A stretch of DNA of 64,000 bases. Origin: Bdellovibrio sp. GTDB taxonomy: Bacteria > Bdellovibrionota > Bdellovibrionia > Bdellovibrionales > Bdellovibrionaceae. Each line of letters begins with the position of its first letter. Position 1 is the stretch's first letter. This document shows, in pieces, positions 1 through 64,000 of this stretch. The notes below the pieces were generated by a model. That model saw only the letters and a list, made by a program, of their open reading frames with translations, was not told the DNA's origin and ran no database searches. The stretch is from the NCBI GenBank assembly GCA_036676395.1, contig JAKFCY010000002.1:2560001-2624000 (forward strand). Reading direction: 5' to 3'. Made by a program: the position numbers and the translations under genes.

Positions 1-960
1 TGCACGTAAGCCCAGATCAAGCACGTTGTTATAATTATAATGAGCACCAACATGCGCATTGTAATAAAGCATGTCTACAGATTCTTCTTTTTTACCTAAA
101 GCAAAACTTGTTCTAAATTCGCCGCCGAATTTAAAGAAATTCATGTATTTCGGGCTTAACACAGAATACTTAAACGAATACTTACTGTCTTCACTAACGA
201 CAGGATCTGCCGTGTAACTTAAATCTAATTTTCCAAGATAAATAGCTTGTTGTAATTCGCTGGAATTTTTTTGGATGGTTTTATCCATCGCTTCTTTTTT
301 GGCTAAATCGATATTTTTTGGTGTAATTAATTCTAAAACAAATTGTTGATCGCCGTTTCTTAGCGAGATCGTACCAATTGCTCCACCTTTTGGCGATGTG
401 GCTGGTAAGTTATAACTTCTCCATGGTTCACCTTTACCGGCCACTTCAAATAATGTTGAATCCATCCATTCGACTTGGGCTGGGGCACTTAAAGTAATAT
501 TTAAAACTTTTTGCGAGTTATCACAAGAAACTGCTAGCGGAAAACTCAACGGTATTTTTGGATCTTGTAATTGCACACGCGCCGAATTTTTTGCACAACG
601 CTCAACCACAATTCGTGATTTTGCAAGTGGTGTCCACTCGGCCGTGATTTTTTTCTCGACACCTGATTGGGTGGTGTACGTTAAAGTATCAACGCCGCTT
701 TGAATGTACCAAATTGTTTTATCAGCAACAGGAGCCGTAACCCCGTTTTCGGTAATGAGTTCTGTATCTGTTTTAGCATCAGGAATAACAACACTCACAC
801 CATATTGGCGAAAGCCTTCTGGGTTAGTGAAAAATCCTTCTTTCGCAGGCCATGCGACAACCTGACCTTTTTCATCGGTCATTTTAACTTGCGCATAAAC
901 TTGTGATGATAGACTCATCATAGTAAATAGTACTCCTGCAAAAAATCTCTTTATCGTCAT
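1..960 (-). CDS. Secreted/outer-membrane protein, 3' end outside the window (not in ORF track)
   Basis: Manual translation from ATG at 960, which overlaps the upstream stop as ATGA: MTIKRFFAGVLFTMMSLSSQVYAQVKMTDEKGQ..., with a Sec signal ending VYA. The frame appears open to base 1. The last residues (KFGGEFRTSFALG...YYNAHVGAHYNY) resemble beta-barrel strands. Confidence 0.75.
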   Translation of the reverse strand, partial: MTIKRFFAGVLFTMMSLSSQVYAQVKMTDEKGQVVAWPAKEGFFTNPEGFRQYGVSVVIPDAKTDTELITENGVTAPVADKTIWYIQSGVDTLTYTTQSGVEKKITAEWTPLAKSRIVVERCAKNSARVQLQDPKIPLSFPLAVSCDNSQKVLNITLSAPAQVEWMDSTLFEVAGKGEPWRSYNLPATSPKGGAIGTISLRNGDQQFVLELITPKNIDLAKKEAMDKTIQKNSSELQQAIYLGKLDLSYTADPVVSEDSKYSFKYSVLSPKYMNFFKFGGEFRTSFALGKKEESVDMLYYNAHVGAHYNYNNVLDLGLRA

Positions 961-3900
961 GGACATATTCCTGTTGTCGTCACACAGTACTTACCTACAC
1001 CCGACAAACCATTTTGTCTGGTTGGAAAATACACTTGCTGCTTATTATAATCCCAAGAAATTGAATTTCCGTCACATGTAAAAAACTTTTTACCTGTACT
1101 ACTGGTCGGTAGTGGCAAGTTTGTTTCTACTCCGGTAGTTAAATTCTTTTTGTTTAATGTACCATCAGTTGCACAGTAATAGACTTCGTACTGGCTTGAT
1201 GCGTTTTTCTTATATGTAAACGAACGAATTCCTTTTGCCGTTGTGGCAAAAACCGAAGACATCCCCGCACCGATAATCATATCTGAACCGTCACGCGATA
1301 GGGCTGCTTTAATAATTTTTGCGTATCCTGGATTTGCCATCAACACAGCTCGCTCTTCTTTCAAATAAATCGAAGACGTTGTTTGGTGACCCCAGTTAGG
1401 CATATAGATGCTATCACTGATATCTACATTTTCTTCAAAAATTGGATGTCCTTGACAAGTCGGATTGGTAGCTGCACCCATAAATTTACGAACTGTACCA
1501 CTTGTTGATTTAAATATTTTTGCATGTTGATCGACATGACATGCCCCATTCCAACGTTGCGTCCAGGCTATCAAATAAGCCTCACTAGTTCCATTTTCGA
1601 CAGCGTAAGTTCCAATTGTACTTCCGTCCGGAACCATGATCCCGTGAAGAACTAAAGGATAACCATTCATTGAAATGTTTCGGCCTTCGACACCATTAGC
1701 AGCAGCACTTAAAAAAGCGGTTCCGCCAGCACCAAGTACCAGTTTCCATTTACCGGCTTTACCTGTAGCTACGTCTCTTTCATATTTAACAACAATTCCA
1801 TTACGAGTCAGTGACGCATAGAATGTTCCGTCGCGCGGATCAACTTGTACACCTTGAATACCGCCCCAGAATTCGTTGGCAAATGACGATGCGGATGCAG
1901 CATTGGTTGAATAACGATTGACCGACGGAGCTTCAAAAGAAACGCCTTCATCCGTGTAATTACCAGCTAAGCGTGAGATTACGCCAGCATCACCTTGCGT
2001 AATTTCACGCACATTAAATTCTTTATTATCGGCAGCAACAACAGTGTCACTGGCTCCCCAAACACCTAAATAGTTTACACCATTCATTCGCGCAGCTAAT
2101 GGCGAAGCGCCATCACCGGCAGATTTTCTTTCACCAAACAGAGTTTTTAATTTACCATCTGGTAAAATTACGCGGATTTGTCCGGCATCATTAAAATAAA
2201 CTGTATTGGTTGCATCAACAAACGCATCGATACCTGAAATATTACATGAGGCTGCGGTGCCACCATCGGCACAATAACCTTGGGTTTGCCCGCCGACCAC
2301 TGTGTTCCACTGGTTTGTCGCTACATTGTATTTACCTAATTTAAACGGATAATGGGCACCTAACCAATAAACAGCGCCACGACGTGAAGCAAACATTTGC
2401 GTTTCCCAGTAAGCATAATTTGGTGCATGCGTTCCATAACCCACACTCACCCCATTACGCGCATTGAAATTAGCCACGTGATGACCACAACCGCCCGGTA
2501 CAGGAAAACAAATATATGATGTTAAAAACTCTGGTTGCGAAGTTCTGTAATTGAACGACAAGGCAATAGTGCGTACATAATCTGTCGTAAAGATATATTC
2601 TGGGTCGCCGTATTTACCTTTGCCAGATAGTTTCATAAAATAAACTTTATCTTCAGCCGCTTTATAGATACCCATCGTATAATCTACTACTCGCGCCGTC
2701 GGACTGCCCAGCGTAAACCAAATATTTCCGTTCGGTAATACCTGGAATAAGGTGTACATGTTCATTGAAGTTGAAAATTTTAAACTTTTTGCAAGAACGG
2801 CTTTGGTGTATGTCGTAACAGTACCGCCACCAATAATCGTGTTGATCGTACCGTCAGCTTCAACGCGACGAATGCGGTCGCCGTCAAAAATTAACAGACG
2901 ATCTTTGTAATCAACGGTGATTTTTCCGTTACCGATCGTTGTTGCTGAGGTTGCTTGGCCGCCATCGCCAGTTTTAGCGCTGCCTTTGGCTACGAAAACT
3001 TTTTGCACGCCATCGACCGGATCTACTAATAAGACTCCGCGTGTGGCATCCATGAAATAAACTTTACCTTTTGACGTTACCGCTAAAGTACCAAAATCAC
3101 CCGGAACGTCAGCTGCACGAACGACTGATAAGAAAATCGCTTTATTTGCCGAGCCGTTAATACCTAAATCAGTATTACCCGCAACAATTGAAAACTTTTC
3201 TGTATTCAATGCCGGTGTGGCACTTAATGAAACTAAACCCGATTGATCTTTTACTTTGATCTGAATTTTAAAATATTTATCTGTTGGCGCAGGAATACGG
3301 CGACAGCCGGTGAAGTTACCATCAATGGTACATCCCACTGGCGTATTCGTGATATCTTGCATATTCGGAACTTCAATGAAGGTTTCTTCATCTAATGTAT
3401 AATATAAACTAATTGGGGCTGTTAATAAGTCTGAATCTGTGACTTTCCAACGAATAAATAAATCTTGGTTCTGCACAAACGTTGTTTGCTCTTTTGTCGG
3501 AGATAAAGATGATGAATCATTCGTTGAACCGATCATATTTGTAATTGTTGGAGCTACCGCTGGGTTGTACGCGATTGTAACCTGGTCAACATTTTCAGCG
3601 CCTGATCCAGCTGTTAAACCCGAAATGTTTCCGGCAAAATCCATCGCCCAAACACTGATTTTATAAGTGTTTTGCACGAAGCCGACGAAGGTAGAAATAT
3701 CTGTTTTGATTAATGACTTGGCAGCCGTATCTTCTAAATCCTGCCAGCAGGTATCATCTGCATTGGGCGCGATAAGATCAAAAGCTTTTACGCAAACAAA
3801 TTTAATAACCGTGGTTGTATCAGAAGCAGCAATTCGAGTTTCAAAGAAACTGCGATTCACTACTTTAGCTACCGTTGGGTCACTAACACTGCCAACACTG

Positions 3901-4463
3901 ACAACGCCAAGGGCGCCGGCAGTTAAACCGAAAAAATTAATCGTAGGAGCCGTGCCATCAACAGTGAAAGTGCGTGATGACTGGGTCGCGATTGTTTTAT
4001 TAGCGGCATTTGTTGCTGTCGCTCTGATTAAATATCCGATGCCATCTGGTTGAAATGCAGGGGCTACGGCCCAGTCAAATGAACTTTCTGCACCGGCAAC
4101 ACTTGGTAAAGCGCCAGCACCAGTGATCGTTGTCCATGTTGTTCCGCTGTTTGTTGAAAATTCTAATTTTACTGTGTAAAGCCCCGGATCCACTGCACCA
4201 TCGGCTTCAGAAGTTCCTGATACAATTTGATATTTAATTTTATGAGTCATGTCTGATTTGTAATATGGCCAAGTCGTGTCACGGTCACCATCGGTGAACG
4301 TCACCAGATTTAGCCCTGGAACTAAAATTTTTGCCGGATCCCATTCGTCAAAATCAGAGTCTCCCACAGGAGCTTCTGCTGACTGAATCATAGGATCAGT
4401 AATTTCAGCCTGACAGCTGAACAAAGTAGATAATAAAAAGCAGATCAATAAAATCTTTTTCAT
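957..4463 (-). CDS. Large lipoprotein with Ig-like N-terminal part and NHL/teneurin-like beta-propeller repeats
   Basis: Start refined to ATG 4463 (SD GGAAGGT; MKKILLICFLLSTLFSC lipobox). Motifs GDGGQATSA, RIRRVEADGTINTIIGGG and GDGASPLAARMN are typical of NHL-repeat proteins. Confidence 0.75.
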   Translation of the reverse strand: MKKILLICFLLSTLFSCQAEITDPMIQSAEAPVGDSDFDEWDPAKILVPGLNLVTFTDGDRDTTWPYYKSDMTHKIKYQIVSGTSEADGAVDPGLYTVKLEFSTNSGTTWTTITGAGALPSVAGAESSFDWAVAPAFQPDGIGYLIRATATNAANKTIATQSSRTFTVDGTAPTINFFGLTAGALGVVSVGSVSDPTVAKVVNRSFFETRIAASDTTTVIKFVCVKAFDLIAPNADDTCWQDLEDTAAKSLIKTDISTFVGFVQNTYKISVWAMDFAGNISGLTAGSGAENVDQVTIAYNPAVAPTITNMIGSTNDSSSLSPTKEQTTFVQNQDLFIRWKVTDSDLLTAPISLYYTLDEETFIEVPNMQDITNTPVGCTIDGNFTGCRRIPAPTDKYFKIQIKVKDQSGLVSLSATPALNTEKFSIVAGNTDLGINGSANKAIFLSVVRAADVPGDFGTLAVTSKGKVYFMDATRGVLLVDPVDGVQKVFVAKGSAKTGDGGQATSATTIGNGKITVDYKDRLLIFDGDRIRRVEADGTINTIIGGGTVTTYTKAVLAKSLKFSTSMNMYTLFQVLPNGNIWFTLGSPTARVVDYTMGIYKAAEDKVYFMKLSGKGKYGDPEYIFTTDYVRTIALSFNYRTSQPEFLTSYICFPVPGGCGHHVANFNARNGVSVGYGTHAPNYAYWETQMFASRRGAVYWLGAHYPFKLGKYNVATNQWNTVVGGQTQGYCADGGTAASCNISGIDAFVDATNTVYFNDAGQIRVILPDGKLKTLFGERKSAGDGASPLAARMNGVNYLGVWGASDTVVAADNKEFNVREITQGDAGVISRLAGNYTDEGVSFEAPSVNRYSTNAASASSFANEFWGGIQGVQVDPRDGTFYASLTRNGIVVKYERDVATGKAGKWKLVLGAGGTAFLSAAANGVEGRNISMNGYPLVLHGIMVPDGSTIGTYAVENGTSEAYLIAWTQRWNGACHVDQHAKIFKSTSGTVRKFMGAATNPTCQGHPIFEENVDISDSIYMPNWGHQTTSSIYLKEERAVLMANPGYAKIIKAALSRDGSDMIIGAGMSSVFATTAKGIRSFTYKKNASSQYEVYYCATDGTLNKKNLTTGVETNLPLPTSSTGKKFFTCDGNSISWDYNKQQVYFPTRQNGLSGVGKYCVTTTGICP

Positions 4464-4465
4464 AA

Positions 4466-6283
4466 TTACCTTCCTATACACCTAACTGCGTAACTAAAAC
4501 TGCGTTCATCTTTGCTGCGCGTGCCAGTTGTCGGATCAAATAGCCAAGCTTTTAATCTATCTGTCGAATCAACGGTGGCTGTCCACTCTTGACCAGAGGT
4601 ATTTGCATTAAGTGCATCAGGCATTACAAAACGAAGACCATCATGGTTTGCCACCATGTAATCGTAAATCGATGGCAGACGCCATTTAGCTTTCGGAGTA
4701 GTTGTTCTATCAAGACCGGCTTTACCGGCATTATCGATATCTGTATCTGTCGATGAAAAACCTATGGCATCTTCACAGGCACTGATTGGACTGGCTGATT
4801 GAATTTGATAGAATGAATTATCACAAATATCATTTGGATCATCTTCATTGTAGTTTCCGGCCACAATATTTGATTCTACTGAATTTGAACTTCCAGAAGC
4901 TTTACACCAGTTTATTCCTGCTGAAACAACACTGCTCCACATTAAACCTGTTGATTGATCTTGCCAAACTTCGCGGCCTTTACCAGCAGAGACATCTCCG
5001 GTACGAGTCACCAATTTCCATTGGCCTTCGCCGTTGTGGCCCTTTGAGGCTCCATCCCATGTTGCGTTCGCACCGAAAACAGTTGCGCAATCTGCGATTC
5101 TTAATCCGATTGAAGCTTGCGCTGTTCCGCAAGTTGTTGCGGCCCAGCCCGTGCGATCAACTAACGTCACTTGTGTCGTTAAGTTATAAGCATCATCACT
5201 TGAAGCAATTCGTGGAACCGGATGATAATAAGAAGGAAGCACCGTGGCCGAGGCTGCTGAATATGTTGTTGTTTCAGAAACATAAGTTAAAACATTAACC
5301 GTGGTTGAAGTCGTGCGCGACATTCCCGAACCCCACTCTGTTAATACACCCGTGAATGAGCCGGCAACTCCAAAAATAGTTTCACTCACGCGGATATTGC
5401 CCGCGATTAAATTTGCATCGACAACATTTTTATTGGCCGCAAACCAACAACTACCCACATTATTTGAAGTACAAAGGGTATTACGACCACCATATTCAGT
5501 TGTATAAACATATTTTGGCGGCGAAATCACGCATGATCCGCCATTGTAACCATCAGCACAGGCAATCGCACTGCGAACATAGGTATTCGGTTGATTTGTC
5601 CAACAAGGAGCCGCGTTCGGTACGTTTAAGGTACAATTTAATGAACGCCCGCCGTACTCAGAGTTATACCAGTAATTGCTGGCTGCAACCACGCAGGCCG
5701 TACTAATAATACCTTCAGCTGTACAATTAGCGATCGTTACAGAATCAGAAATAATATATCTGCCAGTGATTGGTAACCAACAAGGCGCCGTCAATTCAAC
5801 GTCTTCAACGCAAATATTACTGCGTCCGCCGTACTCTTCATCATAAACGAAATTACCGGTTTCAGCCTTACATGAAGCGCCGATTAAACCTTCGCTATCA
5901 ACAACACCTGGTGCTGTACATAATGGAAAAGATGAACCGGTTTGATCACCGGTCACGCCAAAAATAGTCGTGCCGCTTTGGATATTTGAAGATTGCAGAT
6001 CAGTATCAACTACAGTAGCAGTTCGGCCATCATACCAACCAACCGGCAGAGCACGTGTTAAAGAACCATCTGCAGTCGTTAAATTTGTACCTTCAGTTGT
6101 ACGCCCACCGTATTCAGCGTTATAAACATATTTACTAGCCATTACTACGCAAGGTTCAGTCGTGGTGATAACGCCTTCATCACACTCAGTCAGATCTAAA
6201 AGAGATGATTCATCGATTTCGAATTTCGAACATCCCAACGAGAACATAAACATTGTAAGTAAAAGTAATATATATATTTTCAT
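4466..6283 (-). CDS. Cys-rich lipoprotein with four YxYxxxYGGR repeats and a C-terminal DUF1566 (Lcl/C-lectin-like) domain
   Basis: Start refined to ATG 6283 (MKIYILL...SLGC lipobox). VWQDQSTGLMW, WRLPS, EWTAT, AWLFD and VRCIGR are DUF1566 hallmarks. Confidence 0.75.
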   Translation of the reverse strand: MKIYILLLLTMFMFSLGCSKFEIDESSLLDLTECDEGVITTTEPCVVMASKYVYNAEYGGRTTEGTNLTTADGSLTRALPVGWYDGRTATVVDTDLQSSNIQSGTTIFGVTGDQTGSSFPLCTAPGVVDSEGLIGASCKAETGNFVYDEEYGGRSNICVEDVELTAPCWLPITGRYIISDSVTIANCTAEGIISTACVVAASNYWYNSEYGGRSLNCTLNVPNAAPCWTNQPNTYVRSAIACADGYNGGSCVISPPKYVYTTEYGGRNTLCTSNNVGSCWFAANKNVVDANLIAGNIRVSETIFGVAGSFTGVLTEWGSGMSRTTSTTVNVLTYVSETTTYSAASATVLPSYYHPVPRIASSDDAYNLTTQVTLVDRTGWAATTCGTAQASIGLRIADCATVFGANATWDGASKGHNGEGQWKLVTRTGDVSAGKGREVWQDQSTGLMWSSVVSAGINWCKASGSSNSVESNIVAGNYNEDDPNDICDNSFYQIQSASPISACEDAIGFSSTDTDIDNAGKAGLDRTTTPKAKWRLPSIYDYMVANHDGLRFVMPDALNANTSGQEWTATVDSTDRLKAWLFDPTTGTRSKDERSFSYAVRCIGR

Positions 6284-6284
6284 A

Positions 6285-8195
6285 TTACCTTCCCACACAT
6301 CTAAAAGCTGAAGTTAAAGTTCGCGCTTTTGTCGAATGCACACCTTGTGCTCCGTTATATATCCATGCGCGTGACCGGATTGAAGAAGATAATGTCGCTG
6401 TCCATTCATCAAGATTTCCGTTAACACCAATATCAGGTAAAACAAAACGTAATCCGTTCGCGTCTGCAACTTCGTAATCATATAATGATGGTAAACGCCA
6501 AGCCACCTGAGGAGCTGTCGGCGAACCCGCAAGATCCATTGCGACCTTGCCTAGAATATCAATTGAAGCATCTGTTGTTGTAAAACCAGCCGCTTCAAAG
6601 CAACCGCTGATCGCTGTTGTCTGATTTTGATAGGTTCCTGAATCGCAAATACTTGAAACATCAGCTTCTTTAATTGATGCCGATACATTTGTTGCGTTAC
6701 TGCTGCCCGAAGCTTTACACCAGTTGGTAGCAGTTCCGATCACTGAACTCCACAATAAACCCGTGCGCTCATCACGCCAAACTTCGCGGCCTTTACTTCC
6801 TGATTTTGCGCCAGAACGGCTGACTAATTGCCAAATTCCTTGTGAAGCATTACCACTTGAAGCCCCGTTCCAGCGGGCATTCGCTCCGAATACAGTACTG
6901 CAATCTGTAATGCGTTCTAAAACTGTATCGTCAGTTGTTCCGCAAGAAGTTGTTCCCCAACCGGTGCGGTCAACAGCCTCTAAATTTAAATTTGAAGTAT
7001 CAAAACCATCATCATCATACGCAATTTTTGGAACCGTACGATAACCTGAAGGTAAATTCGGCAATGAACCATTACCTGCATATTGACCAGCTTCTGCAGC
7101 CGAACCAATTTGCGGAGTATCAATATTACGATGAGCCCCAGAACCCCAGTCACCATTACCAGAGAATGTTCCGGTAATACCGAAGATCGTAATATTATTA
7201 CGAATATTATCTGACTCTAAATTAGGTTCTAAAATTTGTTTTGTACTCGCCGTCACAAAACACGATCCATTAACATCATTGGTACAATTTGCGGCGCGGC
7301 CACCGTATTCGAAATCGTAAACATAACGGCCCGGCTGAGTATCACAGGCACCCGCATTTAATGCATTATCAGTACACGCATTGCTGCCGTCAGCTAATGA
7401 AACGATATAACCTGTTTGATCTAACCAACACGGGTTTGTATTAAGGCCGATTTGACATAATAACGAACGGCCACCAAAAGCTGTCGTGTATCTGTAAGTA
7501 GCCACATTACCACGACAAGCTGCACCTTGTTGCCCTTCGACAGCGCAATCTGCAGATGACCCAGAATCACTTGGTAAACTTGCGGTTACGCGAACACCCG
7601 TTGTATTCACGTAACAAACTTGCGTGTTTGTCGTCGCTTGATTGATGTTCGTACAATTGAATGAACGACCACCGTAAGCTGAAAGATAAAAATAATCGTC
7701 ACGCGCGGCCGAACAATCCACACCCAGTGGGGTGGCATCATTTGTTAAAATACATGCTGCTTCTGCAGTAGTTACCAGAGATCCATTAATGCCAAATACA
7801 TTAACTGCAGCCTTAATCAAAGCCGTATTACCACCAGAAATAACCGGATCAGAAAAAGTAACTAACCCGATGGCTCCATACCAACCAGTTGGTATCGCGA
7901 CATTACCGACACCACTTGGTGCTATAACATTATTTGAAGACGCATCAAAACGACCGCCGTATTGAGCCGGGTACACATAGTGACCCGCAGTGCGGTTAAT
8001 ACAAAGTTCAGTTGTGGCTGTCGCAGAATTTACAACCAGATCGCAATCAAGAGTTGTTTCTGCCTCAGAAAGTTCTTCTTCAGACGGAGCTTGTGAACAC
8101 GAAGTGCCCGCAACCAATAAAAGGCAGGTGGCAGAAATTTTTAACTTCTGCCAAAACGTTAATTTGAATGAAAGAGTGATTCTTTCGTTACTCAA
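6285..8195 (-). CDS. Paralogous Cys-rich YGGR-repeat DUF1566 lipoprotein
   Basis: Same architecture as its neighbour: LVAGTSC lipobox-like, four Y/FGGR repeats, VWRDERTGLLW, WRLPS, FRCVGR. TTG start overlaps the motB-like stop. Confidence 0.75.
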   Translation of the reverse strand: MSNERITLSFKLTFWQKLKISATCLLLVAGTSCSQAPSEEELSEAETTLDCDLVVNSATATTELCINRTAGHYVYPAQYGGRFDASSNNVIAPSGVGNVAIPTGWYGAIGLVTFSDPVISGGNTALIKAAVNVFGINGSLVTTAEAACILTNDATPLGVDCSAARDDYFYLSAYGGRSFNCTNINQATTNTQVCYVNTTGVRVTASLPSDSGSSADCAVEGQQGAACRGNVATYRYTTAFGGRSLLCQIGLNTNPCWLDQTGYIVSLADGSNACTDNALNAGACDTQPGRYVYDFEYGGRAANCTNDVNGSCFVTASTKQILEPNLESDNIRNNITIFGITGTFSGNGDWGSGAHRNIDTPQIGSAAEAGQYAGNGSLPNLPSGYRTVPKIAYDDDGFDTSNLNLEAVDRTGWGTTSCGTTDDTVLERITDCSTVFGANARWNGASSGNASQGIWQLVSRSGAKSGSKGREVWRDERTGLLWSSVIGTATNWCKASGSSNATNVSASIKEADVSSICDSGTYQNQTTAISGCFEAAGFTTTDASIDILGKVAMDLAGSPTAPQVAWRLPSLYDYEVADANGLRFVLPDIGVNGNLDEWTATLSSSIRSRAWIYNGAQGVHSTKARTLTSAFRCVGR

Positions 8196-9309
8196 GTGTA
8201 ATTTTACCCTTTTCGTCGACTTTAATACGGACTTCTTTTGTTTTGTCTGTTTTTGATAAAGTAATCATCGGAAGCTTTAAGTTTTCAGTCACAGTAATAA
8301 CACTGGCTTGCACTTCTGCCGGAGCATCATTACCGTTTGTATTGTAGAGAGTAACTTTTACTTTGTATTGGCCAGGTTGTAATTTAGGTGTTTTCCACAT
8401 CTCTAAACCCGGGCCATAACGGCTATCAATTTCAAATTGACCGTCAACTCCACCGTAGCTTTTTTTCTTAAAATTGAATTTTTTGTTATTCACATCGATA
8501 ATTTCTAAATCGATGTCGTGTTTTTCAGAAGCCCACGTCGTGCTGATCATTAAAAAGTTATTTGGATTTTGTGTGATTTGATCTTTCGGGATCATATCCT
8601 TCATTTTTTCAACTAGGTCTTTTTGTTTTTGAATTGTTTTTTCTAATTCTTGTTTAATCTTTTGATTTTCAATCGTCACAGTCTGAACTTTTAGCGAAGT
8701 GTCATTCACAGAAGCTAACTGGCGCTTTTGTTCTTCAACTTCTTTAGTTTGCTGAGTCTGAACAGTTAACTGTTCTTGCATACGTTTTTGTAATTCGTCG
8801 ATTTTTTGTTCTAACTGTTTCTTTTCAGTTTCTGTAACCGTTAAATCTTTTTTAACTTCAACGATTTCCTGAGATTTTTGTAAATCTTTGGCTAACTGTT
8901 TGTTTTTTTCTAAAAGTTTTTCAACCATTTGATCCGGAGAAACTTCTTTAAGGTCAGTGGCACTAATCGCTCCGCCAAAAGCTTCTTCAGAGATTTTTTT
9001 CATTTGCTCTTCCATCTGACCTTTCGAGGTCGTAGAAGACATTGTGTATAACAACACGAACAGACCAAATAACAAGGTCATCATATCTGCATAACTTACT
9101 AACCAACCCATCTCAGTACCATGACCACCGCCACCGGCATGAGCATTACCCGCGCCGTGACCGCCGCCAAAGGCAGAATCAAAATGATCGTCTTGACCAT
9201 GATTTTCTACGGCATGTGGCTTGGGATCAAATTCGAAACCCGAAGCAGTGTCTGCTTCGGAAACGTTTTGATCTTCAATGGGTATAGAGTTGTTTTCGTC
9301 TTGATTCAT
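8188..9309 (-). CDS. MotB-like protein (MotB TM helix, coiled coil, YfaP/DUF2135-like C-terminal domain; no OmpA domain)
   Basis: WLVSYADMMTLLFGLFVLLY is the MotB transmembrane signature with the essential Asp. A long K/E/Q-rich coiled coil follows. The C-terminus (TWASEKHDIDLEIID...DSRYGPGLE) resembles DUF2135 rather than OmpA_C. Confidence 0.8.
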   Translation of the reverse strand: MNQDENNSIPIEDQNVSEADTASGFEFDPKPHAVENHGQDDHFDSAFGGGHGAGNAHAGGGGHGTEMGWLVSYADMMTLLFGLFVLLYTMSSTTSKGQMEEQMKKISEEAFGGAISATDLKEVSPDQMVEKLLEKNKQLAKDLQKSQEIVEVKKDLTVTETEKKQLEQKIDELQKRMQEQLTVQTQQTKEVEEQKRQLASVNDTSLKVQTVTIENQKIKQELEKTIQKQKDLVEKMKDMIPKDQITQNPNNFLMISTTWASEKHDIDLEIIDVNNKKFNFKKKSYGGVDGQFEIDSRYGPGLEMWKTPKLQPGQYKVKVTLYNTNGNDAPAEVQASVITVTENLKLPMITLSKTDKTKEVRIKVDEKGKITLE

Positions 9310-9311
9310 AA

Positions 9312-10151
9312 TTATGCTGCTTTATCCGCTTGGCCTTTTTTGCCTTTGTAAGCCGGAATCGCTCCGCCATTTTGTAATTGTTTAAATTTAGATTTAAGCG
9401 CGATACGTTGAGGTGCTGATAAACGAGAAACAACAGTTTCTGTTACAACCTTTTCAGGATGGCCGCGTTTAATTAAGATCACGGCTTCAACGATCATATT
9501 ACGAATATACATTTCATCTTCGGCAGCTTTAGTTGCAGAATCTGATAAAGGTAAAAAGATAAAGTTATTTAAGAAAATTCCCCAAAGAGTCGCGGTTAAG
9601 GCAACGGCCATGGCGCCACCGATAACTTCGATACCACCTTTACCAAGACTGACCATCATCTGAATCATACCAGAAGAAGCTCCTAGTAATCCTAAATGGG
9701 GAGGATACTTAGCGATGTTATTTAAAACTTTTGCATCTTCGAAGTATTTTCTAGAAACCGCATCACGGCGTGCATGTAAAATGTGAGTCACATCGGCCGC
9801 AGAGATATCAGCTTCATTTAAAATTCTAAAAGAATCATTTACAAAGGGGTGATTGCTAGAATTCTGATACCAAGAATTGTTATACCAATTTTTCACAGTC
9901 ACTAAAAGATCTTCAATCATGGCAACGTCTTTTTTAGTTTTCTTAAAAAAGAAACCGTTGTTCACGAAGTTCCAAACTTCTGAGATTTTTTCAAACGAGT
10001 ATGAAAAAAGTGTGATCGCGACTGTTCCGCCCATTACGAGAATAAGAGCATGCGGATTTAACAACATTGTCGGAGCACTTAAACCGTGAATAATACCAAA
10101 GTAAACGACGGTACAACACGCGATAAGGCCTATAAAAACAGATGAATTCAT
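9312..10151 (-). CDS. motA: MotA/TolQ/ExbB-family proton channel, MotA-like
   Basis: Start refined to ATG 10151 (SD GGGGAG). Motifs ALILVMGGT, YPPHLGLLGASSGMI and GGAMAVALTATLWGIFLNNFIFLPL match MotA TM segments. Confidence 0.85.
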   Translation of the reverse strand: MNSSVFIGLIACCTVVYFGIIHGLSAPTMLLNPHALILVMGGTVAITLFSYSFEKISEVWNFVNNGFFFKKTKKDVAMIEDLLVTVKNWYNNSWYQNSSNHPFVNDSFRILNEADISAADVTHILHARRDAVSRKYFEDAKVLNNIAKYPPHLGLLGASSGMIQMMVSLGKGGIEVIGGAMAVALTATLWGIFLNNFIFLPLSDSATKAAEDEMYIRNMIVEAVILIKRGHPEKVVTETVVSRLSAPQRIALKSKFKQLQNGGAIPAYKGKKGQADKAA

Positions 10152-10170
10152 GAGATTCTCCCCTATGTAC

Positions 10171-10197
10171 ATATCGGTTTTTTCTCAATTTAATAAA
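10171..10197 (-). promoter_or_regulatory. Possible sigma28 (FliA) promoter for the motA-like operon
   Basis: Minus strand reads TTTA-N15-ACCGATAT. The -10 box is good, the -35 box is weak. It lies about 20 nt upstream of the start codon. Confidence 0.4.
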
Positions 10198-10320
10198 CCG
10201 ACCAAAGTTGGTTATATTGTCGACAATAGGTTTTTTGTTCGCAAAAAGCGGAGTCTCGAAACAGGACGTTGGTACTAGGTTAAATTTTATTTAATAGTAA
10301 TTGTGTTTGATCTGGACCTT

Positions 10321-13300
10321 TTACTGGCAAATCGGAGCCGCAGGGTCTTTACTGCAAAGATAGGCTTTAATCGCCGCATTTTCTTGTTCTAGGCTTTGAA
10401 TTTTACGATCTTTAACAGCGTTCTCTACTTTAAGATTTTTTATTTCAACTTCGACACCGATCAACTTATGATAAATTTCTTTGATGGCATTTACTGCCGT
10501 CCAAATAATCGAGTCATTAGTGACATGAAAAAAACCTTCAGAATCCTGCGTCACCGCTTCAGGAATAACCTTCAACACATCCTGAGCTTTGATACCCACA
10601 AACTCTTTGCTGGATGGAAGACCAAGAGGATTATCTTGTTTGTAATTAAAATAAACTGTGTTCAAACCATTTAAAGCAGCGATACCACGAGTAAATGGAG
10701 CGCGAATATTTTTAAGACGTTCATCGGAAGCAATTGTCCAAGTGCTTGTTCCAGGTTTTGCCGCAGAATCTGTCGACAATTGTAACTGGTAAGTTGGCGC
10801 AGATACACCGATACCAACATTATTTCCATGAACCACCATTGCCGGAGTCGATACGCCACCACCGTTTGGCGCAAAAGAAATTCTATCCGGCGAAGATTCG
10901 GTATAAAAAATACCAAAATTAGGATCGGCTGTGCTAAAGCGCCAGATAGCGCGTGTGCCGCCGTATAGACCTCCGTAGATATCACCATTAACTTGTACGT
11001 TGCCGCTAACGTGCAATTTTTGTAATGGGGTGCTGGTGCCAATACCAACATCACCATCGTTTTCAAAAGTCATCACTTGGCCTGCACCATAATAAAAATC
11101 TAAAAATGCATCAGCTCCCAGATCACGCGCGTCGATTTTCCATGGACCACCTGTGTGACCATAAGGGTGAATAACCATACGAGTTATGGAGCCGGAAGTT
11201 CCGGCTGCAGCTTCTTGTTTACCAATACCAACATACCCCGAACTGTCGACTCGCATTCTCTCGATAGCACCGGTTGAAAATCTAATTCCACCCGCACTTG
11301 CCGATATATTAATACCGCTGACAATACCGCTATTAGAAAAAAGCGCTAACTGATTTAGCGCTGTCGTACTCGACACGCCACCAAGTAATATGCCCGCAGA
11401 ATTCGAGCCATAAGCTGAGCCGATGTTTGTCATGACAAAACCAGCTCGGGATAAAGTGCCCGAATTATTATTTGTCACATTCACAAAAGTATCTGCATTT
11501 GAATTTTGTTCGATTGATAAAATTGAAGTTGGATTTGATGTGCCGATACCGACATTACCCGTATTTGTAATGCGCATTCTTTCTGGCACGTTACCTGGAG
11601 CTACTGTCGTTTGATTGGTGCCGAATGAAATACCACCCTCATTACCGCTGCCATTAAACTGCAAGTAACCCATCCACGTAGCATCGATTTTTTGCTGAAT
11701 GCGAGACCCCGCAGAAAACCAATTTGTACCCGAAGCTGTTCTAATCTGACGAATATCTAAAAGACCGACATTTCCATTATAAGAATTAAATCTTTGCAGC
11801 TCAACGGTGTCATTTATATTCTGACCTAAATCGCTGCCTTTAACCTCAAATTTTGCAGTTGGCGCAGATGTTCCGATGCCGACATTGCCAGTGCTTGTTA
11901 TACGAAGGCCTTCTGTCAAGGCCGGCGAAAGGGCTTGTCTATACATAAGAGAAAGATATCCCGCCACATCAGATGTTGTGGCATTTTCTTTAGAGCCGCG
12001 AACCGCGCCAAACACCACTGGTGCTGTTCCGGAAGATATGTACCCTCCGAAACCTAGGCCACCACCGACACCAGTCGCGGCACCGGCATTATCTACAACA
12101 AATGAGTTTACCGGATAACTTGCACTATAAAGCGGACCAAGAACATCCAGTCGTGTTACCGGAGCGCTTGTTCCAATTCCAACGTTGCCCCCGTGAGGTT
12201 GTAAAACAAGTTCTGAATCACTGGCGAAAGTTGCAAATGCTGGATCTCGATGACCCGATTGAATCCACGAAGTGCGAGTGTTTGAAAGCTCACTTACACC
12301 GAAATATAAAGCATTACTTCCAGCACCGAAATCCGCTGCCACACGAAAGCCAGATTTATTTATAAAGTTATTTGCATCTGAATTTGTCGCATTCGGAGTT
12401 GACCCAGGATAGTTTACATCTAAACGTGAAATTGCAGCGGTCGTTGCAATACCCAAATTTCCATTGGTATCAACGCGCATTCTTTCGGTGTTACTTGTAC
12501 CGAATAAAATCGGCTGACCTTGAATTGTACCGATAGAAAAACCACCGGCCACATCACTTATAATTGTATTACCATCAGCAAATAATCCATTGCCTGAAGC
12601 TTCTTGCACACGCAGAACTGCGTTATTTAAATCATATGAACCAAAACCCGTTCCTAAAGTTGTACTTTCAAAAACATGTAATTGCGCTGTTGGAATCTGC
12701 CCGATACCTAAGGCACCACTTGCTGTCATACGCATGCGTTCGCCATTGTTTGAATAAAACGATAGCTGTCCGTTCGTAGGACCTGCTGTGCCTGTTGAAA
12801 ATAATCCTGTATCGCCATCTGCACCGAACGCGTAACCCACTGTCGAGTTATCTCCGTTATCCGGAATTCCTTGATTAGCTCTAAAACCAGTACCTTTAAT
12901 AATCGCAGAACCACTGATGATACCACCGACATTCAATGCACCAGCAATACCTGCGCCGCCATTTACAATTAAAGCACCTGTTGAAGAATTTGTTGAAGTC
13001 ACAGTTGATGATACAACAACTGAATTTCCTGCTGCCGGCCACAACGTGATTCCAGAAGTTGATGACACTGTATTTGTGTTTGTTAATACTCCGCCAGTGG
13101 TTGCTGTTGCAATCGTGCGGCGAATGCCAGAATTATCAGTCACGTAATAGTCAGTGCCATCATATTCGATCGTTCCTGACTGCGGCGAAGTTAATAAAGT
13201 ACCTAGCGCTAATCTAATCGGTGCGACTGATGAAGTTCCCGGAGTGATGTGAAGTCTTGCTGTTGGCGCTGTTGCCCCACCGATGTAAACACGGCCTGTC

Positions 13301-16300
13301 GATGTCACTTGAAATACTCCGGTCGCGCCAAGATCAAGGCCTGGTCCTATACCCCAACCAGTAGTGCCATTAATCTGACCGGCGAAAACACTGCCTAGAG
13401 TATTTTTATACTCGATCAAACTATTCTGATTATTCGCGCGTTCAAGCGTAAGAATATTTGCTACGTTATCGACAATATGCAAACGCGTCGCCGGTGCTGA
13501 AGTTCCTATACCGACGTTACCGGCTTTAACAGTAAAGTAATCAAAAACACCCGTAGAGTTCTGCACGCGAAACTCATTTGTGGCGGGTCGAAGCAGCAAT
13601 ACCCCAGAGCCATTATTTGAAAAACTACCCGCGCCTGAGATCGTTAGATTTTCATCGGCTCGAATAGTTCCGCTCACATGCAGCGTTGAAGTAGGGCTGC
13701 TTGTACCAATACCCATGCGGCCTTGGCCATTTAACACCATACCAATGCTATCAACTACGCCGGTGTTTGAAGCTGAATAACGAATTGCGAAAGCATCATC
13801 AGACTGATTATTTCTAAGATCGACCACAAATGATCCATTCGATGGCCCTTGAATATAAGCACCATTTGAAGTTGAAAATCCTGGGTTTAAACTTCCGTAA
13901 ATCATGTTACCCATTTCAATATTAGCGGCTGAACTCACTGATGTGGCCAAACGAAACGTACCAATAACATCAAGGGCAACTGTGGGAGCTGTGGTACCGA
14001 TACCCACATTACCCGCTTCGGTAACGGCCATAAGTGTTGTTGCACTTGCACGGTCACTGCCGTTAGTCATGACTCTGAATTGACGAATTGTATCGTTGTT
14101 ATCAGTATCGATGGCGACATCCACACTGCCAACACTTGAAAGGCGCATACCACCACTGCCATCACCTAAGTTACCCGCAAAATTAATTTGGCCAGTGTTG
14201 CCACCGCTGATCGAGCCGCCAACATTAATATCACCGGCAATACCGGCACCACCTTTGACAATTAAAGCTCCTGTGCTAGTGCTTGTCGAAGGTGTTGTGC
14301 TTGAAACAATGACTGAACCCACAGGAACCATCGAAATGTTTCCTGTCGAATTAATTATTGAAGCATTATCAATTGAGCCAGAACTTGAACCCGTTGCAAT
14401 CGCGCGGCGATTATTTGATGCGTCTGTTAAATAAAAATTTGCCCCATCGTATTCCATCGCTCCAGTTTGCGCAGACGCGGTTAATGTTGAGGCTGTAAAT
14501 CTTAAAGCCGCAGTGACTGATGTTCCTGATGTTAAATGTAATTTCGCTGTAGGAACTGCAATGCCAATACCGACGTTGCCTGCACTGGTTATTCGCATTT
14601 TTTCGGTGGCGCTTGTCCCGAAAATTAAATTACTAGATATGTTGGTAGTTAATACTGAATCTCCTACTGCCGTACCTGGCAGAAAATGGCCAGCAGCCAG
14701 CGCCGCACCGAAGGTCGAATTTAAATTAGATCCGCTATACAATCGAAATGCTGGTGCATTCGTTCCCGTCCCCTGAATCTTCACTCCATTACCCGGTGAA
14801 GTTGAGACTATATGTAAATTAGAGTCTGGGGCACTCGTTCCAATTCCAATGTTGCCACTAGGAGCCACAGTTAAAGCACGCACCGGGGTCATGTTAGTTC
14901 CCCAATTTGCTGTGATCAGACTCATTCCGGTATCGTTTGACTCAAGACCAAACGACGGCGCGAACGCCGATGTCAACGTCGGCGTTCCGACAACTGAACC
15001 TGAACCTAAAGTACCACTTAATAATATATATTGATCATTGGTCGAAAAATTACCAATACTTTGAATATTGATCGAACGGTTCTGCAAAGTCGAATAACCA
15101 AAACTTGCTAAAGTATTGACCGCATCATTTACCACTGAATAACCAACATGTAATTTTGAATTCGGCGAAGTTGTGCCGATGCCGACATTGCCATTGTTGT
15201 AGTAAATTGTGCTTGCGCTGCTGACCCATTGCGAACTTGTAATCGCTGCAAAACTTGCTGCTGTAGTTACAGATAAACTTGATACCGTCGAAGAAAGCGT
15301 TGTTACACTGACAACATTTGCCGGTGTGTAACCCAGTGTTGCAACAACAGCCGCGCTTGTTGCTGATTGTTTATTTGAAAAATTTAAATAGTCATTATAA
15401 GAAATTAATCCTGCAGTTGTTGTTGCGGCAGAAGCCATCGGAAAATTAAAAGTGTGAACAGTTCCAGTTGAAGAAACATTTGGCGCGACGCCAGAAACTC
15501 CCAGGGCAAAAGTTTGTGATCCAGAGACTAAGCCATTAATTGATAAAATACCTGCACCAGAAACTCCGAACGTTACCCAGGTTGTTCCGTTACAGTATTC
15601 GACAACGCCAGAATTATATCTTAAAGTTCCTGCAAAAGTTGCAGAACAAGAATTTGCTTCAGTGCCTATTTTAATTCCGCCAGCAACATCTAATGTCGTC
15701 ACCGGAAAACTTGTACCGATACCGACAGATCCAGAAGCAGTAATACGCATTCTTTCGTAAGAACCTGTTCCAAATACTAAGTGATTATTTTTATAAGTAC
15801 CAATCGCTAAGTCACGAGCTGATGCTCCAGAACTACCATTAGTTAAAATCATCGAAGTCGTGCTGCGCGGTAAACCAAAAATAGTTCCTGTGTTTGAAAC
15901 TCCAGGTTGCGAAAAAGCAATATAATTTGTTTGCGTATCGAAAATCGTAAAACGGGCATCCGCAGTTGCACTGGTGCTGTGATTTTTTACTTCTATGCCA
16001 GAAATAGCATTCACATCACTAGCCACCAATAAAGCAGGGGTAAATTCTGGCGCGCCATAATTGCCAATTTCGACGGGACCGGTTTGATATGAAATTGCAG
16101 TGCCGCTTGCAATCCATTGTGAACTGGTGATCGTGGCAAAACTTGCAGTTACTGAGTTTTGTAAACTTGTGACCGTACTTGAAACCGAAAACACTGTTGA
16201 TGAAACTGAACTTAATGTCGAAGTCACATCGGCGCCATCTGCCGGAGTATAGCCCAAGGCTGCAATCACCGAACTCGAAGTCACACTGACATCGGGATTA

Positions 16301-16914
16301 CCAACCGCCACACAAGAAAATCCTGCGCCGTTAAATCGTACGGCTTCACTGGCTGTACATGTTGGCAAACTTGCCACTTGGACAAAATCAGTTATATCTT
16401 TGCCACTAAATTTTAAAGAGTCGTTGGCATACATCGCGTAGGGAACAGCGTTGATTGTCATGGCCGGTAATGTTTGCCAACCGTTACCATCATGAAACTG
16501 CATCACAACTCGGCGTGTGTCGGTTGCTAACGGAGAGTAAGTGCCCGGGCCACCCGCATCACAAGGCAGTGATGCCGTTGTGTTACTGAACACCTGTTCA
16601 AAAGTGCTACCACTGACTGGAAACGTTCGTACTCCACTGCCTAGTGAAAATGAAACTAAGCCGGCACTTGAACCCATATTCACATTCGAATAAGTTTCAG
16701 CATATAAAATACAACTTCCTACCGGATCTAAAATCGTGAATTTAAAATTAACGGTTGAAGCTTCAAGAGGATAACCATCTGGTTTAATAATTTTTGCCTG
16801 ATAAGTGGTGCGCGAAGGCCCCGCAAATGCGAACGCCATGTTTAGCAGAGTAAACACAAAAAATAGAAAAAAATTGTGATTCAGAATTTTATTCTGCCGA
16901 CCTGTACGTTCCAC
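10321..16914 (-). CDS. Phage tail fibre-like trimeric adhesin (Bdellovibrio MAT-type) with C-terminal peptidase S74 chaperone domain
   Basis: Signal peptide ending AFA. Many ERMRI..GNVGIGTxxP repeats. C-terminal SDERLKNI...GIKAQDVLKVIPEAV followed by a coiled coil is the S74 autochaperone signature. Confidence 0.9.
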   Translation of the reverse strand: MERTGRQNKILNHNFFLFFVFTLLNMAFAFAGPSRTTYQAKIIKPDGYPLEASTVNFKFTILDPVGSCILYAETYSNVNMGSSAGLVSFSLGSGVRTFPVSGSTFEQVFSNTTASLPCDAGGPGTYSPLATDTRRVVMQFHDGNGWQTLPAMTINAVPYAMYANDSLKFSGKDITDFVQVASLPTCTASEAVRFNGAGFSCVAVGNPDVSVTSSSVIAALGYTPADGADVTSTLSSVSSTVFSVSSTVTSLQNSVTASFATITSSQWIASGTAISYQTGPVEIGNYGAPEFTPALLVASDVNAISGIEVKNHSTSATADARFTIFDTQTNYIAFSQPGVSNTGTIFGLPRSTTSMILTNGSSGASARDLAIGTYKNNHLVFGTGSYERMRITASGSVGIGTSFPVTTLDVAGGIKIGTEANSCSATFAGTLRYNSGVVEYCNGTTWVTFGVSGAGILSINGLVSGSQTFALGVSGVAPNVSSTGTVHTFNFPMASAATTTAGLISYNDYLNFSNKQSATSAAVVATLGYTPANVVSVTTLSSTVSSLSVTTAASFAAITSSQWVSSASTIYYNNGNVGIGTTSPNSKLHVGYSVVNDAVNTLASFGYSTLQNRSINIQSIGNFSTNDQYILLSGTLGSGSVVGTPTLTSAFAPSFGLESNDTGMSLITANWGTNMTPVRALTVAPSGNIGIGTSAPDSNLHIVSTSPGNGVKIQGTGTNAPAFRLYSGSNLNSTFGAALAAGHFLPGTAVGDSVLTTNISSNLIFGTSATEKMRITSAGNVGIGIAVPTAKLHLTSGTSVTAALRFTASTLTASAQTGAMEYDGANFYLTDASNNRRAIATGSSSGSIDNASIINSTGNISMVPVGSVIVSSTTPSTSTSTGALIVKGGAGIAGDINVGGSISGGNTGQINFAGNLGDGSGGMRLSSVGSVDVAIDTDNNDTIRQFRVMTNGSDRASATTLMAVTEAGNVGIGTTAPTVALDVIGTFRLATSVSSAANIEMGNMIYGSLNPGFSTSNGAYIQGPSNGSFVVDLRNNQSDDAFAIRYSASNTGVVDSIGMVLNGQGRMGIGTSSPTSTLHVSGTIRADENLTISGAGSFSNNGSGVLLLRPATNEFRVQNSTGVFDYFTVKAGNVGIGTSAPATRLHIVDNVANILTLERANNQNSLIEYKNTLGSVFAGQINGTTGWGIGPGLDLGATGVFQVTSTGRVYIGGATAPTARLHITPGTSSVAPIRLALGTLLTSPQSGTIEYDGTDYYVTDNSGIRRTIATATTGGVLTNTNTVSSTSGITLWPAAGNSVVVSSTVTSTNSSTGALIVNGGAGIAGALNVGGIISGSAIIKGTGFRANQGIPDNGDNSTVGYAFGADGDTGLFSTGTAGPTNGQLSFYSNNGERMRMTASGALGIGQIPTAQLHVFESTTLGTGFGSYDLNNAVLRVQEASGNGLFADGNTIISDVAGGFSIGTIQGQPILFGTSNTERMRVDTNGNLGIATTAAISRLDVNYPGSTPNATNSDANNFINKSGFRVAADFGAGSNALYFGVSELSNTRTSWIQSGHRDPAFATFASDSELVLQPHGGNVGIGTSAPVTRLDVLGPLYSASYPVNSFVVDNAGAATGVGGGLGFGGYISSGTAPVVFGAVRGSKENATTSDVAGYLSLMYRQALSPALTEGLRITSTGNVGIGTSAPTAKFEVKGSDLGQNINDTVELQRFNSYNGNVGLLDIRQIRTASGTNWFSAGSRIQQKIDATWMGYLQFNGSGNEGGISFGTNQTTVAPGNVPERMRITNTGNVGIGTSNPTSILSIEQNSNADTFVNVTNNNSGTLSRAGFVMTNIGSAYGSNSAGILLGGVSSTTALNQLALFSNSGIVSGINISASAGGIRFSTGAIERMRVDSSGYVGIGKQEAAAGTSGSITRMVIHPYGHTGGPWKIDARDLGADAFLDFYYGAGQVMTFENDGDVGIGTSTPLQKLHVSGNVQVNGDIYGGLYGGTRAIWRFSTADPNFGIFYTESSPDRISFAPNGGGVSTPAMVVHGNNVGIGVSAPTYQLQLSTDSAAKPGTSTWTIASDERLKNIRAPFTRGIAALNGLNTVYFNYKQDNPLGLPSSKEFVGIKAQDVLKVIPEAVTQDSEGFFHVTNDSIIWTAVNAIKEIYHKLIGVEVEIKNLKVENAVKDRKIQSLEQENAAIKAYLCSKDPAAPICQ

Positions 16915-17079
16915 AGCTAACTTGTCGGAATATTTGACGAATTTATGAAGTTTTGTCGCCGATAAATTTCAATCAATTTCACGCCGCTAAATGCGACATG
17001 AGATCGTTTTTAAAAGACTTGTTGTATCAAGACGAAACAACAAGTGTGAATGACTGGACTTTCGTAAAGTAAATGACAG

Positions 17080-17865
17080 CTAAATCGCTTCTAACTCGCC
17101 CGCTTCGATTGAGGCTGCAAGTTTAGCACGTAAGCGTAACACCGCTTGTGCATGCAGCTGAGAAACACGCGATTCAGTCACGCGTAGCACTTGTCCGATC
17201 TCTTTTAAGTTCAGATCTTCGAAGTAATAAAGTGATAACACTAAACGCTGGCGCTCTGGCAGATCTTCGATTGCTTTAGCTACAACATCTTTGACCACTT
17301 TTACATTTAACTGATTAAATGGATTATGTGATTTAGCACCTTCTAATAAATTCACGATAGATTTTTTATCTGAATCACTGAATGAAGGTTGATCATCAAT
17401 AGATAATAAACTGACCGGGCGAACCTGATTAATTAAATCATGAAACTCTTCGATCGGCATATTTAGACGCGCAGAAATTTCTTCGTCCGTCGGAGAACGG
17501 CCTAATTCAGATTCTAAAGCAGTGATTGTACGATCTAAAGCTTTTGATTTATCACGCACAGAACGCGGAATCCAGTCTTGTGAACGCAATTCATCTAAGA
17601 TCGCACCACGAATACGGAATTCAGCATAAGTTTTAAATTTATTATCACGGGTTGGATCCCATTTATCGATAGCATCCATTAAGCCAATCGCACCAGCTGA
17701 AATTAAATCATCGATGTCGATGTTCGGCGGTAAACGTACTGCAATTTTTTGCGCCACAAAGCGAATAAGCGGCGCATACTCTTTGATAAGCTCTTCTTTT
17801 TGCTCGCGCTTAATTTTTTTAGGCTCATCTTTAGAGTACTTTTTCAGTAGATTAGCTTTAGACAT
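17080..17865 (-). CDS. fliA: RNA polymerase sigma factor FliA (sigma28)
   Basis: DDLISAGAIGL, FKTYAEFRIRGAILDELRSQDW, LKEIGQVLRVTESRVSQLH; last gene of the flagellar operon. Confidence 0.97.
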   Translation of the reverse strand: MSKANLLKKYSKDEPKKIKREQKEELIKEYAPLIRFVAQKIAVRLPPNIDIDDLISAGAIGLMDAIDKWDPTRDNKFKTYAEFRIRGAILDELRSQDWIPRSVRDKSKALDRTITALESELGRSPTDEEISARLNMPIEEFHDLINQVRPVSLLSIDDQPSFSDSDKKSIVNLLEGAKSHNPFNQLNVKVVKDVVAKAIEDLPERQRLVLSLYYFEDLNLKEIGQVLRVTESRVSQLHAQAVLRLRAKLAASIEAGELEAI

Positions 17866-17946
17866 TCAATTTTACCCCTCGTGCGTATCATCTATAGTTT
17901 ACCGAAACTTTGTTCAGTTCCGATAGTCCAATAATTATTTTATCGA

Positions 17947-18792
17947 TTAAGCATGACCTGTGGCTGGTCTGAAAATAGCTGCCAACCCACTGGTCTTTTG
18001 GCTTGCCGGTTCACCCGCGTGACCTGTATTCACTGAAAACGAGTCGCGAGCCCCGCCCTGAGCAGCTTCGGCTAATATTTCGACAGCAATTTGTCTGAAA
18101 ATATTTGCAGTTTCTGAAGGCGCATTTTGTCTCATAATAGTACGTTGTTGCTGTTGGTACTTCTGCAAATTCTCATCAAACGGAAGACTGCCAAGCAAAC
18201 TAAGACGTACAGATAAAAATCTTTCAACCACTTCAGCAAACTTAATGAACAGCTGTTCACCGCGCATACCTTTCATTTGGTTACAAACGATTTTGAAATT
18301 TTGTAATTTATATTTCTGATGTAAAACTTTAATCATCGCGTAGGCATCAGCAAAGCTTGATGGATCTTGCGTAAGAACGATAATGCATTCATCAGCTACG
18401 GCATTTAAATGCAACACGTGTTCATAAATTCCGGATGCGGTATCGATAATCGCATAGTCATATGAAAATTGCATATCTTGCACTTGATTGATTAATTCAC
18501 GACGCTGAAAAGCATTGAGGTGAGTTAATTCAACCAACCCACTGCCACCGGCTATTAAATCAATATTTTTAAATAATGGTGTAATACATTCTTTGATCGA
18601 CTTACCTTTTAGCACATCGCCTAAGTGCTGCTGCGGGCGCACGCCAAAGTGAATATCCACGTTAGCTAAACCCATATCACCGTCGATCATTAGAACTCTT
18701 TTATTTTGTTCTGCGATGGCGATACCTAAATTACAAGACAAAGTGGTTTTACCGACTCCGCCTTTTCCCGAACTGATAGCAATTATTCTCAT
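17947..18792 (-). CDS. flhG: MinD/ParA-family flagellar number regulator FlhG (FleN)
   Basis: Deviant Walker A SGKGGVGKT, DGDMGLAN; lies between flhF and fliA. Confidence 0.92.
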   Translation of the reverse strand: MRIIAISSGKGGVGKTTLSCNLGIAIAEQNKRVLMIDGDMGLANVDIHFGVRPQQHLGDVLKGKSIKECITPLFKNIDLIAGGSGLVELTHLNAFQRRELINQVQDMQFSYDYAIIDTASGIYEHVLHLNAVADECIIVLTQDPSSFADAYAMIKVLHQKYKLQNFKIVCNQMKGMRGEQLFIKFAEVVERFLSVRLSLLGSLPFDENLQKYQQQQRTIMRQNAPSETANIFRQIAVEILAEAAQGGARDSFSVNTGHAGEPASQKTSGLAAIFRPATGHA

Positions 18793-20171
18793 AAGTTCAT
18801 TCCTGTTTCTGCTTTTGAACCGGTGATGTTTAAAATTAAATCTAAAACGCGCTCAGCAGTGGCACGTTCAAAGTCTTCCGGTGTTCTAGAGCCAATTCCG
18901 AAGGCGAATATCGGAGCTCTGGTTTTTTGTATAAAGTTATAGATATTTCCATGCATTGAAGCTTCATCAAGAGATGTAAAAATCACATCTGAAATTTCTA
19001 AAGCCTGATAACGTCTGTGCACTTCTAATAAATCTGCATCTTTTGACATTGCCGATAATACCAAGTGCGTGCGCACCGGCTCTGATGTTGGCGGCATCAT
19101 TTTTTGGATATAACGAATTTCGTCAGCTGCTTTTAAATTTAAAGAAGCAAAATCGACAAGCACATGATCCACTTGATTCAAATAAGGGATAACTTTGAAC
19201 CAATCAGCCTCAGACCGAATCGAAATAAAAGGTAAATTTAAAATTTGAGCAAAAATTTTCATTTGTTCATCAGCACCGATTTTAATGGTGTCTGTTGAAA
19301 TTAAAGCCACGCGCTTTTTATGATTTAAAACTAAATCACTGGCATACTTAATCATTGTCGAAGTTTTGCCAGAACCAGACGGCCCCATGAATAAATGAAA
19401 CTGTTCAAAGTTTTCTTGCGCTACCGGAACTGATTTTAAAATATATCTGGCAATGTAGGCCTCAATGACGGCTTTTTGATTTTGTTTATCAGGCGTAATC
19501 TGAGTTTGCGCCTGAATTAAAATTTCAGCTGCCACTTCAGGTAATAATCCTTTACGCGTTAGCATTGAATAGTATGAACTTAAATTATAATTCACGCCTT
19601 GCTCAGCGCCTGGGTGAGCCTGTACAAAGCCTTGTGGCATTTGTTTAAACTGACCAAGTAAGTTTTTTAACTGATCAATTTCAGATTTCAATTGATCGAC
19701 TTCTAAATTATTAAAAGACGATTGCGCTTGCTGAGTTAGTTTCGGTGTCGGATTATATTTCGACGGCTGCGCAGCAACCGGAGCCTGGGCGACAGTGTCT
19801 TCACGGTCAATGTCAACGTACCGGCGCTGAGTCATCGTCGTAGGAATCATTGGCTTTTTGCGGGTTTCTTCACGCTGCATTTGTTGCAATCTTTGTTCAA
19901 TTGATTTTTGCATTGTCTCTTTTTGTAGACGAGCAGATGCCGTTTTAAACGCTTCACGTGTCTGCGTTGGCATTTTTGATTCGACATATTTTCTATGCTG
20001 TAAAACATTTTCAGAATAAGCTGCGGTGATCTCAATGCTTTTTTCACCACCTAAGCCAAATCCTTTTGTCACTTCTTTAGCTGACAAGATAACTGCATCA
20101 GGGCCTAACTGAGTTTTTACTAACTCTAAGGCTTCTTTCATTGATCTAGCTTCGAATTTCTTGATCTGCAT
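18789..20171 (-). CDS. flhF: SRP-type GTPase FlhF
   Basis: N-terminal MQIKKFEARSMKEALELVKTQLGPDAVILS; GPSGSGKTS P-loop; follows flhA. Confidence 0.93.
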   Translation of the reverse strand: MQIKKFEARSMKEALELVKTQLGPDAVILSAKEVTKGFGLGGEKSIEITAAYSENVLQHRKYVESKMPTQTREAFKTASARLQKETMQKSIEQRLQQMQREETRKKPMIPTTMTQRRYVDIDREDTVAQAPVAAQPSKYNPTPKLTQQAQSSFNNLEVDQLKSEIDQLKNLLGQFKQMPQGFVQAHPGAEQGVNYNLSSYYSMLTRKGLLPEVAAEILIQAQTQITPDKQNQKAVIEAYIARYILKSVPVAQENFEQFHLFMGPSGSGKTSTMIKYASDLVLNHKKRVALISTDTIKIGADEQMKIFAQILNLPFISIRSEADWFKVIPYLNQVDHVLVDFASLNLKAADEIRYIQKMMPPTSEPVRTHLVLSAMSKDADLLEVHRRYQALEISDVIFTSLDEASMHGNIYNFIQKTRAPIFAFGIGSRTPEDFERATAERVLDLILNITGSKAETGMNL

Positions 20172-20172
20172 A

Positions 20173-22260
20173 CTATGCTACCCCTACTGATGCTACCGAT
20201 TGAACTTGTGCTTCCGGCGAAACTTCACTGTGCGAAAGCACAATTAATTGCGGAATAAATCTTGATAATAATTTGAATAAATGACGACGAACTGTTGGGC
20301 TCGTAAGTAAGATCGGCTGCCCGGCAATCTCAGGATGAGTTTCAATTTGCTGCGCAATATTTGAAATCATTTTAGAAGCCGACTGCGGATCCATCACTAA
20401 TTGCACACCTTGTTCAGTTTGCAGTAAAGCATTTGAAACTAATTCTTCTAAACGAGGATCTAAAGTCATTACCGACATGGCGCCATCATCAGAAACATAT
20501 TTTGCCGTGATTGAACGCGATAACTGTTTACGAACTGATTCAGTTAATAAATCGATATCTTTCGTGCGCACGCCATCATCAGCCAAAGTTTCAAAAATGG
20601 TGTATAAATCACGTATTGAAACCTGCTCTTTAAGAAGGTTTTGCATAACCTTAACCACACCGCCTAAAGATAAAGTGTCTGGGATTAGATCTTCGACAAC
20701 TTTTGGATGCGTTTTTTTGAAATTATCAATTAATGTAGAAGCCTCTTGGCGACCTAATAATTCATGTGCGTGCGTACGAATCATTTCAGTTAAATGCGTC
20801 GCGATCACAGTTGGAAGATCCACCACTGTGTAACCTGCCATCTCGGCCGTTTCTTTATTATTTTGGCTGACCCATAGTGCATCTAAGCCAAAAGCAGGCT
20901 CTTTTGTCGGAATACCATCAACTTTAGCTGTGATATTACCTGGATCCATCGCCATTAACATGTCTGGCTTAAGGTTTCCGCCGCCAACTTTATTACCTTT
21001 GATCATAAAACGGTATTCACCCGGAGCTAAAGTCAAATTATCTCTGATATGAATACTTGGAACTAGAATTCCCATATCTAAAGCAAATTGTTTTCTGATC
21101 GAAGTGATACGCTCTAATAAATCGCCGGCTTTAGTTGAATCAACAACTTTGATTAGCCCATAACCCACTTCAAGTTCAAGCATATCAACGCCCTGAACTC
21201 CGTCGATCTGTTCTTTTTTAGGCGCAGCCAATTCAAGATCGGCTTTTCTTTTTTCTTCGACAACTTTTTCATTTTTGTACTGAGATATAACCCACGCGAA
21301 AGCGGCCATCGCTAAACCCATGCCAACAAATGGTAATGTCGGTAATCCAGGAATAATCGCCAACACCCCGAACACACCGGCAGAAGCATAGATTGGTTTT
21401 GGATTAGTTAATAACTGACCAGAAACCTCAGCTCCCATATTTTCTTCACTACCACTGCGAGTAACGATAATACCAGCTGCAGTTGAAATAATAAGAGCAG
21501 GAATCTGTGCTAATAAACCATCACCGATTGTTAGCATCGTGTAATTCTGAGCAGCTGTAGCGATATCAAGATCTTTTTGCAGAACTCCGATTAATAATCC
21601 ACCAACAACATTTACGATGGTAATAATAATACCCGCAATAGCATCACCGCGTACGAACTTCGAGGCACCATCCATCGATCCATAAAAGTCTGCTTCACGT
21701 TCAATTTCTTTACGACGTCTTTTAGCTTCGCCTTCATTGATAACACCGGCATTTAATTCTGCATCGATCGCCATTTGTTTACCTGGCATTGCATCTAATG
21801 TGAAACGTGCTGCAACTTCGGCCACGCGCCCAGAACCCTTTGTGATTACAACGAAGTTGATAACAACTAAAATCACAAACACAACTAATCCGATAACGTA
21901 ACTATCACCAACGACCACGCTGGCGAAGGCATGAATCACAGCTCCGGCTGCTTTTTCACCCTGATGACCATCACTAAGAATTAAACGCGTTGTTGCAACG
22001 TTAAGTGCAAGACGAAATAGTGTAGTCATTAGAAGTAATGACGGAAACGAAGAAAAATCTAAAGCTTTTGTTGTGTAAATTGATGTTAATAAAATTAATA
22101 TGCTTAGCGCTAAAGAAAGCGTTAAACCGACATCAAGCATAATTGCTGGTAACGGAATAATCATCACGCCTAATACGGTTAAGATAGCAATCGCTACGAA
22201 CAGGTCAGTGTTCTTAGTGTATTTATCAAATCTTTTAACAAACTGAAAAATATCTTCCAT
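20173..22260 (-). CDS. flhA: Flagellar export gate protein FlhA
   Basis: FHIPEP signature RVAEVAARFTLDAMPGKQMAIDA, FYGSMDGASKFVRGDAIAG. Confidence 0.98.
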   Translation of the reverse strand: MEDIFQFVKRFDKYTKNTDLFVAIAILTVLGVMIIPLPAIMLDVGLTLSLALSILILLTSIYTTKALDFSSFPSLLLMTTLFRLALNVATTRLILSDGHQGEKAAGAVIHAFASVVVGDSYVIGLVVFVILVVINFVVITKGSGRVAEVAARFTLDAMPGKQMAIDAELNAGVINEGEAKRRRKEIEREADFYGSMDGASKFVRGDAIAGIIITIVNVVGGLLIGVLQKDLDIATAAQNYTMLTIGDGLLAQIPALIISTAAGIIVTRSGSEENMGAEVSGQLLTNPKPIYASAGVFGVLAIIPGLPTLPFVGMGLAMAAFAWVISQYKNEKVVEEKRKADLELAAPKKEQIDGVQGVDMLELEVGYGLIKVVDSTKAGDLLERITSIRKQFALDMGILVPSIHIRDNLTLAPGEYRFMIKGNKVGGGNLKPDMLMAMDPGNITAKVDGIPTKEPAFGLDALWVSQNNKETAEMAGYTVVDLPTVIATHLTEMIRTHAHELLGRQEASTLIDNFKKTHPKVVEDLIPDTLSLGGVVKVMQNLLKEQVSIRDLYTIFETLADDGVRTKDIDLLTESVRKQLSRSITAKYVSDDGAMSVMTLDPRLEELVSNALLQTEQGVQLVMDPQSASKMISNIAQQIETHPEIAGQPILLTSPTVRRHLFKLLSRFIPQLIVLSHSEVSPEAQVQSVASVGVA

Positions 22261-22273
22261 CTGCTAATCCTTC

Positions 22274-23407
22274 TTAGGCAAAAGGCCCTGGGTTATTATT
22301 GCGAGTACTTTGTGGTCTTTGCGCTGTATTCTGAGTTCTACGCGCTTTACGTTTACGTTTAAGTCTTAATACATAAGATAAAATTTCAGCGACCGCGACA
22401 AACAGTTCACGCGGAATCACTTGGCCCACTTTCATTGTTTTAAAAATCGTACGAGCCAGAGGTTTATTTTCGATCACCGGAATATTATGCAGGCGGGCTA
22501 ATTCTTTGATTTTTTCAGCCATGAAATCAGCACCCTTACCGATAAGTTGTGGTGCTGGTAATTTATCAGAATAACGTAACGCGACTGCAATGTGCGTCGG
22601 ATTTGTGATGATCACATCGGCTTTCGGGATATTTTGCATCATTTTACGTTGTGAAATTTCACGTTGAATTTTACGGATACGCGCTTTGATCATCGGATCA
22701 CCCTCGCGCGATTTATGTTCTTCTTTGATCTCTTGTTTGCTCATCATCATTTCGCGCTCTAACTGCCAGCGCTGAAAAAAGTAATCCGCAATAGCGATCA
22801 CTAACATGAAGATGCCTGTACCCATTAAAAGTTTAAAAACAACACGCCCTAAATAGGCAAAAATTTCTGGAATAGCATAGCTGGATAAAACAGGAATTTG
22901 GTTTATTTCAGATTTTAATAACAAATACATGGTCCAACCAACCACGATCATCTTCAGCATGGATTTAACTAATTCGCCAAACCCCTTCATTGAAAAAATT
23001 CTGCCAATCGCTGATAACGGATTTAATCGGTTAAGATTCATACTTAATGCATCTTCAACTTGTAAAAATCCTGTTTGAATCAGGTTTGAAGCTACACCAA
23101 TAACCAAGGCCCCAAACATAACCGGGCTGATTAATAAAATTAGTTTTCCGCCGGCAAACCATAACAGATCATTAAATTCGCCAGCTTTGGCAAATTTCAC
23201 CATCGAGTGACCGAAGCTCACATTGAATACTTCAGCAATATTGGTAAAGAAAAAACGAGACATCGCATACAATAGACCAGCAGCCGCTATAAACACTAGC
23301 GCTGTACCCAGTTCTCTGGTCATAGCCACTTGCCCGCGCTTACGGAATTCTTCCCGGCGGCTATCCGTGGCCTGTTCTGTCTTGTCGTCCTGACCTTCGT
23401 CTGCCAA
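22274..23407 (-). CDS. flhB: Flagellar export switch protein FlhB
   Basis: KTEQAT N-terminus, NPTH autocleavage motif, EGDPMIKARIR. Confidence 0.98.
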   Translation of the reverse strand: MADEGQDDKTEQATDSRREEFRKRGQVAMTRELGTALVFIAAAGLLYAMSRFFFTNIAEVFNVSFGHSMVKFAKAGEFNDLLWFAGGKLILLISPVMFGALVIGVASNLIQTGFLQVEDALSMNLNRLNPLSAIGRIFSMKGFGELVKSMLKMIVVGWTMYLLLKSEINQIPVLSSYAIPEIFAYLGRVVFKLLMGTGIFMLVIAIADYFFQRWQLEREMMMSKQEIKEEHKSREGDPMIKARIRKIQREISQRKMMQNIPKADVIITNPTHIAVALRYSDKLPAPQLIGKGADFMAEKIKELARLHNIPVIENKPLARTIFKTMKVGQVIPRELFVAVAEILSYVLRLKRKRKARRTQNTAQRPQSTRNNNPGPFA

Positions 23408-23446
23408 ACTTAATTCCTTCCTAGAATCAGTTCGATTTAGTTTTCA

Positions 23447-24232
23447 CTAAATCATTTTTATAAACTTAAATAACTCTGCGGTTGAAACTTCTAACATCCC
23501 GCCCAGTTGTAAAACCATCAACGGTAAACTAATAAATAAAATCGCAAAACCTAATAAAATGGTTACCGGTGCTGCCGTCATTAACACGTTAATTTGCGGA
23601 ACCGCACGGCTTAGAATACCCACGCCCACTTGCACCACTAACATTGAAATCATCACCGGAGCTGCGATTTTGATTCCGAAAATAAAAAATTCCTGAGTGT
23701 ACTTAGCCACTTCATAAAAACCAAGGGCCTTAATACTTACAGTTGATAACTGCACCACTTCAAAACTGCTTGTTAAACCCTGAATCATGTAATGATGACC
23801 GTTTAAACCCATGTACAATAACGTAGCCAGAGCCACAAAAAATTGCTCCATCACATTACCCATCGAACCCATCATCGGATTAAAAATTTGCGCTTGGCCT
23901 AAACCCATCGAAACTGAAATTAATTCGCCGGCCATAGCAATGGCAAAAAAGAAAATGCGCGTCGTAAAGCCAATCGATACACCGATAAAAACTTCTTTTA
24001 AAGCTAAGGTTATCAAAGTGTCTTCTAAACTATTAAGCTCTACTAAAACGGCGTTGTTCGCTACCGTATTAAAAACTGTCATTGTTAAAACTAAAGATAA
24101 CAATATTTTTAACGGAGTTGAAACCGACTGAGAGTTCAAAATCGCAGCGGTAAAGACAAAGCCCGACATTCGGAGCAAAATTAGTCCGAAGGCGATCAAT
24201 TGAACTTCGTTCAGCTGCGAAACTGAAAACAT
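23447..24232 (-). CDS. fliR: Flagellar export protein FliR
   Basis: Hydrophobic; RAVPQINV motif; synteny. Confidence 0.95.
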   Translation of the reverse strand: MFSVSQLNEVQLIAFGLILLRMSGFVFTAAILNSQSVSTPLKILLSLVLTMTVFNTVANNAVLVELNSLEDTLITLALKEVFIGVSIGFTTRIFFFAIAMAGELISVSMGLGQAQIFNPMMGSMGNVMEQFFVALATLLYMGLNGHHYMIQGLTSSFEVVQLSTVSIKALGFYEVAKYTQEFFIFGIKIAAPVMISMLVVQVGVGILSRAVPQINVLMTAAPVTILLGFAILFISLPLMVLQLGGMLEVSTAELFKFIKMI

Positions 24233-24507
24233 TATGGCTCCCTCACAATTGTGGCCATATTCTCGAATAAATTAACGGTGTAGTTTTTCATTACGTCCAT
24301 CATCCAAGGGCCAGCTAAAATAAGCACTATAGCAATGACAATCATCTTAGGAACAAAGGTCAGCGTATTTTCATTAATCTGAGTTAAAGCCTGAAAAATA
24401 CTGATAACTAGACCAATGACGAGCGTACTTAAAAGCAATGGTGCTGATAACATTGCCGTTGTCTTAAGAGCATCTTGTCCTAATTGTAAAATTATATCTT
24501 CACCCAT
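24232..24507 (-). CDS. fliQ: Flagellar export protein FliQ
   Basis: Start refined to ATG 24507 (overlaps fliP stop); FQALTQINENTLTFVPK. Confidence 0.95.
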   Translation of the reverse strand: MGEDIILQLGQDALKTTAMLSAPLLLSTLVIGLVISIFQALTQINENTLTFVPKMIVIAIVLILAGPWMMDVMKNYTVNLFENMATIVREP

Positions 24508-25253
24508 TAACCGAAGCTCCTTACCATTGAACCAATTAATAAGGTCCAACCGTCAACCATTACAAATAACATGATCTTAAACGGAAGCGCGATCACCGCT
24601 GGTGGCACCATCATCATACCCATCGACATCAGCACACTCGCCGCTAAAATATCGATAATTAAGAATGGTAAGAAAATAATAAAACCGATCATAAATGCCG
24701 TTTTTAATTCTGAAATAATAAAAGCAGGAATCAAAACTAACGTCGGAACATCAGCACGTGTTTTTGGCTGCACCGTTTTAGATAGTTTTACGAATAACGC
24801 TAAATCAGCATCACGCGTTTGTGAAAACATAAAACGACGTAATGGCGTCACGGCATTATCAAAAGCGGCTTCTTGGGTGATCGTACCAGCCATATATGGC
24901 TGCAACGCTTTTTGATTAATCTCAGTGATCGCCGGATTCATCACAAAAAATGTGATAAATAAGCTTAAGCCAACTAAAAGCTGATTCGGCGGCAACTGTT
25001 GCACACCCATCGCTTGGCGTAAAAAAGACAAAACGATTAAAATACGGGTAAAACCCGTCATCATAATTAAAATCGCCGGTGCTAAAGTTAAAACTGTCAT
25101 CATCAAAACTAATTTGATGGCGTTTACAACTTCACCCGGATTTTTTGTATTATTAAATCCTAAGCTCACCGTCGGCAAAGTCACCTGAGCATAAGCCCAA
25201 GTGCCTACCAGCAATGAAAGAAAAAATGCAACGATCGATAATCGTTTAATCAT
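24507..25253 (-). CDS. fliP: Flagellar export protein FliP
   Basis: FTRILIVLSFLRQAMG..PPNQ, ISELKTAF, LPFKIMLFVMVDGW. Confidence 0.97.
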   Translation of the reverse strand: MIKRLSIVAFFLSLLVGTWAYAQVTLPTVSLGFNNTKNPGEVVNAIKLVLMMTVLTLAPAILIMMTGFTRILIVLSFLRQAMGVQQLPPNQLLVGLSLFITFFVMNPAITEINQKALQPYMAGTITQEAAFDNAVTPLRRFMFSQTRDADLALFVKLSKTVQPKTRADVPTLVLIPAFIISELKTAFMIGFIIFLPFLIIDILAASVLMSMGMMMVPPAVIALPFKIMLFVMVDGWTLLIGSMVRSFG

Positions 25254-25900
25254 TGAAAATTCCTCATGGATTTAAGTTTTTGCGAAACATTAGATTTAAT
25301 ACCGGCAAAAGAAAAATCATCTTCAACTTCAGAAGCAAGTTCAGTGATTTCTTTACTTTGCACAACTTGTTCACCGCCACCTAAAGCCATTGTAGCCGCA
25401 AAACTTTGCGAAGTGACTTCTGCAGGAACTTCATCATCAATTAATGATAATGATTTAATCATCGAAATATTTTGATCAGTAACACCAATCAGGATTGATT
25501 CACCAGCCACACGGATAATAGCTAATGATTTTTTCGCTCCTAAATGATGTTGCGATAAAACTTTGATCTGCGTATTTGATTTGTGAATTTTATTTGAGAA
25601 AGCGTATTTTCTGGCTAAAAATAAACCAGCGCCACCCATACCAACTAAAACAAATAACGTTAAAAATAATTTACCAGATTGCGAAGTTTGTTGTTGTGAA
25701 GTTGAAGCTTTCTCCAGTTTAAGCGGAATTTCACTTTCTGGAGTAGCTTTAGTTACTTCAGCAGACAACGGCTGAGCCTCAGTAGCAGTAGTTGCCACTT
25801 GCGGCGCAGCCGTAGCACTGAATTGTTCAGCTGCCTGTGCAAGACTAGCAAAAGCCACTGTTAAAACTACAAATGCCGGTAAAATTATTTTTTGCATCAT
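25250..25900 (-). CDS. fliO: Flagellar protein FliO/FliZ
   Basis: TM helix then IKVLSQHHLGAKKSLAIIRVAGESILIGVTDQNIS; lies between fliN and fliP. Confidence 0.88.
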   Translation of the reverse strand: MMQKIILPAFVVLTVAFASLAQAAEQFSATAAPQVATTATEAQPLSAEVTKATPESEIPLKLEKASTSQQQTSQSGKLFLTLFVLVGMGGAGLFLARKYAFSNKIHKSNTQIKVLSQHHLGAKKSLAIIRVAGESILIGVTDQNISMIKSLSLIDDEVPAEVTSQSFAATMALGGGEQVVQSKEITELASEVEDDFSFAGIKSNVSQKLKSMRNFQ

Positions 25901-26277
25901 TTTAATTGCTCGATTCTTTCTGTCGGGCTGATGATGTCCGTTAAACGAACCCCGAATTTTTCATTCACCACTACGGCTTCACCGCGGGCAATAAGTTTCT
26001 CATTAACTAAAACTTCCATTGGTTCACCAGCAAGTTTCATTAACTCGATCACTGAACCTTGGGTTAAGTTAAGCAGATCACTGACCGGCATTTTTGTGCG
26101 GCCAAGTTCTACTGTTACTTTTAATGGAATATCTAAAATTAAATTTAGATTTCTGTCTTTTGTCGCATTACCAGCTGATGAGCTGTTACCGCCACCACCA
26201 CCGCTGCTACTGCTTCCGCCGCCCAGCTCTTGTTCTTCCAGCTGTTCAAGCACTTTATCCATTGGATCGTTACTCAT
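25897..26277 (-). CDS. fliN: Flagellar motor switch protein FliN
   Basis: SpoA domain LDIPLKVTVELGRT...GEAVVVNEKFGVR. Confidence 0.97.
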   Translation of the reverse strand: MSNDPMDKVLEQLEEQELGGGSSSSGGGGGNSSSAGNATKDRNLNLILDIPLKVTVELGRTKMPVSDLLNLTQGSVIELMKLAGEPMEVLVNEKLIARGEAVVVNEKFGVRLTDIISPTERIEQLK

Positions 26278-26308
26278 GTTGTTTCCTCCGTGTTACTAAC
26301 TATTTAAA

Positions 26309-27340
26309 TTACTTTTCAATTTGTCTTGTTACTTGCACTGCCACTGTACCGTGGTGAATCCCGTAATAGCCTTTGAACTTTTTCACGTCCTCGACTTGGA
26401 TATCTAATTCACCCGATGAATCCTGAGTTAATGGGATTACATCCCCAACCTTAAGGCCCATCATATCTTTTAATTGGATTTGTGTTTCACCAAGATTTAC
26501 TTTGATGTCGACAACCGTATCTAATAATTGTTCTTTAATAATCGCAGTCCAAAGTTTTTTATCAGTTTGATCTGACTCGACCTGGAAACCCGTTGATAAC
26601 TTTTGTTTAATAGGCTCGATCGTAGCGTAAGGGATAACGATTGAAACTGTGCCGTTGATGTTTTCTAATTCGACATCAAAAGTAGAAGCAATAACCACAT
26701 CTGTCGGAGGCACGATACCCACGAACTGTGGATTGATCTCTGTACGTTGAAACGAACAACCGATCACTTCGATTGTCGACCAGGCCTGCTCTAAATCACC
26801 GATCGCAAGTTCTACAACTTTTTTAACGATCTGTAATTCAATCGGCGTAAACTCTTTACCGTCTAACTTCGAGTACGGACGGTCAGATCCACCGAAAAAA
26901 GAATCGACCAGCGCGTACGCCAGTTTTGCTTCGATCACAAATAATGCAGAGCCGCGAAGATTATTAAAACGTAAAACGCTCATACACGTTGGGATCGGGA
27001 GGGTGTTAATGAACTCGCCGAATTTAATAAACTCAGTTGATGTTAAAGTAATAGAAGCAATTTTTCTTAAAGCTGAAGATAATGACACACGAAACGCACG
27101 CATGAATTTTTCGTAGATAACTTCTAATTGCGGAAGTCGACCACGAATAATTCTATCCTGTGATGTTAAATCATAGGCGATAACATTTTTATCTTTAGCA
27201 ACACTGCCGCCACCGCCGCCGCCAGATGATCCACCAGAACCACCGCCGCCTGAAGACGCCGAGTCACCGCCACCAAGATCGCCGTCACTAACTGCGGCTA
27301 ATAGGGCATCAACTTCACTTTGCGATAGAATTTGATTCAT
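26309..27340 (-). CDS. fliM: Flagellar motor switch protein FliM
   Basis: CheY-binding LSQSEVDALL; EFTPIE; EINPQF. Confidence 0.97.
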   Translation of the reverse strand: MNQILSQSEVDALLAAVSDGDLGGGDSASSGGGGSGGSSGGGGGGSVAKDKNVIAYDLTSQDRIIRGRLPQLEVIYEKFMRAFRVSLSSALRKIASITLTSTEFIKFGEFINTLPIPTCMSVLRFNNLRGSALFVIEAKLAYALVDSFFGGSDRPYSKLDGKEFTPIELQIVKKVVELAIGDLEQAWSTIEVIGCSFQRTEINPQFVGIVPPTDVVIASTFDVELENINGTVSIVIPYATIEPIKQKLSTGFQVESDQTDKKLWTAIIKEQLLDTVVDIKVNLGETQIQLKDMMGLKVGDVIPLTQDSSGELDIQVEDVKKFKGYYGIHHGTVAVQVTRQIEK

Positions 27341-27361
27341 ACCGTTTCTCTTTTCCTACTA

Positions 27362-27919
27362 TTAGTTGTAGATAATTTCTGTGAAGAACACGTTTGTGAT
27401 CTTACCTTTACTTAAAAAGGTATTAATATTGTCTTTAATTTCATTTCTTAAAAAGTCTTTACCATCTTTAGTAGAAACCTCTTCATACGACTTGCTTGAT
27501 AAAATAATAATAATGAAATCGCGGATTTGCGCTTTGCGGGTGTCAATTTCAGCGATGATATTGCCATCACCTTCTTTATTACCTTTAACTTCTAATTCCA
27601 TATTCACTTTTAAAACTTTACGGCCTTTAGATCCGGCTAAATTCACAACGAAAGTTTCTAAAGGAATCACTTTTCCGATCTCAACTTCTTTAATTGCGTC
27701 TTCTTTAAGTTTAGTTTTTTCTTCGCCTGCAACGATGTGATCAAGCGATGGTTTTTCAGATTCAATCTTACGGCCTTTCCAAACCATAAAACCTACCCCT
27801 AAAACTACGAGCATATTCACAACAACCAGGCCAATTAAGACCATAGGCTTTTGTCCTGCTTTTTTGGCTGCGTCGCCGGCTTGTGCTGCATCTGTCTTTT
27901 GTGCTTTATCTTCAGCCAC
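27362..27919 (-). CDS. fliL: Flagellar basal body protein FliL
   Basis: N-terminal TM, TFVVNL, IRDFII, GKDFLRNEI, VFFTE; GTG start with SD GGAGG. Confidence 0.95.
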   Translation of the reverse strand: MAEDKAQKTDAAQAGDAAKKAGQKPMVLIGLVVVNMLVVLGVGFMVWKGRKIESEKPSLDHIVAGEEKTKLKEDAIKEVEIGKVIPLETFVVNLAGSKGRKVLKVNMELEVKGNKEGDGNIIAEIDTRKAQIRDFIIIILSSKSYEEVSTKDGKDFLRNEIKDNINTFLSKGKITNVFFTEIIYN

Positions 27920-27961
27920 TGTTTTCCTCCATGAAAACTTCTTTTACCAATTCATAAATAA

Positions 27962-27978
27962 AGCAACGCCAATGCCAA
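27962..27978 (-). promoter_or_regulatory. sigma54 (-24/-12) promoter of the fliL operon
   Basis: Minus strand TTGGCATTGGCGTTGCT is a near-consensus TGGCAC-N5-TTGC with exact GG-N10-GC spacing, about 40 nt upstream of fliL. Confidence 0.85.
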
Positions 27979-28264
27979 ATAGACCTTTGTCGAATGACAG
28001 AAAGACACCACGGATGTTGGTCGAGTAAGAATATCCCACCGTCAAAATTATAACATTTGAGCGTTTAAATATAGGCAGCAGAACTTTAGTCTCGGCAAAA
28101 AAGATCCAAATATATGACAACGTCCAGTTGGGATTTTGACGAAAAAATGACAGGACTAAGGTGCTGACCATCGCACTGCTACTGGCTTTAGGTCTTAAGC
28201 CGAAAGTTGACCGTTGGTATAGAGCAGCATGTTTAGAAGTGATTACTTTGTTAACTTCAAGTCT

Positions 28265-28669
28265 ATGAAATTTATTATTTTTGTAATCATGATTTTGGGT
28301 TTTTCTCCTACGTTTGCACAATCAGAAGTAGACTGCAGTGGAGATGCCGGATTTAAAAACAAGCAAGAGCTGACAAAATTTACTGAAAGTTTAAAATCTG
28401 CCAATTCGGTAGAAACTTTATCTTCGCTGATTTCGTACCCATTAAGAATAAATGAAGGATCAAAAAAACATTTTTTAATCAAAAATGAGAGTGAATTAAA
28501 GGTTCACTTTAAAAAAGTATTTCCCGAGGAAACTTTAAAAGTAATTCATGAACAAGATCCAAAAATCACATTTTGCAATTACCAAGGTTTAACAATTGGT
28601 GGGGTTATTTGGATTAACAAAAAGAACGGCAAGCCTGGTATTTACGTCGTAAATATGCGCGCGAAGTAG
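28265..28669 (+). CDS. Small secreted hypothetical protein
   Basis: ATG 28265 MKFIIFVIMILGFSPTFA signal peptide; ISYPLRIN and GxIW motifs; AT-rich. Confidence 0.65.
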   Translation: MKFIIFVIMILGFSPTFAQSEVDCSGDAGFKNKQELTKFTESLKSANSVETLSSLISYPLRINEGSKKHFLIKNESELKVHFKKVFPEETLKVIHEQDPKITFCNYQGLTIGGVIWINKKNGKPGIYVVNMRAK

Positions 28670-28672
28670 TTC

Positions 28673-29521
28673 CTACTTACGAATTATACCCTGAATTTCG
28701 CTTTGAAATTTTCCAACGATAGTCGCATTACCTGCAATTGAAGACTTCTTAAACGGATCGTAAGTTTCACCTTCAAAAGTAACTACAACTCCGCCCGCTT
28801 CACGCACTAATAATAACCCCGCAGCAGAATCCCACGGTTTCAAATTCTTCTCCCAATAAAGATCAAAAACACCAGCAGCAATTAATGCTAAATCATAGGC
28901 GGCAGCCCCAGGGCGACGAATCGCCTGCGCTTTCCAAACAACATCTTCAAAAATACGAAGTTGCTCAGATAAAACTTCACGCTTTTCGTTCACAAAACCC
29001 GTCGACATAAACGCTTGTTCGAATTCAACAGTTTTAGAAACAGAAAGTTTTTCGCGAGTGCCATCTGCCTGAATGCACCAAGCGCCTTGGCCCCGAATCG
29101 AAGTAAAAGTTTGATTCAACATCGGCATATCGACAATACCGATTTCTATTTCACCGTTCACTTCTAGGGCTAATGAAATACAAAAGATCGGAAACTTGTG
29201 CACAAAATTTGTGGTGCCATCCAGAGGGTCTAAAATCCAACGTGGGCGTACCGATGCGCTGAACTGATCATTGCCTTCAAGGTAGGCTGATTCTTCGCCT
29301 AAAAAATCAAAATCGGGGTAAGCTTTTGCCAGCATGCCTTTGATCAAAGCTTCGCTTTCGCGGTCGGCCTCACTAACTAGACCAGCAGATTTATCTTTTT
29401 CTTCGACATTGTTTATTTTACCGAAATATCCCAATAACAAGGCTCTGCCGGCCATTACGGCCTTCATAGCTTCGTTATAAATTTCATTTGATTGTACCGA
29501 GTCAAAACTAGACTTTCCCAT
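28673..29521 (-). CDS. suhB: Inositol monophosphatase family protein SuhB
   Basis: FLGEE, WILDPLDGTTNFVH, RRPGAAAYDL, LKPWDSAAG. Confidence 0.92.
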   Translation of the reverse strand: MGKSSFDSVQSNEIYNEAMKAVMAGRALLLGYFGKINNVEEKDKSAGLVSEADRESEALIKGMLAKAYPDFDFLGEESAYLEGNDQFSASVRPRWILDPLDGTTNFVHKFPIFCISLALEVNGEIEIGIVDMPMLNQTFTSIRGQGAWCIQADGTREKLSVSKTVEFEQAFMSTGFVNEKREVLSEQLRIFEDVVWKAQAIRRPGAAAYDLALIAAGVFDLYWEKNLKPWDSAAGLLLVREAGGVVVTFEGETYDPFKKSSIAGNATIVGKFQSEIQGIIRK

Positions 29522-29577
29522 AGATTCCGCCTGTTGATAAGATGTAAGCTATACCCAAATTAGGTAGGAAGCAATTT

Positions 29578-30300
29578 ATGACAATGAATACAAATCGCAT
29601 TATTGAGTTAGCCTTAGTTTTCTTTATCTCGTTATTTTCGTTCTCGATCGGAACCTTCGTAGGTAAGAAGTATTCTGATAACCAGCACCGTCTTGCGTTA
29701 CTTGAGCCGAACAAAAAAACAGAAGAGCGCCAAGCGGTTGAAGCCGTAGCTCATTCTGAAGCGGCCACAGCAACAACAGAAAGTGAAATCACTGACGCCG
29801 ACGTGGCTAAAATGGCCGAAGAGTTTTCAACTGAAGGCGAAGAAGTGCACGGCGGCGAAGCAACTCAAGCTGCGACTCAAGGCATGCACAACGACGCACA
29901 CGCTGCAGCAACTACGGCTAACGCAAATCAAGTAACAACTAAAACTGTTACAACAGTTAAACCAGCCGTTAAAGATGTCAAAGAAGTGACACTGCAAGAA
30001 GCTGATGGCGAACTTCCTGAACGTGAAGTAGCTAGCATTGCTCCTAAAGCAAAAACAATGCAAAACTACACCGTGCAAGTGGGTTCATACCCTTCTGAAA
30101 TTGAAGCTAACAAAATGGCTGAATCATTATTAGCACGTGGTTATAAAGCCAATGCAGTTGCAGCTAACGTAAATGGTAAAACAATGTACCGCGTTCAAGT
30201 GGGAATGTTTAATAACTTTAACGAAGCGCAAGAATACAAAAAAGAGTTAGTCGAAAAAAATCGTTTAACTTCTGCTTTCGTGCAAAAAGTTTCTAAATAA
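29578..30300 (+). CDS. SPOR-domain membrane protein (FtsN/DedD-like)
   Basis: N-terminal TM, low-complexity linker, C-terminal YTVQVGSY...YRVQVG. Confidence 0.9.
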   Translation: MTMNTNRIIELALVFFISLFSFSIGTFVGKKYSDNQHRLALLEPNKKTEERQAVEAVAHSEAATATTESEITDADVAKMAEEFSTEGEEVHGGEATQAATQGMHNDAHAAATTANANQVTTKTVTTVKPAVKDVKEVTLQEADGELPEREVASIAPKAKTMQNYTVQVGSYPSEIEANKMAESLLARGYKANAVAANVNGKTMYRVQVGMFNNFNEAQEYKKELVEKNRLTSAFVQKVSK

Positions 30301-30323
30301 TATTTAAAGAAATTTAAATCTTG

Positions 30324-30354
30324 AAAAAGGCGGCTTGAACAGTCGCCTTTTTTT
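30324..30354. terminator. Bidirectional intrinsic terminator
   Basis: AAAAAGGCGGCT-TGAAC-AGTCGCCTTTTTTT between convergent genes. Confidence 0.85.
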
Positions 30355-30364
30355 GTTTTCTAAA

Positions 30365-30934
30365 CTAGAAATTAAAATTAACACCTAATTTGAACGTGCT
30401 CACCCATACTGATTTGGGTAGATAAGCGTTCGACTGCATCATGCGACCGTCAAAGCCTGCGATAAAGTAATCTAAGCGAAAAAAAGCTAAACCACCAATC
30501 CCCATCACACTTTGCGATTCTGAAGAGTCTGTTTGTTGCTGTCCGTTTAACGATGTTTCAATTTCACTTTGGCTAGTACCAGCTAATACAAACCCCAAAA
30601 TTTCGATATTTGTATTCGGGGTAAGATTTGTGAACTCAAGTTTAGCTAAGCTATAACCAAGTAAGACATTCCACTCTTTAATTTCTGTTTTAACGCCCAA
30701 AGAAGACGACCCCGTGTTGTCATCTGTTGTGTTGTGCTCAATGCCTAATAAAAAACTTTGATACATATAATTGATCGCATAGTGCGTGTAACTGCGCACA
30801 TCGATATGCTGATCAGAACCTTCTTCGTAACGAAGCTGAATACCTGGAACATATATTTGTACTTCATTATTCTGCGCAGAAGCCAGAAGGCTTGAAAATA
30901 CTAAACTCACAAAAACTAATGAACGAAAAATCAT
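30365..30934 (-). CDS. Small outer-membrane beta-barrel protein
   Basis: Signal peptide (ASA), amphipathic strands, C-terminal KLGVNFNF. Confidence 0.7.
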   Translation of the reverse strand: MIFRSLVFVSLVFSSLLASAQNNEVQIYVPGIQLRYEEGSDQHIDVRSYTHYAINYMYQSFLLGIEHNTTDDNTGSSSLGVKTEIKEWNVLLGYSLAKLEFTNLTPNTNIEILGFVLAGTSQSEIETSLNGQQQTDSSESQSVMGIGGLAFFRLDYFIAGFDGRMMQSNAYLPKSVWVSTFKLGVNFNF

Positions 30935-32226
30935 GGTGTAATCACTTTATAAGATTCTAATTCTTGAACTTTTTCACAACTGTATTTAGCCGCGATCACA
31001 TCAGCTTTTTCTAATGGTGCATTTAAATACTGAATGATTAATTCACATTGTTCTTTAGATTGCAAACCAGAATCGCGCGCATCTACAGCTAAAAACAAAT
31101 CTCGTGTTGAAAGCTTGTCATTGCTCTTAAGAGTGATTGCTGATTTTCCCAGATTTTGCACAAAGCCAATCACAAATTGACTGACTTGGCGTTTAGCTTC
31201 AACCAGAGGTAAACCCTCTTGCTGCATTTTCACATACACCAGTTCTTTTAAAAAACGCGCGTACGGCGTGCCGATATCATAAATAAAATTTGATAACGCC
31301 ATTGATGGATCATCTGAAATACTTTGCGCTTCAACTACGGCCACTTCAATATCGCGATCAGATTTGTAACTGACTTTATCTGGTTTATTTAAACTGCGTT
31401 TTTTAGTGTGGCTTGATAGCGACCACTTTAAAAAATCCGGATCATCGGTGTAAGCCCAACCCCAAAAATCAGCTAAGCCTTCGTTGATTCCGCGTAAGTA
31501 AGTTTCATTAAATAATTCTTCGCCCGATAACTCTAATTGAATTTTAGAGGTTTTACCGCCCCAGCCTTCATAACTATGAACTGTCGTATCAGAAATACGC
31601 TGTGAAACAGCTAATTTTTTCTGACTAACAGGCCCTAAAACTTTATTGTAAAAGATCGAATGAAAAAATTCATGTGCGATAATTCCTGCATTGGCAGAGA
31701 TCGGCATTTCTTTAGCTGTGTACGGAACAAATAACATCGCCTTAGAGCGGCCATCAAAAAAAGCATTGTTATTCTGGATGGACTCGTCGCCTTTAATTTG
31801 CGTGTTTAATCCAATTTGCATTGGCGCTTTCATCGAGATTCCCAGATCTTGCGCCAAAGTGATTAGACTTTGCATGTGATAATAAATCGTTGCCATCTGT
31901 AAAGATAAGGCATCTTTGGCGATATAGGTTTGTTCTTTAGTTTTTGCAAAATACGCAACTGGTGAGCCACCATTTAATCGGCCTTCGACAAGCCCAGGAG
32001 CTAAGTAAAACTGCGCGTACTTGCCGCGCACTTCACGCAAAGTTGAGATCTCTTTAAGAGTCACAGTTTTTAAGCGGTATTGGGTATGGCCATCGCTGGT
32101 TTCGGATAGCGGAATTTGCACCGAAACATCTCCCATAGCCGGAGCCTCAGCTGGAGCCGGTTTGCAGCCAGTAAAACCGACTAAGAGTGCGCCTAAAAAT
32201 AGCATAGAAATTCGAGAGATATTCAT
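30931..32226 (-). CDS. Lipoprotein zinc metalloprotease, gluzincin (M4/M36-like)
   Basis: Lipobox FTGC; NNAFF, IIAHEFFH, GINEGLADFW. Confidence 0.8.
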   Translation of the reverse strand: MNISRISMLFLGALLVGFTGCKPAPAEAPAMGDVSVQIPLSETSDGHTQYRLKTVTLKEISTLREVRGKYAQFYLAPGLVEGRLNGGSPVAYFAKTKEQTYIAKDALSLQMATIYYHMQSLITLAQDLGISMKAPMQIGLNTQIKGDESIQNNNAFFDGRSKAMLFVPYTAKEMPISANAGIIAHEFFHSIFYNKVLGPVSQKKLAVSQRISDTTVHSYEGWGGKTSKIQLELSGEELFNETYLRGINEGLADFWGWAYTDDPDFLKWSLSSHTKKRSLNKPDKVSYKSDRDIEVAVVEAQSISDDPSMALSNFIYDIGTPYARFLKELVYVKMQQEGLPLVEAKRQVSQFVIGFVQNLGKSAITLKSNDKLSTRDLFLAVDARDSGLQSKEQCELIIQYLNAPLEKADVIAAKYSCEKVQELESYKVITP

Positions 32227-32273
32227 TGCGTCAAATATAGAGTATTTCGCTGAAATTCTCCACTTATAGGGGT

Positions 32274-34583
32274 ATGAATTATCCTCTTATGTCAGTCGTT
32301 GAAAACCTTACACGTAATTTGAACCCTACTCAAAAGAAAGCTGTCGAAACTTTAGACGGTGCTCTGTTGATCTTAGCCGGAGCCGGCTCTGGCAAGACCC
32401 GTGTACTGACTCATCGTATGGCTAATTTGATCGGTTCGGGTGTTTGTATGCCTGAAGAAATCCTGTGTGTGACCTTCACAAATAAGGCCGCGCAAGAGAT
32501 GGAACACCGTATTTACAACCTGCTTGTAGAGATCGGCGTGCCTGTAACTCGTGATTTATGGATCAGTACTTTTCATAGTTTCTGCGTGCGTATTTTACGT
32601 CGCCACGTTGAGCTTTTAGATTATAAAAAACCCTTCACGATCTATGATTCTTCAGACCAATTAGCCCAGATTAAAAAAGTGATGCAGGCCTTAAACATCA
32701 ACGACAAGATGTTTCCGCCAAAAAGCTTTCAACATCGCATCAGCAACTCAAAAATGTTGGGCTTAGCTCCTGAAAATTTACGTAATGGATCTAAGAACGT
32801 TATCGATCAGAAAACTTTAGAAGTTTACACGCGCTACGAAGAAGAAATGAAACGTGCGAATGCCCTAGATTTCGATGATTTATTATTAAAAACTTACGAC
32901 CTGTTTCGCATGTATCCAGATTTACTAACTGAATACCAAAATCAATTTCGCTACATCATGGTTGATGAGTATCAAGATACCAACCGTATTCAGTACCTCC
33001 TAGTGCAGCAGTTAGCTTCAGCCCATAAAAACTTATGTGTGGTGGGTGATGAAGATCAATCGATCTATTCTTGGCGTGGAGCTGATATCAGCAACATCTT
33101 AGATTTCGAAAAAGATTTTCCGAATGCAACAATTGTAAAACTTGAAGAAAACTACAGATCATCTGCAAACATTGTAACTGCAGCTACAAAAGTTATTTCA
33201 AACAATACTGAACGCAAAGATAAAACATTATTCACGAATAACGAACCCGGTGAATTAATTCATGTGCGCGAAGAGCGTAATGAATACGACGAAGCCAGAT
33301 ACGTGGCTAAATCAATCGAAGATTTAATGAATGCGGGCGAAAGTTTAAATAACTTCGCTATTTTTTACAGAACCAATGCGCAATCACGTGTTCTCGAAGA
33401 ACAATTACGTACACTCCTTATTCCCTACCGTTTAATCGGTGGAATTCGTTTCTATGAACGTGCCGAAGTCAAAGATGCGATCGCTTATTTAAGAATGGCG
33501 ATGAATTCAAGAGACGATATCGCCGTAAAACGCATTATCAATGTACCAGCCCGTGGTTTAGGAAAAACAACTGTCGAAAAAATTGATGAGATTGCGGCTA
33601 ACGAAAGAATTTCGTTTTTCGAAGCGATTCAAAAAGCCATTGATAGCCGCGAATTCAACGCAGGCACGACCGGCAAACTTCGCCGGTTTTATGAATTAGC
33701 TGAAGGTTTAATTTCGCAAAAAGACAGCTTCAAACTTTCTGAATTCTACACCATTGTTTTAGAACGTACTGAATACACAGCTCTTCTAAAAAAAGAAGAC
33801 ACTGCTGAAGCAGATGCTCGTATTAACAATTTACAAGAGTTAGAAAATGCGATGGTTCAATTTGAAAAAGAGCGCGGCGATGAAGCGACTTTATCAAATT
33901 ACTTAGAAGAAATGACCTTAGCTTCTGATCAGGATCAAGTGGATCAAAACCACAACGCCGTGACGATGATGACTTTGCATATCTCTAAAGGCTTAGAATA
34001 TCCTTACGTTTTTATTATAGGCTGCGAAGAAAGTTTATTTCCGTCTATTCGTGGTGGTGCAGATGAGATCGAAAATCATGATCTTGAAGAAGAACGCCGC
34101 TTAGCTTACGTAGGCATGACCCGCGCCCGTAAAAAGCTTTGGATGACTCACGCTAAGGTTCGCCGTGTGTGGGGCCAAGAGCAAATGAATCCAGTCTCAC
34201 GTTTTATTGGTGAGATTCCAAAAGAGTTAATCAAACAAAGTTCTGCGGTAACCGCATTTGGTGTAAATAGTTTTGCTTCAAAATATGGTTCACGTAATGA
34301 CGAATACGGTAGCTTTGGCCAAACCAACAGTTATGGCAAAAACAAATCAAACTCGTATGACGATGCTCAAAGCTTTCCAGATTATGACGAACACACACAA
34401 TCCGCGACAGCAGCCAGAAATGGCGGATACGCTAAGGGCATGAAAGTGCGCCATCCTACATTTGGCCCCGGGTCGATCTTTGAAACCGAAGGTTCAGGCG
34501 AGAATTTAAAGATTAGTGTGTTATTTCAAGATAATACGATCAAGAAGTTCGTAGCCAAGTATGCTCGCCTAGAGCGCCTATAA
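32274..34583 (+). CDS. uvrD: ATP-dependent DNA helicase UvrD/PcrA
   Basis: AGAGSGKT, TFTNKAA, DEYQDTN, VGDEDQSIY, EERRLAYVGMTRA, C-terminal Tudor-like VRHPTFG. Confidence 0.96.
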   Translation: MNYPLMSVVENLTRNLNPTQKKAVETLDGALLILAGAGSGKTRVLTHRMANLIGSGVCMPEEILCVTFTNKAAQEMEHRIYNLLVEIGVPVTRDLWISTFHSFCVRILRRHVELLDYKKPFTIYDSSDQLAQIKKVMQALNINDKMFPPKSFQHRISNSKMLGLAPENLRNGSKNVIDQKTLEVYTRYEEEMKRANALDFDDLLLKTYDLFRMYPDLLTEYQNQFRYIMVDEYQDTNRIQYLLVQQLASAHKNLCVVGDEDQSIYSWRGADISNILDFEKDFPNATIVKLEENYRSSANIVTAATKVISNNTERKDKTLFTNNEPGELIHVREERNEYDEARYVAKSIEDLMNAGESLNNFAIFYRTNAQSRVLEEQLRTLLIPYRLIGGIRFYERAEVKDAIAYLRMAMNSRDDIAVKRIINVPARGLGKTTVEKIDEIAANERISFFEAIQKAIDSREFNAGTTGKLRRFYELAEGLISQKDSFKLSEFYTIVLERTEYTALLKKEDTAEADARINNLQELENAMVQFEKERGDEATLSNYLEEMTLASDQDQVDQNHNAVTMMTLHISKGLEYPYVFIIGCEESLFPSIRGGADEIENHDLEEERRLAYVGMTRARKKLWMTHAKVRRVWGQEQMNPVSRFIGEIPKELIKQSSAVTAFGVNSFASKYGSRNDEYGSFGQTNSYGKNKSNSYDDAQSFPDYDEHTQSATAARNGGYAKGMKVRHPTFGPGSIFETEGSGENLKISVLFQDNTIKKFVAKYARLERL

Positions 34584-34691
34584 TAACAGCACTCGAATCA
34601 TGAATTTTACTTATCGTATTATTACTTAAATAGAATTGAGTTTCGTTCTTAAGTTAGGTAACTATCCCCATCACTTTCGAGGGGAATTCTC

Positions 34692-37157
34692 ATGAAGTTA
34701 CAAATTACTTTATTATTCATTTTGGCCTTAGCTTTTTCTGCATGTTCGAAAAACTCAACTGAATCAGTTGTCGCAAATATCGACCAAGTTGAATTATCTC
34801 ATAAGCTGACAGCTCCTGTTGAACCAAGCCAATGGGCACAACACATGACGCCTTCTACGAAAGAAGTTAAGACGTCGGTTAAGTTTAATAAAAGCGCGAT
34901 CTTTGATCGTGATTTTTTATACGGCGCCGATCTACAGCATTCGACAATCTATGATGCTGATTCAATGTTATATGACCAAGTTTATTCTATGGGGCACGAA
35001 ATCGCGTTCTTTCGTAAAGTGGGCCAGTACTTACAACTTGTGGCTGAACAATCTTGGAAATTCGAATCAGATGTTAATAAACCAGAGCGTTTAATTAACG
35101 AATTTTTTATCTTAGACGAAACAGATACAACAATCACCGTTGATGTCAGCAACCCGTCTCCGGTATTACGCCAGATGTTCTGGGGTTCACAAACTGATCA
35201 AACTCGCACATCTTGGTTACGTTCAGTTCAGTTTGATCCAAACGGCAATTACCTTTTAATGGAATCTTCGATCGAAACTTTAAAAGGTGACATCGTTGAA
35301 CACATGGAAAGTTTATTTCCGCGCGAAAATTTAGTTTCTGAAAAAACAACGCCATTTTGGTTAACTGATACTGAAGCCTTAGCTAAGCGTTTTGAGTTCT
35401 TAGCTTGGTTTCCGGTATTTCGCCAAACGGATGCAGGCCGTGTAGCTGCTCCTGCAGCTTTCAAATTCGATATCACTAAAACTAAAACAGTAAAGTGGTA
35501 TGTGACTGCCAATGTGCCTGACGATATCCTGCGCGACGTACAAACTTCTGTTGAAGGCTGGAACCGCTACTTTCAAAAAATGTGGGGTAAAGACGGTTTA
35601 GTATTTGCCGGAAAACTTCCTGAACACGCAAAACTTGGTGATCCTCGTTACAACGTGATCGTTTGGGATAACGTACAGGATGGCGACGCCGCTTATGAAT
35701 CACAAGCTGTTGATCCATTAACAGGTATTCAATCACATTCGAATATATATATTCCGTTTTCTTGGTTAAAAACAGCCACTGAATACTGGACTGACGGTCA
35801 ATTCGCTAATCACGACGAAGACGCTGAAGCCAAAATCACAAAACAACAAAAGTGGTTATCTTCTAAGTCGTTTATGGGATCACCTTTACGTTTTGGTTGT
35901 TATCGCGATCTTTCAAAAATCGTTCTTAACGGTCAGCAAAAATCTAAAGAAGAATTACACATCTTAGCGCGCGATGTTTTAAAAGCCGTGATCATGCACG
36001 AAGTAGGTCACGCACTGGGTATGGGTCATAACTTTAAAGGTTCATTATACAATGAAGATGGTCAGTTCACTTCTAGTATTATGGATTACAACCATTACAA
36101 TTTAGAACGCCCTATCTTTGATAACGTTGATTCTGCCAATGGCCCGATCTTAGAATACGATCGCCAGTTTATTGATGCACTTTACAATAACGGTGAAACG
36201 TTAGAAGAAAGCCCCGTGCTTCCATCTTGTGACGATGCCGAAGCAGACACTACCGCAGGTGGTGTTGATCCAACGTGCAGCCGCTACGATGCAGGTTCTA
36301 ATCCGTACAACTGGATGTTAGAAACAATTCAGTTAATCGAAAAGCCTTCGTACACATTAGGTTACATGAAAAGTTTAACTGAGGCTTTAGCCGATGTTCA
36401 AACTTCACTGACTGCAACCGAAGAAGTAGCTACAAAAGAAGATTACGAAACTGTTCGTGATGACTTTTTTACCCGTGAATCGGCACTATTTGATTTCTAC
36501 GCTTTTGCCGGCGCTCACAGCTTACGTTATTTAACGACGATCAATTTAAAAACATTAAAAAACGTAGCTCCGGGTATTTTAGAAAACACGGCGTTCAACG
36601 AAGTTAATCTTCGTAACCAAGTGCTTTCAAGCCTAGAATACATCTACACTTTACAAGCTGTTCCTGCGGCACCGCTGGCGCAATTAGAAGCAAATGTATC
36701 TGCATTCACAAAATGGGTGCAAACAACGAAATACTTTGCGGCTCTTGATTTAAATGCTCAGGCTGTTTTAGTAAATGAACTGCAAGATAAAAATAAAGAA
36801 GTAATCACGCATGTTCAAACTGTGACATTCACAAAAGTTCGTCAGCGTATTGCTGCTAACTTAGCTCACGATGAAACAAATGCTTATTACTTCTCATCTG
36901 AAGCAAATTTAGATGTTGAGACTTACGTTGTAGAACTATTAAAGAAACTTGCGATCACTAAATCGCAAGGTGACTTTGTTAGATCAAACGACGAAAGAAA
37001 AGCAGCCATCGCAAGCTTCATGACTTTCCGTGCAGCTAACATCGCCGATGCCGCCTCAGCTGAAGAAATCTCGACAGTTTTAAAAGCAGATCTTAAAGCC
37101 GCAAAAAATTCTCAGGAGCGCACAACTCTTAGAGCGTTACTTGCGATGGTCTATTAA
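34692..37157 (+). CDS. Lipoprotein metzincin metalloprotease (EcxA/DUF4953-like)
   Basis: Lipobox FSAC; GDPRYNVIVW; HEVGHALGMGHNF; Met-turn SSIMDY. Confidence 0.85.
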   Translation: MKLQITLLFILALAFSACSKNSTESVVANIDQVELSHKLTAPVEPSQWAQHMTPSTKEVKTSVKFNKSAIFDRDFLYGADLQHSTIYDADSMLYDQVYSMGHEIAFFRKVGQYLQLVAEQSWKFESDVNKPERLINEFFILDETDTTITVDVSNPSPVLRQMFWGSQTDQTRTSWLRSVQFDPNGNYLLMESSIETLKGDIVEHMESLFPRENLVSEKTTPFWLTDTEALAKRFEFLAWFPVFRQTDAGRVAAPAAFKFDITKTKTVKWYVTANVPDDILRDVQTSVEGWNRYFQKMWGKDGLVFAGKLPEHAKLGDPRYNVIVWDNVQDGDAAYESQAVDPLTGIQSHSNIYIPFSWLKTATEYWTDGQFANHDEDAEAKITKQQKWLSSKSFMGSPLRFGCYRDLSKIVLNGQQKSKEELHILARDVLKAVIMHEVGHALGMGHNFKGSLYNEDGQFTSSIMDYNHYNLERPIFDNVDSANGPILEYDRQFIDALYNNGETLEESPVLPSCDDAEADTTAGGVDPTCSRYDAGSNPYNWMLETIQLIEKPSYTLGYMKSLTEALADVQTSLTATEEVATKEDYETVRDDFFTRESALFDFYAFAGAHSLRYLTTINLKTLKNVAPGILENTAFNEVNLRNQVLSSLEYIYTLQAVPAAPLAQLEANVSAFTKWVQTTKYFAALDLNAQAVLVNELQDKNKEVITHVQTVTFTKVRQRIAANLAHDETNAYYFSSEANLDVETYVVELLKKLAITKSQGDFVRSNDERKAAIASFMTFRAANIADAASAEEISTVLKADLKAAKNSQERTTLRALLAMVY

Positions 37158-37818
37158 GATCATCTTTATCCCATAGACGCATTTCACGCGCTCTCTCTTT
37201 GAGAAAGCGCATTTGTCTAAAGTATTCCTGCATAATTGTTCGAAGCTCATGCCCGTGACCGCGGGCCCAGTCGCGCTGCATTTCGCACGCTATCGCCAAT
37301 GCCGTAACCGGAATTGCTCCGGCCTGAACCATACGTTGAATCGCCGCTTCGTGACTTTCTTGCGTGACCCCACCGATGGCATCAATCACGGGGTAAACTT
37401 CATAACCATCTTTAATCGCATCCAGAGTTGGGTAAGCCACGCACACTTCAGTCCACAGACCTGACATAATTATTTTTTTACGCCCTGTTTGCGCAATCGC
37501 ACTGACAAAATTTTCGTCTTCCCACGCATTTAAAGTGGTGCGGTCAATTTCGATCTGCGGAGGCAAAGCATCGATTAAATCTTTATGCGTACCCTGATTT
37601 ACACCAAGTTGTACACCGACAGTTGTTACCACTGTCGGAACATTAAAAGCTTTCGCGATCTTTCCCAGAGTGACTACATTCAGAAGTAACTCACTCGCTG
37701 TTTTTGAACCCACACCGCGAAATTGTTCGGGCTGGTAATCAATAAAAGCGATGACTGAATTTTCTGGTGTAATTAAATGATCTTTTTTCGCATTACGAAT
37801 AGATGCAAGCTGCGCCAT
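37129..37818 (-). CDS. YcaC-like isochorismatase-family hydrolase
   Basis: FIDYQP, NAWED, GLWTEVCV, EMQRDWAR. Confidence 0.9.
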   Translation of the reverse strand: MAQLASIRNAKKDHLITPENSVIAFIDYQPEQFRGVGSKTASELLLNVVTLGKIAKAFNVPTVVTTVGVQLGVNQGTHKDLIDALPPQIEIDRTTLNAWEDENFVSAIAQTGRKKIIMSGLWTEVCVAYPTLDAIKDGYEVYPVIDAIGGVTQESHEAAIQRMVQAGAIPVTALAIACEMQRDWARGHGHELRTIMQEYFRQMRFLKERAREMRLWDKDDLNRPSQVTL

Positions 37819-37898
37819 TCCTGACCTCCCAATAGATTCAGTGAGGCAAAACGACTCATAGTCGGCCTCTATCTTAGGGATTATGCAAAGGCGCTGCC

Positions 37899-38711
37899 TC
37901 AGTAAAGATCAAGAATGACATATTCAGGTATAGCGTTGATTCGCACAGGTAAAATGCTTGTACCAATTCCGCGACTCACGAAAAGCTTACCCATCGGAAA
38001 ATCAATCCAACCTTTGGCCCAACTTTTCGGGGCCGCACCTGGCGTAACTGGTGCGCCAAATCCTGGAATGAAAATCTGGCCACCGTGCATGTGACCGGCT
38101 AAAGCTAAACTATAATGATGTTTTATTTTTAATAGTGCCGCAGGATCATGCATGAAAACAAGTCTTGGTGTCTCTCCGTAAACTTTAGAAAATGATTTTT
38201 CTGTATCTGCGTGTTCAGTGAAATCATCACCGATTCCAATGAGCCAAAAAGTTTTTTCCTTATGTTTTAAAAAAACTGAATCATTTTCTAAAACACGCAG
38301 CCCATTTTCCTCTAGTACTTTGCGAATATTTTCGCCGTCGTTCCACCAATCATGATTACCAAGAGTTACATATGTACCTAGCGGCGAAGAAAGCTCTTTG
38401 AGATAAACGACTAACTGTTCGATATCCATTTTTTTGCCGCCTGGCACTCCGTTTATTACAAGATCACCGCCGATTAAAATAATATCCGGCTTTTGTTCAT
38501 TAATACGACGAACTAAATTTTTAATGTAATCTTTTGAAATATGCGGAGAACCTGCATGTAAATCAGAGAAAAAAGCTATTTTCAAAACGGGGCCTTGCCA
38601 CGAAAAATCCTGATCATTTTGAACTAACAATCTCGGCTCGATAAGCACGCCCCAGATTGCGAGAATAATGCTTATAAAAACTAATAAAACAGTGAGCCTT
38701 CTTAATTTCAT
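37899..38711 (-). CDS. Membrane-anchored metallophosphoesterase (YkuE/YaeI-like)
   Basis: SDLH, GGD, GNHD, HDP, GHMHGGQ, VSRGIG. Confidence 0.9.
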   Translation of the reverse strand: MKLRRLTVLLVFISIILAIWGVLIEPRLLVQNDQDFSWQGPVLKIAFFSDLHAGSPHISKDYIKNLVRRINEQKPDIILIGGDLVINGVPGGKKMDIEQLVVYLKELSSPLGTYVTLGNHDWWNDGENIRKVLEENGLRVLENDSVFLKHKEKTFWLIGIGDDFTEHADTEKSFSKVYGETPRLVFMHDPAALLKIKHHYSLALAGHMHGGQIFIPGFGAPVTPGAAPKSWAKGWIDFPMGKLFVSRGIGTSILPVRINAIPEYVILDLY

Positions 38712-39922
38712 TTATTTTTTGAAGCTTTAACTTCTTCCCATTCAGGAATATACATTTCGGCATCGATCGGTTTTACAATCTTTCCTGCGCTAGGATTTTT
38801 ATAAACCGAATCTACGCCGTCAAAACCGGTAAACGTGCGCTCTGCTTCAGAAACTGAAGTTTCAAATTTCGGGACGTAATAGGCTTTGCCGCCGCCATCC
38901 GGAATATCTACAGACAGATTCGGCATCGCAAGGCCCGATAAATGGCCCCATAATTCTTTTTGAATTTCTAACGAGTCATCAATTGATGTGCGTAAGTGGT
39001 CAGTACCGATCGAAGGATCGCACTGAAACATATAATAAGGCTTAGCCCGTAAAAATAATAGTCTGCGCGAAAGCGCTTGCACGATCGCTGGGTGATTGTT
39101 CACGCCGTTTAATAACACCATCTGATTCATCACAGGGATTCCGTGATCAACAAACATCTCTACAGCCTGAGTTGATTCTGCGGTTAATTCACGCGGGTGA
39201 TTAAAATGAGTCATTAAAAACACGGGTTTATGTTTTCGTAAAATTTTAACTAAGTTTTCTGTTATACGCATCGGAGCCACAACCGGCATACGTGTGCCGA
39301 TACGAATGATTTCGATATGTTCGATTTTACGTAAATCAGATAATACGCGTTCTAACTGCGAATCAGAAACTGTTAACGGATCGCCGCCTGATAAAATAAT
39401 TTCGCGAAGGCCTTTGGTGTTTCTGAAATACTCTAAAGCATTTTCGTATTCAGAGTTTTTGATAAAAGCCTGATCACTGCCCGTGAAATGTTTTCTGGTG
39501 CAGTAACGGCAATACACTGAACAAATATCGGTAATTAAAAATAAGGCGCGATCAGAATAACGGTGCACCACGCGGGCCACCGGATTATTTGAATTTTTTC
39601 TTTCGCCCAAAGGATCAAGCTGGGCTTGCACTTGCTCAGATAATTCTGCGGCATGTGGCATTAAGATTCTGCGAATCGGATCTTGCTCTACCGTTGGGTG
39701 CGCAAGGCTTGCGTAATAAGGTGTGGCACGAATATTAAAAACTTGTTTGGCATCTTTGGCTTCGTTTGAACGAAACGCGATCGATTCATTTTCAGAAAGC
39801 GTAAAGTGAGTTTGAAAATCAGTTAATGATTTCATCGACTGGCGCAGTTGCCAGTTCCAATCCATCCAATCAGATGGGTTGATATTTTCAGGTTTTGGGG
39901 CTGAATCAAACTTGATCTTCAC
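38708..39922 (-). CDS. kamA: KamA-family radical SAM enzyme (lysine 2,3-aminomutase-like)
   Basis: WMDWNWQL, HRYSDR, CSVYCRYCTRK, LSGGDPL, HFNHPRE, DIPDGGGK (PLP lysine). Confidence 0.88.
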   Translation of the reverse strand: MKIKFDSAPKPENINPSDWMDWNWQLRQSMKSLTDFQTHFTLSENESIAFRSNEAKDAKQVFNIRATPYYASLAHPTVEQDPIRRILMPHAAELSEQVQAQLDPLGERKNSNNPVARVVHRYSDRALFLITDICSVYCRYCTRKHFTGSDQAFIKNSEYENALEYFRNTKGLREIILSGGDPLTVSDSQLERVLSDLRKIEHIEIIRIGTRMPVVAPMRITENLVKILRKHKPVFLMTHFNHPRELTAESTQAVEMFVDHGIPVMNQMVLLNGVNNHPAIVQALSRRLLFLRAKPYYMFQCDPSIGTDHLRTSIDDSLEIQKELWGHLSGLAMPNLSVDIPDGGGKAYYVPKFETSVSEAERTFTGFDGVDSVYKNPSAGKIVKPIDAEMYIPEWEEVKASKNK

Positions 39923-39937
39923 ACCCCAAGATATAGC

Positions 39938-41554
39938 TTAATCGAGCTGCAAATCCAAGAAGGTTGTGTACGTTGGCTGAAGCGGGATAACCAATTTACG
40001 CTTTTTAAGCCCCGGAATGCTGATAACCATCTGTAAAGGGTATTTTTTGGTCACATCAAAAGCCACATCCGGATTACTTGATTGAATGCTTCCGGTCAGT
40101 TGAATGTTCAGCTGATTTTTTTCGGCTGAATAATTCACAATGCGCGAACCCCATTCATTACGGCGGCCAATACGGATTTCGTAATTCACCGGCCCAACAT
40201 TTTTAACTAAGCCATCTTTTTTAACATCTTTTAAATGTTTTTTCTCATCATTACCGTAAACATAATCCACTTTCATGTAATTCATTAACGTTTTGCTATC
40301 TAATAATTCTTTTGGCGGTATAAAGTTTTTCGGTAACGATAAATCTAAACCTAAATTATAGGTGCGCATTTCATTACGAATCATATCACTTGTTTCTAAG
40401 CTCAGCGGCGCTCTGGCGACTTCAAGTTGTTTTACAATTGATGTGTAGCGATTCATCTGACAATGACTTTGCGGTGTTTCGCAATTAGCTAAGTGTTTTA
40501 ACACATGTAAGTACGTGGGGTGTTTACATTGATCGGCCTCGACACAAGCTTCGGGAACAGCCGCAATAGCATGATCAGGGTAACCAATCGCTTTAGAGTG
40601 CACGGCTTCAACAAATATCATTTTCGGGTCAGTTTTAAAAAAGCGCGAGTAATCAAAATCAGTCATCATTAAATTTTGCTGTTTGTCGAACTCCATGTAC
40701 TGTCTGATCGCATCTGAATAATAATAAAAACCTAAACGGCCACTCGCCACATTCACCGCTTGATCTGACTCCCAGCGCACACCTACGTTTAAGCGGTAAT
40801 CAAAAACCTTCACTGCTTTTTTCTTTAAATCATTAATGATCTTTAAAAACTTATTTTTAGGAACTTCTTCACCCTTAGTGGCTGGCACTACACCGGCGAT
40901 GTTCAACATTCTTGGGTCGTAATAAATATTAACGTAATTTTTTGAGGCCATTTTACTAAAATAACCATAAATTTTCTCAGAAGCTGCAGTTAGATCTGTA
41001 AGCTCTTGATCGCCAAATTTCATTTTATCAAAAATATAATCTTGAATCGCTTCATTCGGAATAAATTTTTTCAATAAAAAGGTTGTGCGCGAGCCCCAAA
41101 ACGGAGCCCCTAAAGTTACAAAGCCATCTATTTTTTCAAGATAACTTTTTTGTCTCAGATCGACGCCGTCTAAAGTTTTTAAATACCAGACATAACCAAC
41201 AAGCCCGCCTTGCGAGTGCGCAACCAGACTGATTTTGTCGCCTTCATTTAAGACCGGAATTTCTTTAATCAAAAAGTTTTCAAATTCACTGACAAAACGT
41301 TCGATCTCGGCACCCTTTTCACCGCTTGAATATTTAAAATTCATTGGAACATACTCATAATTAGGGTCGATCTGGCTTAAATGCTCTTCTAAAGCAGGTA
41401 AAAGCCCAAGAAAAGTTTCTGCAGACCCACTTATTCCATGCATCGTGATGATGTATTTCTTAGGCTTAACGCTCGATATATTACGTTGAACATTTTTAAA
41501 TGTCTCACAAGAGGCCAACAGCAATACAGTAAACAGCAATAAATAGTTTCTCAT
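39938..41554 (-). CDS. Lipoprotein alpha/beta hydrolase (lipase/esterase-like)
   Basis: Lipobox LASC; HGI oxyanion motif, AHSQGG nucleophile elbow, TLGAPFWGS. Confidence 0.85.
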   Translation of the reverse strand: MRNYLLLFTVLLLASCETFKNVQRNISSVKPKKYIITMHGISGSAETFLGLLPALEEHLSQIDPNYEYVPMNFKYSSGEKGAEIERFVSEFENFLIKEIPVLNEGDKISLVAHSQGGLVGYVWYLKTLDGVDLRQKSYLEKIDGFVTLGAPFWGSRTTFLLKKFIPNEAIQDYIFDKMKFGDQELTDLTAASEKIYGYFSKMASKNYVNIYYDPRMLNIAGVVPATKGEEVPKNKFLKIINDLKKKAVKVFDYRLNVGVRWESDQAVNVASGRLGFYYYSDAIRQYMEFDKQQNLMMTDFDYSRFFKTDPKMIFVEAVHSKAIGYPDHAIAAVPEACVEADQCKHPTYLHVLKHLANCETPQSHCQMNRYTSIVKQLEVARAPLSLETSDMIRNEMRTYNLGLDLSLPKNFIPPKELLDSKTLMNYMKVDYVYGNDEKKHLKDVKKDGLVKNVGPVNYEIRIGRRNEWGSRIVNYSAEKNQLNIQLTGSIQSSNPDVAFDVTKKYPLQMVISIPGLKKRKLVIPLQPTYTTFLDLQLD

Positions 41555-41734
41555 GTATTTATCATCGTGATCTTGGGTCTCACTCTTTAGTTTTCTTTAC
41601 TCTGACACAGGCTCTGTATGACTTTTTTTGTTCCAAACATGAAGTTTGACACCAGTCTCAGAGTGAAACGAAAAAAAAATCGTCAATTTCCCTCTGATAT
41701 TCAGCACTTGTAGCTTATGACTCAGTCTAAGACA

Positions 41735-41750
41735 TGGTGCCAGGTTCGCA
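41735..41750 (+). promoter_or_regulatory. Putative sigma54 promoter
   Basis: TGGTGCCAGGTTCGCA, GG-N10-GC, about 30 nt before ATG 41779. Confidence 0.55.
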
Positions 41751-41778
41751 ATTATGTTCATTATCAAACGGAGGACAT

Positions 41779-43242
41779 ATGAAACATCAACAAGCCCCAA
41801 AATGGTTATTAACAACTGCCTTACTAGCGGTTCTTGGTGCTAACTACGGTTTTCAAGCAAGCTCTTTAGCTTTACATAAAGACGCCGGCTTATTTGAAAT
41901 GTCTTCTGAAACATCTGGCGGCACAGGCGCACGCGGCGGTCGCAGCACTCCGAAAGTAACTACGACTTCTGCTTCGGCGTCGGCTACAGTGACAGCCTCG
42001 GCAACTGTTACAGCTTCACAAACAGTGGTTGCATCCGCAACAGCGTTACCTCGCACCGGCGAAAAACCAGCTGTCGATAATACAGGTAAAGAAGTTAACT
42101 TCGTTCGCGAAGGTAAAGTATTAGCAACTGGCACATGCGCTGATGGGGCATGTAAATCAGTGGTCTTAAATATGTCAACTTTAGAAAGTTTTGCTGCAAA
42201 TTTAGTTTCTGCAACTTCTCGCGTAGCTCCAACATCTCAAGTGGCTGCGGCAGTAACTGCTTCTGCTACGGTGGTAGCGTCTGCAGATGCAGAATATGAC
42301 TGTGATTTTACTGAAGACGGTAAACCTGAAACCCGCACGCAAAAACGTGACCGCTTAAAATGTGTTAAAAGTGAAAAAGAAAGAGTTAAAAAAGAAGACC
42401 GTATCGCTAAATTCGAAGATAAAATGGATGACATCAAAGACCGTTGCGAAGTGACTACTTCTGAAACTAAATTAGAGTGTTTAACGCGTGAATTTAACAA
42501 CGCAGTATCACGCTACTCTGGCCGTAACGCGATCCCTGCTAACGTAGCCCAACGTTACTTTAAAAATGTAGTAGGCGCTGAGTTAAGCAAAATGTTATTC
42601 AACAATGAAATCACGCCACAACAAGCTATGAGCACATTGCAAGATGTATTCGACGGTTTACCTTCTGAGTACGGTGTAATTCGCCAAAACATTTTAACTG
42701 CAATTCAAAACGAAACTAAAACTCGCGCTCAAGCTATCAACCAACAGTACAAATTGGCTGATACATTAAAAAACAAACCGCAACAAGCTGGCGAATACTT
42801 ACAATTAATGGGCGAAGCACAACAAGCTCAAACTGAACTTGGACAAATGGTTGATGTTTACTCGGCAGCAGCACGCACATCTGATGCTTTTTCTGAAGAC
42901 ACTAGCTTTTCAAGATACTACCAAACGAACTACATGCCACAAATGAGAAGTTTATTTGCTTCAATGGGTGTTCAAGGTTCTACGGGTACAACGACGACTC
43001 CTGAAAAAGTTGAAAATCCAACTCGTGGCAACACACGTGGTAGCGCAACAACAGGAACTTCAACTTCGATTCCAAGTGCTGGTACTCGCGGTCAAGCTAC
43101 AACAACTACTGCTAAAGTTGGAGCTTCGAACCCTCCACAATGGAGTTTCTTAGACAACTCTTCATCTGGAGTGCGTGTAGGTTCACCTTCGAACACTTCA
43201 AGCGGCAACACTCGCGGTGCTCGCTCGATGGGTAACAACTAA
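41779..43242 (+). CDS. Exported hypothetical protein with S/T/A-rich ends and a helical Cys-containing core
   Basis: ATG 41779 with SD GGAGG; hydrophobic N-terminal segment; no family recognised. Confidence 0.75.
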   Translation: MKHQQAPKWLLTTALLAVLGANYGFQASSLALHKDAGLFEMSSETSGGTGARGGRSTPKVTTTSASASATVTASATVTASQTVVASATALPRTGEKPAVDNTGKEVNFVREGKVLATGTCADGACKSVVLNMSTLESFAANLVSATSRVAPTSQVAAAVTASATVVASADAEYDCDFTEDGKPETRTQKRDRLKCVKSEKERVKKEDRIAKFEDKMDDIKDRCEVTTSETKLECLTREFNNAVSRYSGRNAIPANVAQRYFKNVVGAELSKMLFNNEITPQQAMSTLQDVFDGLPSEYGVIRQNILTAIQNETKTRAQAINQQYKLADTLKNKPQQAGEYLQLMGEAQQAQTELGQMVDVYSAAARTSDAFSEDTSFSRYYQTNYMPQMRSLFASMGVQGSTGTTTTPEKVENPTRGNTRGSATTGTSTSIPSAGTRGQATTTTAKVGASNPPQWSFLDNSSSGVRVGSPSNTSSGNTRGARSMGNN

Positions 43243-43270
43243 GATTTACGATAGAAATTTGAATTTAAAT

Positions 43271-43303
43271 AAAAAAAAGCCAACCGTAACAGGTTGGCTT
43301 TTT
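43271..43303. terminator. Bidirectional terminator; copy 1 of a 33-bp direct repeat
   Basis: AAAAAAAAGCCAACCGTAACAGGTTGGCTTTTT, identical to 44761-44793. Confidence 0.9.
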
Positions 43304-44120
43304 ACTTTTTCGCAAAACTCACTGGAATAATATTGAAATGAATTTGAAACAATCGGCGATCTTCATAAGTGTCTGGGTTAAATTTTGTCAAATTCTCGGC
43401 AGTAAATACGTCTAAACCTTCTAAGTAACTTTGAAACTCAGTTGTGTTCAAAGGCAGAAACATACTTTTAAAACGCCGCTCCTCTTTTGGTAATGCAATG
43501 GCCTGTTTAGCTTCTTCTAAATTTCTTTGATAAAATGCTTCTAGACCATGATGGCCAAACTGATCCGGAACTTTAAATGATTTTTGCAGGGGTTTAAAAC
43601 CATTCGGTGTTTTTTCGATAATTTGCAGCTCTAAAAGTTTTTCGATGGCCTGATTCACTTCAACTTCACTACAGCCTAAAATCCAACCTAGTGTATCTGC
43701 TGCTGGCGACACATCAGAAAAACTGAGCAATATTTGTAACCTTGGAAGTAAAGGATTTGATAAAAAATCATAATGATTATTAATCTCTAATTGATCAGAA
43801 GGTTGTTTTAGATAGCTGAGCAGTTTTTTCCAAAATACGTTTTTTTGCTCTTGAGTTTTACTTTGGGTGTAATGAGCCAGTACTGAAAAATAATCGCTAT
43901 CATCCTTATCTAGTTTTAAATTCTCGCTGAAAGCCGCGATCATTTTTTCGTTTAATGGCCTTTTTCCTAATACAATAAAACGAACATAGGATTTATCACT
44001 CGCCTTAAGCTCTTTGGCCCATACATCATATGAAAACTGGGGCTCACGCTTTTTTCTAAGCTGATAACAATCCTGAAGATACTGATAAACGTTTAGATAA
44101 TTTCTTATTTTTACTATCAT
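43302..44120 (-). CDS. TIGR02147/DUF4423-family protein (putative HTH DNA-binding)
   Basis: Likely ATG 44120. YLQDCYQLRKKREPQFSY...SYVRFIVLGKRPL, AKQAIALPKEERRF and LFQIHFNIIPVS match this family pattern. Confidence 0.82.
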   Translation of the reverse strand: MIVKIRNYLNVYQYLQDCYQLRKKREPQFSYDVWAKELKASDKSYVRFIVLGKRPLNEKMIAAFSENLKLDKDDSDYFSVLAHYTQSKTQEQKNVFWKKLLSYLKQPSDQLEINNHYDFLSNPLLPRLQILLSFSDVSPAADTLGWILGCSEVEVNQAIEKLLELQIIEKTPNGFKPLQKSFKVPDQFGHHGLEAFYQRNLEEAKQAIALPKEERRFKSMFLPLNTTEFQSYLEGLDVFTAENLTKFNPDTYEDRRLFQIHFNIIPVSFAKK

Positions 44121-44250
44121 GCAGCCATGATTTATTAAAACTTCTTCAAAAGCAAACGTGGACAACTTGTCCACGCCAAATTTTACTTACTGCCAAACGT
44201 CTCTGCGTGGCCATTAGTTAAACACTCATATCGCAGATATCGCAGTTAGC

Positions 44251-44267
44251 TTGGCCATTTCTTTGCA
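44251..44267 (+). promoter_or_regulatory. Putative sigma54 promoter
   Basis: TTGGCCATTTCTTTGCA, GG-N10-GC with TTGC, upstream of ATG 44354. Confidence 0.6.
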
Positions 44268-44353
44268 CTTATCAAGATCAAACAGTTTTTATTGTTTCTG
44301 CCTAAACGGGTGTGCTCGTAAAAACTAAACCCAACAAACCCGAAAGGAAATTT

Positions 44354-44740
44354 ATGAAACACATTTTTTTGATCTCTCTAATTACTTTATCGTCTGTTAT
44401 GGCTTTAGCTACTGGCAATGAAGGCAATGGTGTTGTCGGCAGCGTGAATACAAAAACGATTCAAGGCAAAGATGCCGCCGCAATCATGCACGTTTTAAAT
44501 ACCATCAGAACCGCAAATGTCGGCGAAACTGGTGAAAATGTGCAAAATGGCATTGAATTTTACGTTGGTGGATCTCAGGAAGGTTATGGTAACGACGATG
44601 TGACTGATCACTGGGAACAAATCTCAGGAAAAATCGGCGACTTAAATTTAGAATGTGAATCTCATGAATACATGACATACAAAGTAGCGAAAGCTAATAA
44701 AAACGCTTACAAAGACACTTTCATCTGCAAAACTAAATAA
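44354..44740 (+). CDS. Small secreted hypothetical protein
   Basis: ATG 44354 with SD AAGGA; signal peptide ending ALA followed by TGNEGNG; two Cys. Confidence 0.75.
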   Translation: MKHIFLISLITLSSVMALATGNEGNGVVGSVNTKTIQGKDAAAIMHVLNTIRTANVGETGENVQNGIEFYVGGSQEGYGNDDVTDHWEQISGKIGDLNLECESHEYMTYKVAKANKNAYKDTFICKTK

Positions 44741-44760
44741 GACTTAAAGAACAAATCCCA

Positions 44761-44793
44761 AAAAAAAAGCCAACCGTAACAGGTTGGCTTTTT
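44761..44793. terminator. Bidirectional terminator; copy 2 of the 33-bp direct repeat
   Basis: Identical to 43271-43303. Confidence 0.9.
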
Positions 44794-44817
44794 TCGTTTG
44801 TTTAGAAACTTAAACTT

Positions 44818-44970
44818 ATTGTCTTACAGCGGCGTAAGCTCTTCGAAAATCCGGCGGGAGTTTCCCCCCGCCGGCCCTGCTCAAGCCAACATCACCAGCT
44901 GTAGTACACATTCTGTGTTCAAGTTGTCATCCTAAGCTGTCGTACATGCTGTCATCACGTTGTAAGTAAT
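44818..44970 (-). ncRNA. Candidate structured non-coding RNA or structured 3' UTR
   Basis: Minus-strand 10-bp GC stem with a G-U pair and GAAA tetraloop (44851-44874); ends are complementary (44823-44831 with 44958-44966); internal degenerate direct repeat. Confidence 0.35.
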
Positions 44971-44971
44971 C

Positions 44972-46381
44972 TTAAAAGGTGATGGCGGCTCTAGTCGTTA
45001 ATCCATATGTTGTCTTACTATCGAAGCTGTTGGTTCCACCTTCCCAAGCGGCACCGGGAAACAACACTCCTAAACCTGTCGACCACGTTACGCGTTCACG
45101 CGGTTTATAGACAAGCTCTACATCTAATTCTAGGCCCAAGTCTTTTTTCATGTCTACAAATTTCTTTTCATTCATTAATTGAGCGTAAACAATCGTTGCC
45201 TTTAGATCGATTTGATCATCGTATGCATACTTCACAGTTGGTGCTAAGAACATTGCATTTGTTACGGCTTCATCATCTGCAGAATTTTGCGTACTTAAAC
45301 CACTTGCTCCATCATTTGCATGAATCGGAGACGTTCCGATAATGTCTGCTGAACCTAAACGGTGATTAAATAATAAAAATCCTAAATCATAATTGCGATC
45401 TAAGATGTAACCTTCGTAAGTGTCTGCTGTATCTGGGTTATCACCACTGACAACGCCGGCTTTACCAGAGTATTCCCAAGAACTTTCGCCCGGAGGAAAT
45501 AAACCTTCCATAACAACTGCATATGAATCGACTTTGATTTCTGCGGCAGCTGCATTTGTTACACCCGTGTTACCAGTTAAGAAGCTGGCTTCGATTTTAA
45601 ATTCAAACGCAGACCATTTTCTTTCTAAGAAAATATTAACTGTTTGAGTTTTTAAACCTGTAGTTGCAGATGTAACGCCGCTTGGCAATTCAGCCGCACC
45701 GTAATCATTATAGGCTGGCCCTGCAGAACGTGTTTGGTGAAACAACCCTGCGCGAGAACCTGCATCTTTATTATTGTACTCTAAAATATAGATTTGGTCA
45801 GTTGCTACGCCACCACCGAAATCATCTTGTGATACACGGGCAATCATTGGTGCAATTGATAAGTTATCAACAACAAAACGGTACGAAATAACTTCTTTCG
45901 TATCTATCCAATGATCAAATTGGCCTTTACCCGCGTTATGCGTGATACCAATACCGAATTCAACCGGAGCGCGGCCAACTAATAACGAACCATATTCATG
46001 ATTTACGTTTAAATATAATTGGCTGACTTGAATAGAAGATGAATTTTGATTTTGTGAAGTCGCATTTGATCCATTTGCGCCAGCTGACCCATCATTTAAA
46101 CCAGTGCCGATGATTGAACCCATTTGTGAGTTTTTATAAGCTGGCAATTGGTTTGCCATCACATCAAAACGACTGTGGATATTGATGCCATCAGATCCGA
46201 TGATACGAGGTTGTAAGTATAAAAAATTAAGCGCGTAGCTTTTGCCTAATTTTTGATTTGCCAAAGAAGTGCTATTTACACCAGTGTATTCAGCGCGGTA
46301 GCCACCAGTCCAATCAATCGAAATAGCGGCCGCAGTTTGCGATACAAGTAATGCAGCTACAAAAAGTTGTGAAAGTTTCAT
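44972..46381 (-). CDS. Outer-membrane beta-barrel/porin-like protein
   Basis: Signal peptide (AAA), GSLLVGRAPVEFGIGI, DLGLELDVELVY, terminal Phe. Confidence 0.8.
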   Translation of the reverse strand: MKLSQLFVAALLVSQTAAAISIDWTGGYRAEYTGVNSTSLANQKLGKSYALNFLYLQPRIIGSDGINIHSRFDVMANQLPAYKNSQMGSIIGTGLNDGSAGANGSNATSQNQNSSSIQVSQLYLNVNHEYGSLLVGRAPVEFGIGITHNAGKGQFDHWIDTKEVISYRFVVDNLSIAPMIARVSQDDFGGGVATDQIYILEYNNKDAGSRAGLFHQTRSAGPAYNDYGAAELPSGVTSATTGLKTQTVNIFLERKWSAFEFKIEASFLTGNTGVTNAAAAEIKVDSYAVVMEGLFPPGESSWEYSGKAGVVSGDNPDTADTYEGYILDRNYDLGFLLFNHRLGSADIIGTSPIHANDGASGLSTQNSADDEAVTNAMFLAPTVKYAYDDQIDLKATIVYAQLMNEKKFVDMKKDLGLELDVELVYKPRERVTWSTGLGVLFPGAAWEGGTNSFDSKTTYGLTTRAAITF

Positions 46382-46396
46382 CGTCAGTTCCCCTTA

Positions 46397-46963
46397 TTAT
46401 TCTGTCACACCAAGAATTTCATTCTCGTGCACGATATGTAGATCTTCATTATTAAATTTAACTTTAGTGCTTGAATATTCATTGAATAAAACCGTGTCAC
46501 CGATTTTTACATCAAGCAGTTTGTGGTGGCCCTTTTTAGTATAAGTGCCATGACCCGCAGCTAAAACTTCACCTTTAAGGTAACCTTCAGTTGAAGACAT
46601 TGAATCCGGAAGAATTAATCCGCCCGGAGACACTTTTTCAGTTTTAACTAAACGAATCACTAAACGATCGCCTAATGGCGTGATCGCTTTTGTGTAATCA
46701 ACTTTAACTACTGCAGCTTTTGCAGGAGCCTGAGCCGGCCGCGCCGCTTTTTTAGCCGTAACTTTTTTAGCAGGTTTAGCTTTTACAGTTTTTTTAACTG
46801 GAGCAGATTTTTTAATAGCTTTTTTAGGAGTTACCTTTTTAGGGGCCTTCTTTGCTGTAGTTTTTTTCACAGCTTTTTTAACTGGCTTGGCTTTAGCTTT
46901 AGGTTTTGCAGTCGCCTTTTTAGCTGGAGCTTTTTTAACTGGTTTTTTCGTTTTCTTAGCCAC
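46397..46963 (-). CDS. groES: Co-chaperonin GroES domain fused to an N-terminal Lys/Ala/Pro-rich histone H1-like tail
   Basis: Start refined to GTG 46963 (SD GAGGAG). About 85 aa of AKK/PAKK repeats precede ITPLGDRLVI...GGLILPD...GEVLAAGHG...VKIGDTVLF...ENEILG. Confidence 0.88.
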   Translation of the reverse strand: MAKKTKKPVKKAPAKKATAKPKAKAKPVKKAVKKTTAKKAPKKVTPKKAIKKSAPVKKTVKAKPAKKVTAKKAARPAQAPAKAAVVKVDYTKAITPLGDRLVIRLVKTEKVSPGGLILPDSMSSTEGYLKGEVLAAGHGTYTKKGHHKLLDVKIGDTVLFNEYSSTKVKFNNEDLHIVHENEILGVTE

Positions 46964-47225
46964 GACGGTTTTTCTCCTCTTCATAATATTTCTTGTACAT
47001 GATTTCCCATTCTGAGGTGCCTTCCATGACATTGCGTTTTAGAGACGCTACTTTTTCACGGGCTTTGGTATCAATTTCTGCATCTTCGCGAACAAACAGA
47101 ACAATAGCGCGTCTCGCGGCTACTAAAGCCTGGTCATCATCAGAAAAATCGACGATGTCATCGCCCCAAACTTTATCTGTGATAACTTTAGCCCAATGAC
47201 CGATACGCTCTTCAGAAAGAATCAT
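46956..47225 (-). CDS. DUF507-family protein
   Basis: MILSEERIGH..., AREKVASLKRNVMEGTSEWEIMYKKYYEEE; typical tandem pair. Confidence 0.75.
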   Translation of the reverse strand: MILSEERIGHWAKVITDKVWGDDIVDFSDDDQALVAARRAIVLFVREDAEIDTKAREKVASLKRNVMEGTSEWEIMYKKYYEEEKNRRG

Positions 47226-47500
47226 AAGATCACCTTTTTCTCTTTGGCTAATTTCATTTTTAATAAATTAAACATCTTGCCGCGTTGAAATTCTTGGCCT
47301 TCACGTTCCATGTGATCCATCAAAGCATGCACATCTTTTTCTAATGCAATTTCAGCCTGCAACTCTACGTTGATGGCGTCTTTCATGGCTTGCAGAACTT
47401 TAGATTCTTCAACCTTTAACGTGATTAGATTATTTGTTTTCCACTCTTTTAAGATTTTTTCAGACAGTCTTTGTATTTGACTTGCAGATAGCTTCATCAT
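47222..47500 (-). CDS. DUF507-family protein
   Basis: MKLSASQIQRLSEKI..., MFNLLKMKLAKEKKVIL. Confidence 0.75.
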   Translation of the reverse strand: MMKLSASQIQRLSEKILKEWKTNNLITLKVEESKVLQAMKDAINVELQAEIALEKDVHALMDHMEREGQEFQRGKMFNLLKMKLAKEKKVIL

Positions 47501-47511
47501 TGTAATTACTT

Positions 47512-49761
47512 ATGTCCTTTTATTCGATATTAAAGACCAGTTTTTTTATTCTTACAAGCGCAATATCTTTAAGCGTCAGCGCCATTGATATACAAGAGGA
47601 GTTTGAAAGCAAACTCTCTTCACAAGCCATTTTACAATCGACAAAGTACTATGCCAGAGGGCTTTCGTACAAAATTAACCAGAAATTCGACGCAAAAGCT
47701 GTGCAGAAGAGCTTTTTAGACAAAGGTTATCGCGAAAGAGCAGGAGATCAGGTCATTTTAGCTGGAGATTTCATCACCCTACAAGCGCAAGCCTGCAGCA
47801 ACTTGTTCGGCATTTCTCTGATGCAGGATTCCACATGTTTTCACTGGAAGAACCAAACCAGCACGCTAAGTGGTTCAGAATCTTATGTGGCCGTGATCTA
47901 CCAAAACACCATTCAGCAAATTTTCAAAGCTGACCCGACTCGTGTTGTGACATCGGCGCAAACCGATCCAGTGATGGTGGCGCAGTTTCGCAACAACGAA
48001 CCGCTGATGCAAGAAGAGCTTAAATTGGCCGATTATCCGGTTCAGTGTTTGAATGCTGTGATCGCCATCGAAGATAATGATTTTTTAGATCATTCTGGTA
48101 TCAGCATCATGGGTCTGGCGCGCGCAGCGGTAAAAAATATTATGGCTTTACGAAAAGCCCAAGGTGGATCAACGATCACGCAACAATTAGTGAAAAATTA
48201 CTTTCTAACTCCAGAAAAAACTTATTCGCGCAAAGCCAAAGAACTTTACATGGCCGTAAAACTTGAATCCAAATGGAGCAAAGATGAAATTCTGCAAACT
48301 TACTTAAATGTGATCTACATGGGGCAAAGTGGAGCTTTTCAAGTGCGTGGTTTTGGCGCGGCCAGCCACTATTATTTTGGTAAAACAATTACGCAGCTAA
48401 ATTTATCAGAATGTGCGTTATTAGCAGCCATCGTTAACAATCCAGGCTTAAATAATCCCTGGAAAAAAACTGAAAAAGCAAAAATTCGTCGTCAGTTAGT
48501 GTTATCAAAGATGAAAGAACTTAAACTGATCACCGAAGATGAGTTTAAAAAAGCGAATGAATATAGGATGCCCGCACCAGCAGTTGTGAAAGCGACAGAA
48601 ACGGCACCCTACTATTTCGAAGCCGTTAGAAAACAAGCTACAGAACTTGGAATTACGATTGAAGGCACGACTTTTTACACAAGTCTTGATCTAACAATTC
48701 AAGAAACCGCACAAAAAGCTTTGCAATCCGGAATCAAAAATCTAACCGAGACAAAAAAATCTCTAATTAAGAAAAAAGCCAATGGTTTAGAACTTCAAGG
48801 TGTGGTTCTAGCGACAGATAATCAATCTGGCTTTGTCACCGCCTTTGTCGGCGGGCAAAATTTTCGCCAATCGCAGTTTAATCGCGCTCTTTATGCTAAA
48901 CGCCAAGTGGGCTCACTGATTAAGCCTTTTGTTTATCTATCGGGTTTGCAATACGGCTTAACAGATGAATCATCGGTAACGCCGACAACAACTCTGAATG
49001 ATCAGGCGTTCGAGTGGAAGTTTGATAATAACCGTAAAACATGGAAGCCAGAAAACTACGATAAAAAATTTCGCGGCGAGATCCCTTACTTTTTTGCTTT
49101 AAAAGAAAGTCTAAATTCGCCGACGGCACAAATTGCCCATCAGGTTGGAATCGAAAAAGTCATCGAATTATCGCACCTGCTTGGGTTAACCTCAGATATG
49201 ACTGCATTACCTGCGACTTCACTGGGATCAAGCCAGCACACGCCGCTTGAAGTGCTGCAAGCTTACAGCAATATTTCACGTTTTGGTGACCAGATTAAAT
49301 TGTCATTTATTGAAAAGGCTTTCGATGATTCAGGAAAATTACTTTTCGAATCAACTGCGAACTTTGAACCACAGCCCGAAAGTAAATCTGATAAAACAAA
49401 AACAGCGGTACTTGTGGGAATGATGAAAGAAACGATGCAATCTGGTACTGCCAAGTATGTCGTCGCCTCTGGATTTAAAAAACCATCTGCAGGCAAGACT
49501 GGAACCACATCTGACGGAAAAGACGCTTGGTTTGCCGGGTTTACTCCGAGTACAACAGCGATTGTATGGATTGGTTTTGATCAAAGCTTGGCAACAGCGT
49601 TAACCGGCGGTGGTGCCGCTGTGCCGATCTGGACAAACTTTATGAAACAAATCACTGAATCAGATTCAGATAGCGATTTTATTTGGCCCGATACTGTTGA
49701 AATCAAAGAAATTGAATCAACAGTAGACCAGAAAAAAATAAATTTAGTTTTTGAAAAATAG
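47512..49761 (+). CDS. mrcB: Class A penicillin-binding protein (PBP1B-like transglycosylase/transpeptidase)
   Basis: EDNDFLDHSG, GGSTITQQLVKN, RKAKE, SLIK (SxxK), SLN, KTGT. Confidence 0.9.
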   Translation: MSFYSILKTSFFILTSAISLSVSAIDIQEEFESKLSSQAILQSTKYYARGLSYKINQKFDAKAVQKSFLDKGYRERAGDQVILAGDFITLQAQACSNLFGISLMQDSTCFHWKNQTSTLSGSESYVAVIYQNTIQQIFKADPTRVVTSAQTDPVMVAQFRNNEPLMQEELKLADYPVQCLNAVIAIEDNDFLDHSGISIMGLARAAVKNIMALRKAQGGSTITQQLVKNYFLTPEKTYSRKAKELYMAVKLESKWSKDEILQTYLNVIYMGQSGAFQVRGFGAASHYYFGKTITQLNLSECALLAAIVNNPGLNNPWKKTEKAKIRRQLVLSKMKELKLITEDEFKKANEYRMPAPAVVKATETAPYYFEAVRKQATELGITIEGTTFYTSLDLTIQETAQKALQSGIKNLTETKKSLIKKKANGLELQGVVLATDNQSGFVTAFVGGQNFRQSQFNRALYAKRQVGSLIKPFVYLSGLQYGLTDESSVTPTTTLNDQAFEWKFDNNRKTWKPENYDKKFRGEIPYFFALKESLNSPTAQIAHQVGIEKVIELSHLLGLTSDMTALPATSLGSSQHTPLEVLQAYSNISRFGDQIKLSFIEKAFDDSGKLLFESTANFEPQPESKSDKTKTAVLVGMMKETMQSGTAKYVVASGFKKPSAGKTGTTSDGKDAWFAGFTPSTTAIVWIGFDQSLATALTGGGAAVPIWTNFMKQITESDSDSDFIWPDTVEIKEIESTVDQKKINLVFEK

Positions 49762-49762
49762 T

Positions 49763-50290
49763 TTAGTCATTACCTTTGTATTCTTTATCCAGATCAAGAT
49801 CACAACCATTTTTAAAAACATCACCATTTGGTCTTACATAAGTGACCATAACAATGGCGTGATTTTTTTTAGTTTTTTCAACTTCTAAAATTTCAGAAGA
49901 ACCGTCTTTTCTATCAACAGCTGTGATTGATACTTTTGTTTCTGAAAAACTGGCTTGTGTAATTTTATCATCAATCGACATAAATGTAATGCCCACTGGA
50001 TTCGGATGGTAACTATCCAAGAAAGCCTCTAATGGAAAAGCTTTATTTTCGCGTAAAGAAGATGAAAGTGTTTCGGGATTAACCGAAAAAACTCCACCAA
50101 CGCATCTATGAACATTAAATGGATTTTTCGACACACCGACAATGTGACCTCTAAATTCGCCTTTAGGTAAGAAATTAGCGATCGTTTGAAAAGCAAAAAG
50201 TTTTTCTTCGCGACCCAATTCGTCTTGAATTCCTTCAGCGAAGCTGTTTAAAGACAATAGAACCGTTGCAGCTAATAAAATACTTTTCAT
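49763..50290 (-). CDS. Secreted hypothetical protein
   Basis: MKSILLAATVLLSLNSFA signal peptide; SD AAGGAG. Confidence 0.75.
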   Translation of the reverse strand: MKSILLAATVLLSLNSFAEGIQDELGREEKLFAFQTIANFLPKGEFRGHIVGVSKNPFNVHRCVGGVFSVNPETLSSSLRENKAFPLEAFLDSYHPNPVGITFMSIDDKITQASFSETKVSITAVDRKDGSSEILEVEKTKKNHAIVMVTYVRPNGDVFKNGCDLDLDKEYKGND

Positions 50291-50336
50291 AAAAACTCCT
50301 TTTGAAAACTTTCAATTTTCTAACAAAAGAAGATAT

Positions 50337-50352
50337 TGCCAAAGACAGGCCA
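50337..50352 (-). promoter_or_regulatory. Putative sigma54 promoter
   Basis: Minus strand TGGCCTGTCTTTGGCA, GG-N10-GC, about 47 nt upstream of ATG 50290. Confidence 0.5.
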
Positions 50353-50454
50353 GATAAAATTAGATAGAAATGAATTTAGTAGGAATAGCGACGGCCAGAA
50401 AAGACCGCGGCCATTAATTGCTAGTCAGCTGTTATTTACGGCGAACAATAGCCA

Positions 50455-50469
50455 GTCTCAGATTGAGAC
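50455..50469. promoter_or_regulatory. Perfect palindrome GTCTCA-N3-TGAGAC, candidate activator site
   Basis: GTCTCAGATTGAGAC; related copies at 41655, 41719, 17024 and 10253. Confidence 0.55.
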
Positions 50470-50476
50470 AAGCTTG

Positions 50477-51427
50477 TTATGACTTCAGTTCGACTACTTG
50501 AGTTTCGAAGGCGAAATCCCAAGTAGTCGTTTCTTTAGCGGGATGTTTTTCAAAGGCTGCGCCAGCTCTTTCTTTGATCTTCTGAATGTCCTGAAGACTA
50601 GCAGAAGGATCATAGTGAGCCATGTATACTTGTTTAATAGCAAAATTCCCGCAAAGATTAAAAGCTCTTTCAAAAGTTCCATGGCCCCAACCTTTTTTCT
50701 GGTTCATTTCGTCTTCTTCGTACTGCGCATCGATATACATTAAATCTAAATTTTCGTAAAGCCCTGCGTCTTTGCCTAAGTCTTCACGAGTTACACGTGT
50801 GGCTTCGGTATCGACTGCGTGCCCATAGGCTTTACCACCATGTTCGATACGAAAACCGTAACAAGGATCTGGATGATCAAGCAAGTACGGAGTCACTGCA
50901 AAGCCATTAATGTAGCGCTTTTCATGCGGAGAAAGTTTAATAAACTGAATGTTCGCTTTAAGATCTTCATAACCCACCGGAAAAATCGGTTTCTGAAAAA
51001 GATCGCGCACAATTTTTTCACACTCAGGCTGTACGCAATAATACTTAACTGTACAACCCGGAATAAAATGTGGAGCAAAGAAAGGTAACCCAAGAATATG
51101 ATCAAAATGAAAGTGAGTAATTAAAATATGATATTCTTTTTGCGCAAAACGATTTTTCGCCAACGTATCGCTAAGGTATTTGATGCCACTGCCACCATCG
51201 ATAATAATAGTTTGATCGTCGCCTTGAACTTCAACACAAGTTGTAGCAACACCGTAACCGCTGATATCAACAAGTCTTTTTTCAGAAAGAAATTTATCAA
51301 CTTCAACGGGTGTTTTATAACCTTTATCCAAAAACTCGCGCATCAAAAGAGCGAATTGCTCTTTTGCTTCAATTGGGCTCGAACTGCTCGGAAGCGATCC
51401 ACGAACTCCCCAAAATTTTACTTTCAT
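50477..51427 (-). CDS. MBL-fold metallo-hydrolase (RNase Z/cyclic nucleotide phosphodiesterase-like)
   Basis: MKVKFWGVRGS, THFHFDHILG, LDHP, GWGHGT, AHYDP. Confidence 0.9.
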   Translation of the reverse strand: MKVKFWGVRGSLPSSSSPIEAKEQFALLMREFLDKGYKTPVEVDKFLSEKRLVDISGYGVATTCVEVQGDDQTIIIDGGSGIKYLSDTLAKNRFAQKEYHILITHFHFDHILGLPFFAPHFIPGCTVKYYCVQPECEKIVRDLFQKPIFPVGYEDLKANIQFIKLSPHEKRYINGFAVTPYLLDHPDPCYGFRIEHGGKAYGHAVDTEATRVTREDLGKDAGLYENLDLMYIDAQYEEDEMNQKKGWGHGTFERAFNLCGNFAIKQVYMAHYDPSASLQDIQKIKERAGAAFEKHPAKETTTWDFAFETQVVELKS

Positions 51428-51633
51428 GTGTTGAATACCACGATGTGTTTTCCTTATTTAACACTATTAGTCTATTTTCTGATCATAACTTCCGCAAACA
51501 TTTCTGGGTAAACCTAGACAAGATTTCGTATGTTTACGAAGACCAAAGTCGGTAACCTCGACCAAGGTATTTCGCAAGCTACTAAATATCTAAGTATTTA
51601 GCCATAATCAGATTTGTCGAAGGTGGTTATCGC

Positions 51634-53448
51634 ATGAAGTGGTTGAATCGTTGGTTCTCGTTTTCTTGGAAGAAGTTGGTGTTGGTTGTCTCGCTTGTAC
51701 CTTTGATGTGGTTTTTTCATGGTCTCGATTTCCCTAAAGTTGATATGTTTTCGAGAGATGTACTCCAATTTTTAAACGATAACTCGAATGTCGAAAAATC
51801 CATCGTCACGATCAATATGAATTTAAAAAACGAACAATTTAAACGTCCATTTGAATTCGAGTCTTTTAAAACTTTAGTTGATACTCTCCTGAAGCAAAAT
51901 CCAAAAAATTTAATACTATGCTTTTCTCCGAGAGAATTCACTGGTGATGATACTCACGAGGACATTCGCCAAAAAGTTCTCAATTATCTACTCCCGCTTA
52001 AAAATGTCTATCTATATTCCCAAAGTTCAAATGATAAACATGATCCCAACACAGACCGTATATTCGAAAAATTTCCAAGAATATTTTTATTAACAATGCC
52101 ATTTGATAATTCGGGCGGAAGAAAACGTCGACGGGCTATTGTTTGGTTTGAAACAGTGGGCATTGCTACTGAATTCGCAGAAATGCAGAAGTTAGGATTT
52201 CAAACTAAAAATCATACCGATTTTCCATATGGCTGGCATTATTGGAAAACGATTCAACCCTATATAAAAACTTTTAAACAAGATTCTTTTGGCTCGCATG
52301 ACGCTTATGAAGTTATAGATACAAATTTTAAAGATGTTAATGTCGAAGGAAAAACCGTAATTCTTGGCTCGATTGACGAATTTGCAATGCTTGGAACTGA
52401 ATCAATTTTTAATTTATACTCTAAAATTGGAACTCCTGGATATAAAGATTTTCCGCCTGCTGACTCGCTAGCCAACTATATGAATTTTTATATTCATGGT
52501 GATTACATAAAGCTAATTTCTAACTTTAACGATTTGATACTATTTGGTTTTGTATTAATAATCCTGATTTTCATCAATATTGAAACTAGAAAGAAATTAT
52601 ATATCCTGTTATCACTCATTCCGTTGATCGCAGTATGTACTCTAATCCTTTACATCGTGGATAGTTATTACATTAATTTCTCCCGTAGTATTACTGCGCT
52701 ATTTTTCATTCAGTATCTTGGCATTCCAATTATTATGTTTGCTATGTTTAAAGAACAAGAAACAAAGAAATTGCAAGAAATCAGCGATGCAAGGATAGAT
52801 GCCTTACTCACAGTTTCAGAAAAGGTTGCACATGATATTCGCTCACCACTTTCCGCAATAAATCTGGTAATGCACAAAGTGAATTTCGACGATCCAGAAT
52901 ATAAAGAAATCTTTGACAGCGCTGTTCAGCGAATAGACGAAACCGCGACCAAAATTCTTACTCGTTACAGAACAAAAACAGGCAGTGAGAATGAACCCGT
53001 CGAACAAATTGATCTTGCTGAAATTATATCTTCAATAACTAAAGAGAAAAAAATTCTAAATACAAAAGTTGAATTCGAATTAGTTATTAATTCAGAAACC
53101 ACAACAGCTTTAGGATTAAAATTAGATCTAGAACGCATTATCAGTAACATTTTAGATAATTCAATCTTCGCACTTCAAAGCATCTTAGAACCCAGAATTT
53201 TTATTTCAACAGATTCACATGACAACATGATTCGGGTAGGCATCACAGATAATGGCACAGGAATTCCCGATCAAATTTTGAAACTTTTAGGTACAACCCG
53301 CATTACAACGAAAGCAGACACCAACCAAGGTAACGGCATTGGAATTTTACATGCTAAGCGAGTTATCGAACGACTGAACGGTCGATTTGAAATCTCTTCG
53401 GCTGAACATGTCGGAACAACGATCAAAATCAGTTTACCAAAAGCCTAG
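51634..53448 (+). CDS. Sensor histidine kinase with a divergent CHASE2-like periplasmic domain
   Basis: N-terminal TM, VEGKTVILGS (CHASE2-like), three TMs, H-box VAHDIRSPL, N-box NILDNS, DNGTGI, GNGIGI. Confidence 0.85.
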   Translation: MKWLNRWFSFSWKKLVLVVSLVPLMWFFHGLDFPKVDMFSRDVLQFLNDNSNVEKSIVTINMNLKNEQFKRPFEFESFKTLVDTLLKQNPKNLILCFSPREFTGDDTHEDIRQKVLNYLLPLKNVYLYSQSSNDKHDPNTDRIFEKFPRIFLLTMPFDNSGGRKRRRAIVWFETVGIATEFAEMQKLGFQTKNHTDFPYGWHYWKTIQPYIKTFKQDSFGSHDAYEVIDTNFKDVNVEGKTVILGSIDEFAMLGTESIFNLYSKIGTPGYKDFPPADSLANYMNFYIHGDYIKLISNFNDLILFGFVLIILIFINIETRKKLYILLSLIPLIAVCTLILYIVDSYYINFSRSITALFFIQYLGIPIIMFAMFKEQETKKLQEISDARIDALLTVSEKVAHDIRSPLSAINLVMHKVNFDDPEYKEIFDSAVQRIDETATKILTRYRTKTGSENEPVEQIDLAEIISSITKEKKILNTKVEFELVINSETTTALGLKLDLERIISNILDNSIFALQSILEPRIFISTDSHDNMIRVGITDNGTGIPDQILKLLGTTRITTKADTNQGNGIGILHAKRVIERLNGRFEISSAEHVGTTIKISLPKA

Positions 53449-53478
53449 TACTAAAGTCCTAACGGTTTACATAAACTC

Positions 53479-53521
53479 AAGTAACTTCCGCAAGTTACTT
53501 TCAATTGGCTCTAGTATTGCT
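53479..53521 (+). promoter_or_regulatory. sigma54 promoter of the rSAM-peptide operon with an adjacent 9-bp inverted repeat
   Basis: TTGGCTCTAGTATTGCT at 53505-53521 (GG-N10-GC, TTGC); AAGTAACTT-CCGC-AAGTTACTT at 53479-53500. Confidence 0.7.
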
Positions 53522-53554
53522 ATTCTAATTTAGATTGAATAACTGAGAGACAAA

Positions 53555-54889
53555 ATGAAACCAATAGAACTGCGCCGACATAATGAAATTATCGCATTTA
53601 GAGCTGAGGACGACTCCCTTGTAGCTCTGCATGGTTTTAATATGGAAGTCGCAGAAATTAGTGAGGAATCATTTGCTCAAATGACACCGATTTCAATCTC
53701 TACAGGTGAAATTCCTGATGTCAAACTTCCAGACAACCATGAAGAAAAGGAAGCATTCGACGCATTGAGAGAATGGAACGCAGAAGAAAATCCAAATGCT
53801 AAAAGTGGAAAATTAGAGTTCGGAATTCGCTCAATTAATTTAAATGTAAACCAAATTTGTAATTTAAAATGTGCCTATTGCGCTGCCGGCGGCGATGGAA
53901 CTTACGGCGAACCCATGAATAAAATCTCGATCGAAAAAACCCTACCGCAACTCAAATTTTTCTTAATGCAGCTAAAGCCCGGTCAGAAATTTCGCGTGAT
54001 TATTATCGGTGGTGAGCCCCTTTTATATCCAGAAGCTATAAAGGCTGTGCACGACTATTTAATGTCAGAAGCGCCAAGCCGCGGAATTATCCCAAGACTT
54101 AGCATTGTGACAAACGGAACACTTCTTAACGGTAAAACTCTCGAGTTAATCCGCTCATTAAAAATCGAAATCAAAATTAGTCTCGATGGCGCTAAAGAAA
54201 TAAATGATGTTGTTAGACCAAGTAAAAACAATTCTAGCTCAACAGACCAAACAGTAGCTGGGATCGCTGAGTTAGCAAAAGATCGCGGTAACGTAACTAC
54301 ATGGGGAATCTCAGCGATCAGCACTTCAAAAAATCCAGAAACACTTTTAGCGTATCGTTATTTAAGAAGCTTAAATCCTGATTGGTTAGAATTTCATTTC
54401 GATGTTGGTGAGAAGTCGCAAGAACTTCAAGACAAACATATTGAACAAATGAACCTGATTGCTGCTGAAGCCTGGAAAATTGGTGGCGAAAAAGAACTCA
54501 GAAAAATAGCTCAGTTTGATCAAATTTTTCATCTTTTAGATAGCCAGCTTCGCCTTGAAAACCACTGTGGTGCTGGAAAAACTTACTTAATGGTCGACGC
54601 CAAAAACAAGATGTATCCTTGTGTTTGGGAGGCTGGCGACAAGGAGCAAGTTGTTGGTCAAAATGAACAACTCGACCATGCCAAGCTATCTAACTATTCA
54701 AAATCTCTTATAGAACTTAATAATTGCCAAACCTGCTGGGCTAGACACTTTTGCGGTGGCGGTTGTATGTATATCAATAAGCTCAATAATGGCAGTAAGC
54801 ATGTAAAAGATAAAATGTTCTGTGAACGTACGAGAAGCTTGCTTTTGCCTATTATTTCGTATTATAAATTAGCTAGGTCTGCGGAATAA
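53555..54889 (+). CDS. Radical SAM/SPASM peptide maturase (CteB/ScfB/anSME-like)
   Basis: CNLKCAYC, GGEPLL, VTNGTLL, ISLDG; seven-Cys SPASM HCGAG...YPC...CQTCWARHFCGGGC...FC; ~90-aa N-terminal extension in the position of an RRE. Confidence 0.92.
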   Translation: MKPIELRRHNEIIAFRAEDDSLVALHGFNMEVAEISEESFAQMTPISISTGEIPDVKLPDNHEEKEAFDALREWNAEENPNAKSGKLEFGIRSINLNVNQICNLKCAYCAAGGDGTYGEPMNKISIEKTLPQLKFFLMQLKPGQKFRVIIIGGEPLLYPEAIKAVHDYLMSEAPSRGIIPRLSIVTNGTLLNGKTLELIRSLKIEIKISLDGAKEINDVVRPSKNNSSSTDQTVAGIAELAKDRGNVTTWGISAISTSKNPETLLAYRYLRSLNPDWLEFHFDVGEKSQELQDKHIEQMNLIAAEAWKIGGEKELRKIAQFDQIFHLLDSQLRLENHCGAGKTYLMVDAKNKMYPCVWEAGDKEQVVGQNEQLDHAKLSNYSKSLIELNNCQTCWARHFCGGGCMYINKLNNGSKHVKDKMFCERTRSLLLPIISYYKLARSAE

Positions 54890-54906
54890 AGCCGCAGGGG
54901 GAATAT

Positions 54907-54990
54907 ATGAAAAAACATATCAAAAAAGTTAAAGCTCAAGAAGTTAGCGAAAAGCCGATTAAAGAACCGGGCTGCTCACCTATGAAATAG
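54907..54990 (+). CDS. 27-aa putative RiPP precursor peptide MKKHIKKVKAQEVSEKPIKEPGCSPMK (not in ORF track)
   Basis: SD AGGGGGA just upstream of ATG; starts 17 nt after the rSAM stop and fills the gap before the next kinase; SCIFF-like MK(K)HIK leader; single Cys near the C-terminus. Confidence 0.8.
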   Translation: MKKHIKKVKAQEVSEKPIKEPGCSPMK

Positions 54991-55004
54991 CTTGTGATTT
55001 TCTC

Positions 55005-56867
55005 TTGGAAGCATCACAAAAACTTGAACTTAAGTATTTAATTCTACGTACAATTTTCGCAATCGCCGTCGGCGTCCTTATCTCAGCATTTAATTTAGAT
55101 TTTATCGAAGGCTACCTGGTTGATTTTCGTATCCAAGCAAAAGCTTTTCTTGGGTTAGCAAAACCAAAAAACCCACAAGTTGCGATCGTATTAATTAACT
55201 TCAAAACAGTTGAAAAATATCAACGCCAACCTAACTTTCCTGATCACATCAAGTTTCTCAATCAACTCTCTGGATTAAACCCGAAATTTATCGTTTATGA
55301 GTTCAGAACAAGCGATGAAGAATTTTTAGAAATCAGTGGAACCTACAAAGAAAAACAAGAATTTGCAGATCAAATTAAAAGTTTTTCGAATCTTCATTTC
55401 TCAACTCAAAATTTAACTATTAAAGGTGAAACAGAAGAGTTTCGCCTTAAAGCTCCTTTAGACGAAATTAAATTCTCATCTATGCCTTTTACTGCTGATG
55501 GAAAATCATTCGGTAAAGATGGAGTTTCACGTCGCCTAATGTATCAATATCAGGATCAAGCAATGGTCCAACCTCGGATCGCTGCCTTCTATAATCCAGA
55601 GATTCAGAATCCAGAAAAGATCAGAGGAAACTTTTATTATTTAGAGTCATATCAAACTTATATTGATTATCACCCCGTTGGCTCATTTCCGACATATGCC
55701 TTTGAAGATGTCGTCGATGGCAAAGTTCCTAAAGATGCTTTCGAAGGTAAAGTAGTTATTGTGGGTTCAGATCTAGGTAAAGACCCCGATGACTATGCTT
55801 CTACTCCATATAATCGCCATTTCAGTGGTATGACTAAGACCGAACTTCAAGCCAATCAGATTCAAACTCTCATAGATAACAGTGCCCCACTTAAACCACA
55901 TCGTGCTGTTAATATTGCTATCGTTATTTTAATTTCATTCTTAACTCTCTACGCTACTTTATCTCTTACCCCAGCACGCGGTCTTTTAATCTTAGGCGGT
56001 ACTTTATTTGGGCTAGGCGTAATTTCTATTTTAGCATTTAGCGTTTTCGGTATCTGGTTCGATCTTTCGCATCCATTTCTAGCAATCTTCCTCTGCTACT
56101 ACTTCTTCATCCCCTACCGTCTTATCCGAGAAAACCGCAAGAGCTGGGAATACTACCAAAAGCATAAACTACTCTCTGAAGTCGAAGAGCTTAAAACAAA
56201 CTTCATCTCAATGATGTCGCACGATCTAAAGACTCCTATCGCGCGTATTACCGGCATGACTGAAGTAATCTACAAAGACCCACAGCAACTATCGTCTCAC
56301 CAAAGAGAAGCGCTGGACACGATCAGACATAGCTCTGACGATCTATTAAAATTCATCAACGCTATCCTTCAGTACGGAAGCATCGAAAGCCAAGGCGTTC
56401 AGTTACACAAACAAGCTAAAGATCTTAATCAGCTTCTAGCCGACGTCGTGAAGAAACACCAATTTCTAGCTAATGTTAAAAAGATCAAGATCATCCAAGA
56501 GCTTGAGCCGATGTTTCCTACCCAAGTAGACCCAGAGCTTATTAAACAAGTGTTTTCGAACTTACTCGAAAATGCGATTAAGTACTCTCCTGAAGAATCT
56601 ACCGTCTGGGTGCGTAGCCGCGAAGGCGACGATACTATAATAGTAGAGTTTCAAGATCAGGGTATGGGGATTCCGCCATCTGATCTTCCGAATATTTTCA
56701 TGAAATTCTTTCGTACCCACACGGTTAAGACCACAACCATTAAAGGTTCTGGCTTAGGGCTTTATTTAGCCCAGTACTTCGTAGAATTGCATAAGGGTAA
56801 AATCACGGTCGATAGCTCGCCTGAACGAGGCTCTAAGTTCACCGTTGAGCTTCCATTAGACAAATAA
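55005..56867 (+). CDS. CHASE2-domain sensor histidine kinase
   Basis: DGVSRR, FEGKVVIVGS, STPY, ELQANQIQTL (CHASE2), three TMs, SHDLKTPI, NLLENAIKYS, DQGMGI, GSGLGL. Confidence 0.93.
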   Translation: MEASQKLELKYLILRTIFAIAVGVLISAFNLDFIEGYLVDFRIQAKAFLGLAKPKNPQVAIVLINFKTVEKYQRQPNFPDHIKFLNQLSGLNPKFIVYEFRTSDEEFLEISGTYKEKQEFADQIKSFSNLHFSTQNLTIKGETEEFRLKAPLDEIKFSSMPFTADGKSFGKDGVSRRLMYQYQDQAMVQPRIAAFYNPEIQNPEKIRGNFYYLESYQTYIDYHPVGSFPTYAFEDVVDGKVPKDAFEGKVVIVGSDLGKDPDDYASTPYNRHFSGMTKTELQANQIQTLIDNSAPLKPHRAVNIAIVILISFLTLYATLSLTPARGLLILGGTLFGLGVISILAFSVFGIWFDLSHPFLAIFLCYYFFIPYRLIRENRKSWEYYQKHKLLSEVEELKTNFISMMSHDLKTPIARITGMTEVIYKDPQQLSSHQREALDTIRHSSDDLLKFINAILQYGSIESQGVQLHKQAKDLNQLLADVVKKHQFLANVKKIKIIQELEPMFPTQVDPELIKQVFSNLLENAIKYSPEESTVWVRSREGDDTIIVEFQDQGMGIPPSDLPNIFMKFFRTHTVKTTTIKGSGLGLYLAQYFVELHKGKITVDSSPERGSKFTVELPLDK

Positions 56868-57006
56868 ACACACTATAAACACAGCCCTAGAGCTTCTGCT
56901 CGCTAAGTAAACAATTCCTAGCTGGTGTCATTTTGCTTTTTTCGGTGTTCATTCGCTTAAAACTTGTGCTATACCCTACGACATATCGCTTACGGGGGAA
57001 TTATAT

Positions 57007-58578
57007 ATGTTAAAGGTTTTAGTTGTTGATGACGACCAAGCTCTACGCTTTTCGATCCGCTCTGCCTTAGAAGCTACTCGCAGATTCTCTATTGAAGAGG
57101 CTTTCGATGGCGTCAACGCTTTAGAAAAAGTTAAAGCCACTGATAGCACTAAACGTATCTATGACATCGTCATTCTTGATGTGGATATGCCGCGCATGAA
57201 CGGCTTAGCCGCACTTAAAGCGATTAAAGAATTCGATCCAGGCATTATCGTCTTAATGTTAACTGCACACGCGACGGTAGAAGCCGCTGTAGCAGCCGTT
57301 AAAGACGGAGCTTACAACTTTTTATCTAAACCAATCTCGGGTGATGATCTTACAGCCTTAATCGACAGAGCCATCAACGCTCACCGAATGATTTCGAACT
57401 TAGCCGTATCTTCACCGGTGTTTGTTGATGAAGGCCGTAAAATCATCGGTAACACTTCGCAAATGCAAAAAGTTTTTAACGTGATTCATAAGCTTGCTAA
57501 AGTTGATACCCCGGTATTAGTGCGCGGAGCTTCAGGAACAGGTAAAGAGCTTGTTGCTAAAGCCATCCACTTTAACAGCGCCCGTAAAGATGAAAAATTC
57601 GTGGCGATCAACTGTTCGGCGATTCCTGAGAATTTATTTGAATCTGAATTATTTGGTCACGAAAAAGGATCGTTTACTGGTGCTGACCAACGTAAAATCG
57701 GAAAGTTTCAATTTGCTGAAGGCGGAACTTTATTCTTAGATGAAGTTGGCGACATGCCACAGTTGATGCAAGTTAAAATCTTACGTGTATTACAAGAAAA
57801 ATTATTTACTCCGGTTGGATCAAATCGCGAGATTCCTACAAACGTAAGAATTATCGCAGCGACAAACCGTCCGTTAGAAAAAATGATGGAAGAAGGCCGC
57901 TTTCGTGAAGACTTATTCTATCGTTTAAATGTTGTACCTATTATTTTACCTCAGTTAAATGACCGCAAAGATGATTTAGATGTTTTAATTAATATCTTCA
58001 TCAAAAAATTTAACGTAGCTCACGGTAAAAAAATTAATGGCTTAACCAAAGATGCACTTGATGCAATGAAACGTTATAACTGGCCAGGAAATATCCGTGA
58101 ATTAGAGAACGTGATCGAACATTCTTTCGTTCTTGAATCAGGAAATCAGATCACTTTAGGAAGCTTACCAGAAGCGGTTTTGATGGCTGCTGGAATCAGT
58201 TTAATCGACCAAATGGATAAGATTCAGAGTCAATCAGAAACTATGAAGCAAATGAACGGCGCAACTGCTGTAAACATGGGCGTGACAGATTCTGACGACG
58301 ACGATGATTTATCTATTGACGCAGATTCTGAAATCGATGGCGATGATGAAATTGACGGCGAAGTGATCGGCCTAAGTGTTTCACCAAATGGCTTACTTGA
58401 TTTCAATGCACAAAAAGAAGAGTTCGAAAAACAGTTTATTATCAAGGCCTTGAAAACATTTAAAGGCAAAATTAATCAAACAGCATTGCACGCAAACATT
58501 CCGAAAAAGACTTTATTACGTAAAATTGAAAAGTACGGAATCGTGGCGAAAGAATATGCAAAAGTTGATCTTGATTAA
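57007..58578 (+). CDS. sigma54-dependent response regulator (NtrC family: REC-AAA+-HTH)
   Basis: VVDDD...LDVDMP receiver; GASGTGKE; ESELFGHEKGSFTGA; FLDEVG; WPGNIRELEN; C-terminal Fis-type HTH. Confidence 0.95.
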   Translation: MLKVLVVDDDQALRFSIRSALEATRRFSIEEAFDGVNALEKVKATDSTKRIYDIVILDVDMPRMNGLAALKAIKEFDPGIIVLMLTAHATVEAAVAAVKDGAYNFLSKPISGDDLTALIDRAINAHRMISNLAVSSPVFVDEGRKIIGNTSQMQKVFNVIHKLAKVDTPVLVRGASGTGKELVAKAIHFNSARKDEKFVAINCSAIPENLFESELFGHEKGSFTGADQRKIGKFQFAEGGTLFLDEVGDMPQLMQVKILRVLQEKLFTPVGSNREIPTNVRIIAATNRPLEKMMEEGRFREDLFYRLNVVPIILPQLNDRKDDLDVLINIFIKKFNVAHGKKINGLTKDALDAMKRYNWPGNIRELENVIEHSFVLESGNQITLGSLPEAVLMAAGISLIDQMDKIQSQSETMKQMNGATAVNMGVTDSDDDDDLSIDADSEIDGDDEIDGEVIGLSVSPNGLLDFNAQKEEFEKQFIIKALKTFKGKINQTALHANIPKKTLLRKIEKYGIVAKEYAKVDLD

Positions 58579-58672
58579 TAATTGAACTGCATTTTCTTAC
58601 ATAAAATTTTGCATTCGGTAACGTGGTATTACGATTGACTCGAATATAGGGAAACTTTACCGTTGAGTCCCT

Positions 58673-59218
58673 ATGACAGTTAACCCGTTGCCTCCTCAAG
58701 CTTATACCAAAGATACTTTACAGAAAGCGTATTCGTGGCTGTTGTCACAATCGTCTTCTGTTAAAGAAATGGCGCAAGATCAAAATATGTTGGTCAGCCT
58801 TTATCTAAAAGCACAACGTAATGGGGATGCTGTTCTTGAAACTCCAAGCATTCAAAATTTCAAACAAGAATTAAAATCGTTAGCTAACATGATGGGTGAT
58901 TTTCAATCGCCGCAACAGTTAGCTACAGCGGCTTCGCACATGCACGCCCCAGCACATAAACATGCGCCAACAATCCATTCGCATGCTTCGCAAACCAATG
59001 CGACAGCTACCGCAGCAGCGGTTTCTACGTCGCATGTCACGACGACGACGGTTAGTCAGTCGCGTGTATCAACTGATATGAATGCAAATGGTTTTGATCA
59101 AAAAACTTTAGAGGCTATTCAGCAAGTGCGTGAAACTTTTAACTTAAGTTCTGATGCTGAAGCGATCCGCGCCTTAGTGGCGTTAGGAATTAAACAATTC
59201 CGTAAATCTGGTTTATAA
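58673..59218 (+). CDS. Hypothetical cytoplasmic protein
   Basis: 181-aa ORF with His/Ala/Thr-rich linker; C-terminal FNLSSDAEAIRALVALG resembles a ribbon-helix-helix-type helix pair (tentative). Confidence 0.7.
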   Translation: MTVNPLPPQAYTKDTLQKAYSWLLSQSSSVKEMAQDQNMLVSLYLKAQRNGDAVLETPSIQNFKQELKSLANMMGDFQSPQQLATAASHMHAPAHKHAPTIHSHASQTNATATAAAVSTSHVTTTTVSQSRVSTDMNANGFDQKTLEAIQQVRETFNLSSDAEAIRALVALGIKQFRKSGL

Positions 59219-59235
59219 TTTTTCAATTTCAGCGT

Positions 59236-59278
59236 TACAGCAAGTGCGCAAAAAATTTTTAATCGCGCACTTGCTGTA
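59236..59278. terminator. 14-bp perfect inverted repeat between convergent genes, probable terminator
   Basis: TACAGCAAGTGCGC-N15-GCGCACTTGCTGTA. Confidence 0.65.
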
Positions 59279-59302
59279 TAAATTTTTTTAAGTTCTGTTA
59301 AT

Positions 59303-59743
59303 TTAATTTGGCTCAGGTACGAATTTATCAATCGCGCAAAGATAACGTCTTTCTGGCGGATTATCTTTATTCGGCCACCAATAAATGCATTTGATATCTG
59401 CAGTACGGGTAAAACATTTCGGCCCTTCACAGACAGCTCCATTAACGTCTTTTAAAAAGTAGTACAGTTTTTTCGCGACCATACCGGTCTTTTGTACATT
59501 CACGTTATGAAATTCATCGTGCAGCAGACAAGTGTAATTAACTCCACCGTTTACGGCTCTTTGGCAAAGCACAGGTTTTGCCCATTCGCGTGTTTGCATT
59601 TCTGCCGGAAAAGCTGTGCGTAAGCCATATGCGGCTAAGACATTGTATAATTTTTTTGATTGCCCTTCATTTAAAGCAACGGGAACAGCTTGCGCTGCTT
59701 GCGCAAAGGCGAAAAGTAACAAACTTACTAGTAGTGATTTCAT
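59303..59743 (-). CDS. Secreted Cys-rich protein, paralogue 3 of 3
   Basis: Signal peptide (AQA); LNEGQSKKLY; six Cys; WWPNKDNPPERRYLC. Confidence 0.78.
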   Translation of the reverse strand: MKSLLVSLLLFAFAQAAQAVPVALNEGQSKKLYNVLAAYGLRTAFPAEMQTREWAKPVLCQRAVNGGVNYTCLLHDEFHNVNVQKTGMVAKKLYYFLKDVNGAVCEGPKCFTRTADIKCIYWWPNKDNPPERRYLCAIDKFVPEPN

Positions 59744-60252
59744 TTTCGATCTCCATTTTTTGGTTTTGGTTTCGGTTGTGATAAAAGGTATTCAACAGAA
59801 CAAGAATATTTATTAGCAACTAACGAACAGGCCATTTTTTCTGCGGCGTTCATACAAGTTTCGCTGTCATCTTCGCAATCCATAGATACATGCTTAACCA
59901 TCAGCTTGAAAAGCGGATCAGCGATCTTATTATATTTCGTTAGTTCACGCGAGCGAAGGTCATCATACAATGAACACCCGAGCTTGCGGCCATCTTCCAT
60001 ATTTTCGACACAAATCACATCTGAAGCCTGAATATTCTTAGTTTGCGTCTGACGGTCTATAACAACAAGTTTCCATTTGTTAAGCACATCAAACAGCTCT
60101 TTAGAATCGACTTCGTTGAGTTCAGTTTTTACCAATTCAGGCTCTGGCGGAATCACTGGATCAGTGGGTAATTCTTGGGCCCAAGCAGAGTTAAAATAAA
60201 ATTGACCGGTGATAAGTAGCGTAAGAAAACTGCGAAGAATATTCTTTTTCAT
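59740..60252 (-). CDS. Secreted Cys-rich protein, paralogue 2 of 3
   Basis: Signal peptide (AWA); ELNEVDSKELFDVLNKW; six Cys. Confidence 0.78.
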   Translation of the reverse strand: MKKNILRSFLTLLITGQFYFNSAWAQELPTDPVIPPEPELVKTELNEVDSKELFDVLNKWKLVVIDRQTQTKNIQASDVICVENMEDGRKLGCSLYDDLRSRELTKYNKIADPLFKLMVKHVSMDCEDDSETCMNAAEKMACSLVANKYSCSVEYLLSQPKPKPKNGDRK

Positions 60253-60272
60253 GTTGAATCCTAATATAAAAA

Positions 60273-60752
60273 TTAATTCGTTGGAATTGGTGTGCGAATC
60301 GGCTCAAGCCAACAGATGTGACGTCTTCCGATTGGAATAAGAACTGGCGGATTTTTAGGATCCCATGGATGCCAACAACGGATTAAACGAGCTGCCGTTA
60401 AGCATTCTCTGTTTTCTAAATTGTTTGGTCCACAGATTGTTCCCACATGGCGGTCTAATAGTTTTGCTAACCAGCCGGCCGCCTTATCCGAGCGAGTAAG
60501 TTCTTTATCATGATTAGTGTCTAATAAAGTACAACCTGGATATTTGTATTGATCTTTGTTGTCCCAGTAACAACGGGGATCGATTACATCAATGCGGATA
60601 AGACGTCTTTCTTGATCAGCATAGCGGGTTCCCCATTTTGACAGGGCCATATACATATCTTTTGAATCAGCCTCGTTCAGTTCCATGGGGACCACGGCGG
60701 CAAATGCAGATGACGACATCATTAGCACTAGTGCGACTAACAGTTTTTTCAT
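60273..60752 (-). CDS. Secreted Cys-rich protein, paralogue 1 of 3
   Basis: SD AAGGAG; signal peptide (AFA); ELNEADSKDMYMALSKW; six Cys. Confidence 0.78.
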   Translation of the reverse strand: MKKLLVALVLMMSSSAFAAVVPMELNEADSKDMYMALSKWGTRYADQERRLIRIDVIDPRCYWDNKDQYKYPGCTLLDTNHDKELTRSDKAAGWLAKLLDRHVGTICGPNNLENRECLTAARLIRCWHPWDPKNPPVLIPIGRRHICWLEPIRTPIPTN

Positions 60753-60985
60753 AAAAGCTCCTTTTTTATGTTCTTTTTGTTCGTGTTTGTTTTCCAGAGG
60801 CTTCTATTTTAGAAAAACTGCTGCTTTTGTGAATGTATTTATTTTTTGAACGCCCGTAATAAAACCTACCCTGAGGAAACTTGAGATTGTCGGGGTAAGT
60901 TGATCGGGGCCAGTGCAGCGCAAAAAACGACTTAAAGGCCCAGCTAGCCCTACTATCACTGGGGCAGTTGTGCTAAAGTTTTCAG

Positions 60986-63733
60986 ATGCAAAATTCAAAT
61001 AGCCCCGACTACAAAAGCACGATCCGTTTACCGCAAACTGACTTTCCGATGAAAGGTGATTTACCAATTCGCGAACCTCAGATTATTGCTGGTTGGGAAA
61101 AAAATAATATTTATCAAAAGCTGCAGGAGAAAAACAAAAACGGCCCAGGTTTTACAATGCCTGATGGCCCTCCGTACGCGAATGGTTCAATCCATATCGG
61201 CCATGCTTTAAATAAATCTTTAAAAGATTTCGTGATTAAATATAAAAATATGCAAGGGTACTCTGCCCCGTTTATTCCTGGGTGGGATTGCCACGGTCTT
61301 CCGATTGAGCACAAAGTCATGAAAGACCTTGCCGATAAAAAGATAACAAAAACTGATCAAGAAATTCTAGCGCTGTGTCGTGAAGAAGCGACTAAATGGG
61401 TAAATCATCAACGCGAACAGTTCAAAAGATTAGGCGTGTTAGCTGATTGGGAGAACCCGTACCTAACAATGTCGAAACAATACGAAGCTGAAGAGGTTCG
61501 TGAATTCGCCCGCGCGTTCAAACGCGGCGTAATCTATCAAGGTGTAAAACCAGTTTACTGGAATTGGACTTTAAAAACTGCATTAGCTGATGCCGAGATC
61601 GAATACCACGATAAGGTTTCTCCTTCGATCTATGTAAAATTTAATATCACTGATGATAGAACTTTAGCAAAACTTGGAAATCCAAAAGGCACAACTTCAT
61701 ATGTGATCTGGACAACAACGCCATGGACATTGCCTGCTAACGTGGGTATCGCGCTCCATCCTGAATTTGATTACGGCGTATTCTCGTCTAACGGTGAAAA
61801 CCTAGTGATCGCAAAATCATTAAAAGAATTTTTTGAAAAAGACTCAGGTCTTTCTTTAACATTAGTTTCTACTGTAAAAGGTTCTGATTTAGATTTAACT
61901 GAAGCCCGTCACCCATTCTTAGATCGCAAATCCATTGTCGTCTTGGCTGATCACGTAACTGCTGATGCAGGTACTGGCGCGGTTCATACAGCTCCGGGCC
62001 ACGGTGCAGACGATTTCCGTGTTGGACAAAAATATAATTTACCAATTATCAATCCGGTGGCCGAAAACGGAACCTACACTGATGAATTTCCCGAAATGCA
62101 GGGCATGAATATCTTTAAAGCGAATCCTGTGATCATTGAAAAATTAAAAGCTTCAGGGCATTTAATTAAACACACTGATATCACGCACAGCTACCCGCAC
62201 TGCTGGAGATCGAAAACGCCATTAATCTTTAGAACGACGGCGCAATGGTTTATCGGTATCGATCAAGAAAACACCGAGATCAGAAAAAATACTTTAAAAG
62301 CGATGAATGATGTTCAGTTTTTTCCTGAATGGGGTAAAGCGCGTTTTGAAGCGATGATGCAGAATCGTCCCGACTGGTGTTTATCTCGTCAAAGAATCTG
62401 GGGCGTACCAATCCCGATTTATTACAACGAAGAAACTGGCAAACCCTTAGCTGACCTTGATGTTATGATGAAAGTCGCAGATGTTATTGAAGCCGGCGGT
62501 ATCGAAGCGTTTTATACTACCCCTCCAGAAAAAATCATCGGTAAGCCAGGTTATAAACTTGGGCGCGATATTTTAGATGTGTGGTTTGATTCGGGCGTAT
62601 GCCATGCGGCAGTCCAAGCAAAACGCGGATACAAAAATGTTCAGGCTGATATTTACTTAGAAGGTTCTGATCAACATCGCGGCTGGTTTAACACATCAAT
62701 GCTTTCAAGTATGTCGACAACAGGCAAGCCTCCGTTTAAAGCTTTAATCACCCACGGTTTTGTGAATGATTCTCAAGGTCGTAAGATGTCTAAGTCTTTA
62801 GGCAATGTTGTTGATCCAAATGAAATTACAAAACAATCAGGATCTGAGATCGTACGCCTTTGGGCATCGTCAGTAGATTACGGAACAGATGTCGGCTGTG
62901 GTAAGGAAGAATTAACTCGCGTAACTGAGACCTACCGTAAAATCAGAAACACGATGAAATTCTTATTAGGCGCGATCAATGATTTCGATGCCTCTAAAGA
63001 ACAAATCGAAGTTGCAAAAATGCCAATGATTGATCGTTGGATGATGCACCAGTTGAATAAATTAATCACTGAAGTAACTAAAGCTTACGAAGTTTACGAG
63101 TTTTACAAAGTTTACCAATTATTAAATCACTTCTTCACAGTGACTTTGTCTGCAACATACATGGATATCTTAAAAGACCGTATGTACACATGGAAAGCTG
63201 ACGGATTAGAACGTAAGTCGACGCAAACTGTTTACCATCACGTGACTACGTCAGTAATGCGTATGATGGCGCCGATTTTAACTTTCTTAGCTGAAGAAAG
63301 TTATGGTTATATGAAAAATAAAGCGCACGATTCCATCTTGTTAGAATCATTTCCGAAAGCTAACGCTTCTTGGAATGCTCCTGATTTAGATGTGACTTTC
63401 GATGATTTGTTAAGAATTCGCTCTGAAGCGCAAAAGAAATTAGAAGAACTACGCACAGCCAAAACAATCGGAGCAAGCTTAGAAGCTTCATTAAATGTTT
63501 CTGCTGATGGCGAAGCCTTTGCTGCGTTAGAAAAATTAAACTTGTCACATGCAAAATGTAACTTACGTGAATTTTTCATCGTGTCGAATGTAACTTTAGT
63601 TAAAGGACCTTTATCTGTAACAGCTGTTAAAGCTGATGGAGAGAAATGTCTTCGTTGTTGGGTGTACGACACTTTATCAACAGCAGCAAACACACAAGGC
63701 TTATGCCCTAAATGTGTTGAGGCCTTAGCGTAA
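60986..63733 (+). CDS. ileS: Isoleucine--tRNA ligase
   Basis: DGPPYANGSIHIGH, PGWDCHGLPIE, WTTTPWT, EGSDQHRGWF, KMSKS, C-terminal zinc finger CLRCW...CPKC. Confidence 0.98.
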   Translation: MQNSNSPDYKSTIRLPQTDFPMKGDLPIREPQIIAGWEKNNIYQKLQEKNKNGPGFTMPDGPPYANGSIHIGHALNKSLKDFVIKYKNMQGYSAPFIPGWDCHGLPIEHKVMKDLADKKITKTDQEILALCREEATKWVNHQREQFKRLGVLADWENPYLTMSKQYEAEEVREFARAFKRGVIYQGVKPVYWNWTLKTALADAEIEYHDKVSPSIYVKFNITDDRTLAKLGNPKGTTSYVIWTTTPWTLPANVGIALHPEFDYGVFSSNGENLVIAKSLKEFFEKDSGLSLTLVSTVKGSDLDLTEARHPFLDRKSIVVLADHVTADAGTGAVHTAPGHGADDFRVGQKYNLPIINPVAENGTYTDEFPEMQGMNIFKANPVIIEKLKASGHLIKHTDITHSYPHCWRSKTPLIFRTTAQWFIGIDQENTEIRKNTLKAMNDVQFFPEWGKARFEAMMQNRPDWCLSRQRIWGVPIPIYYNEETGKPLADLDVMMKVADVIEAGGIEAFYTTPPEKIIGKPGYKLGRDILDVWFDSGVCHAAVQAKRGYKNVQADIYLEGSDQHRGWFNTSMLSSMSTTGKPPFKALITHGFVNDSQGRKMSKSLGNVVDPNEITKQSGSEIVRLWASSVDYGTDVGCGKEELTRVTETYRKIRNTMKFLLGAINDFDASKEQIEVAKMPMIDRWMMHQLNKLITEVTKAYEVYEFYKVYQLLNHFFTVTLSATYMDILKDRMYTWKADGLERKSTQTVYHHVTTSVMRMMAPILTFLAEESYGYMKNKAHDSILLESFPKANASWNAPDLDVTFDDLLRIRSEAQKKLEELRTAKTIGASLEASLNVSADGEAFAALEKLNLSHAKCNLREFFIVSNVTLVKGPLSVTAVKADGEKCLRCWVYDTLSTAANTQGLCPKCVEALA

Positions 63734-63734
63734 T

Positions 63735-64000
63735 ATGCGCCAAAAGCTAATTTACCTAATGACGATTTCAAGTTTAGTGATTGCTGCTGACCAGCTCACT
63801 AAACTTTTAGTGCACACAAAGTTTCAGTTACATGAAAGCCGTGTTGTGATTGAAAATTATTTTAATATCACTTACGTCAGAAACTTTGGCGCAGCTTTTG
63901 GAATTTTAGCGCAAACACCCGCGGTTTTTCGCGAAGTGTTTTTCTTGTCGATGCCGCCACTAGCCTGTTCGCTGATTTTATACATCATCTGGGGTTTGAA
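63735..64000 (+). CDS. lspA: Lipoprotein signal peptidase II, 5' part only
   Basis: ATG 63735 right after ileS: MRQKLIYLMTISSLVIAADQLTK...FNITYVRNFGAAFG; classic ileS-lspA order. Confidence 0.93.
   Translation, partial: MRQKLIYLMTISSLVIAADQLTKLLVHTKFQLHESRVVIENYFNITYVRNFGAAFGILAQTPAVFREVFFLSMPPLACSLILYIIWGL

Follow-up and report, generated by a model that had tools for sequence, protein, structure and literature searches.

The closest described relative of the locus reported here is the SCIFF/thermocellin system (CteB, CteA), in which the maturase CteB contains an RRE-like domain, a radical SAM (rSAM) core and a SPASM domain with two auxiliary clusters. The SCIFF precursor, of about 45 aa with six cysteine residues in its C-terminal half, is encoded beside the enzyme in a locus devoid of transporter or protease genes, and SCIFF is nearly universal in Clostridia. 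PapB, of the freyrasin system, and QhpD, whose substrate is an enzyme subunit and not a free peptide, form Cys-to-Asp/Glu thioethers, a cysteine-directed chemistry that is probably related to that considered below. The anSME enzymes belong to the same rSAM/SPASM fold class but are without an N-terminal leader-binding domain, and their substrates are sulfatases carrying the motif C/S-x-P/A-x-R. As to gene content, the agr system (AgrD-AgrB-AgrC-AgrA) and the quorum-regulated streptide operon encode together a precursor, a modifying enzyme, a membrane kinase and a response regulator. The NtrB/NtrC-type autoregulated operons combine a receiver-AAA+-HTH activator bearing a GSFTGA loop with a -24/-12 promoter and rpoN. 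For the SCIFF products, participation in signalling has been suggested (Chen 2020, as cited in PMC8102284).

We analysed a window of 64,000 nucleotides from Bdellovibrio sp. (GCA_036676395.1, JAKFCY010000002.1:2560001-2624000). Our preferred reading, to which we give a probability of about 0.6, is that the locus is a positively autoregulated sigma-54 operon of the Bdellovibrionales in which a RiPP pair is joined to a CHASE2 kinase and to an activator of the NtrC type. Such a fusion of the enzyme-peptide pair into a sigma-54 operon differs from the SCIFF arrangement, as does the host, a Gram-negative aerobic predator, and no published description of this operon was found in the literature. The initial annotation had placed five co-oriented genes and a -24/-12 promoter in the window, and the six elements were all found at these positions on the plus strand (Table 1). 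As the small ORF is kept in 78/78 loci and the strict promoter pattern lies far above background, this layout goes beyond chance.

Table 1 Features of the locus, in positions of the 64,000-nucleotide window.
Feature	Coordinates	Strand	Remarks
HK1, accessory histidine kinase	51634..53448	+	Pfam HATPase_c 6.8e-17; diverged CHASE2-like sensor
Perfect 9-bp inverted repeat	53479..53500	+	AAGTAACTT-CCGC-AAGTTACTT
Predicted sigma-54 type -24/-12 promoter	53506..53521	+	TGGCTCTAGTATTGCT, fits TGGC-N7-TTGC
CteB-like rSAM/SPASM maturase, 444 aa	53555..54889	+	Pfam Radical_SAM
Precursor peptide gene, 27 aa	54907..54990	+	MKKHIKKVKAQEVSEKPIKEPGCSPMK; AGGGGGAA precedes the ORF
HK2, CHASE2 sensor histidine kinase, 620 aa	55005..56867	+	Pfam CHASE2 4.3e-21, HisKA, HATPase_c
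NtrC-type sigma-54 activator	57007..58578	+	Response_reg, Sigma54_activat 5.5e-72, HTH_8
Conserved 181-aa protein directly 3' of the activator	58673..59218	+	May or may not join the unit

The peptide gene is separated by 17 nt from the rSAM gene and by 14 nt from the HK2 gene, and no terminator-like site was found on the plus strand between the rSAM and activator genes. The rSAM, peptide, HK2 and activator genes are probably co-transcribed; the gap of 139 nt between HK2 and the activator means that the latter could possess a separate promoter. The 181-aa protein was syntenic in most loci whether the rSAM gene was present or absent. At E<=0.01 neither Pfam nor NCBIfam yielded a family for it, relaxation to E<=10 gave sub-cut-off matches only, and its nearest atlas clusters were hypothetical proteins confined to the Bdellovibrionota.

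The -24/-12 element TGGCTCTAGTATTGCT ends 33 nt before the rSAM start codon. The strict TGGC-N7-TTGC pattern was present before the rSAM gene in 30/74 loci, the background rate being 0.002 per 330 nt, and the relaxed pattern GG-N8-TTGC[AT] in 63/74, against 0.025; the 200 nt preceding the rSAM start lacked the relaxed pattern in the other 11 loci. Across five relatives the block CTTTCAATTGGCTCT-N3-ATTGCTATTCTA was near-invariant while its flanks diverged. This conservation, together with the presence of rpoN in the genome and of the bEBP parts in the activator, bore out the promoter assignment of the initial annotation, and we regard the element as a predicted sigma-54-dependent promoter on the basis of its sequence, which is of the GG-N10-GC type. 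Among the 16 loci without rSAM genes, seven carried a strict sigma-54 promoter before HK2, as expected for an autoregulated two-component operon. The inverted repeat lies just 5' of the -24 element and could be either a regulator site or the terminator stem of HK1. A 12-mer inside this repeat recurs before HK1 (51486-51497), these being the only two copies in the 3.4-Mb genome, and the sharing of the 12-mer between the HK1 and rSAM upstream regions was kept in one relative only, L021. A GTGTC-N5-GACAC palindrome occurred in only 12/73 loci, and no conserved activator binding site could be defined across the loci.

The 27-aa peptide carries a Lys-rich leader, MKKHIKKVK, and a single cysteine residue in the core GCSPMK. 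A homologous small ORF was found directly 3' of the rSAM gene in 20/20 loci and then in 78/78 analysable loci, all of them from named Bdellovibrionales except for one mislabelled MAG, which upheld the proposal that the ORF and the maturase form a RiPP pair. Alignment showed that the leader K-H-I-K-K-x-K-P and the C-x-P motif are conserved (positions A2, I5, K6, C27 and P29 at 90% or more), while linker and tail vary. The peptides of the family span 27-92 aa, unlike the sulfatases on which anSME acts, with two tandem copies at the L097 locus; a single cysteine was present in 77/79 and C-x-P in 71/79. Among these 79 peptides we found no acceptor residue, acidic or other, at a fixed spacing from the cysteine and no repeated C-X3-D, which sets them apart from the PapB and QhpD substrates. 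Identity with the SCIFF precursor was rejected, given the single cysteine and the lack of any Pfam or NCBIfam match; the Lys-rich leader is also another one. A peptide HMM regained held-out peptides in 8/10 loci at E<=0.023 and detected none in the 16 loci without rSAM genes (best match E 3.7), so that peptide and enzyme go together. Judged by the generic criteria for RiPP precursors, this small ORF is a genuine precursor gene.

The maturase contains the rSAM motif CX3CX2C (C102, C106 and C109), invariant in sets of 12 and of 46 sequences, and matched Pfam Radical_SAM at 3.4e-15. Seven SPASM cysteine residues, C338, C356, C391, C394, C400, C404 and C423, were all invariant. No Pfam family was found in residues 1-95 (PqqD/RRE included) or in the C-terminal 109 aa (SPASM model included). 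The enzyme reached the cut-off of no NCBIfam family, the scores and cut-offs in bits being 158 and 340 for PapB, 151 and 519 for the nif11 maturase, 120.6 and 425 for the SCIFF maturase, 105 and 453 for QhpD, and 79 and 349 for anSME. A sequence search of the PDB returned CteB (5wgg) as the best match, with an E-value of 1.9e-44. The AF2 model, with a pLDDT of 93.2, exhibited N-terminal strands at residues 6-9, 12-16, 22-26 and 31-34 followed by helices at 37-41 and 62-76, and its best Foldseek match was again CteB (TM 0.77-0.82); anSME and ChlB reached 0.63-0.67 when scaled by query length. The Foldseek alignment with CteB covered 458-472 columns for the query of 444 aa, versus 377-395 for anSME and ChlB. 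The enzyme is a CteB-like rSAM/SPASM peptide maturase; an N-terminal RRE-like domain of the CteB type is predicted from the model and may bind the leader.

The reaction carried out on the cysteine could be of two kinds. By likeness to CteB, PapB and QhpD, a thioether would be the most likely product; in ranthipeptides and sactipeptides, such a bond joins the cysteine sulfur to a carbon of another residue. Alternatively, the cysteine could be oxidised to C-alpha-formylglycine as by anSME, giving an aldehyde-bearing peptide instead of a thioether ring. The only conserved feature of the core, C-x-P, resembles the sulfatase motif, with C-x-P-x-R in 13/79 peptides and C-x-P-x-[RK] in 20/79; no acceptor residue is conserved, and anSME is a clear relative both by sequence (4k37, E 4.5e-14) and by structure (TM 0.76-0.79 by target length). 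However, an arginine at +4 occurs only in a minority of the peptides, and the best sequence relatives, PapB, the SCIFF maturase and QhpD, all score above anSME and form thioethers. The full-length structural match to CteB, moreover, includes the N-terminal domain that anSME is missing. We consider formylglycine formation unlikely.

In HK2, the CHASE2 domain (PF05226) is located between TM1 and three further TMs, and the gene followed the rSAM-peptide pair in 78/78 loci. The activator, composed of a receiver, an AAA+ domain with Walker A and GSFTGA loop and a Fis-type HTH, followed HK2 in 64/66 loci. It scored 413 bits against the NtrC equivalog, below the cut-off of 559, and the locus departs from the NtrB/NtrC operons also in its CHASE2 sensor and in having the RiPP pair as first genes. 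Linkage of rSAM, peptide, CHASE2 kinase and activator across the order was the test named beforehand, and these counts answered it in favour of the linkage. The place given to HK1 in the initial annotation, that of a CHASE2-like kinase of the circuit, stood only in part. Pfam recognised HATPase_c alone in this protein of 604 aa, without CHASE2 even at E<=10, but BLASTP aligned it collinearly with HK2 (22% identity, E 4e-18). Its topology comprises one TM, about 260 outside residues and three TMs, then H-box and HATPase_c. As a profile-profile comparison by hhalign matched it to the CHASE2 region of HK2 (probability 99.7%, E 2.9e-25, 339 columns), HK1 is a diverged CHASE2 paralogue. It lies outside the conserved module: only 3/20 wide loci have it upstream of the rSAM gene, and in 3/80 it stands immediately upstream in the same orientation. 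It is a lineage-specific extra CHASE2-type kinase confined to close relatives.

The rSAM-peptide family was found in 36/37 genomes of the Bdellovibrionaceae, and the linkage extends to other families, with rSAM identities of 32-40%. Thirty genomes of the order without the rSAM gene were searched, and 16 of them kept the HK2-activator pair between PBP1 and IleRS; in these 16, the conserved columns of CHASE2 were retained at 85% compared to 92% for the cytoplasmic part. Since kinase and activator persist there without rSAM and peptide, the kinase needs no peptide. Mapping of rSAM presence on the HK2 tree gave four changes, two of them forced by well-supported branches, so that this tree implies a minimum of 2 to 4 gains or losses of the rSAM-peptide pair. 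Synteny extends over the whole PBP1-IleRS block throughout the order; linkage alone is consequently weaker evidence than it appears, the adjacency being partly a matter of vertical inheritance. The RiPP pair and the two-component system might even be unrelated neighbours held by this synteny, with another activator driving the promoter. The 67 strict -24/-12 matches in the genome, which probably holds several activators for this reason, are compatible with such a view, and at L091 HK2 is followed by a P-type ATPase instead of by the activator. The narrow gaps and the missing terminator between the peptide and HK2 genes argue against it, as does the position of the promoter, which lies ahead of rSAM in loci with this gene and ahead of HK2 in loci lacking it. 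The adjacency also spans the divergent families and outlasts an inversion at L088, where the three units are still adjacent. We judge this explanation very improbable.

We then considered whether the peptide feeds back on HK2. In an autoinducing loop, the modified peptide would leave the cell or act in the prey, bind to HK2 through its CHASE2 domain (and likewise to HK1 in loci that have it) and drive its own operon. The gene order recalls peptide-pheromone operons, and the likeness to agr and streptide is a conceptual one, with the same four kinds of gene and a promoter possibly controlled by the regulator. The rSAM-peptide-HK2 adjacency in 78/78 loci, the L088 inversion included, and the sigma-54 promoter ahead of the whole unit would fit such a loop. 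A complex was predicted between the outside domain of HK2 (residues 33-298) and the unmodified, full-length 31-aa peptide of L041, the closest relative, with a score of 0.34 (runs of 0.02, 0.34 and 0.47) compared to 0.00 for the best of three controls, a weak support, with the runs agreeing in at least 3% of contacts and a partner pLDDT of at least 39. The mark is reached by 116/157 solved complexes and 2/215 mismatched pairs, but at scores of 0.60 or below by only 18 of the 157 together with both passing mismatches, and the tool rates a weak pass as more likely to be false than true when the guess had not been probable at the outset. In clostridia, a part in quorum sensing is reported for the SCIFF-derived ranthipeptides (Chen et al. 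2020, as cited in passages of PMC8102284), and a passage of a 2016 paper (PMC5192318) states the signals sensed by CHASE2 as unknown.

Against the loop stand the HK2 and activator orthologues in 16 genomes devoid of rSAM and of a detectable peptide, a point of difference with agr, the CHASE2 columns retained there, the repeated gain or loss of the pair and the lack of conservation of HK1. The locus yielded neither a transporter nor a leader peptidase, nor any signal sequence: the 12 neighbouring ORFs contained no transporter or peptidase family of Pfam or NCBIfam, in agreement with what the initial annotation had noted, and a genome-wide search for C39 peptidases gave a sole borderline match (21.7 bits) in a 324-aa frame 1.66 Mb distant. 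The locus differs from agr also in lacking an AgrB-like protease/exporter and thiolactone chemistry, in its periplasmic CHASE2 sensor in place of the polytopic AgrC sensor, and in its regulator, a sigma-54 bEBP and not a LytTR protein. We hold feedback of the peptide on HK2 to be doubtful, and the complete autoinducing loop is in our view rather unlikely. A regulated output without feedback, for which another cue would switch on a modified peptide acting in the cytoplasm as a regulator or a cofactor-like molecule, or directed against prey or competitors, is quite possible, at somewhat less than even odds. It would agree with an older kinase-activator pair independent of the rSAM-peptide pair, with the strict coupling of the peptide to the enzyme and not to the kinase, with the missing export and processing genes, with the tails of 3-12 residues after the cysteine, highly variable in length and sequence as in many RiPP products, and with the near-universal presence in the Bdellovibrionaceae. 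It leaves unexplained the constant place of the pair between promoter and kinase gene and has no known candidate target, and the weak complex pass leans the other way.

In the autoregulated operon that we favour, HK2 would sense an extracytoplasmic cue and phosphorylate the activator, which would remodel the sigma-54 holoenzyme at the -24/-12 promoter before the rSAM gene. We infer that it is this activator which acts there; maturase, peptide, kinase and activator would then rise together, in a positive autoregulation. The RRE-like domain of the maturase would bind the Lys-rich K-H-I-K-K-x-K-P leader, and its three Fe-S clusters would be used to modify the lone cysteine. The kinase-activator pair forms the older core of the system and is retained more widely; the rSAM-peptide pair is an add-on inserted between promoter and kinase gene, its two genes always being present or absent together.

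Read from its sequence, the locus at 51634-58578 is a RiPP system with a CteB-type radical SAM enzyme and a precursor of a new family, and it forms part of a CHASE2/sigma-54 two-component operon. Gene content and motifs agreed in full with the initial annotation, which had described five co-oriented genes and a -24/-12 promoter in this region: a first kinase (HK1), a radical SAM/SPASM gene (rSAM), a small ORF encoding the precursor peptide, a second kinase (HK2) and an NtrC-type sigma-54 activator. The activator sequence contains a Walker A motif, the GSFTGA loop and the receiver aspartate. The 181-aa protein encoded next has a conserved N-terminal part of 80 residues and a low-complexity Ala/Thr/His middle, and its look-alike clusters are solely hypothetical proteins of Bdellovibrionota. 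A neighbouring MBL-fold gene, considered as a candidate peptidase or module member, is missing from many rSAM-bearing loci and was therefore rejected.

Table. Coordinates of the locus and of related features (window positions unless another sequence is named; L-numbers are related loci in other genomes, rSAM-less loci having HK2 and the activator only)
Feature	Position	Strand	Remarks
12-mer TAACTTCCGCAA, first copy	51486-51497		intergenic, before HK1
HK1 kinase, 604 aa	51634-53448	+	
12-mer TAACTTCCGCAA, second copy	53482-53493		immediately precedes the rSAM promoter's -24 element; lies within a perfect 9-bp inverted repeat
TGGCTCTAGTATTGCT	53506-53521		matches the -24/-12 consensus; 33 nt separate its end from the rSAM start codon
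Radical SAM enzyme, 444 aa	53555-54889	+	
27-aa ORF, MKKHIKKVKAQEVSEKPIKEPGCSPMK	54907-54990	+	strong ribosome site in front
HK2 kinase, 620 aa	55005-56867	+	Pfam CHASE2, HisKA, HATPase_c
Near-repeats GGTGTCAT and GGTGTTCAT	56918-56950		in the HK2-activator gap
Activator, 523 aa	57007-58578	+	receiver, sigma-54 interaction and Fis-type HTH domains
181-aa protein	58673-59218		follows the activator in most loci, whether or not they have rSAM
GTGTC-N5-GACAC near the rSAM start or sigma-54 promoter	L071-L076, L087, L095, L109, L111, L113		more distant lineages
GTGTC-N5-GACAC before HK2	L137, L145, L148		rSAM-less loci
Tandem precursor genes after one rSAM gene	L097:8241-8566		cores …GLGCVPVGIR and …GLECAPLGAS
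Cys-less ORFs following a strict sigma-54 promoter	L140:5287-5364; L141:6406-6489	that of HK2	
Different radical SAM protein, 499 aa	L134 (oriented) 3431-4930	opposite to HK2	motif CNFKCSHC; rSAM-less genome; about 1.5 kb upstream of the HK2 orthologue
Sigma-54-like 16-mer TGGCTTCGAAATTGCA	contig C7 (2156 nt), 47, 222, 575	-	three copies

The small ORF after rSAM is, on comparative evidence, a real gene. Of 36 genomes in the genus, 32 had the rSAM gene; so did 6 of the 24 taken from elsewhere in the order. The ORF followed rSAM directly in all 20 loci returned by this search, the window's own counted. The relatives of the window bear the names Pseudobdellovibrio and Bdellovibrio. Among the best 80 database rSAM loci, 79 carry Bdellovibrionales names and the remaining one comes from a MAG wrongly labelled Streptomyces, the closest named isolate being Bdellovibrio sp. 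qaytius with an rSAM identity of 67%; the ORF was found in 78/78 analysable loci of this set (70 scored by script and 8 by eye, the other two being cut off by a contig edge). The peptides range from 27 to 92 aa and share a K-H-I-K-K-x-K-P leader, with a single cysteine in 77/79, a C-x-P core in 71/79, extended to C-x-P-x-R in 13/79, and a tail past the cysteine of 3 to 12 residues (4 residues in 32/79). One locus contains two precursor genes in tandem. No Pfam or NCBIfam model matched the peptides. That rSAM and the peptide constitute a RiPP pair is near certain. In B. bacteriovorus Bd16 (locus L100), whose proteins cluster with B. reynosensis and not with HD100, the rSAM protein is accessioned as XGC80396.1 and the activator as XGC80398.1, with a single number between them for the kinase, so that the 31-aa peptide gene appears to be unannotated in this record; peptide genes of this kind are easily missed in annotation.

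In the rSAM enzyme, the CX3CX2C motif and seven C-terminal cysteines arranged in a SPASM pattern are invariant. Its NCBIfam scores (PapB 158, nif11-peptide maturase 151, SCIFF maturase 121, QhpD 105 and anSME 79 bits) were all far under the family cut-offs, and source names for 820 homologues were generic throughout. Among solved structures, the closest by sequence was the thioether synthase of the SCIFF system, CteB (5wgg, E 1.9e-44), followed by anSME (4.5e-14). An AlphaFold model built from 46 sequences (pLDDT 93.2) also retrieved CteB first in Foldseek, with a TM of 0.77-0.82 over about 460 columns, whereas ChlB and anSME aligned over about 380-395 columns and are both without the N-terminal domain. 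The first 76 residues are predicted to form a small sheet with helices, like leader-recognition domains, and Pfam named no family in this N-terminal region. Because the cut-offs were missed, CteB came first by sequence and by fold, and the modelled N-terminus resembles a leader-recognition domain, the enzyme is best described, at the level of sequence and model, as a new subfamily of CteB-type RiPP maturases. Kinship then makes a cysteine thioether the default chemistry. No acceptor residue at a fixed spacing from the cysteine is conserved among the peptides, and anSME acts on a sulfatase motif that the C-x-P and C-x-P-x-R cores resemble; therefore oxidation of the cysteine to formylglycine would, by analogy, be a live alternative, against which stands the thioether default set by the closest kin of the enzyme.

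Conservation of peptide, kinase and activator beside rSAM, which the initial annotation had made the object of a neighbourhood check, holds across the order. HK2 followed the rSAM-peptide pair in 78/78 loci and the activator followed HK2 in 64/66. The two exceptions are L088, where an inversion turned the IleRS, 181-aa and activator genes, leaving the activator divergent yet adjoining rSAM, the rSAM, peptide and HK2 genes together and the MBL-fold gene now after HK2, and L091, where a P-type ATPase gene comes after the kinase gene. The same gene order was found in other families of the order, at rSAM identities down to 32-40%. The whole block bounded by the PBP1 and IleRS genes is also syntenic, so part of this linkage is plain vertical inheritance.

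HK1 does not belong to the conserved unit in which it had been placed: it was upstream of rSAM and co-oriented in 3 of 20 wide loci and directly upstream in 3/80 of the best database loci, a few weaker relatives elsewhere being mostly on the opposite strand. Its description as CHASE2-like is right, because the topology is that of HK2 (one TM, about 260 outside residues, three TMs), the two kinases align collinearly (22% identity, E 4e-18), and a profile of seven HK1 orthologues matched the CHASE2 region of HK2 orthologues with 99.7% probability (E 2.9e-25, 339 columns). Pfam reported no CHASE2 domain in HK1, even at E<=10.

We then consider the promoter. The strict pattern TGGC-N7-TTGC[AT] occurred in the 300 nt that precede the rSAM start in 30/74 loci, against a background in the same loci of 0.002 per 330 nt, and the relaxed pattern GG-N8-TTGC[AT] within 200 nt in 63/74 (background 0.025); 11/74 loci had no relaxed match within 200 nt. 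Between divergent flanks, the stretch running from CTTTCAATTGGCTCT to ATTGCTATTCTA is near-invariant across five close relatives, one of them without the upstream HK1 gene. The genome of the window contains rpoN. The peptide gene is flanked by gaps of 17 and 14 nt, no terminator-like site was seen on the + strand from rSAM to the activator, and the HK2-activator gap, 139 nt in the window, is about 10 nt in many Bdellovibrio loci. Judged by these motifs, the operon is likely sigma-54-dependent, with the adjacent activator a plausible candidate for driving the promoter. Besides the near-repeats, the 139-nt gap holds a -24/-12-like element, TGGTGTCATTTTGCT, with a spacing one base short. Elsewhere, the three copies of TGGCTTCGAAATTGCA on one very short contig suggest a repeated element.

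Across related loci, neither a 12-mer nor a palindrome defined a general binding site of the activator. The 12-mer TAACTTCCGCAA, with exactly two copies in the 3.4-Mb genome, may be a shared regulator site; as a general activator site it was dropped, being conserved in just one relative (L021). The palindrome GTGTC-N5-GACAC, absent from the window, was found near the rSAM start in 12/73 loci and is a candidate activator binding site in more distant lineages.

The rSAM family was present in 47 of 301 genomes of the phylum, including 36/37 in the family of the window and some in other families of the order. Outside the order these genomes gave two doubtful matches only, both discarded: L149 is a different SPASM protein (25% identity) and L150 a mere 1.1-kb contig fragment. 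Full-length HK2 orthologues (37-48% identity) were found in 26 of 40 genomes of the order, 10 with and 16 without rSAM. All 16 rSAM-less genomes have HK2, the activator and mostly the 181-aa gene and IleRS in the same order, with other genes or almost nothing in the space before HK2. A peptide HMM found nothing in the 16 loci (best E 3.7); as a control it recovered held-out peptides in 8/10 rSAM-bearing loci at E<=0.023. In the outside domain of HK2, columns with at least 90% conservation among rSAM-bearing genomes were retained at 85% in the rSAM-less ones; the figure for the cytoplasmic part was 92%. Mapping rSAM presence on a tree of 76 HK2 sequences took four changes, of which well-supported branches forced two, and 7/16 rSAM-less loci have a strict sigma-54 promoter before HK2. 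From these comparisons the kinase-activator pair is the older core of the operon. Four of the 16 loci (L133, L139, L140 and L141) have, 68-94 nt before HK2 and behind good ribosome sites, small ORFs rich in Lys and devoid of Cys, which may be precursor remnants or relatives; the HMM is blind to them and they were therefore not counted as homologues. One rSAM-less genome encodes a different radical SAM protein near HK2.

Taken together, gene order in the rSAM-less genomes, the HMM result, column retention, the HK2 tree and the HK2 promoters describe a two-component operon, sigma-54-driven and probably autoregulated, into which the rSAM-peptide pair would have been inserted as first genes and then gained or lost as a unit several times. 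We give this model as a whole a probability of about 0.6. Within it, the peptide might simply be an output of the operon without feedback, a reading that we hold tentatively. The product might also be sensed by the kinase in an autoinducer loop, to which point the gene architecture and the strict placement of the pair between promoter and kinase gene; moreover, a passage of PMC8102284, citing Chen et al. 2020, reports a signalling role for SCIFF ranthipeptides, and one of PMC5192318 stated in 2016 that the signals of CHASE2 domains were unknown. A predicted complex between the HK2 outside domain (residues 33-298) and the unmodified full-length 31-aa peptide of the closest relative, L041, weakly favours the loop, with a score of 0.34 (runs 0.02, 0.34 and 0.47; the runs agreeing in no less than 3% of contacts, with a partner pLDDT of 39 or more) against 0.00 for the best of three controls. 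Of 157 solved complexes, 116 attained the mark for such scores, as did 2 of 215 mismatched pairs; only 18 of the solved complexes, and both of these mismatches, attained it with a score of at most 0.60. By the method's own rating, a pass at this level is wrong more often than not, unless the pairing had been likely from the outset. Against the loop, the kinase occurs independently of the peptide in 16 genomes, the locus encodes no exporter, peptidase or signal sequence, and the sole C39 match in the genome is borderline and distant. On balance we regard such sensing as rather unlikely.

Full-text searches of openly accessible articles, in their main texts, found no description of the locus and no paper containing the leader motifs as text strings. 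With a precursor matching no model and a maturase under every curated cut-off, the pair represents an undescribed RiPP family, almost universal in Bdellovibrionaceae, a group whose peptide natural products and cell-cell signalling have, to our knowledge and judging by our literature searches, received little description. Fused as it is to a CHASE2 kinase and a sigma-54 activator, the pair offers a concrete, genetically testable candidate for what CHASE2 domains sense and for whether obligate predators use peptide signals. B. bacteriovorus shares the cassette and is amenable to genetics, which opens each step to experiment. The boldest version, to which we assign a low likelihood, is that the modified one-cysteine peptide is the natural ligand of a CHASE2 sensor domain and closes a self-amplifying sigma-54 loop. 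If true, the peptide would be the first ligand known for this widespread domain, Bdellovibrio-type predators would use the loop to gauge either how dense their own population is or what state they are in within or on prey, and in lineages that have lost the pair the kinase would have been retuned to a different cue.

Follow-up and report, generated by a model that had tools for sequence, protein, structure and literature searches.

A conserved single-cysteine peptide encoded beside a CteB-like rSAM/SPASM enzyme in Bdellovibrio, a candidate RiPP-type precursor

Introduction

Systems in which an rSAM enzyme is accompanied by a short peptide with a leader are already known. In SCIFF systems the precursor gene precedes the maturase gene, and in the PapA/PapB system, which yields the ranthipeptide freyrasin with its repeated Cys-to-Asp beta-thioethers, a repeated C-x3-D unit is the motif of PapA. 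A related enzyme, anSME, acts on the sulfatase formylglycine motif, C/S-x-P-x-R, and the D that follows its second SPASM Cys is catalytic. For CteA, the six-cysteine SCIFF peptide of Clostridia, the available text of PMC8326336 describes residues 1 to 21 with the leader on the RRE of the maturase CteB and a Cys at the SPASM auxiliary cluster. The same text describes the streptococcal pair NxxcA/NxxcB, in which the ranthipeptide carries a single Cys-derived thioether, and a table of this review lists SCIFF under 'Quorum sensing', citing Chen et al. 2020. SCIFF-derived ranthipeptides of solventogenic clostridia and the streptococcal RaS-RiPPs are precedents for rSAM peptides that are tied to signalling.

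The locus described here lies in a window of 64,000 nucleotides, the whole stretch of Bdellovibrio sp. DNA that was analysed (assembly GCA_036676395.1, contig JAKFCY010000002.1, positions 2,560,001 to 2,624,000). A first-pass annotation of the window had singled out a 27-codon ORF beside an rSAM gene and had read its product as a truncated SCIFF-like precursor that might define a new RiPP subclass. A description of this system was not found in a search of the full-text literature, whose coverage leaves out most subscription journals, and in the available part of PMC12186529, Bdellovibrio appears only as an entry in the reference list.

Results and Discussion

A gene of 27 codons follows the rSAM/SPASM gene

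The operon and the kinase gene in front of it contain the following features, numbered from the first letter of the window.

51634..53448, + strand: upstream histidine kinase, 604 aa (HATPase_c 6.8e-17)
53506..53520, + strand: sigma-54-type promoter element TGGCTCTAGTATTGC (-24 GG / -12 GC)
53555..54889, + strand: rSAM/SPASM peptide-maturase-like enzyme, 444 aa, with an N-terminal RRE-like domain, CX3CX2C and a seven-Cys SPASM
54896..54902, + strand: Shine-Dalgarno sequence AGGGGGA of the peptide gene, 5 nt 5' of the ATG, as read from the sequence
54907..54990, + strand: 27-aa precursor-like peptide, with leader H4-I5-K6-K7-V8-K9, single Cys23 and the motif C-S-P
55005..56867, + strand: CHASE2-HisKA-HATPase_c sensor kinase, 620 aa (CHASE2 4.3e-21, HisKA 9.2e-16, HATPase_c 7.1e-29)
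57007..58578, + strand: NtrC-type response regulator/sigma-54 activator, 523 aa (Response_reg 1.2e-27, Sigma54_activat 5.5e-72, HTH_8)

The peptide ORF, with the product MKKHIKKVKAQEVSEKPIKEPGCSPMK, runs from an ATG at 54907 through 27 sense codons to a TAG at 54988-54990 and contains one Cys, at residue 23; on these points, and on the strong Shine-Dalgarno sequence, the first-pass annotation had read the DNA correctly. The ATG lies 17 nt beyond the stop codon of the rSAM/SPASM gene, a further 14 nt separate the peptide stop codon from the next ORF (620 aa, start at 55005), and G-rich stretches 5' of the peptide ATG are common to most orthologues. The ORF had also been described as unannotated, which agrees with a set of about 15 billion called proteins that includes the adjacent rSAM protein but no exact copy of the 27-aa sequence. 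Gene callers have recorded some relatives as 'hypothetical protein', among them A11Q_2112 of Pseudobdellovibrio exovorus JSS. On its own, an ORF of 27 codons is unremarkable, as positions 48000 to 62000 are overlapped by 179 ORFs with 20 aa or more; this one stands above chance because of its conservation at orthologous rSAM loci.

Searches of whole genomes with the rSAM protein found it in 25 of 41 relatives and in 21 of the 24 within the same genus. A small ORF of like design was present at the rSAM 3' end at all 20 loci from this search, at 4/4 further loci that include three other families of the order and have 36 to 41% rSAM identity, at 6/6 loci of a sister genus and at 25/25 loci that the peptide profile had previously missed, giving a homologous small ORF at 55 of 55 orthologous rSAM loci. 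Named genome records hold 80 rSAM loci, all except one belonging to entries for Bdellovibrio, Pseudobdellovibrio, Bdellovibrionaceae, Bdellovibrionales or Bdellovibrionota (79/80). Three of these records had too little flank and were left out, and in the remaining 77, a set that overlaps the 55 loci, the peptide was present every time (a regular expression found 56, ORF lists gave another 8, and a reading of three frames gave the last 13, of which several overlap the rSAM 3' end). At the inspected loci, the peptide ORF is kept down to 33% rSAM identity, and all of their peptides have a basic leader resembling H-I-K-K-[VIL]-K-P. This approach by way of the orthologous rSAM genes brings out a conserved position, leader, single Cys and C-x-P across all 55 and all 77 loci; a conserved leader with a variable core is the pattern that the first-pass annotation had anticipated for a true precursor.

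The codons of the invariant residues vary among the orthologues, with CAT 19 times and CAC 9 times for the His, TGC 15 times and TGT 13 times for the Cys, AAA 15 times and AAG 13 times for the Lys before the conserved Pro, and four different codons for this Pro. This synonymous turnover indicates selection on the protein. No Rfam family matched anywhere in the window, and no unusual RNA fold was seen at 54880-55010 (z 0.20). The 27-codon ORF is a real gene that had been left uncalled.

A family of single-cysteine peptides with a C-x-P core

The 123 distinct peptides are 27 to 69 aa long, with the window peptide as the shortest variant in the family. H-[IV]-x-K occurs in 115 of them and exactly one Cys in 118, and the core motif is C-x-P in 116, C-P-x in 6 and neither of these in 1. 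Between 3 and 13 residues lie C-terminal to the Cys. The Cys and the Pro at +2 are the only invariant features of the core, and no acceptor side chain conserved across the family was seen among the 123 peptides; an Asp or Glu is found within 5 residues of the Cys in only 84, and some cores consist almost entirely of Gly. Many Bdellovibrio peptides end in C-[IVL]-P-[IV]-R or K, and the window peptide ends in C-S-P-M-K.

A profile of the family recovers the window peptide with 30.3 bits (E 1.6e-6 for the genome). Searched against 1.84 billion representative proteins, it gave 59 matches at E<=1e-3, all of them members of the single-Cys family, and a set of 5.8 billion clusters contained 76 peptide clusters for which no Pfam family is recorded; the members of both groups are 30 to 83 aa long. 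Neither the peptide nor its profile had a sequence match in the PDB at E<=10, so that the CteA fragment was not recovered, and an ESM Atlas search with a 40-aa family member gave no usable match. Single peptides had chance matches to the NCBIfam models for lachnocin (E 0.042), crocagin (E 0.073) and DUF2080 (E 0.014) and to a few enzyme models; these were rejected, being below cut-off, found in at most two peptides each and in no case fitting the shared motifs. Matches of the peptide profile outside the order, in genomes G180 and G325, were discarded as false positives with no rSAM gene nearby (loci L032 and L033).

Several loci show variations on this design. At L115 (CAZIYJ010000001.1), two tandem precursor-like ORFs follow one rSAM gene within about 110 nt around the rSAM stop codon, and both have a basic leader and a G-L-x-C-x-P core. 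In one family of the order (L052-L055 and L057), C-P-E-[LRI] replaces C-x-P. A distant member of the phylum with a weak rSAM match (L059, 180 bits) has a peptide with the leader M-K-H-V-K-K and a single Cys, in a core that is without Pro and reads C-S-W. In the high-GC relatives L128-L135, the peptide has the leader V-K-F-I-K and the core G-G-C-I-P-V-S-G, and its frame begins inside the rSAM 3' end in another reading frame, which is why gene callers and simple downstream scans miss it.

The peptide is not a truncated SCIFF

The proposal that the peptide is a truncated SCIFF is not borne out. The window peptide reaches 12.5 bits (E 0.1) with the SCIFF model TIGR03973 (six_Cys_in_45), whose cut-off is 50, an equally good match occurs elsewhere in the window's genome, and 9 of 14 control genomes also match. 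The H-I-K-K leader does align to positions 1 to 21 of the model, at chance level only. When other peptides of the family were compared with TIGR03973, none matched (0/21, 0/81 and 0/27), and no SCIFF-like proteins were present among the 59 matches of the family profile in the 1.84 billion representatives. SCIFF identity was rejected on account of the chance-level score and the failure of the model to match any other family member. With one Cys in 27 aa, the window peptide also lies outside a definition by six Cys in about 45 residues. The five cysteines that had been read as missing were not lost, as a single Cys is the normal design of this family (118/123). The claimed likeness in N-terminus and Cys position holds as far as a weak alignment and a predicted mode of binding that is similar; it does not extend to membership of the SCIFF family or to truncation. 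The first-pass annotation had further suggested a new RiPP subclass, which is not established because NxxcA, a ranthipeptide with a single thioether, is already known from the available text of PMC8326336. It is plausible that the single Cys would give rise to one small macrocycle.

The adjacent enzyme resembles CteB

The 444-aa enzyme matches PF04055 (3.4e-15). Among 23 orthologues, the rSAM cysteines C102, C106 and C109 (CX3CX2C) are invariant, as are the SPASM cysteines C338, C356, C391, C394, C400, C404 and C423 and, within the N-terminal 90 residues, E-V-A (31-33) and W74. None of the best 25 of the 63 NCBIfam families that the enzyme matched reached its cut-off. The top score was obtained with PapB (NF047865; 158 bits, E 3.3e-46, cut-off 340), and lower scores were obtained with the nif11-type maturase model (151 bits, cut-off 519), the 'ScfB-related orphan maturase' NF040492 (123.8 bits, cut-off 855), the SCIFF maturase ScfB (TIGR03974; 120.6 bits, cut-off 425), QhpD (105 bits, cut-off 453) and anSME (TIGR03942; 79.2 bits, cut-off 349). 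The strongest matches thus include several thioether formers (PapB, ScfB-related and QhpD), which come ahead of anSME; the NxxcB model is not among the best 25 of the 63. As far as sequence models can tell, neither the peptide nor the enzyme has a curated family.

An AF2 model of the enzyme (pLDDT 90.9) has its best fold match in CteB (5WHY and 5WGG; E 7e-23 to about 1e-22, TM 0.75 to 0.79, 459 to 472 columns), a match that spans the full length with the N-terminal domain included. ChlB and anSMEcpe come next, the latter with a fold match of E 4.8e-16 (TM 0.64/0.76) and a sequence match of 1.2e-13. CteB is also the best PDB match by sequence, at 1.6e-26 and, with a profile, 1.1e-43. In alignments, a segment reading 'hCgaG' or 'CG[AS]G' has a single Cys in the family and in CteB, whereas anSME reads SSCGMNGTCTC with three. 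The residue that follows the second SPASM Cys is P or V in the family, H in CteB and D in anSME. This pattern presumably suits an auxiliary cluster that leaves an iron open to the substrate thiolate, as in CteB, and not the fully ligated cluster of anSME.

Of the features that mark RRE-dependent rSAM/SPASM RiPP systems in general, the rSAM motif, the seven-Cys SPASM and a co-conserved adjacent short gene are present here, and a leader-binding N-terminal RRE is predicted in silico only, from N-terminal strands and a helix and from predicted contacts. The suggestion that the ORF encodes the precursor of an rSAM enzyme is supported in part: a precursor-like peptide lies next to an enzyme whose closest solved relative, CteB, is a SCIFF maturase.

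A predicted complex docks the leader on the RRE and brings the Cys to the auxiliary cluster

Prediction of the enzyme-peptide complex gave an ipSAE of 0.86 (median of three runs), compared with 0.02 for the best control. Of 157 solved complexes, 116 reach this mark, as do 2 of 215 mismatched pairs; the present prediction, with a partner of fewer than 30 residues and user-supplied alignments for both chains, lies outside this calibration. Contact agreement in these runs was at least 60% and the pLDDT of the partner at least 59. Residues 2 to 13 of the peptide are predicted to contact enzyme residues 24, 30-39 and 66-74, and Gly22-Cys23 to contact 328-331, 338, 340, 344, 356-358 and 406. The likeness to CteA in leader-RRE binding that had been claimed for the peptide thus reappears in the predicted complex only, with the RRE holding the H-I-K-K leader and the Cys placed at the site of the auxiliary cluster, and this predicted geometry agrees with the description of CteA/CteB in the available text of PMC8326336. 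The score may reflect likeness to the solved CteB-CteA complex rather than binding of the window copy, and as modelled, the binding of the leader to the RRE is a matter of analogy with SCIFF leaders, not of homology.

Proposed modification and alternative readings

We consider it probable that the 27-aa peptide is an RRE-guided precursor of the RiPP type and the thioether substrate of the CteB-like enzyme, encoded in a sigma-54-driven operon. The basic H-I-K-K-V-K leader would lie as a strand on the RRE, against the E-V-A strand (31-33) and the helix with W74, and once the leader is docked, Cys23 would reach the first of the auxiliary Fe-S clusters in the SPASM domain. One iron of this cluster is probably free for the peptide thiolate, because the family, like CteB, has a single Cys in the segment where anSME has several. 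The enzyme would then form one Cys-to-carbon thioether inside the short C-x-P core, and since no acceptor side chain is conserved, the acceptor may be the invariant Pro, an alpha-carbon of the backbone, or an Asp, Glu or Thr specific to one lineage. A minimal C-x-P core of this kind gives room for new chemistry. On a more far-reaching and rather improbable reading, the product may also carry an undescribed C-x-P modification, either a thioether (Cys-Pro or to the backbone) or a peptide aldehyde. A point against the proposal is that the hosts belong to an aerobic family, an unusual setting for oxygen-sensitive rSAM enzymes.

A different chemistry on the Cys itself stays in play because C-x-P(-x-R/K) resembles the sulfatase motif. 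Under such a reading, the peptide is still the substrate, and a Cys-centred reaction guided by this motif, for example an anSME-like formation of formylglycine, takes the place of thioether formation. The C-x-P of 116 of the 123 peptides, the Bdellovibrio endings in C-x-P-x-R/K, the lack of a conserved acceptor residue in the family and the related fold and sequence of anSMEcpe would all suit it. We nevertheless regard it as unlikely: CteB and the thioether-forming families outscore anSME in every comparison, the Arg at +4 is not conserved across the peptide family, and the enzyme differs from anSME in having an RRE, which the anSME chains of 364 to 381 residues leave uncovered, in being without the extra cysteines of the auxiliary segment and in carrying P or V in place of the anSME D.

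It is more doubtful still that the peptide binds the enzyme and stays unmodified, serving the rSAM enzyme or the CHASE2 kinase as a regulatory or cluster-capping partner, with the true substrate encoded elsewhere. The leader on the RRE, the Cys at the cluster, the variable linker and the hypervariable core together make up the architecture of a RiPP precursor, and the closest relatives of the enzyme are all peptide maturases; these points speak against a mere partner, for which one may cite the strict co-occurrence and predicted binding in spite of the missing conserved acceptor, the lack of an evident protease or exporter among the ORFs around the locus, and a near-universal presence in one family (51/52) that looks housekeeping-like rather than typical of a secondary metabolite. 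Finally, the ORF could have arisen by chance, or it could belong to a non-coding element in the gap between the rSAM and kinase genes, given that 14 kb here hold 179 ORFs with 20 aa or more and that public gene sets leave this one out. In view of conservation at the protein level with synonymous variation, at every locus inspected and down to 33% rSAM identity, together with the absence of an Rfam match and an ordinary RNA fold, this is scarcely credible. A thioether-bearing precursor remains the reading that we prefer.

Compared with the described systems, the locus shares with CteA/CteB the order of RRE, rSAM and SPASM domains in the enzyme, for which CteB is the best match by both sequence and fold. 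It differs in its hosts, which are Bdellovibrionota rather than Clostridia, in its peptides, which have one Cys in 27 to 69 aa and a C-x-P core where CteA has six Cys, in the position of the peptide gene 3' of the enzyme gene, an enzyme-first order unlike that of SCIFF loci, and in the linkage of the operon to a CHASE2 kinase and a sigma-54 activator. Among curated enzyme models, PapB scores highest, though below cut-off, and unlike PapA, the window peptide is without repeated C-x3-D units and has no acidic residue after the Cys of its core. NxxcA also has a single thioether, with an acceptor Asn in N-x-x-C, whereas the window peptide reads E-P-G-C and no Asn is conserved at -3 across the family. 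For anSME, the resemblance lies in a related fold and in a substrate motif like the C-x-P of the family, which often stands as C-x-P-x-R/K at the C terminus, and the difference in the missing RRE, the extra auxiliary-cluster cysteines and the D after the second SPASM Cys.

A sigma-54-type promoter and a CHASE2 kinase accompany the genes

The element TGGCTCTAGTATTGC has one mismatch to TGGCAC-N5-TTGC and ends 34 nt 5' of the rSAM ATG. A like element, with GG and GC kept, is found within 200 nt upstream of the rSAM gene at 23 of 30 loci, compared with a same-strand background of 10 matches in 110,888 nt, or 0.019 per window; by the criteria used, the motif is missing at the other 7. The window's genome has rpoN (446 bits, above cut-off). 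Judged by the conserved linkage and the promoter motif, transcription of the rSAM and peptide genes would be driven by this sigma-54 promoter.

Downstream of the peptide gene, the kinase at the same position carries CHASE2 at 6/6 other loci tested. A gap of 139 nt separates the CHASE2 kinase gene from the activator gene, whose product has a Fis-type HTH and a like architecture at 2/2 other loci tested; L026-L031 have at the same position an ORF of 503 to 511 aa that starts MLKVLVVDDD or MLRVLVVDDD. The upstream kinase is a full-length paralogue of the downstream one (BLASTP, 22% identity over about 600 aa, E 4e-18), its N-terminal sensor region included. An ORF of 605 aa occupies the position of the upstream kinase in L024, and other families have a PBP1A-like gene there; this kinase occurs in the window's genus and may lie outside the core of the system.

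A perfect 9-bp inverted repeat, AAGTAACTT and AAGTTACTT separated by 4 nt, lies shortly before the sigma-54-like element, at 53479-53500. The closest relatives, L002 and L004, retain this repeat in part, and a regulator could bind there. The core of the repeat, TAACTTCCGCAA, occurs one further time, at 51486-51497, upstream of the first kinase gene; two copies of TAACTTCCGCAA are not significant, as 11 of 100 shuffles reach two.

Distribution and possible role

Among 401 sampled genomes of the phylum, 63 match the rSAM profile. An rSAM orthologue is present in 51 of the 52 sampled genomes of the window's family, and in 6/27, 1/1 and 2/2 of those of three other families of the order; beyond the order, there are two weak or partial matches. 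The peptide profile alone, which is less sensitive than the rSAM profile, matches 38 of the 401 genomes. Near-universality in a predatory family points to a physiological role rather than that of an accessory antibiotic.

A signalling role is suggested only by the gene linkage and the promoter. One speculative arrangement would be a self-regulating loop with the modified peptide as the signal: in predators of the Bdellovibrio type, the modified peptide would be released, the periplasmic CHASE2 domain of the adjacent kinase or kinases would sense it, and these would drive the sigma-54 activator and, through it, the rSAM-peptide promoter. As a complete scheme, we rate this self-activating system as tentative and rather improbable. 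No protease or exporter was evident among the ORFs identified around the locus, and the idea of a secreted signal is weakened for this reason. The system would also differ from the rSAM peptides of quorum sensing in its cis-encoded CHASE2 kinase, its NtrC-type activator, its sigma-54 promoter and its Gram-negative, predatory host. Were the loop to be confirmed, it would provide the first defined peptide ligand for CHASE2 and a RiPP-based density or prey cue for predators. The fixed link to the CHASE2 kinase, the sigma-54 activator and the promoter makes the regulatory hypothesis testable in cultured Bdellovibrio strains that are genetically tractable; candidate carriers of the operon in culture are Pseudobdellovibrio exovorus JSS, Bdellovibrio sp. 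qaytius and strains of B. bacteriovorus.

Other genes around the operon

Following the activator gene, positions 58673-59218 (+ strand) encode a 181-aa protein that has no Pfam or NCBIfam match. A homologue with the same N terminus follows the activator in the Bdellovibrio loci L026-L028, and the protein may be part of the cassette. On the other side of the operon, 50477-51427 (- strand) is a metallo-beta-lactamase-fold gene (Lactamase_B_2 6.5e-16), a homologue of which lies upstream of the rSAM gene in the Bdellovibrio locus L027.

Further out, three tandem ORFs of 146, 170 and 159 aa at 59303-60752 (- strand) show, by eye, signal-peptide-like starts and L-N-E-x-(D/Q)-S-K motifs, and their products look like paralogous secreted proteins that contain Cys. 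At 46397-47032 (- strand), an ORF of 211 aa has an N-terminal half that is, again by eye, basic and rich in Lys, Ala and Pro, and a C-terminal half that looks like a GroES-type co-chaperonin.
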